A stretch of 20,000 bases of DNA, taken from IMG/VR virus record IMGVR_UViG_3300044825_002550; one strand, 5' to 3'. The position numbers were made by a program, and so were the translations under genes. The notes below the pieces were generated by a model. That model made no database searches, was not told where the DNA came from, and saw nothing but the letters and a program-made list of their open reading frames with translations. This DNA is from an uncultured virus (IMG/VR IMGVR_UViG_3300044825_002550). Its lineage: Duplodnaviria > Heunggongvirae > Uroviricota > Caudoviricetes. This document shows positions 1-20,000 of the stretch, piece by piece. Positions within the stretch are counted from its first letter, which is position 1; each line of letters begins with the position of its first letter.

Positions 1-294
1 ACTCCTGTAACCTCTATACGCTTCTATACCTCTAACCCTTTCCTAAACCCTACTACCGGTACTATCTCCGCTATCTTTACTCCCGCTATTTCTGTTGATA
101 ATCTATATATCTACAATACTAATACTATTCAAGTAAATATTATATCCAATAATACTCTTTACTATGCTGGTCTTTTAGCTGCTGATACCACTATTCTACT
201 GGCATCTAAACTGTCTACCCCCCTCACTGTTGTCGCTGGGCAACAACTCTCTATTCAACCTAATGAATTTGCTGTCTCTTTTATTAACCTTTAA
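1..294 (+). CDS. 3' part of a small beta-rich hypothetical protein, possibly a phage tail/virion structural protein (5' end outside window)
   Basis: Frame +1 is open from base 1 to TAA at 292-294: TPVTSIRFYTSNPFLNPTTG...NTNTIQVNIISNNTLYYAGLLAADTTILLASKLSTPLTVVAGQQLSIQPNEFAVSFINL*. It has the same T-ending codon bias as the neighbouring genes. The pattern 'YAGLL..LLASKL..PLTVVAG..L.I' resembles small phage tail-fibre-associated proteins (recall only). Absent from the ORF track because it has no start in the window. Confidence 0.7.
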   Translation, partial: TPVTSIRFYTSNPFLNPTTGTISAIFTPAISVDNLYIYNTNTIQVNIISNNTLYYAGLLAADTTILLASKLSTPLTVVAGQQLSIQPNEFAVSFINL

Positions 295-335
295 GAGTAC
301 ATTTACCTAGTTTTAACAGTTTACTAACTATATTT

Positions 336-2132
336 ATGTCTATTAAGAATAAAGGGTTTGACCTTGATGGATTTCTTGATGATTTAGCTGATAGTATCCA
401 AGATGAGTTTGGTGCCGCAACTGAAGAGTTTAATATTGTAGACTTTGTAGAGAATCAAATAGATAAAGTTAGCTGGGGCGTTAAAGAATTAAACCCCCGT
501 CAATGGGTTCTTCTTAAAACTTTTTATAGCCTCCCTTTATCTGACGACGAAATCTCTATACTCGAGGCTTGGTACGCTCTTGACCGTACCTCCCTTAACC
601 CTATTTCTAATTACCCCCCTCAACAACCTTTCCAAGCTCTTATTGTTGAAGCTGGTCGTAGAGGTAGTAAAAGCTTTACCGCTTCTATTATTGTCGCCTT
701 TGAGTTCTGTAGACTCTGTCTTATGAAATCTCCCCAACTCTACTACGGTATTGCTACCTCTACCCCTATTTCTATCTACTGTATCGCTACTAGTGCTACT
801 CAAACTAAACGTACTATATTCGCTCAAGCAAAAGCTTTACTTGAGCACATACCTGCTATAAAAAGGTTAGTTGATAGAAAGAAAGTAATTATAGGCGAAG
901 AAGAAATAAAGTACCCTGATAAGTTGTTATATATATACAGCGGTAACTCAAATTCAGCTTCTCAGGTCGGCTCTTCTGTTATTTGCTTAGTTATGGATGA
1001 AGTGGCTAGATTTGATGACGAAGGTAAAGATAATGATGAAAGCAATGCTCTCCAATTATGGTCAAATATTGGTATCTCTGGTGTAACTTTTGGTAAAGAT
1101 GCTAAACGCATCGCTATTAGTTCCGCTTGGTGTGATGGCGATGCTATACAAAAGCTGTACAGTCTTACTAAAGAGTCTCCCGGTACTTTAGGCTTTAGGT
1201 TACGTTCTTGGGATTTAAACCCCGTACACGCCGCTAGAGACAATCCTGTAGTTCAATCTGAATATTTGTTAGACCCTAGAAAAGCTGCTCTTGAATTTGA
1301 AGGTATTCGCTTTAATAAAGCTTACTCTTTCTTTACTGATGATGATATACAAAAAGCTTTTAGAGGCTCTACTTCTATCTCTGTCTCTAAATTAAAATCT
1401 CCTGATTCTATTGTTCGCCTTCAAATTGATGATATTCTACCTACTATTAACGGTAGCGTTATGCACTTAGACCCAGCTTTCGTTCGTGATAGCTATGCCA
1501 TCGCATTTGGTCATAGAGAAACTATTAAAGGTGATAGGTTTGCTATTATTGATGGTCTTCTTGTCTGGGAACCTGATGTTAACCAACAAGTTGGTATAAC
1601 TAATATTTATAAATGCATTTATGAAATACATAACCGCCGCCCTCTATCTAAAATAACTTCTGACCACTATAACCCCGAAACCGTTCAACATCTTAGAAAT
1701 AATGGCCTAAACGCTTCCGTTATTACTTTCTCTCAAGGTAAACAACTTGAATTGTACGACTTCTTTAGAAAAATGCTTCATGAGGAGCGTGTTATTCTAC
1801 CTAATAACTCCCCTTGGTCTTCTAAGCTAAAAGATGAGCTTTTTGGTATACAATTAATAAAGGGTAAAAAGATTGATCATAGGCGAGACGGTTCTAAAGA
1901 CATCGCAGATGCTTGTGTAGCCGTAGTGTGGCATCTAATGTCAGACTTTAATTTAACAGCAACTCCTGTTAGTAACTCCGTAAAACCTACTCAACCTATA
2001 CCTTTTAAAGATGATTTAGCAGATTTAGGATTCTCTTCAGCTAAAGAGTTAGTAACTCAAGTTAAAAGATCTTATTCTAAATGGGATTCTAAATATCTTA
2101 GCGAACCTTCCTGGCTCTCTGATGATATTTAG
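336..2132 (+). CDS. terL: Phage terminase large subunit (DNA packaging ATPase-nuclease)
   Basis: Terminase-type Walker A 'AGRRGSKS' (651-674), post-Walker-A 'IATSATQTKRTIF', Walker B 'CLVMDEVARF' (~984-1013), coupling motif 'AISSA', RNase H-like nuclease acidic motifs 'MHLDPAFVRDSYAIAFGH' (from 1461), 'ITSDHY' and C-terminal 'IDHRRDGSKDIADAC'. Length (598 aa) is typical. Confidence 0.92.
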   Translation: MSIKNKGFDLDGFLDDLADSIQDEFGAATEEFNIVDFVENQIDKVSWGVKELNPRQWVLLKTFYSLPLSDDEISILEAWYALDRTSLNPISNYPPQQPFQALIVEAGRRGSKSFTASIIVAFEFCRLCLMKSPQLYYGIATSTPISIYCIATSATQTKRTIFAQAKALLEHIPAIKRLVDRKKVIIGEEEIKYPDKLLYIYSGNSNSASQVGSSVICLVMDEVARFDDEGKDNDESNALQLWSNIGISGVTFGKDAKRIAISSAWCDGDAIQKLYSLTKESPGTLGFRLRSWDLNPVHAARDNPVVQSEYLLDPRKAALEFEGIRFNKAYSFFTDDDIQKAFRGSTSISVSKLKSPDSIVRLQIDDILPTINGSVMHLDPAFVRDSYAIAFGHRETIKGDRFAIIDGLLVWEPDVNQQVGITNIYKCIYEIHNRRPLSKITSDHYNPETVQHLRNNGLNASVITFSQGKQLELYDFFRKMLHEERVILPNNSPWSSKLKDELFGIQLIKGKKIDHRRDGSKDIADACVAVVWHLMSDFNLTATPVSNSVKPTQPIPFKDDLADLGFSSAKELVTQVKRSYSKWDSKYLSEPSWLSDDI

Positions 2133-2245
2133 CTCTTTTTAAACTCTGCTTCTTTTAGGCTGTTATTACAGCATAGTGCCTATTTTTCTAACTTATTTTG
2201 TTCTTGGTTACAGTGTTTTTAGCTCTATAGTTACTGTTCTTTATT

Positions 2246-3109
2246 ATGTTAACAAAACACCAGATTGATAGGTTTAACTCCTGCCATAGCCTACATTTCT
2301 CTCTCTCCCCTATTACCCTTTTTATGGGGCATAACAACACAGGTAAATCATCTATCCTTAGACATATTTATTATAAACGTAACGCAGAACATGTTCTTTA
2401 TCTTAACTCCCGCCGCGCTATTATTCCTAACTATTACTACCTTAAAGACCCTATCACTTTCTTAGCCGGCATTAATGGTCAGTATATCTATCCTTTCTTT
2501 ATAGCTCTTAAAAAAAGTGTCCCTAACTTTGAAGCTACTCTCTCTAAAACTCTCTCTGATCTTAATCTTGTTCAATCTATATCGTTAAAACAATCTACTA
2601 CTAAACCTAATAAGTATAAGATTATTGCTAAAACGTTTGATGGCTTTAAAGTTGAGGTTAATAAACTTGGTACTTCTGTTAACTCCATTCTACAATTACT
2701 AATCTTATTAGAATTTGTTAGTAACGATACTACTTTGGCTCTTGATAACCCTGATGCTGGCTTAGACCCTCAATTACAAGTAGCTCTAGCTGATATATTA
2801 ATAGATTACTATAAAACTAAAAACTTACAGTTTTTAGTGGAAACTAACAGCATTAACTTTCTTAGAAGATTTCAACGAAGGATAGCAGAAGGCTCCTACT
2901 ATAACACTAAGTTTAAAGTATATAACGTTTACTTAGACAATAATTACAAAACTAAGCTAACTACAGCACTTGTAGATGAGGAAGGAAATATAAGTAACTG
3001 GGACGATATACTAGGAGATTCCTCTACAGCAATAGAGATAGAAGATTTAGATGCTATACTCCAAGCTAATATTCTAAAACAATTAGAAAGTACTAAAAAG
3101 CCAGAGTAG
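2246..3109 (+). CDS. ABC/AAA_21-family ATPase-like protein with DUF3696-like C-terminus; catalytic motifs degenerate
   Basis: N-terminal 'SPITLFMGHNNTGKSSIL' Walker A (2327-2350); signature-like 'LGTSVNSILQLL'; Walker B/D-loop 'TTLALDNPDAGLDPQLQ' (core 2741-2770); H-loop position 'FLVETNS' (VETNS at 2837-2851); then 'LRRFQRRIAE' and 'VDEEGNISNW', which I recognise as typical of AAA ATPases ending in DUF3696. Confidence 0.8.
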   Translation: MLTKHQIDRFNSCHSLHFSLSPITLFMGHNNTGKSSILRHIYYKRNAEHVLYLNSRRAIIPNYYYLKDPITFLAGINGQYIYPFFIALKKSVPNFEATLSKTLSDLNLVQSISLKQSTTKPNKYKIIAKTFDGFKVEVNKLGTSVNSILQLLILLEFVSNDTTLALDNPDAGLDPQLQVALADILIDYYKTKNLQFLVETNSINFLRRFQRRIAEGSYYNTKFKVYNVYLDNNYKTKLTTALVDEEGNISNWDDILGDSSTAIEIEDLDAILQANILKQLESTKKPE

Positions 3110-3139
3110 TAACTAAACATTTTTTATCTTGTGTGTTTT

Positions 3140-3170
3140 AAAGGTAGCCGCGCGGCTACCTTTTTAATTT
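3140..3170 (+). terminator. Intrinsic (rho-independent) terminator, possibly partly bidirectional
   Basis: Perfect 24-bp palindrome AAAGGTAGCCGC/GCGGCTACCTTT (3140-3163) running into TTTTTAATTT (3161-3170), about 30 nt after the ATPase stop codon. It is a GC-rich stem in an AT-rich intergenic region. Confidence 0.8.
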
Positions 3171-3295
3171 CTCTTACTTTTTCCTATACGTTAGTTTAGC
3201 TATTACTTTCTAGCCCCTCTCCTCCCTCTCTCCTTCCATCTCTTTTAACCTCTAATACTATCTTTTCTTCTACCCTCTAATACTTTCTTCCCTCT

Positions 3296-3862
3296 ATGTC
3301 TAATACTAATCTTTTTTATAATCCTGTCCTACCTTTAACTTATAGCCCTATTGCTTTAGAACTAGTCTCTGCTTATAAACTTAACGAGGTAACCCCGACT
3401 ATTGACTTTACTAAGTATTCTCTTTATATCCAACCACCTCGTTCTTCTCGCCCTTCTATTCAACACTACCTCCCTCAACCTTTTCGCATTCAATTCCCTT
3501 CAAACGGTATTCTTAAACTAGAACTTGTCCCCTCTGATATTTACCTTCCTATTGGGCGCTACCATGTCTCTTACTATAAAGAAGATGTCTCTAAACCACT
3601 TGATAAACAAGTTTGGATTGTTCGTAGCCGCCCTCTTATCTCTTCCTATTCTTTCTTGCTTAATACTAACCCCTACTCCCTTCCCCTCACTTTCTGGGAC
3701 GTTCTCTCAGTTAACTCCTCTTCCTCTTTCTCTTATGAGAATAATATGCTTAATGTCTTCTCTGACAACCTTCTTAATACTATCATCAATATCACATTTC
3801 AACCAGCTCTAACTGTCGACCAGTTGGTTGAATATAACATAAATACACTACCAAATAATTAA
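3296..3862 (+). CDS. Hypothetical protein, possibly beta-rich virion structural protein
   Basis: 188-aa ORF with the same T-ending codon bias as its neighbours, filling the gap between the terminator and the giant ORF. The segment 'GILKLELVPSDIYLPIGRYHVSY' looks like beta-strand modules of phage tail proteins, but no family could be named. Confidence 0.7.
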   Translation: MSNTNLFYNPVLPLTYSPIALELVSAYKLNEVTPTIDFTKYSLYIQPPRSSRPSIQHYLPQPFRIQFPSNGILKLELVPSDIYLPIGRYHVSYYKEDVSKPLDKQVWIVRSRPLISSYSFLLNTNPYSLPLTFWDVLSVNSSSSFSYENNMLNVFSDNLLNTIINITFQPALTVDQLVEYNINTLPNN

Positions 3863-3918
3863 CTATCTCTCTTGTTATTCTTACGTTAAAATACACAATA
3901 TAAAAAGGTCTTAAAGGT

Positions 3919-6900
3919 ATGGAGTTAGAGTCTTTAGAACAGAATAGAAGGTCTTCATTTAGTTTAGCTGATACAGCTCAAACACTTTACCCTTCTATTA
4001 GTAATCCTTCTTCTTTAAGTTCTTTCTCCTCTTTTACCTCTAATAACCCTCAACTTTCTCTTTTTAATAATTCCTCTATATTACTAGCTTCAAATACCTC
4101 TTTAGCTTCTACTTCTACTAATACTACACCTAAACCTTTCGGCACTCTCTTAGATAAAAAACATACATTTTATAATTCACGGGACATAGGTAAAGGCTTA
4201 ATGGGATTTTTAGAAGAGTCTAAACCTAATAGTTTAAAAGGTGCTTTTTACGAACTATCCTCAAACCCACAGTTTCTTAAAGTCTTTTCTGAAAAAGCTA
4301 AAGACGATGGAATTGTTGTTTCTATGGGACCCGGTAATGTCTCTTTAACCGAGAGTATGGTAGAAAGTTCATCTATAGCACTAAACTCTATTCTGAGTCT
4401 TAAAATTATAGGTGCTTTTAATTCCGGCGTAGGAGAAATAATAAACTATGCATCTGAAAAACTTACCGGTAACCCTATATATAAAACCTCTGAAGAGCAG
4501 AAACAAAGTACAGAAAGCGTCAACACCGCTCGATTTGTTAATTCTTTGCAATATGGTTTATTAGGATACTTAGCAGAACCTGTTGTTTCTAATTCTATAA
4601 ACCTTTTCTCTACTACCCCTAAGTCAGGTTCTTTTAAACCAGGTAGTTTTGGTAGAAAGGCTTTAGTCTCTCTCTTTGTTGGTAGTCTTGGCTATGTGTT
4701 TTCTCCTACTACTATAGACTCTACACATCTTTCTGAGCTAAATACAGCTCGTATGCGCTTTATACCTAATTCAGCTTTAAAAGCTTATGGTTTAACTGTT
4801 GGCACGGATTCTGATACTCCACAACCTTCAAGAGGCAATTGGTTTCATCACGCAGTTGCTATGTTCTCTAGAACTTTTCTTTTAGGTGGTGTTGATGTTA
4901 CTAATAAAACTATACCTTATGCTGTAGAATATAGTAAGAACTCTTCTAACCAAAATCAGGTTAGTAATTATATTGTTCACTCTAAATTCTTTGTAGAAGA
5001 AGAAGGTCGCTCAGACCGTTATTTTGTGTCCACAGGTAATCTTAATACTTTAGTTGAAGTCTATAATACCCCGGCCGATAAACGACATAAACAAATTAAC
5101 TATGCTATCTCCGGTAATGACCCCCAAATCGCAAAAGACCTTAGAGAGGTAGCTACTTTTTTAGCTACCGCACAACCTTCTGATACCTTTTTACCTTTAC
5201 AGGAAAAACTTACTTCTAAGAAAGTAAGTATTGGAGGTATGGGCAGTAATTCTACACAAGAAATTATTAACTTGATACAGGAATCTAAAGGCGAAATATA
5301 CGGGGTTATGCCCTATGCAACGGACTCAGACATAGCTAACGCTTTTGTTACAGCTCAAAAACAGGGTAAAAAAGTCTCTATTTTTATTAAAAACCCCCTC
5401 GGTGTAGATGGCCAACAACAAAGCTCTAACTTTGCTAGAATTTTACTAGAAGGTGGTGTTGATGTACTAATAGTTCCAGAAAATTCTAAGGCTTTTCCCC
5501 ACGCTAAAGTTATTGCTTCTAAAGATACTCTTCACCTTGGTAGTCATAACTTCAGTAAAAACTCATCACGACATGTTGCTGAAGTTAGTTTACAGTTTAG
5601 ATCTTCAGGTATTGGTATACCCGTTATAGATGCTATAAAACAGGATATAAAGGACGACAAGGCAATCACCCTAAATAAAACTAAACTAGAAACTTTAATT
5701 AACCAAGCCGCATTAAATAAAGATTACTCAGCGCTTCGCTTATACAAAGCTATGTATCCAGAGGGGGATATAAAAGAAGCTCAAACAAGAATATCGACAA
5801 AGAATGATTTAGTTCAGTTTCTTATGCCAGATATGTTGTCTATTGGTGGCGTATTAAATAATAAGCTTAACTCCAGCGCTGTCTTTCTTCCTACTTCTAT
5901 TCCTACTGAGTACTACTCTCGTCATGGGTTTAACCTTAATAATACGCCTGATATCTACCAACATCTAAGGTACGGGTTGGATAAACAATCTTCATTGGAA
6001 AAATTCTCAGCTTTCTATGCTGATTTTGCTTTACAACACCCTTTTTCTATTGGTCTTGGTGCTTATATTAATGCTGGATTTCCTAACCTCTATAAACCTA
6101 ATGATGGTTTATTCTCTACTATTAGCAAAGGCGTAGGCCGATTCTTAGATACTCTAACTGGTCATTATACTAACATGTATTACAAAGACCTAAGAGCTGG
6201 TCTAGTTTATGGTAATATGAAAGACTTTCATAAAGCTGCTTATCGTAAAGATGACAGGCGCGGTTTCTTTGAAAGTACTTTATATACTTTTAGCTCTGCT
6301 ATGTCTAGCACTGCTTATTCCCTTGCTTTTTACTTTGGGATAACTCATAGTATCGCTATTGCCCGCGCTAAATTTGAAGATATAGGTACTGATTATATAT
6401 CTCAACTTGACTTTCAAAAAACTCCTAAGTTTATACAAAAAGTATACTTTGATGATACTACTATAAGTCGCTTGAATGTAATAAATGATGTAACTCAGGC
6501 CTTAAAAACCTCTCCTAATCCTGCACAATTAGGTAAAGTCCTAGATGAGTACTATAACTATATTATTAATGAAGCAGCTTCGACGCCCCTTTCTTTAGAC
6601 TCTGAAATTAAATCTCAGTTTGATACATTCAAAGTATCAAGTGACATTATAGATAAAGATATTAATCTAGTAAGAAATGCAATATCTACCGGCTCCTTAG
6701 ACCCCTCTGATTTAAACTCCATTGCTACTTTTAAAAAATCAACTTTTGGGGTGGATAGCACTCAAATTACTTTTAATACCTTGAGTAATCGCCCCGCCCT
6801 TTTTAATACTGTTAGCTTTCTAAGAAATATTGATAGCTCCCATTTTACTAACATCATTGAACCTATTATACGAGATATAGCTGTATACGAAGACGTTGAC

Positions 6901-9900
6901 AAAACCCTGTTTGAAAATACTTTAAGTAAATTAAAACAAAATATATCTGGGGGTATCAGTTTAATCTTTAAAAGCAACGACATCTATAATGACATTCTTA
7001 ATGTACATAACTTTGGTTATAAACGTCTGGAAGAAATAGCCAGTCAACTAGACACGTTAGCCAGTTTTATCCCTGCTAATCCTTTTCTATACTACAAACC
7101 TTATAGACAAGCTCGGGGTGTAACTACCCTTAAACAACAAAATATTACCCCAAGCGGCCAGATTATTCAAGATAGTATATCCCTTAAAAGCCTAATCGGT
7201 CCCGGCTTCTCTGGCTTGACTTCCTTTACTAATCAAGTTCTACAACAAGTAAAAGAAGTTAAATTAGATAAGTTTATATCAGAAAGCTATAATGCTTTTA
7301 CCCTACAGAACAAACTTATTAAAAATGAAGTCAAAATCGCTAGGAGAATAGATAAACTCTTAAGAAATGTAGACCCAGGTCTATTACAAGATTTAACTGA
7401 CTTAAGTAAGGGAACTTTATCAAGTCCTCTAAAAGACCTTTCAGATAATCTAAAAAATCAGCTAGGAGCAGATATTGCGGACTTGCTAGATGACCCAAAA
7501 TTACAAAGCTTAGTTGACCAATACCTTATAGATTATGAGAAGTTTTCGACAACAACAAAGTTTTATAGTAATGACTCTATAGATAAAATTAAAGATAATA
7601 GCAATAAAGGTTTAAATAAGACTTTACGTTCTGTACTTTTTTCGGCTGGTCCTATTCTTATCTTAGATAAGTTGTTAGACCCTCATGTAATGCAAAACAG
7701 CGGCGATTTAATATCTCAAATCTTTGCTGATTTTAACCTCACCCGCACTAAGGACGAAAACCGTGTAAGCCAAATAGAGTTTACTGGCGGTATACCTTTC
7801 TACTTGAAATACCCTATCATTCTATCTGGTTTTATTACCGGCGGCTACGCTTTACCTTCTCGTAAATCTACTTATAGCGCTGTCTCTCGATTAAACGCTA
7901 CTTTACAAGCACGTTACCAAAATGTTGACCTCTCTACTTTAGGTGTTACAGACTCTCTATTAAGAACTGCAGAAAAAGAACTACGTGCCGCTGCTTCTGC
8001 TGCTTCTTCTTCAACTCCAGATCTTGATAGTAACATAGCTAAATATTTATTTAGCGACCGAGGAGATAGACTAAGGTTAAAGTTCGGCTATATGGGCGCT
8101 TTTTTAGGAGGCTCCGCAGCACTTATCGCTACACAAACAGTATTTAATCTCACTGCAGCTACTCTAAACTTTATAAAATCCGTTGATAGAGGAGAAGGCC
8201 AAAAGCCTAGTTCTGAAGAGATGGCAGCAGGCCTAAAAGTTATGAGCATTATTAAAAGGTCTTTAACTACACAAAAAACCTCAAATAAAGCTACTGTTGA
8301 TGAAATTGCTTCAAGGGAAGTCTTGCGTTTAGGAGCTCTTAACCTGACTTACGGAAGGGATAAACGCCCATCTTATATCTATACCTTCTCTAGTCAAATC
8401 CCAACACCGTTATTTCAAGCTACTTTAGTTAGTAAATTTGATAAACAAGGTAGTGCTCTTACTTATGGCTTGGGTTTTCAGTTTGTTCCTATTCTCGGTT
8501 CAGGCTCTATTCCTACTGCTCCTTTTAGTATTAGTGTAAGACCTTTACGCAATACTGTAGAGGCTAAACGGGAACTATATAAAAAGTCTCTCTTATCCTT
8601 AGCTTCACCTTCATCTACCTCTGTTGACCAACTTAAACAGCAGTATGAACAACAAATGCAAATTGCTGGGTTTTTCTCTTTGTTGTCTTTTCCTGGACAA
8701 TTTTTATCTGTTGATAAAGATACTACTTTAGGTTCTGCTATAAACTTTTTAGGTGCTACTTCTTATATTTCTACTCTTGCTTCTAAACTACCTAAATCTA
8801 TAAGCTCCTCAGACAGAACTTTTAGATATCTTACTGCTTTTTCTTTTGACACTATCCGTAATCTTGTAGGCTATAGCCAATCTTTAACGGTAGCCCTGCC
8901 CAATGCTTTTCTTAAAGCTGGCACTTCTTTATTAGGCGACTCTTATATAAAAGCTATTGGCCCTAAAGCACGTAAATTTTCTCCTTTTATCCTTTCTTAT
9001 ATGTATGCTTCCGGTATTACTGCACCTGAAGGTTCTTTTTCTAACGTAGGTTCCCAATTTATAAACCCTGTAGTTAGCGAGATACACAGATTTTTTACAG
9101 CAGTAGCCCCAATAACATTAATTTACGGTTTTGGTTTACACCACGCTAAAGTCTTTAGCCGCGCTCAAGATATTAACCCCTCTGATACAGCTACTGATTT
9201 TATATCTACCAAACAAAAAGAAATTAAAAAGATCTATGAGCAAGCTACAAAGTCTCTTGACCCTTCTTTACTTAAAAACTACGAGCTACCTCTAATAAGA
9301 ACAGCTAATTTACGCCTTAATATTGCTGCTCGCCGTATTTTCTCTATTAGTGCTATACTCGGCGCGGTTGGTCTTTTGGTAAACTCTACTAACTCACAAA
9401 ATTTTAGATTTGGATTCCTTGATATTATTTCTGATTCTCAAATTAAACAGCTTAGCCCTACAGAACGCATTCTACAATCTAACTATTCTTCTGCGCGCTA
9501 TAACCCCTCCTCTTCTAGCGAAGCTTTTTCTTCTTACGCTGATTACCTTACCCGCTCTCTTCTAGGTATCTTTGGTGTACAAAACCTGTTTTATAGAGAT
9601 GACCCTAACGCTTTCCTTTCTCTTGCAGGTCCTTTTGGTATTAGTGAAACTCAACCAAATAAACTTCGCGGCTATACTCAGGCTCAAAGCTCTTCTGCTG
9701 ATATCAGTGGCTCTAAGGTTACTCTTGCCGCTCAACTTGCTAGCTCCGATTTCTCTATGCAACTTAAAGCTATGCTATCAGAAGCTAGCTCTAAAGACGA
9801 AACTACTACACAACTCTTTCACCGTCTTTTTGCTTATCCTAGAAAAGAGCCCGCTAAACTTAGCCGTTATATCTCTCAAAGTGAATATGGATTAATTAGA

Positions 9901-12900
9901 AACAGCAGCCACGCTTTCCAAACTGCTATTACTATACGCGAATATCAACTACAACATCTTAAACATCAAAGACCTATTGAACTAGCTTATACCTTACTAA
10001 AAGAGCTCTACGCCTCCGGAAGAATTGACCAGGCTAATACACGTATACCTTTTAGCTATACTCCTCTGGATTCTCTCCCTAAAATGTATGCTACTGTAGG
10101 TACTAACTACTCTAATTCTTCTTTAAACTTAATTAGCAGAGTCACTTCACTTCTTAAAGGCTTTACTTCTAACTCACAAACCCCTATTGGTTTAGAAGAT
10201 ATTGCTGCGAAACAATACAAAGAAACAACCAGCCAAATACCTTTTTTAGGTTACTTTTTTGATACTTTTAAAGACGTTGCTAGTTCTCTATCTGGTAACT
10301 CCTCTATCTCTAGCGGCTTGGCTTTGGCTGTTCAATCTATTCCCCTTGCTACTTTTACACTTGGCGGTATTATTGCTGTCGGCTCTCAAACTCTAACTTC
10401 TCTCTATGCTATTCAAACAGGTAATGTCCTTAAATCTACTACTAATGAACTTAACACTGTTAGAACTAACTTAGAGCAAGTTTCAAAGATAAAATTCTCC
10501 TTTGACAGTTCATCTCAAAAGTTAAAACTTAATAATACTGTTATAAACAATTCTATTACTGATGTTCTTAATGAAACTCATCTTACTTCAGGTATACAAA
10601 ATGCTCACAATTCTCTATTCAATATTGACTTTATTGATAAAGAGATACAATCAGATATACGTGATGTTTCTAGACTTAAAAACCAGCTAAATACAACTTC
10701 TGACTTGGCTTTAAAACAAACTCTAACAGACGATATTAATACAAAAGCAAAACAGTTAACTGATAAGTTAAAAACCAAACTGACTGATTTCTTAGACACA
10801 GACGTTACTATCTCTACTACTCAGACAAAAAAAGTTTATGAGTTACTAGATATAACTGATGATATGAGAAATTTATTAGAAAACAAAGTTGATAGTATTC
10901 TGACTGAACTAACCTCTATTATAGATAGTACTCAGTTAGATGAGGTTTTGGACCCTCGCATAAAAAAGGCTTTAGGTTCTGCCTTATTACAACTACAAAA
11001 GGATATATATAGTCAAGCTAATTTACCTCCTGTACAAAAACCTAATCCTCAAACTAGTAGCTTGTCTTCAACTGTAGCCCGCGCTGATAAAACTGCTTCT
11101 ATTCCTGTCAAAAATCTTAACTCTATTATTCAACAACGCGGTATTACTGGCCTTGTTTTACAATCCTCTCAAGGCGCTTTTAGTCTAGCTTCTAAATTCC
11201 AAGATTTACATGGCCCTTATGAAGTCCTCTCTGGCTTAACTTTAGCTATCTCCTCTACTAACCGTCTTCAAAAATATCAGGGTGCTTACGCTGCTTCTTC
11301 TGGCTTAATAACTACAGCCGCCGCTTTTGCGGCTATGTTGGCTATTAACAGCTTTGGTGTTAGCGCCCTTCCTCTTATGATTGCTATGGGCCTTGGTGTT
11401 TGGGGCTTTACTTCTTGGGATTCTACTTTTAATAATAAACGCTTTACTAGATCAGCTTTATCTACTATGCTTGCTATAGATAAAGCAGTATTTGACCCTG
11501 TTCGCTACGGCACGGCTAACCTTTTATATAATCTCCCTACTATACCTTTTTTAGGCCCCATTTCTCACTTTCCCTTCTCTCTGTTTGACTCTTTTCTTAA
11601 TAACATTTACTCCTCTTCTTTTGTATCCGAAAACCCTAACGTTCAAATGGGTTTATCTTTCATTTTGCCAGAAACACCTCAACGGTATGACCTCTTTAGA
11701 ATGAGTAAAGTCCCTAACTCTTATACCTTTGCAGGCCCTAGACAAGAAATCCTCTCTTACGATGAATACCTTAAAACTATTGCTAGTAACTATCAACAAA
11801 ATGTACAACGCGCAGCTTCATACAAACCTAATATAGACCCTCTTGTTCATCCTTACCTTCAAGGATCCGTTTATACAGGTAATCCATTTGTAGATGAACC
11901 CTACCTCTCCCCCTCTCGGGGAGGTGGGCGCTCTCGTCTTTTATCTAAATTTGCTAACCCCCCAGCTATCTCTAATATCCTTCGTATTGCTATTGGACTT
12001 CGATCCTCTCAATCAGACTTTGACACTTATGGCGCATCTATTTACCGCTCTTATAATAAACCTAAAAACCCTCTTATAGGTTTTGGTCAGTCCGCCTTTC
12101 TTAACGCAGCGCGCGCTGGGTTTTTTCTTAATAACAATATCTTTAGCTTCTCTACCGAAACTATTTCTAAAGCTTCTAGCTTTATATCCAAACATCTCGT
12201 TGAACCGGCTGGCTCTTTTTTTGCTTCTCTTTATAAAAACCTTTACACTCAACGCGGCGCTACTTTTTTTAACAACCACTTGTCACCGGCTATTAAAGGG
12301 TCCTCTTTAGCAACTCTCATTATAAGTGGTATTGAATTTTATAACCCTAATACTGACCCTTTATCCCAAATTGGCATTGGTGTTCTTGGCAGCACCGCTT
12401 TTACTGTTATTGCTGACCGACTCCAAAAACATCTTCGTTCTAAGGCTTTAACTCCTAATACTGTATCCTCTTCTTCCTTTTTTGGTTCTACTTTTAGCTT
12501 TTTAAAAAGACCCATAACACAAGTTTTCGGTTTAGGTTTAGGTGCTTCTCTTTTAGCTCTTGGTTTGTTTACAACCCCTCAAAATAAAAATGATAAAAAC
12601 GCTCAAACTCTAAAAAATACCCTTCAAATCTCTGGGGGTATTCTTACTGCCGCTTCTGCTGTACCTCTTAGTATACGCCTGTTTAAATCTCTTCCTTTTA
12701 AGTCTTTGCCCCCTAATATTCTTAGGTTAGCACCCCGAACCCTTTTTGGCTTGGGTGTTGGATATTTTGCCTATAAAGGGTTTAATAGTATTAATCCTAA
12801 GCAAGAGGACCAACAGTTTAATATATTAGCTTCAGGTAGTATAGGTTTAGCGTCTTCTGTTTTTAGTCCTTCTATTCTTAAACTTTTTAAAAATAATCCA

Positions 12901-15900
12901 CGTATTGGTCTTTCTCTTCTTAGCACAGGCCTATTTACTGGCGTAGCACGCCTTGCTGTAAACAGATTTAAACCACAATCAAGCGAAAATGAGCAAATTA
13001 TAACCTCTTTAGCTGTGGGGGTAGGTATTACTGCTGTAGGTAATTTAGCTTTACCCCGTTTGATGGGCCTTTTCTCTAAGTTCTCTTCTTCTTCTTCTCC
13101 AAGCTTAGCTCCTTCTAGCACCAGCACTTCTAGGTCTTCTATTTTTATTGATACCTTAAAAAAGGTTGTTAAGCCAGCACTCACTTTTGGTCGTCGCGCC
13201 GCTGGGTTTTTTAGTAACTTTATCCGCTTTTTAGGTAACCCCGCTTTACTCACTCTTATTGACTTTCAAATAACTTTTGGTAATATTGAACGTCTTAATA
13301 ATCTTGAAAAACATAAACGAGATAGAGTAAACTACCGCTCCGAGTACTCTACCGCTATCGGCGCTGCAGCAAGCTCTTTGGCATTTACTGCTTCCTATTC
13401 TGCTATCTCTAAGTTCGGCGGCTCTAATTATAAAACTCTTTTTGCTTCATTTATTATTTCAAGTATTGTTGGTCTTTTTGCTTCTCACTTAGGTAAACAA
13501 TTCGGCGACGCAGCTTACTACGAATCAAGAGGAATGCAAGATAAATATTCTAATAATTGGGCGTATAACTTCTCTAAGTTTATTTTCCCATCCTCTAAAG
13601 CTAATGCTAACGATAATAATCTTGCATCCCCTTCTTCCTATACTAAAGACGCGGTTAATAATATTCTTTTAACTACATTTGTTATTAATAATCTTTTTAA
13701 TTTATGGATGGGAGTTAGAAATTGGAAATCTGTAGCTAAAGCCTCTTCTACACTTGGCTCTACCCCCGGCCCTGTCCCCGGTGACGACGGAGATATCCCA
13801 GGTAGCTCTACTCCTCCTACGGGCCCCGGTGACGACGGAGATATCCCAGGTAGCTCTACTCCTCCTACGGGCCCCGGTGACGCCGCTGATAGCTCCCGTA
13901 GACGCTACCACCGCCGCCGCTACGGCCCCCGTAGCGCCTCTAGTAGCAGCGGTGCTAGCTTCTTTAAAAGAGCCAGTAGTCGCCCTAGTAGCAGCGGTGG
14001 CTCCGGCCCTGTCCCCGGTGATGACGCTGATAGCTCCCGTAGACGCTACCGCCGCCGCCGCTACGGCCCCCGTAGCGCCTCTAGTAGCAGCGGTGCTAGC
14101 TTCTTTAAAAGAGCCAGTAGTCGCCCTAGTAGCGGCGGTGGATCTTTCCCTGGGTTCGACGTTGGCGTTGCCCCCAAGGTCGAAGACCTTGAGTCTTTTA
14201 CTTCCTCTACTCCTAATAGTAAATTAAAGATTAAATATTTAGAAACAGATAGACTTAAAGGTACAACTATTGCGTCTCAAACTGTTAATTCTGCCGATGA
14301 AGTTTATAATAAACTAACTACTAAATACAGTTCTAGTTTGGATGGCAAACAATATGACAAGCTATCTGATATAGTTAAAGAAAAACTGACCCCTAGTGTT
14401 ATTCATGGGGGTAATGAATTTGTTACTATGGGGTATGTAGATACAACTGGTAATTACAGCGCGCTTTCTGTCTCATATCAAGATACTAAGAGTGGCAGAA
14501 TTGTAACCAAAATCTTTTACGCTGAAGGTACAGATAAATCCGTTATGGATTCTCTTATAAAAGAAAGCGGCGTAGATACTAAAAAAGACTGGCGGTCTTT
14601 TACTCACACATCCCCAGATTTTAAAACCGTTGATTTTACCCCCTCTTCCCCTCTTCAACCTTCTAGTGCACAACCTCCTACCCGTAGTATCCTAGTATTA
14701 GAAGAAGGTAAAGGTATACAAGAACTTAATAATAAGGCTTTCCAACATAGTAGTAACCTAAAACTTGGTTATGTTCATTGGATTCATAACCTATCTAGAA
14801 ATAATATAAATTTGGATATAGAAAAAAAATCCGCCGGGGCTGTTTTTTCTCCTTTAAAAGGGTTTGGTCAACAGCTTAGCTTACTTATACATCAAACTCT
14901 TCATCTAGATAGCTTTTACAAACCTTTTAGTATACCTAACACACCTAACACGGGACCACACCCCCCAAAATCGGGGGCGCCAGCTACAGCCAGTAAAACA
15001 GGTATACCGGAACCACCTCCACCCCCAAAACGGGCGCCAGCTACAACCAGTAAAACACTTATACCGGAACCACCTCCACAAGAAGTAAAAACCATACAAA
15101 GTGCTAGCAAACTGCAGCCCGGCGCTTCTATTAACATAGATAACCTTCGTATCGATGAGTTTAGTACTGGAATAAAGCTTGTCCCGGGTAAAGGGTTTGT
15201 AGGAGGTAAAGAAACAGAGTTTGTATCTGCGGGTTTTACAGGGGAATTTGAAAAGTCAACTCTAACACCGGAAGATCATTCAAAAATACTAGGACAAGGT
15301 AGTAAATTTAATGAGTCAATTTTAACCGTTAAACCCGACGCGGTAAACCAGTTAGGAATTTCATCAGAAGACAAAGTTAGCCCTATACTTACAGGCACAG
15401 TTGTAGAAATAGATGGAGAACAACGAGCTTTTCTATCTGTTTCTTCTGCCTTTAAAGACGAATCGGGTAGATCAAGCGCTGGGGCTAGAATATTTACTGC
15501 AAAAGGTGGTAATGAGTCTTTATTAGCTTTAGTAAACTATTGGGAAGAACACGGAAATCCATCTTTTGAAATGAACCCTAGTAGAGCACCACAACCTGTT
15601 TTTTACAATACTACTGTATCTTTAGATTTAGTTTCGTACTCTTCAGTCCCTAATAGTAATCTTTTAAACCCGGGTACTCTTACAGTAAAACAAGCTGCAA
15701 GTGAGAGTTTTTTACTAGCAGAGAGTACGGGTAATTTAGCTTCTTTTGAGTATAACGCTGCACCTTTAAGTTTATCAAGAATAGCCAAAGCTCAATTTAT
15801 ACAACCAATAAACACGAAATCATATCTGATTATAAGTAAGGACCAAAAAAAAGTAAAACCTATACATTACTACAAAAACTTCACAGAAATTAAGACTAGC

Positions 15901-18900
15901 TTAAATGCTATTTTAAACAGAGCAATTCCTAAAGAGCAAGACATTACATTTTTCAAGTCCGAAATTGCTAAGAATCCAAACTTAAAACAAGACATCTTAC
16001 CACTACTTGAAGATCAGGGACTAGACCAAATTAAGAAGGAGTTTAAAAAAACTACTGTTAAAAGCCAATTGGCTTTTAGTACAAAGCATATTAATTTACT
16101 ATCTTTCTATAACGAGATTACTTCAGAAACTGAATTTAAGGATTCTTATTCTGACTACGTTACAAAAGCTAACCAGAATGCTGGAGGTTTATCTAAAGAA
16201 GCTAAAGACAACGCGCGCGCTATGAAAACGTGGCAAGATACATACAATAAATTTAGCGGCGGCGGCGGCGGTCCTAGTAGTAGTACATTTACAGGCGAGT
16301 TTGGTGCTGAACAAGATCCTACGTTGTCTTGGCTAGATAACTACGATGATAGTAGGTCTATACACGCAACGCTAATACCTTTTGATTTTCAGTATTTTAA
16401 TAAACAATTTAGGTCGCTATTAAGTTTTGGAAAACAAAAGATAGCTCCTGGCATTATTTCAGTCTCTTCTTCTGCTTACTCTTTCTTCTCTGACCTATCT
16501 AAATCTTCTTTTAGCTCAATCCGTGCTGCCTCTAATAAAGTCTCTTCTATCTTTAAACCAAGTCCTCGTCTTTCTGTTTCTTACACTGCACCTCGTCCTT
16601 CTCCAACTTATAGACCCAAACCTTTTGGTGTTCTTCGCTCTCGCTCTCATAACTTATTTAGACGATTCTATAGACCTACTCCTTCCGTCCCTAAAGCTCC
16701 TCCTACTCCTAACTCTAATATTAGTATTCAAAAAGGTGGTGTATTAACTGGGCTAAGTATTTTTGCTCTTAGTACCCTTCTTATAAACGACAAAGACCAA
16801 AACTCTCAAGCTCTTAGAACAACCCTTCAAATAGGTGGCGGCATGTTAGCTGTTACTTCTCTTTTAGCTCCGCTTTTGCAAAATAAGTATGTGCAACGGT
16901 CTTTAGACTCTGTAGGCTATCTTTTCTTTGTTCATAACACTCTTCAAACTATCTCTTCTGTTCTTACTCTTAATAGAGAAGTCTCCTTAAAAAATGATAA
17001 CCCTCTTGTTTCAACTTATCGCCGTTTGGGTTTATTAGACCCACACAATGATTCTTATTATTATGATATCAAATCAGCTTCTAGAAGAATGGGGTCTACT
17101 TTAGTAGATATTATGGCTAGAGGTATAGACTCTATATTCTACCCAGCTAACTTTTTTCTAGGTATAGCTGTATCTTCATTAACTTCTTATTTTAGTGGAC
17201 CTGTAAAAGCTTTAGTAGGAGATTACCTAGAAAGTGAAATGCTTAAACATGGTATGTACAACGCTACCCCCCGAGCCCTTGCTAATTTATCCAAAGAAGC
17301 CGGTGAGGGCGCAATGGCAGGTGGCGCTATAGGGGCCGCCGCTAGTGTTTTAGCTCTTCTTGGACTAGGCGCCGCTAGTGCTTTGTCCGGCGGTACTGCT
17401 CTTCCTGCTACTGTCCCTGTTATGTTAGGTATTGTTGGTGGTAGCACTGCTGTAGGCGCCGGTAGTGGTTTTCTAATTAACTTCCATGCTGGCACTAATC
17501 GCTATAGCCAACAACGACGCATTTCCAGACTTAGATCTTATGCTATTCAAAACGCTATCGCTAGCTCCTACGCCTCTAATTCCGCTTCTAGTTCAGATAT
17601 CTACGATAATCAAGGTTTAGACCCCCAATTCTATCCGGGTAGTATCTCTTTTTCTAATTATGGACATAAGGATCCGTCCGGAGGTAATAAGGATCAGCAA
17701 TACAACATAAGCTCTTTTGCAGAAGCTTATCCCCACCATGCTGTATTTAGAAGAAAGCGCAGTCAATCTCTTTTTTATGTAAACAGCCGAGGTGAAAAAG
17801 TACCTCATGAAGTACAAGAACATATAGGACCAGACGGTACTACACGCGAATTTGTAAAGCTAGATATTACTCTTCGTAAGGGCGGCCGTATGATAGGTGT
17901 TGAATTGCCTAGCTTTGCTACTGGTTATGCAAAAGTAGTCAGTGCGGGTAAAAACTCTTATGTGAGTATATATAAAGATCGGGAGATGACAAAATTTCTA
18001 GGTAGGGCGATACATATACGAGCTACAGTACGTACAGGGCAAAAGGTTTTCTTTGGGCAGATAATAGGTACACAATATCCAGATGGGGATAACACTCATA
18101 CTGACTTAACTCTTTTACCAGAAACTTATGACCGCTATTTTAAGGCTTTAAAAACTGGAAATTGGGGTAATAACTTACCCCCCGCTCTAATTCCACCACC
18201 TTCTGCACAACCTCAAAACCAATCTACTTCAACTGTTACTCAAGGACGTAACCTTTTAACACCAGAACTATATAATAGGCTTACACCTAAAGGTAAGCTG
18301 TATTACGACAATCTTAGAACTAATCCGGCTATACTTGCCCTTGCAGATGCTGTAGCGCGCGCGGAGGGGACCGATTTTAGGAATAACTCTGTAAATTTTG
18401 GATATGGATATATTATTGGGGGCTCTAACATTGAACTATCTAAACTTAATAATATACAACACCCTTTTGTAGCTCCAGCTGGGCATACTCCTTTACGACG
18501 TAGAGCGGACCACCTGTCTACGGCATCGGGTAGATATCAAGCTTTAGATTTTGTTTATGCAAGAGTAGCAAGTATGAACCATAATGCCCCAGACTTAGCT
18601 AAAATGTTTGAAGGTGTAGACCGCCGCATACCTATAAACTCTTTTTCTCCAGGTGTCCAAGATTTAATGTTTATTTACTCTCTTGAAAAGCGGGGTATAC
18701 TACAGGATGTAATTGATGGAAACTTCTCAGAGGCTGTTCTTGATAAACTATCCAGAGAATATACTAGTATTACTATTACTAGAAATTATGGGGGGCATGG
18801 AACTCCTGAAGGTAGGAAAAATAATTTCATTAGGTTCTTAATGGACAGATACAGAATTCGTCAAGCAGAACAGCTTAGGTCTAAAACACCAAATACTAAT

Positions 18901-19434
18901 ACACAAGCAAAAACACCTAAGAACTCTACTAATACTCAAGCAAAAACACCTAAGGACACTGCTAATATACAGCCGCGCGCTGTTTTTTCTCCTAAACCTT
19001 CTTCTCCTTACTCTCTTTCCCCCCAACAACAACAGGATATTATCTCAGCTAACTCTGGTCTTTCTTTTTCTGAACTTGAAGCAATTAACAGGGAACTAGA
19101 CTTAGGTATATCCTACCTTCAATCTTCTAAACGTAAAATCTCTAAAATAAACGCTCGTGTTATGTTATCCTCTGCTCAAGGCGGTCAATCTCCTAAACAC
19201 CCTCAGCATCCTCAATCTAATCCTTATTCTAGCCGCCCTACCACTGCTGTAGCCGTCCTTACCCCTAACCCTGACTCTCCTATCCCTTCTATTTCTTTAA
19301 AAGTGTCAGAGGATGATACAAATAATCTTCATCTCTCCTCTGACCCTCTTGCTTATTTATCCTTTGTTGATAGACAGGTTTTTCTCTCTGATATTAATTA
19401 CTTTATGTCCGCTGACTATGCTGACATTGTTTAA
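3919..19434 (+). CDS. Giant (5171 aa) multidomain virion protein, tape-measure/ejection-protein-like, with PLD-like, M23-like and lambda-lysozyme-like domains
   Basis: Uninterrupted 15,516-nt ORF in AT-rich DNA with consistent codon bias, and AAAAGG/AAAGG purine tracts just upstream of the ATG. Two HxK motifs (HSKFF...STGNLN at 4978; HAKVI...GSHNFS at 5500), many Gly/Ala-rich hydrophobic helices, M23-like 'VRTGQKVFFGQIIGTQ', and lysozyme motifs 'AEGT', 'STASGRYQ', 'FSPGVQD'. The CDS itself is secure; the functional label is inference. Confidence 0.85.
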   Translation: MELESLEQNRRSSFSLADTAQTLYPSISNPSSLSSFSSFTSNNPQLSLFNNSSILLASNTSLASTSTNTTPKPFGTLLDKKHTFYNSRDIGKGLMGFLEESKPNSLKGAFYELSSNPQFLKVFSEKAKDDGIVVSMGPGNVSLTESMVESSSIALNSILSLKIIGAFNSGVGEIINYASEKLTGNPIYKTSEEQKQSTESVNTARFVNSLQYGLLGYLAEPVVSNSINLFSTTPKSGSFKPGSFGRKALVSLFVGSLGYVFSPTTIDSTHLSELNTARMRFIPNSALKAYGLTVGTDSDTPQPSRGNWFHHAVAMFSRTFLLGGVDVTNKTIPYAVEYSKNSSNQNQVSNYIVHSKFFVEEEGRSDRYFVSTGNLNTLVEVYNTPADKRHKQINYAISGNDPQIAKDLREVATFLATAQPSDTFLPLQEKLTSKKVSIGGMGSNSTQEIINLIQESKGEIYGVMPYATDSDIANAFVTAQKQGKKVSIFIKNPLGVDGQQQSSNFARILLEGGVDVLIVPENSKAFPHAKVIASKDTLHLGSHNFSKNSSRHVAEVSLQFRSSGIGIPVIDAIKQDIKDDKAITLNKTKLETLINQAALNKDYSALRLYKAMYPEGDIKEAQTRISTKNDLVQFLMPDMLSIGGVLNNKLNSSAVFLPTSIPTEYYSRHGFNLNNTPDIYQHLRYGLDKQSSLEKFSAFYADFALQHPFSIGLGAYINAGFPNLYKPNDGLFSTISKGVGRFLDTLTGHYTNMYYKDLRAGLVYGNMKDFHKAAYRKDDRRGFFESTLYTFSSAMSSTAYSLAFYFGITHSIAIARAKFEDIGTDYISQLDFQKTPKFIQKVYFDDTTISRLNVINDVTQALKTSPNPAQLGKVLDEYYNYIINEAASTPLSLDSEIKSQFDTFKVSSDIIDKDINLVRNAISTGSLDPSDLNSIATFKKSTFGVDSTQITFNTLSNRPALFNTVSFLRNIDSSHFTNIIEPIIRDIAVYEDVDKTLFENTLSKLKQNISGGISLIFKSNDIYNDILNVHNFGYKRLEEIASQLDTLASFIPANPFLYYKPYRQARGVTTLKQQNITPSGQIIQDSISLKSLIGPGFSGLTSFTNQVLQQVKEVKLDKFISESYNAFTLQNKLIKNEVKIARRIDKLLRNVDPGLLQDLTDLSKGTLSSPLKDLSDNLKNQLGADIADLLDDPKLQSLVDQYLIDYEKFSTTTKFYSNDSIDKIKDNSNKGLNKTLRSVLFSAGPILILDKLLDPHVMQNSGDLISQIFADFNLTRTKDENRVSQIEFTGGIPFYLKYPIILSGFITGGYALPSRKSTYSAVSRLNATLQARYQNVDLSTLGVTDSLLRTAEKELRAAASAASSSTPDLDSNIAKYLFSDRGDRLRLKFGYMGAFLGGSAALIATQTVFNLTAATLNFIKSVDRGEGQKPSSEEMAAGLKVMSIIKRSLTTQKTSNKATVDEIASREVLRLGALNLTYGRDKRPSYIYTFSSQIPTPLFQATLVSKFDKQGSALTYGLGFQFVPILGSGSIPTAPFSISVRPLRNTVEAKRELYKKSLLSLASPSSTSVDQLKQQYEQQMQIAGFFSLLSFPGQFLSVDKDTTLGSAINFLGATSYISTLASKLPKSISSSDRTFRYLTAFSFDTIRNLVGYSQSLTVALPNAFLKAGTSLLGDSYIKAIGPKARKFSPFILSYMYASGITAPEGSFSNVGSQFINPVVSEIHRFFTAVAPITLIYGFGLHHAKVFSRAQDINPSDTATDFISTKQKEIKKIYEQATKSLDPSLLKNYELPLIRTANLRLNIAARRIFSISAILGAVGLLVNSTNSQNFRFGFLDIISDSQIKQLSPTERILQSNYSSARYNPSSSSEAFSSYADYLTRSLLGIFGVQNLFYRDDPNAFLSLAGPFGISETQPNKLRGYTQAQSSSADISGSKVTLAAQLASSDFSMQLKAMLSEASSKDETTTQLFHRLFAYPRKEPAKLSRYISQSEYGLIRNSSHAFQTAITIREYQLQHLKHQRPIELAYTLLKELYASGRIDQANTRIPFSYTPLDSLPKMYATVGTNYSNSSLNLISRVTSLLKGFTSNSQTPIGLEDIAAKQYKETTSQIPFLGYFFDTFKDVASSLSGNSSISSGLALAVQSIPLATFTLGGIIAVGSQTLTSLYAIQTGNVLKSTTNELNTVRTNLEQVSKIKFSFDSSSQKLKLNNTVINNSITDVLNETHLTSGIQNAHNSLFNIDFIDKEIQSDIRDVSRLKNQLNTTSDLALKQTLTDDINTKAKQLTDKLKTKLTDFLDTDVTISTTQTKKVYELLDITDDMRNLLENKVDSILTELTSIIDSTQLDEVLDPRIKKALGSALLQLQKDIYSQANLPPVQKPNPQTSSLSSTVARADKTASIPVKNLNSIIQQRGITGLVLQSSQGAFSLASKFQDLHGPYEVLSGLTLAISSTNRLQKYQGAYAASSGLITTAAAFAAMLAINSFGVSALPLMIAMGLGVWGFTSWDSTFNNKRFTRSALSTMLAIDKAVFDPVRYGTANLLYNLPTIPFLGPISHFPFSLFDSFLNNIYSSSFVSENPNVQMGLSFILPETPQRYDLFRMSKVPNSYTFAGPRQEILSYDEYLKTIASNYQQNVQRAASYKPNIDPLVHPYLQGSVYTGNPFVDEPYLSPSRGGGRSRLLSKFANPPAISNILRIAIGLRSSQSDFDTYGASIYRSYNKPKNPLIGFGQSAFLNAARAGFFLNNNIFSFSTETISKASSFISKHLVEPAGSFFASLYKNLYTQRGATFFNNHLSPAIKGSSLATLIISGIEFYNPNTDPLSQIGIGVLGSTAFTVIADRLQKHLRSKALTPNTVSSSSFFGSTFSFLKRPITQVFGLGLGASLLALGLFTTPQNKNDKNAQTLKNTLQISGGILTAASAVPLSIRLFKSLPFKSLPPNILRLAPRTLFGLGVGYFAYKGFNSINPKQEDQQFNILASGSIGLASSVFSPSILKLFKNNPRIGLSLLSTGLFTGVARLAVNRFKPQSSENEQIITSLAVGVGITAVGNLALPRLMGLFSKFSSSSSPSLAPSSTSTSRSSIFIDTLKKVVKPALTFGRRAAGFFSNFIRFLGNPALLTLIDFQITFGNIERLNNLEKHKRDRVNYRSEYSTAIGAAASSLAFTASYSAISKFGGSNYKTLFASFIISSIVGLFASHLGKQFGDAAYYESRGMQDKYSNNWAYNFSKFIFPSSKANANDNNLASPSSYTKDAVNNILLTTFVINNLFNLWMGVRNWKSVAKASSTLGSTPGPVPGDDGDIPGSSTPPTGPGDDGDIPGSSTPPTGPGDAADSSRRRYHRRRYGPRSASSSSGASFFKRASSRPSSSGGSGPVPGDDADSSRRRYRRRRYGPRSASSSSGASFFKRASSRPSSGGGSFPGFDVGVAPKVEDLESFTSSTPNSKLKIKYLETDRLKGTTIASQTVNSADEVYNKLTTKYSSSLDGKQYDKLSDIVKEKLTPSVIHGGNEFVTMGYVDTTGNYSALSVSYQDTKSGRIVTKIFYAEGTDKSVMDSLIKESGVDTKKDWRSFTHTSPDFKTVDFTPSSPLQPSSAQPPTRSILVLEEGKGIQELNNKAFQHSSNLKLGYVHWIHNLSRNNINLDIEKKSAGAVFSPLKGFGQQLSLLIHQTLHLDSFYKPFSIPNTPNTGPHPPKSGAPATASKTGIPEPPPPPKRAPATTSKTLIPEPPPQEVKTIQSASKLQPGASINIDNLRIDEFSTGIKLVPGKGFVGGKETEFVSAGFTGEFEKSTLTPEDHSKILGQGSKFNESILTVKPDAVNQLGISSEDKVSPILTGTVVEIDGEQRAFLSVSSAFKDESGRSSAGARIFTAKGGNESLLALVNYWEEHGNPSFEMNPSRAPQPVFYNTTVSLDLVSYSSVPNSNLLNPGTLTVKQAASESFLLAESTGNLASFEYNAAPLSLSRIAKAQFIQPINTKSYLIISKDQKKVKPIHYYKNFTEIKTSLNAILNRAIPKEQDITFFKSEIAKNPNLKQDILPLLEDQGLDQIKKEFKKTTVKSQLAFSTKHINLLSFYNEITSETEFKDSYSDYVTKANQNAGGLSKEAKDNARAMKTWQDTYNKFSGGGGGPSSSTFTGEFGAEQDPTLSWLDNYDDSRSIHATLIPFDFQYFNKQFRSLLSFGKQKIAPGIISVSSSAYSFFSDLSKSSFSSIRAASNKVSSIFKPSPRLSVSYTAPRPSPTYRPKPFGVLRSRSHNLFRRFYRPTPSVPKAPPTPNSNISIQKGGVLTGLSIFALSTLLINDKDQNSQALRTTLQIGGGMLAVTSLLAPLLQNKYVQRSLDSVGYLFFVHNTLQTISSVLTLNREVSLKNDNPLVSTYRRLGLLDPHNDSYYYDIKSASRRMGSTLVDIMARGIDSIFYPANFFLGIAVSSLTSYFSGPVKALVGDYLESEMLKHGMYNATPRALANLSKEAGEGAMAGGAIGAAASVLALLGLGAASALSGGTALPATVPVMLGIVGGSTAVGAGSGFLINFHAGTNRYSQQRRISRLRSYAIQNAIASSYASNSASSSDIYDNQGLDPQFYPGSISFSNYGHKDPSGGNKDQQYNISSFAEAYPHHAVFRRKRSQSLFYVNSRGEKVPHEVQEHIGPDGTTREFVKLDITLRKGGRMIGVELPSFATGYAKVVSAGKNSYVSIYKDREMTKFLGRAIHIRATVRTGQKVFFGQIIGTQYPDGDNTHTDLTLLPETYDRYFKALKTGNWGNNLPPALIPPPSAQPQNQSTSTVTQGRNLLTPELYNRLTPKGKLYYDNLRTNPAILALADAVARAEGTDFRNNSVNFGYGYIIGGSNIELSKLNNIQHPFVAPAGHTPLRRRADHLSTASGRYQALDFVYARVASMNHNAPDLAKMFEGVDRRIPINSFSPGVQDLMFIYSLEKRGILQDVIDGNFSEAVLDKLSREYTSITITRNYGGHGTPEGRKNNFIRFLMDRYRIRQAEQLRSKTPNTNTQAKTPKNSTNTQAKTPKDTANIQPRAVFSPKPSSPYSLSPQQQQDIISANSGLSFSELEAINRELDLGISYLQSSKRKISKINARVMLSSAQGGQSPKHPQHPQSNPYSSRPTTAVAVLTPNPDSPIPSISLKVSEDDTNNLHLSSDPLAYLSFVDRQVFLSDINYFMSADYADIV
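4180..5650 (+). other. Two-lobed phospholipase D (HKD) superfamily domain within the giant ORF
   Basis: Lobe 2 is close to canonical: 'EIINLIQESKGEIYGVMPYATDSDIANAFVTAQKQGKKVSIFI...LLEGGVDV...PHAKVIASKDTLHLGSHNFS...AEVSLQF'. The lobe 1 catalytic part is 'VHSKFFVEE...YFVSTGNLN...INYAISGNDPQIAKDL'. The Asp of HxKxxxxD is not at the canonical position in either lobe. Confidence 0.8.
13776..13882 (+). repeat. In-frame 48-bp tandem repeat (2 full copies + partial), encoding PGDDGDIPGSSTPPTG
   Basis: CCCCGGTGACGACGGAGATATCCCAGGTAGCTCTACTCCTCCTACGGG at 13776 and 13824; a partial third copy starts at 13872. Confidence 0.95.
13885..14141 (+). repeat. In-frame duplication with 141-bp period, encoding ADSSRRRY(H/R)RRRYGPRSASSSSGASFFKRASSRPSS
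   Basis: GCTGATAGCTCCCGTAGACGCTACC... begins at 13885 and again at 14026; the copies are nearly identical over ~115 bp. Confidence 0.95.
14976..15079 (+). repeat. In-frame duplication with 57-bp period, encoding Pro-rich APAT(A/T)SKT(G/L)IPEPPP
   Basis: GGCGCCAGCTACA(G/A)CCAGTAAAACA...ATACCGGAACCACCTCCAC at 14976 and 15033. Confidence 0.9.
17720..18170 (+). other. Divergent M23 peptidase-like domain within the giant ORF
   Basis: 'KLDITL...GVELPSFATGYAKVVSAGKNSYVSIY...FLGRAIHIRATVRTGQKVFFGQIIGTQYPDGDNTHTDL' follows the M23 pattern D..V....G.V....N.V.I....H...V..G..V..GQ.IG......HxH, except that HxH reads HTD. Confidence 0.6.
18320..18860 (+). other. Lambda-lysozyme-like (phage R endolysin/lytic transglycosylase type) domain within the giant ORF
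   Basis: 'ALADAVARAEGTD' (candidate catalytic Glu codon at 18364), 'GYGYIIGG', 'HP', 'STASGRYQ' (18517) and 'SFSPGVQD' match the lambda R motifs (xEGT, STAAGRYQ, DFSPxSQD) in the right order. Confidence 0.88.
18883..18966 (+). repeat. Short degenerate in-frame repeat (KTPNTNTQAKTPKNSTNTQAKTPKDTAN), likely linker
   Basis: AAAACACC occurs three times and ACTAATAC(A/T)CAAGCAAAAACACCTAAG twice. Confidence 0.8.
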
Positions 19435-19438
19435 CTAT

Positions 19439-20000
19439 AGCGCGCGCTGCTTGTAGCTCTTTATATATACTACTTTTGGACAAACTCTTAGCAGCTGCGC
19501 GTAGCCTGCGCGCTGCTTGTAACTCTTTATATATACTATTTTAGACGGAGGTTAAGCTGCGCTCTGGTACTCGCTACGTAGCCTGCGCGCTGCTGCTAAG
19601 AGGTTGTCCAAATATTTCTTTCTACTTTATATATACTATTTTTGGACGGAGGTTAAGCCGCGCTCCGGTACTCGCTACGTAGCCTGCGCTCTGCTGTAGC
19701 GTTGTCCAAATCTTTCTTTCTACTTTATATATACTATTTTTGGACGGAGGGTAAGCCACGCTCCGGTACTCGCTGCGTAGCCTGCGCGCTGCTTGTAGCG
19801 TTGTCCAAATATTTCTTTCTACTTTATATATACTATTTTTGGACGGAGGTTAAGCCGCGCTCCGGTACTCGCTGCGTAGCCTGCGCGCTGCTTGTAACTC
19901 TTTATATATACTATTTTAGACGGAGGTTAAGCTGCGCTCTGGTACTCGCTACGTAGCCTGCGCGCTGCTGCTAAGAGGTTGTCCAAATATTTCTTTCTAC
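19439..20000. repeat. Non-coding tandem repeat array of ~66-100 bp modular, palindrome-rich units; continues beyond the window
   Basis: The anchor CTTTATATATACTA starts at 19459, 19525, 19625, 19723, 19822 and 19900 (spacings 66, 100, 98, 99, 78), and the next is expected at 20000. Full unit is approximately CTTTATATATACTATTTTTGGACGGAGGTTAAGCCGCGCTCCGGTACTCGCT(A/G)CGTAGCCTGCGCGCTGCTTGTAGCGTTGTCCAAATATTTCTTTCTA. Confidence 0.95.

Follow-up and report, generated by a model that had tools for sequence, protein, structure and literature searches.

Why would a phage keep, directly behind its terminase gene, a shortened ATPase from a bacterial defence family, and keep it without an effector? The gene lies in a 20,000-nt stretch of the uncultured virus record IMGVR_UViG_3300044825_002550 (the window, meaning the whole stretch of DNA analysed), and its product is referred to here as P0001. 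The original prediction, made from the letters of the window, was that P0001 is an apparently hydrolysis-dead copy of a defence-type ATPase that could serve as a decoy or dominant-negative anti-defence protein. Our best explanation, which we hold tentatively, is that P0001 would act as a trigger-blind antitoxin decoy against the defence system HEC-03. Taken together, the anti-defence readings (a decoy that holds the PIN protein and a poison of ATPase oligomers) are on balance probable, if only just.

The locus and its virus

The window belongs to a 59.6-kb virus record with an estimated completeness of 45%. A freshwater cyanobacterial host is likely, because the terL and capsid sequences best match those of Microcoleus and Microcystis phages. 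In a near-identical relative, the major capsid protein shares 30–32% identity with those of the My-WqHQDG/Ma-LMM01 group, the sole 10 records matched. Spacer-like host matches occurred in 0/5 and 9/401 cyanobacterial genomes; all were short and imperfect (E ~1e-4 to 1e-3) and were treated as chance. The main features around the gene are:

336..2132, plus strand: terL (terminase large subunit), sharing 33–35% identity with its counterparts in Microcoleus phage My-WqHQDG and Microcystis phage Ma-LMM01
2246..3109, plus strand: gene of P0001, a HEC-03-type (DUF3696-family) ABC ATPase of 287 aa, with an intact ORF and an internal deletion
3140..3173, plus strand: intrinsic-terminator-like hairpin (3140–3163, 10-bp stem) and T run
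3296..3862, plus strand: conserved 188-aa gene, weakly like Ma-LMM01 gp119 (E 4e-4)

The intact ORF with the motifs GHNNTGKSS, LALDNP and VETNS was borne out, as was its location between terL and a terminator. The gap between terL and the ATPase gene is 113 bp here and about 40 bp in loci L003 and L005. A near-identical terminator hairpin is present in all six related loci listed, and the order terL, ATPase, terminator, 188-aa-type gene and (where reached) giant gene recurs in 6/6 IMG/VR loci and in one metagenome contig. The 188-aa gene gave no PIN, Pfam or PADLOC match. Expression data from three runs comprised three contigs of 150–186 nt in all.

Several further observations concern the genomes around this locus. 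The ORF at 3919–19434 encodes 5171 aa; a PLD-like domain lies close to the N-terminus, and GC-rich repeats occur at 13757–14152. In a relative with 99.7% identity in terL, the N-terminal part of this ORF shows only about 65% identity. At the other end of the contig, the opposite strand bears a second giant ORF (>3700 aa), for which a weak PLD match was obtained in the relative. Behind the giant gene, a degenerate tandem repeat array with a unit of ~99 bp occupies 19442–20000 and continues to the contig end. A subclade-2 relative encodes ArdA-like (L108:13897-14961; a weak match, E 1.5e-4, below the cut-off), spore photoproduct lyase-like (L108:4070-5110), ferritin-like (L109:15808-16260) and serine recombinase (L109:16920-18395) proteins.

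P0001 has the ABC/SMC head fold with a Walker A motif that typifies the ABC ATPase superfamily; the phage copies lack the catalytic Glu after Walker B (DN/EN instead) and the H-loop His (N/Q instead). The profile search proposed in the original prediction returned both AAA_15 (E 1.6e-12) and AAA_21 (E 2.4e-8), each passing its cut-off. An alignment-based AF2 model reached a pLDDT of 89.2, and its top VIA match was a chain of the retron Ec83 complex (Z 16.3, rmsd 3.5, 234 aligned), with PtuA (Z 15.4, rmsd 3.3, 225 aligned) and a PARIS complex chain (Z 13.1, rmsd 3.6, 207 aligned) also matched. A PDB sequence search with P0001 gave weak ABC/Rad50 matches (best E 0.005), and an ESM Atlas search gave generic AAA_15/AAA_21 clusters.

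Relationship to the HEC-03 ATPases

Homology searches returned short relatives (six 90% clusters with 42 members of 271–289 aa, 52–99% identical) and long relatives, mostly of 410–500 aa, with about 30% identity to P0001. A PIN gene lies directly downstream of the ATPase in 79/80 cellular loci of the long relatives. This was also the case in 22 of 23 loci outside the profile-building set, the sole miss sitting at a contig end, and the three downstream PINs that were tested all match the PADLOC HEC-03 partner model. HEC-03 is a two-gene system, composed of an ABC ATPase and a PIN RNase, that defends E. coli and requires both genes; a beta-sheet extension, Insert 1, is a feature of its ATPase (Payne et al., bioRxiv 10.1101/2024.01.29.577857). 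The paper names the ATPase HEC-03A, and the labels of PDLC04147/PDLC04148 in PADLOC-DB 2.0.0 are swapped relative to the preprint, so that HEC-03B of PADLOC is the ATPase and HEC-03A the PIN.

PADLOC ranks HEC-03 first for P0001 (E 3e-30), ahead of NsnB (7e-28) and PDC-M55A (4e-21). Against two profiles built from 28 ATPases each, the phage proteins score 116–140 bits for the HEC-03 type, a set picked by likeness to P0001, and 43–48 bits for the NsnB type. Cyanobacterial HEC-03 ATPases that were located through their PIN genes, and were found independently of likeness to P0001, gave BLAST scores of 94–100 bits (6/7 among the matches listed; one scored 61) against 31–44 for NsnB types. Judged by these comparisons, the parent of P0001 is a HEC-03 ATPase, other than Septu PtuA, PARIS AriA or Gabija GajA. 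The defence-type origin proposed in the original prediction is thereby upheld; these three proteins were the examples of antiphage ATPases that it gave.

Over its C-terminal two thirds, P0001 is about 30% identical to HEC-03 ATPases, and it shares with them an RRFQRRIAE helix, an R at the Q-loop position, a non-Glu Walker B and a DUF3696-like tail. Unlike them, it is without some 160 aa of Insert 1 and without the signature Gly and the His residues of the H-loop and D-loop. It carries a basic hairpin, and its gene, with no PIN gene beside it, lies in a phage morphogenesis region. The beta-sheet extension of a full Insert 1 is missing from P0001, and in place of a PIN gene directly downstream, its locus has the terminator and the 188-aa non-PIN gene. 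Without a PIN partner or Insert 1, P0001 is not part of the HEC-03 system, yet it clearly descends from the ATPase of that system.

Menshen NsnB resembles P0001 in its AAA_15 and DUF3696 type, in an Asn at the catalytic position and in an effector modelled between two tails; it is reported to have an EN dyad, with R in place of the Q motif and GxG in place of SGG (PMC12065111). Unlike a Menshen locus, that of P0001 has no NsnA or NsnC nearby: the NsnB type is not its nearest family (43–48 against 116–140 bits), and its neighbours are terL and the 188-aa gene, which has no PADLOC match, and not DUF262 NsnA/NsnC. PARIS AriA and Septu PtuA share the ABC/SMC-type fold and are distant in sequence (PADLOC E 1.6e-12 and 5e-7, against 3e-30 for HEC-03). 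AriA, unlike P0001, has the catalytic Glu (E393), and its defence requires hydrolysis (10.1101/2024.01.02.573835).

The four best genome matches to P0001 are cyanobacteria. A HEC-03-type PIN is found in 9/401 cyanobacterial genomes, three of these being partial or weak matches, and DUF3696 proteins in 61/401. A cyanobacterial donor was considered and set aside: in a quick tree of 73 rows, for which a motif filter had removed 13/80 loci (including L027 and L028), the six phage rows form one very long branch of odd composition without a resolved sister.

Changes in the phage copies

The positions compared between phage and cellular proteins are:

2327..2353, plus strand: Walker A GHNNTGKSS, residues 28–36; G28, G33, K34 and S36 invariant in 36 phage rows
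2366..2389, plus strand: junction of the missing Insert 1; median cellular insertions of 18 and 144 aa after residues 39 and 41
2414..2416, plus strand: R57 in the position of the Q-loop; family trait found in both phage subclades
2576..2668, plus strand: Insert-2 beta-hairpin, residues 111–141, with seven invariant Lys
2666..2686, plus strand: signature motif, residues 141–147; cellular VGFGVSQ, phage LG[TDN][SA]V[NT]S
2735..2770, plus strand: Walker B and D-loop, residues 164–175; LALDNP at 164–169, DN/EN dyad, HLH changed to GLD/SLD
2837..2851, plus strand: H-loop VETNS, residues 198–202; His changed to Asn (subclade 1) or Gln (subclade 2)
2975..3094, plus strand: DUF3696-like tail, residues 244–283; PIN-binding surface in the model and least conserved region

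The shortness of the protein, with little between Walker A and the signature, is confirmed by the spacing of Walker A and Walker B, which is 128–129 aa in the phage copies against a median of 304 in the 147 relatives where both motifs were parsed. It reflects a deletion of about 160 aa, corresponding to Insert 1, behind the Walker A helix of P0001 (after residues 39–41).

The Walker B dyad was parsed in 163 of the 169 longer relatives (P0008–P0176) as EQ 138, EH 14, EE 4, DQ 2, EN 2, ED 2 and EY 1; counts from 80 genome loci were discarded, as the scan pattern itself required EQ/EN/EH. The catalytic Glu is absent in 159/163 of these cellular relatives, with Gln there in 140/163. By this count, the Walker B Asn of P0001 is no phage-made knockout, the parent family being already without Glu. 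The original prediction had taken the Asn as a replacement of the family's catalytic Glu, which only 4/163 relatives have, and its "two targeted catalytic changes" are reduced by the one that the parent family had already undergone. It had also named active closest cellular homologs that naturally carry DN/ETNS as a point that would refute it; this applies in part, at Walker B, because the Glu is missing in most cellular relatives, and does not extend to the H-loop, where the His is kept in 163/163.

The H-loop change is phage-specific, as Asn or Gln stands in place of the universal His in 7/7 phage rows. Compared with 129 cellular rows, the phage copies replace His201 (100% in cellular rows) by Asn/Gln, His172 (98%) and His174 (100%) by Gly/Ser and Asp, Gly144 (99%) by Ser/Ala in both subclades and Gln147 by Ser, and have lost Glu203. 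This further erosion of the catalytic motifs, which takes in the D-loop His and the signature Gly, supports the reading of an impaired ATPase. Walker A, R57, Q178, D183, E199, R208, R212, G247 and N251 are retained. Loss of the H-loop His and the Walker B Glu impairs ABC ATPases. Low or no ATP hydrolysis is plausible for P0001 and possible for its cellular parent. In most of the HEC-03-type ATPases (P0008–P0176), a natural Gln or His occupies the catalytic Walker B position, a change that is used experimentally to stop hydrolysis.

Two other regions of the phage copies have changed in character. Across 14 phage rows, the net charge of the hairpin is +4 to +6; in 129 cellular rows, the median is −1 and values run from −5 to +4. 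Where the phage copies have the seven Lys, the cellular proteins have mostly acidic or mixed residues. At 77% identity between subclades, the hairpin is the best-kept region of the protein; a best-window permutation test gave no significance for its clustering (p 0.058). These features point to a new nucleic-acid-binding or partner-binding surface. The tail (residues 244–287) is 18% identical between subclades, with 3/44 positions invariant in 14 rows. Residues P253, F255 and F256 of the cellular proteins are lost in both subclades, W252 is also gone from subclade 2, and the helix after about residue 271 is missing there. The combination of a weakly kept tail and a strongly kept basic hairpin leaves room for a role other than anti-defence.

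Insertion history and selection

The ATPase occupies the slot between terL and the conserved gene in all seven phage loci with full flanks, even at about 47% identity. In a wider terL scan of 46 loci, the ATPase was within the flank, among the loci listed, only in the six with terL at least 68% identical. At least 12 outgroup loci (L136-L144, L146, L163, L173; terL 42–62% identical) have a homolog of the 188-aa gene directly after terL, and in Ma-LMM01 and My-WqHQDG terL is followed by a weakly similar gene with no ATPase between. Among seven relatives that are at least 90% complete, six had no ATPase match and the seventh had a 47-position match (E 4e-4). A tblastn search of 50,697 phage records with P0001 gave no match. 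Because these outgroup loci are without the ATPase, its gene is a clade-specific insertion, an old one that has since been fixed. The original prediction of an inserted accessory gene thus stands as regards insertion relative to the outgroups, and fails as regards accessory status: the gene is fixed in the clade and its GC3 (0.274) matches that of the genome (0.265 and 0.328 in the flanking genes).

In L145, a relative, another gene (5643-6209) fills the slot behind terL; it runs on the opposite strand and encodes 189 aa with a P-loop-like start, so the slot takes insertions. Between L004 and L005, the ATPase is 96% and the next gene 91% identical, against 81% for terL and 57% for baseplate J; it looks as if this two-gene block had recently been exchanged among phage lineages. 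The terL ORFs of L135, L142-L144, L163, L169, L171 and L173 have 739–1672 aa against about 595 aa, which suggests inteins or other insertions.

Purifying selection was assessed by the Nei-Gojobori method in four within-subclade pairs, which gave dN/dS values of 0.157, 0.087 (a pair with dS 1.7), 0.056 and 0.031; between-subclade values (0.27–0.42) were not relied on, as dS exceeds 1. The ATPase gene has no stop codons in seven loci, and 36 phage proteins are alignable at full or near-full length. The check for neutral decay that the original prediction had proposed therefore speaks for a maintained gene: with low dN/dS and no stops, neutral decay is rejected. Across subclades, identity is 52% for the ATPase, 68% for terL and 43–46% for baseplate J.

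As had been predicted, no partner nuclease is nearby: no PIN was found among the neighbours, and no HEC-03 PIN in the own record (1/1; 45% complete) or in the related partial genomes (5/5; 23–59% complete). In cultured temperate phages, the family occurs at full length with a downstream gene in 3/3 regions examined.

Possible functions

For the proposed decoy, the following course of events may be envisaged. The ancestor of one cyanophage-like myovirus clade would have taken the ATPase gene of a HEC-03 system and left its PIN gene; comparison of the sequences shows that the gene was placed behind terL and shortened. P0001 probably still binds ATP and dimerises. Because Insert 1 and further catalytic-site residues are lost, it should ignore the trigger of the host ATPase, and its dimer is predicted to clamp the PIN of a host HEC-03 system with the two C-terminal tails. 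Alternatively, P0001 may enter host ATPase oligomers; either way, the defence would be blunted.

An ATPase that holds a toxin has been demonstrated in PARIS, and toxin release in HEC-03 is proposed by analogy. The Walker B mutant E393Q of AriA is insensitive to Ocr and keeps holding AriB (10.1101/2024.01.02.573835). As terL of Ma-LMM01 is expressed with the middle genes (PMC5780444), a co-transcribed ATPase would not come too late for counter-defence. Phage antitoxin mimics are known, such as T4 Dmd and phiTE pseudo-ToxI (PMC10286901), which neutralise a host defence toxin as is proposed for P0001; unlike these, P0001 would be a shortened relative of the sensor ATPase that belongs to the targeted system itself. 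In the literature searched, which largely left subscription journals uncovered, we found no phage-encoded shortened HEC-03/DUF3696 ATPase and no anti-HEC-03 protein.

Co-folding of two P0001 copies, ATP and Mg with the HEC-03 PIN of Pseudanabaena gave a score of 0.61, against 0.01 for the best control; the pass mark was reached by 116/157 solved and 2/215 mismatched pairs, counts that are rough for this case. The runs share at least 92% of contacts, with a partner pLDDT of at least 84, and the interface is an asymmetric sandwich formed by residues 244–283 of both protomers. In the model of NsnB-NsnC, the effector likewise sits asymmetrically between two DUF3696 tails (PMC12065111). The pass perhaps reflects family likeness and not binding by the phage copy, as the ATPase alignment consisted mostly of cellular rows.

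Other evidence argues against the decoy. Of all parts of the protein, the modelled interface is conserved least, and it is truncated in subclade 2. Within subclade 1 (35/42 members; six fragments and one truncated row left out), 8/19 interface positions are invariant, against 182/287 overall. Fast change of the tail could mirror differing hosts at a host-facing surface. HEC-03 is rare (9/401), though the gene is fixed like the clade core, and the strongest new constraint is on the basic hairpin, which lies apart from where the model places the PIN.

That hairpin is central to the leading alternative, itself rather unlikely, namely that P0001 has been neofunctionalised as a phage factor, a compact ATP- and nucleic-acid-binding dimer that would help to process or package DNA alongside the co-transcribed terminase. 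The conservation and charge of the hairpin, with its seven invariant Lys, keep this alternative in contention; clustering at p 0.058 and an AT-rich genome, which would favour Lys codons, weigh on the other side. A fixed slot behind terL and before a conserved terminator, a divergence resembling that of structural genes and an eroding tail would all suit such a factor, and compact viral ABC ATPases of 191–300 aa head the viral fold search. Against it, related phages package their DNA without the ATPase (at least 12 loci; 6/7 near-complete relatives).

Less probable is that P0001 is a dominant-negative poison or trigger shield that would act on the oligomers of host DUF3696-type ATPases (HEC-03 or NsnB) through its core and not on the PIN. 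The core residues R57, Q178, D183, E199, R208, R212 and Y226 are retained in both subclades while His172, His174, His201 and G144 are lost, and the tail would be free to erode because the poison would act via the ATPase core. DUF3696 ATPases are also commoner than HEC-03 PINs (61 against 9 of 401 genomes). Identity, on the other hand, is only about 30% to HEC-03 ATPases and about 20–27%, over short stretches, to NsnB types. Sequestration of nucleotides, which the original prediction had also raised, finds no support here.

We consider it more doubtful still that P0001 belongs to a defence or toxin-antitoxin module carried by the phage, with an effector encoded where the genome has not been sequenced. 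The incompleteness of all the records searched would allow for one, and temperate phages carry complete Menshen-type systems, but the cellular PIN is adjacent in 79/80 loci, what comes after the ATPase here is a terminator and then an ancestral phage gene, and no PIN was found in 6/6 records. Finally, a decaying remnant without function, which the long branch and the loss of many family-invariant residues might suggest, is very improbable given dN/dS far below 1, the absence of stops in seven loci, the 36 full-length or near-full-length proteins and the confident fold.

Implications

Independently of the phage gene, the natural Glu-to-Gln change at Walker B raises the question of whether HEC-03 ATPases hydrolyse ATP. 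If P0001 has become a phage factor, it would represent the domestication of a defence protein into phage DNA handling. If the decoy reading is true, P0001 would be the first counter-defence against HEC-03 among the literature searched, and would serve as a probe for the mechanism of this system, in which the ATPase would hold the PIN via its tail and Insert 1 would sense infection. It would also mean that phages can convert the sensor ATPase of a defence system into an inhibitor once its sensing insert is deleted and its catalytic site frozen, a simple route to anti-defence that would consist of capturing the sensor, dropping the toxin and removing the sensing part.

Follow-up and report, generated by a model that had tools for sequence, protein, structure and literature searches.

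A truncated fragment of a cyanobacterial GTPase-cassette protein, captured in a giant phage protein, may act as a decoy

The window, meaning the whole 20,000-nucleotide stretch analysed here, is the final 20 kb of a 72,317-base virus record that is about 51% complete. A terminase gene near its start is followed by genes for an ABC-type ATPase and a 188-residue protein, and then by a single open reading frame of 5,171 residues.

336..2132, + strand: terminase large subunit (phrog_2, E = 7.8e-12)
3919..19434, + strand: giant protein of 5,171 residues, carrier of the captured module (open reading frame)
5263..5607, + strand: PLD-like domain, residues 449–563 of the giant protein (Pfam PLDc_2, E = 1.8e-11)
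18316..18972, + strand: lysozyme-like domain near the C terminus of the giant protein, residues ~4800–5018 (phrog_90 endolysin, E = 6.6e-12)

The terminase is 33–35% identical to its best annotated relatives, from Microcoleus phage My-WqHQDG and Ma-LMM01-type Microcystis phages, and its sequence places the phage near the Ma-LMM01-like cyanophages, which fits the cyanobacterial host proposed in an earlier, sequence-only reading of this DNA. A giant gene also lies just after the terminase in Ma-LMM01 (gp120, 2,898 residues) and in My-WqHQDG (WOL31340, 4,151 residues), and both products show weak sequence similarity to the giant protein in the window. The accessible part of PMC5780444 does not mention gp120. 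We infer that the 5,171-residue protein is likely to be virion-associated. When window positions 1–19500 were searched against 351 plus 121 cyanobacterial genomes, 12 short matches appeared, all of them outside CRISPR-like arrays.

The giant protein contains an embedded host-type domain, as the sequence-only reading had observed, and the module is larger than had been stated.

14900..15120, + strand: proline-rich linker ahead of the module, with sequence and length polymorphism (translation)
15130..15573, + strand: captured N-domain, residues 3738–3885, GAP1-N-like, with a predicted longin/TagF-type fold (HMM from cellular sequences only, E = 1.8e-10)
15574..16023, + strand: captured middle alpha/beta domain and first helices of the cellular protein X described below, residues 3886 to ~4035 (full-length cellular profiles)

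The motif series that first drew attention to this region is in frame in the open reading frame at 3919–19434 and at the place reported for it, with EFSTGI coming after I3745. The proline-rich linker described as directly preceding the motif is indeed immediately upstream of EFSTGI, and runs X9 and X12 carry it in longer form. The purine enrichment is real as well: positions 15130–15600 are 55.8% purine compared with 46.0% for the open reading frame, a level reached by none of its 32 tiled 471-nt windows. The span of 15130..15600 (157 residues) originally assigned to the domain is too short. The captured part is about 300 residues long, from residue 3738 to ~4034 (window positions 15130 to ~16020), because positions 5–290 of a full-length cellular profile align to residues 3738–4034 (E = 5.6e-11).

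The module shares homology with a cyanobacterial membrane protein, here called X, over the first ~290 residues of the latter. Homology profiles were made from cellular sequences alone, with the phage excluded, to prevent circularity. When the 763 six-frame segments from the 72-kb contig were compared with a profile of 120 cellular N-domains, only the giant open reading frame matched significantly (E = 1.8e-10), and the phage domain scored 44.7 bits where the best of 2,000 shuffles reached 8.3 bits. A more diverse cellular profile of 146 sequences matched the phage with E = 3.3e-15. Support was weaker for the second half of the module alone, which ranked top among the 763 segments with E = 0.03 and scored 15.9 bits, against a maximum of 10.5 bits in 2,000 shuffles. 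Using tblastn with the phage domain against plasmids, we obtained seven records, all seven cyanobacterial, with 30–34% identity over 76–93% of the query (best E = 2e-6). Judged by these sequence comparisons, the homology to X is beyond chance.

With an alignment seeded by four of the plasmid proteins, 622 of 7,995 scored candidates were retrieved, and 120 of the 622 were listed. The motif lies within the first 5–15 residues in all 120 listed proteins, in agreement with the proposal that the module matches the N terminus of a cellular family. That family is cyanobacterial, as also proposed, in each of the named sources (7 of 7 plasmid records and 33 of 33 genome loci, by record titles); its supposed restriction to filamentous cyanobacteria did not hold, with records from Gloeothece, Xenococcus and Microcystaceae in the family. 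The phage match stops near position 290 of 762 in the full-length X profile, and the module is without the membrane anchor and outer part of X; the alignments thus show the phage carrying a fragment of X, truncated before the membrane segment. Single-sequence searches with the phage domain gave 0 of 996 and 0 of 22 candidates in a set of 5.8 billion proteins, and no match in annotated phages, PDB sequences or the Atlas. NCBIfam, PHROGs and PADLOC returned no match for the phage N-domain, nor did PADLOC for X. A Pfam Fpg-like_C match to the phage (E = 0.004) fell under the cut-off and was taken as chance, and a second longin-like repeat suspected at residues ~3400–3600 gave neither an N-domain profile score nor a Pfam match and is not supported. 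Downstream of the N-domain, PHROGs has one weak match, phrog_36245 (E = 0.003).

The phage copy has diverged far from its cellular relatives: identity to host sequences is ~30%, its branch in the tree measures 3.4 substitutions per site, and it retains the family residue at 29 of 62 well-conserved columns. Pairwise scores do not single out a donor lineage (the top matches are mostly Nostocales where named, within a range of only 27–41 bits), and neither does the tree, where support is 0.145. The long branch and the loss of about half of the conserved family residues speak for an old passenger, a module that entered by recombination, has been tolerated as folded spacer material in a modular giant protein and drifts with little constraint. 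We regard this as somewhat unlikely, in part as the two-domain span can still be aligned across 290 residues despite ~3 substitutions per site; variation among alleles, considered below, bears on it further.

The module was found only in close kin of this phage. Checked across related giant proteins, it is present in G005 and G006, whose terminases are 100% identical and which carry a second allele with 86% protein identity, and it gave no match at E up to 10 in gp120, in the My-WqHQDG giant or in the giant protein of G002 (5,264 residues, complete; terminase 68%). The last of these aligns on both sides of the module region, where it has 890 residues compared with 1,548 in the window. L005/G007 matches the window without a difference across 14,880 bases and was not counted as independent; G001, G003 and G004 end ahead of the module region and were left out of the presence count. 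Near its C terminus the G002 giant carries polysaccharide deacetylase, amidase, lysozyme and non-specific endonuclease domains, and from these other add-on domains we conclude that giants of this kind are modular carriers. That G002 does without the module while bearing other domains would also suit a tolerated passenger. Profile searches for nine other cassette genes in the available, incomplete phage sequences found none at E up to 0.05, so the phage piece cannot act there as a phage-borne copy of the cassette. A metagenome scan covering half of the collection yielded no further module allele. Matches of 28 residues in L006, which was inspected, and of 34 residues in L075 were treated as chance.

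Comparing the window with G005, the module has 91% nucleotide identity (dS 0.17, dN 0.076, dN/dS 0.45) with an intact frame, whereas the flanks are 99.7% (residues 3290–3640) and 99.5% (residues 4111–5171) identical. The differences span residues ~3750–4090, near the limits of the module, which is therefore a variable island between near-identical flanks. Most of residues 300–3280 is far more divergent between the two (dS about 1, ratio 0.2–0.5), making the giant gene a recombination mosaic. A third allele was found in runs X4 and X6, with one contig each (40 of 92 variant rows listed, including all 39 of X4); of the 23 codons changed in its module, 18 carry non-synonymous differences, which matches the fraction of 0.77 expected under neutrality (p = 1.0). 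Three different residues occur across the three alleles at 10 of these 18 sites (p = 1.3e-5), or at 7 of 15 without the gapped loop (p = 9e-5), a significance that holds against uniform variation only, as 6–7 of 18 such sites are expected if about one-third of sites tolerate change. Among them are the two positions enclosed by the invariant D and R of the hairpin. The pattern fits repeated change at a binding surface, and also a limited set of tolerant sites.

These data cut both ways for the passenger. It is favoured by the near-neutral ratio in the third allele and opposed by the dN/dS of 0.45 at dS 0.17, by a hydrophobic core and hairpin D..R kept in both assembled alleles, and by a module free of frameshifts among the variants listed from four runs.

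In cells, X has ~700 residues and is encoded behind three DO-GTPase-like genes and ahead of vWA genes, so that the GTPase neighbourhood for which the sequence-only reading had suggested looking is present around the cellular homologues. Among 33 genome loci, upstream GTPase homologues G1, G2 and G3 were found at 29, 30 and 30, respectively, and the other neighbours were a downstream gene Y (26), vWA (25), an IMS-domain gene (19) and a serine hydrolase (10); contig ends cut into several of these loci, and the pairs L017/L018 and L010/L022 do not count as independent. Gene order is identical in eight further stretches around divergent or extra X matches. By a strict test a GTPase is adjacent in 35 of 41 X loci, and of the six misses, three concern divergent X genes that other inspection showed to be adjacent. 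All six GTPases tested have DO-GTPase1 or DO-GTPase2 as their top Pfam match, three of them over the cut-off, and weak Roc/Ras/Gtr1_RagA matches are also seen. The DxxGE Walker B, whose conservation is the DO-GTPase hallmark (Kaur et al. 2020, PMC7159879), is kept in the alignments of G1, G2 and G3. By their aligned sequences, G1–G3 thus have what defines a DO-GTPase, a P-loop GTPase with a conserved Glu in Walker B.

X occurs in 19 of 301 cyanobacterial genomes (~6%), is plasmid-borne in seven records, and is present as tandem copies at 12 of 41 loci. Plasmid B of Trichormus variabilis is one example of a replicon bearing a whole cassette (AVA_RS27835–27790). A hydrophobic segment, with a median start at residue 531, is found in 109 of 111 full-length X proteins, and one X protein has a C-terminal peptidoglycan-binding domain over the cut-off. 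We infer that the N-terminal part of X is cytoplasmic and the variable part outer. The IMS, serine-hydrolase and peptidoglycan-binding parts of host cassettes point to the envelope.

This arrangement recalls the GAP1 proteins (GAP1-N1, PF20012; GAP1-N2, PF20013), which the available text of PMC7159879 places directly downstream of DO-GTPases, with GTPase–GAP1 binding inferred there from co-evolution. X lies directly downstream of DxxGE-type GTPases, a GAP1-like gene position that the phage fragment does not share: the phage, unlike GAP1 systems, has truncated X alone and no GTPase. X also resembles GAP1 of DO-GTPase systems in having three N-terminal domains, a membrane segment, a variable end and vWA neighbours. 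It differs in lacking a Pfam GAP1 score, in belonging to a cassette of three GTPases without zinc ribbons rather than one or two, and in the lack of a GASH or FNIII match in the cassette proteins scanned. The cassette is cyanobacterial, whereas DO-GTPase systems are nearly absent from cyanobacteria according to the accessible part of PMC7159879; a GAP1-like system is thereby placed in ~6% of the cyanobacterial genomes sampled.

The GAP1-N likeness put forward in the sequence-only reading therefore stands in part: neither GAP1-N model scores, and Atlas neighbours and fold suggest a GAP1 relative. For GAP1-N1, Pfam gave no match on the phage (its positive control found 0 of 14 genomes and the model 1 of 301) or on X proteins. 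GAP1-N2 had no match on the phage and none on the X genes of five genomes at E up to 10, with a positive control in C. glutamicum; GAP1-M gave no score on the phage module. Among the 301 cyanobacterial genomes, two have GAP1-N2 and one has GAP1-N1. Profile–profile comparison of X with two GAP1-N2 sequences gave P = 0.044, around the D..GR hairpin, and with five GAP1-N1 sequences P = 0.43, a test that is underpowered because the N1-versus-N2 control itself fails (P = 0.9).

An Atlas query with X residues 1–330 returned cyanobacterial clusters first and then GAP1-N1, N2 or M clusters, with features of 0.84–0.86 that serve as leads only. By structure, with predicted models on both sides, X is close to an actinobacterial cluster (TM 0.61 over 278 residues) in which GAP1-M accounts for 11% and GAP1-N2 for 10%, and TagF_N clusters rank next. 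The model of X residues 1–400 (pLDDT 88.7) has a beta-rich part at 5–141, a small alpha/beta part at 165–230 and a helical part at 242–399, a three-domain N–M–C build with a predicted structure like that of GAP1. Given its gene position, Atlas neighbours and predicted longin/TagF-like fold, X probably works like GAP1 as a third, cyanobacterial type, outside strict membership of either known family.

The phage N-domain was modelled less well than X (mean pLDDT 63.6, core 73–90). Most of its 20 best structural matches are longin/uDENN domains of Rag/Rab regulators (FLCN–FNIP2, GATOR1/SEA, Mon1–Ccz1, SRX and Loki Roadblock-Longin; Z 4.5–6.2), led by 8yqg (Z 6.2, rmsd 3.9, 114 residues aligned) and followed by 1nrj (SRX) and GATOR1 (both Z 5.9) and FLCN and SEA (both Z 5.7). 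A PAS match (Z 5.9) and beta-lactamase matches score close behind longin, and Z values of 6–7 are in a range that the comparison tool calls common, so that the values here are middling; unlike those regulators, the phage domain has no sequence signal of the kind. A full DENN module is unmatched, with DENND1A (Z 4.3) aligning in its longin part only. With Foldseek, neither the phage domain nor the X model had a match below E = 0.001; for X, TagF took ranks 1–3 (E = 0.007–0.009) and FLCN–FNIP2 rank 4. The best match to X residues 3–229 is the two-domain TagF of Acinetobacter (9t0n; Z 7.0, rmsd 4.2, 195 residues aligned). From these models, the phage N-domain is predicted to have a longin/TagF-type fold.

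TagF (PF09867; PDB 9t0n, 6iz8) is a type VI secretion repressor, and its likeness to X is in fold only, at 9–16% identity and without type VI secretion context; membership of X in the TagF family was tried and not matched. As TagF binds Hcp (10.64898/2025.12.08.692957), the module, once captured from X, might have become a domain that binds proteins in general while the virion is assembled or during ejection, gripping tail-tube subunits for instance. The Ma-LMM01-like phages, the closest named relatives by terminase, do possess a tail sheath. We consider such a role unlikely: the sequence comes from X and not from TagF, three related giant proteins manage without the module, and the module is more variable than its flanks, unlike an assembly contact.

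Longin domains are GTPase partners, and longin and DENN-type modules regulate small GTPases (PMC3521125). Profilin–longin-like domains are also described as often accompanying GTPases in anti-selfish-element systems, on the strength of unpublished observations cited in 10.64898/2026.10.19.760177. Such regulation, together with the envelope-directed parts of the host cassettes, would suit a module that switches the host GTPase cassette on by mimicking an exchange or hydrolysis factor, with the envelope remodelled for DNA entry or competitor phages excluded. Relatives without the module argue against this, and it is disfavoured because reliance on a cassette present in 19 of 301 genomes would narrow the host range; we judge activation very unlikely.

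We favour instead a reading that we place just short of probable, in which the captured X fragment is a dominant-negative decoy of the host three-GTPase switch, delivered with the virion. The host cassette would sense envelope disturbance or phage through the outer part of X, and the N-terminal part of X would bind the GTPases and signal to them. The giant protein would be a virion protein ejected at infection, with its module reaching the cytoplasm, where the anchorless phage copy would occupy the GTPases or the partner Y and block signalling, keeping the binding face while being unable to pass the signal on. Counted for the decoy are the homology to X, the truncation, the GTPase neighbours, the patchy spread of the cassette, the lack of a match in three related giant proteins, the failure to find other cassette genes in the available phage sequences, and the higher variation of the module than of its flanks, along with the sites bearing three residues in three alleles. 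The cell-wall hydrolases in giant proteins of this family suit virion delivery, and the structural matches are mostly longin domains, partners of small GTPases.

Other features weigh on the opposite side. The binding face may be lost, because the copy, with ~30% identity to host sequences and a branch length of 3.4 substitutions per site, keeps only 29 of 62 columns. The variable island can be plain recombination, because the N-terminal two-thirds of the protein is far more divergent between the same alleles, and dN/dS is not above 1 (0.45, and at the neutral expectation in the third allele). The cassette is found in only ~6% of sampled cyanobacteria. The structural Z values are middling, and the defence role of DO-GTPase systems is itself a prediction, as stated in the accessible text of PMC7159879; our literature search, which took in few subscription papers, found these predicted conflict systems without an experimental test.

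A wider proposal, which we hold only tentatively, is that the cassette may be a third DO-GTPase/GAP1 immunity class in cyanobacteria, with the phage's injected, dominant-negative mimic of its cytoplasmic half re-tuned against host variants. If true, this would be a three-GTPase switch with a longin-fold partner, like the eukaryotic Rag–FLCN/GATOR pairs, and would amount to genetic evidence for an anti-phage role of DO-GTPase systems.

That phages imitate components of host defence is known as a general phenomenon. Among titles and the beginnings of abstracts, with few subscription papers covered, we found no description of the X cassette, a link between GAP1 and longin, or a phage-borne GAP1 fragment. 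The predicted tie of GAP1-N to the longin/TagF fold would be a possible bacterial parallel of eukaryotic longin–GTPase regulation. The phage fragment, 300 residues from the putative GTPase-facing half, is a ready reagent for inhibitor tests, and its phage group could be used to challenge the cassette. If the decoy reading is true, giant virion proteins of Ma-LMM01-like bloom phages would be carriers of counter-defence cargo that help to set host range. The tape-measure/RNA polymerase of Thermus phage P23-45 (PMC10770324, as far as its available text goes) is likewise a phage protein of ~5,000 residues carrying functional domains; here the cargo is instead a truncated host signalling component.

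Part of the stretch is contained in 20 public runs from 17 studies, with no RNA run among those listed. Three of the 20 are possible sources, and the habitat labels are freshwater, lake, plankton or aquatic, with one subsurface.

Among phages with identical terminases, the alleles of the giant protein proved to be mosaics. When window positions 3919–13760 were compared with the giant protein of G005 (locus L051), a related phage, blocks with a dS of around 1 were found interleaved with blocks that are 98–100% identical, and the G005 protein has around 600 additional residues close to its N-terminus. Window positions 14116–14740 (amino acids ~3400–3600), which lie ahead of the Pro-rich linker and are globular in appearance, were almost unchanged between alleles. 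A hairpin in this stretch looks, by eye, like that of the captured module, a likeness unsupported by profiles. Window positions 13750–14230 of the giant open reading frame are GC-rich and repeated, with direct repeats of 129 nt and 59 nt, and code for Pro/Gly/Asp repeats and two Arg-rich runs.

The captured module was absent from the orthologous giant protein of G002, a more distant relative:

L052:8496–20000, minus strand, G002 giant protein orthologous to that of the window

The C-terminal end of this protein matched polysaccharide deacetylase, amidase_2, phage lysozyme and non-specific endonuclease in Pfam, each well above the cut-off. In the window, the region at ~17850–18200, ahead of the lysozyme-like domain, had no Pfam match; by eye it resembles a degenerate M23 peptidase.

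The contig containing the window encodes a second giant protein, and the giant gene itself lies between an ATPase gene and a repeat array:

G000:C1:10972–24354, minus strand, second giant protein of 4,460 amino acids
Window 2246–3109, ABC-type ATPase directly after the terminase
Window 19499–20000, tandem array of imperfect repeats of ~98 nt, past the giant gene and up to the contig end

Similarity between the 4,460- and 5,171-residue giant proteins was not detectable. The top PADLOC matches of the ABC-type ATPase were HEC-03B (E = 3e-30), NsnB and AriA, and the ATPase is conserved in the related phages G001–G004.

In the host cassettes, X, the cyanobacterial GAP1-like membrane protein homologous to the module, is encoded by two to four genes in tandem at loci L010, L015, L019, L022, L035, L040 and others, with the N-terminal motif partially repeated internally in some X proteins. 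Loci L058, L059 and L060 have a cassette of a divergent type, ahead of which lies a radical-SAM gene; in L058 an AAA ATPase follows the cassette.
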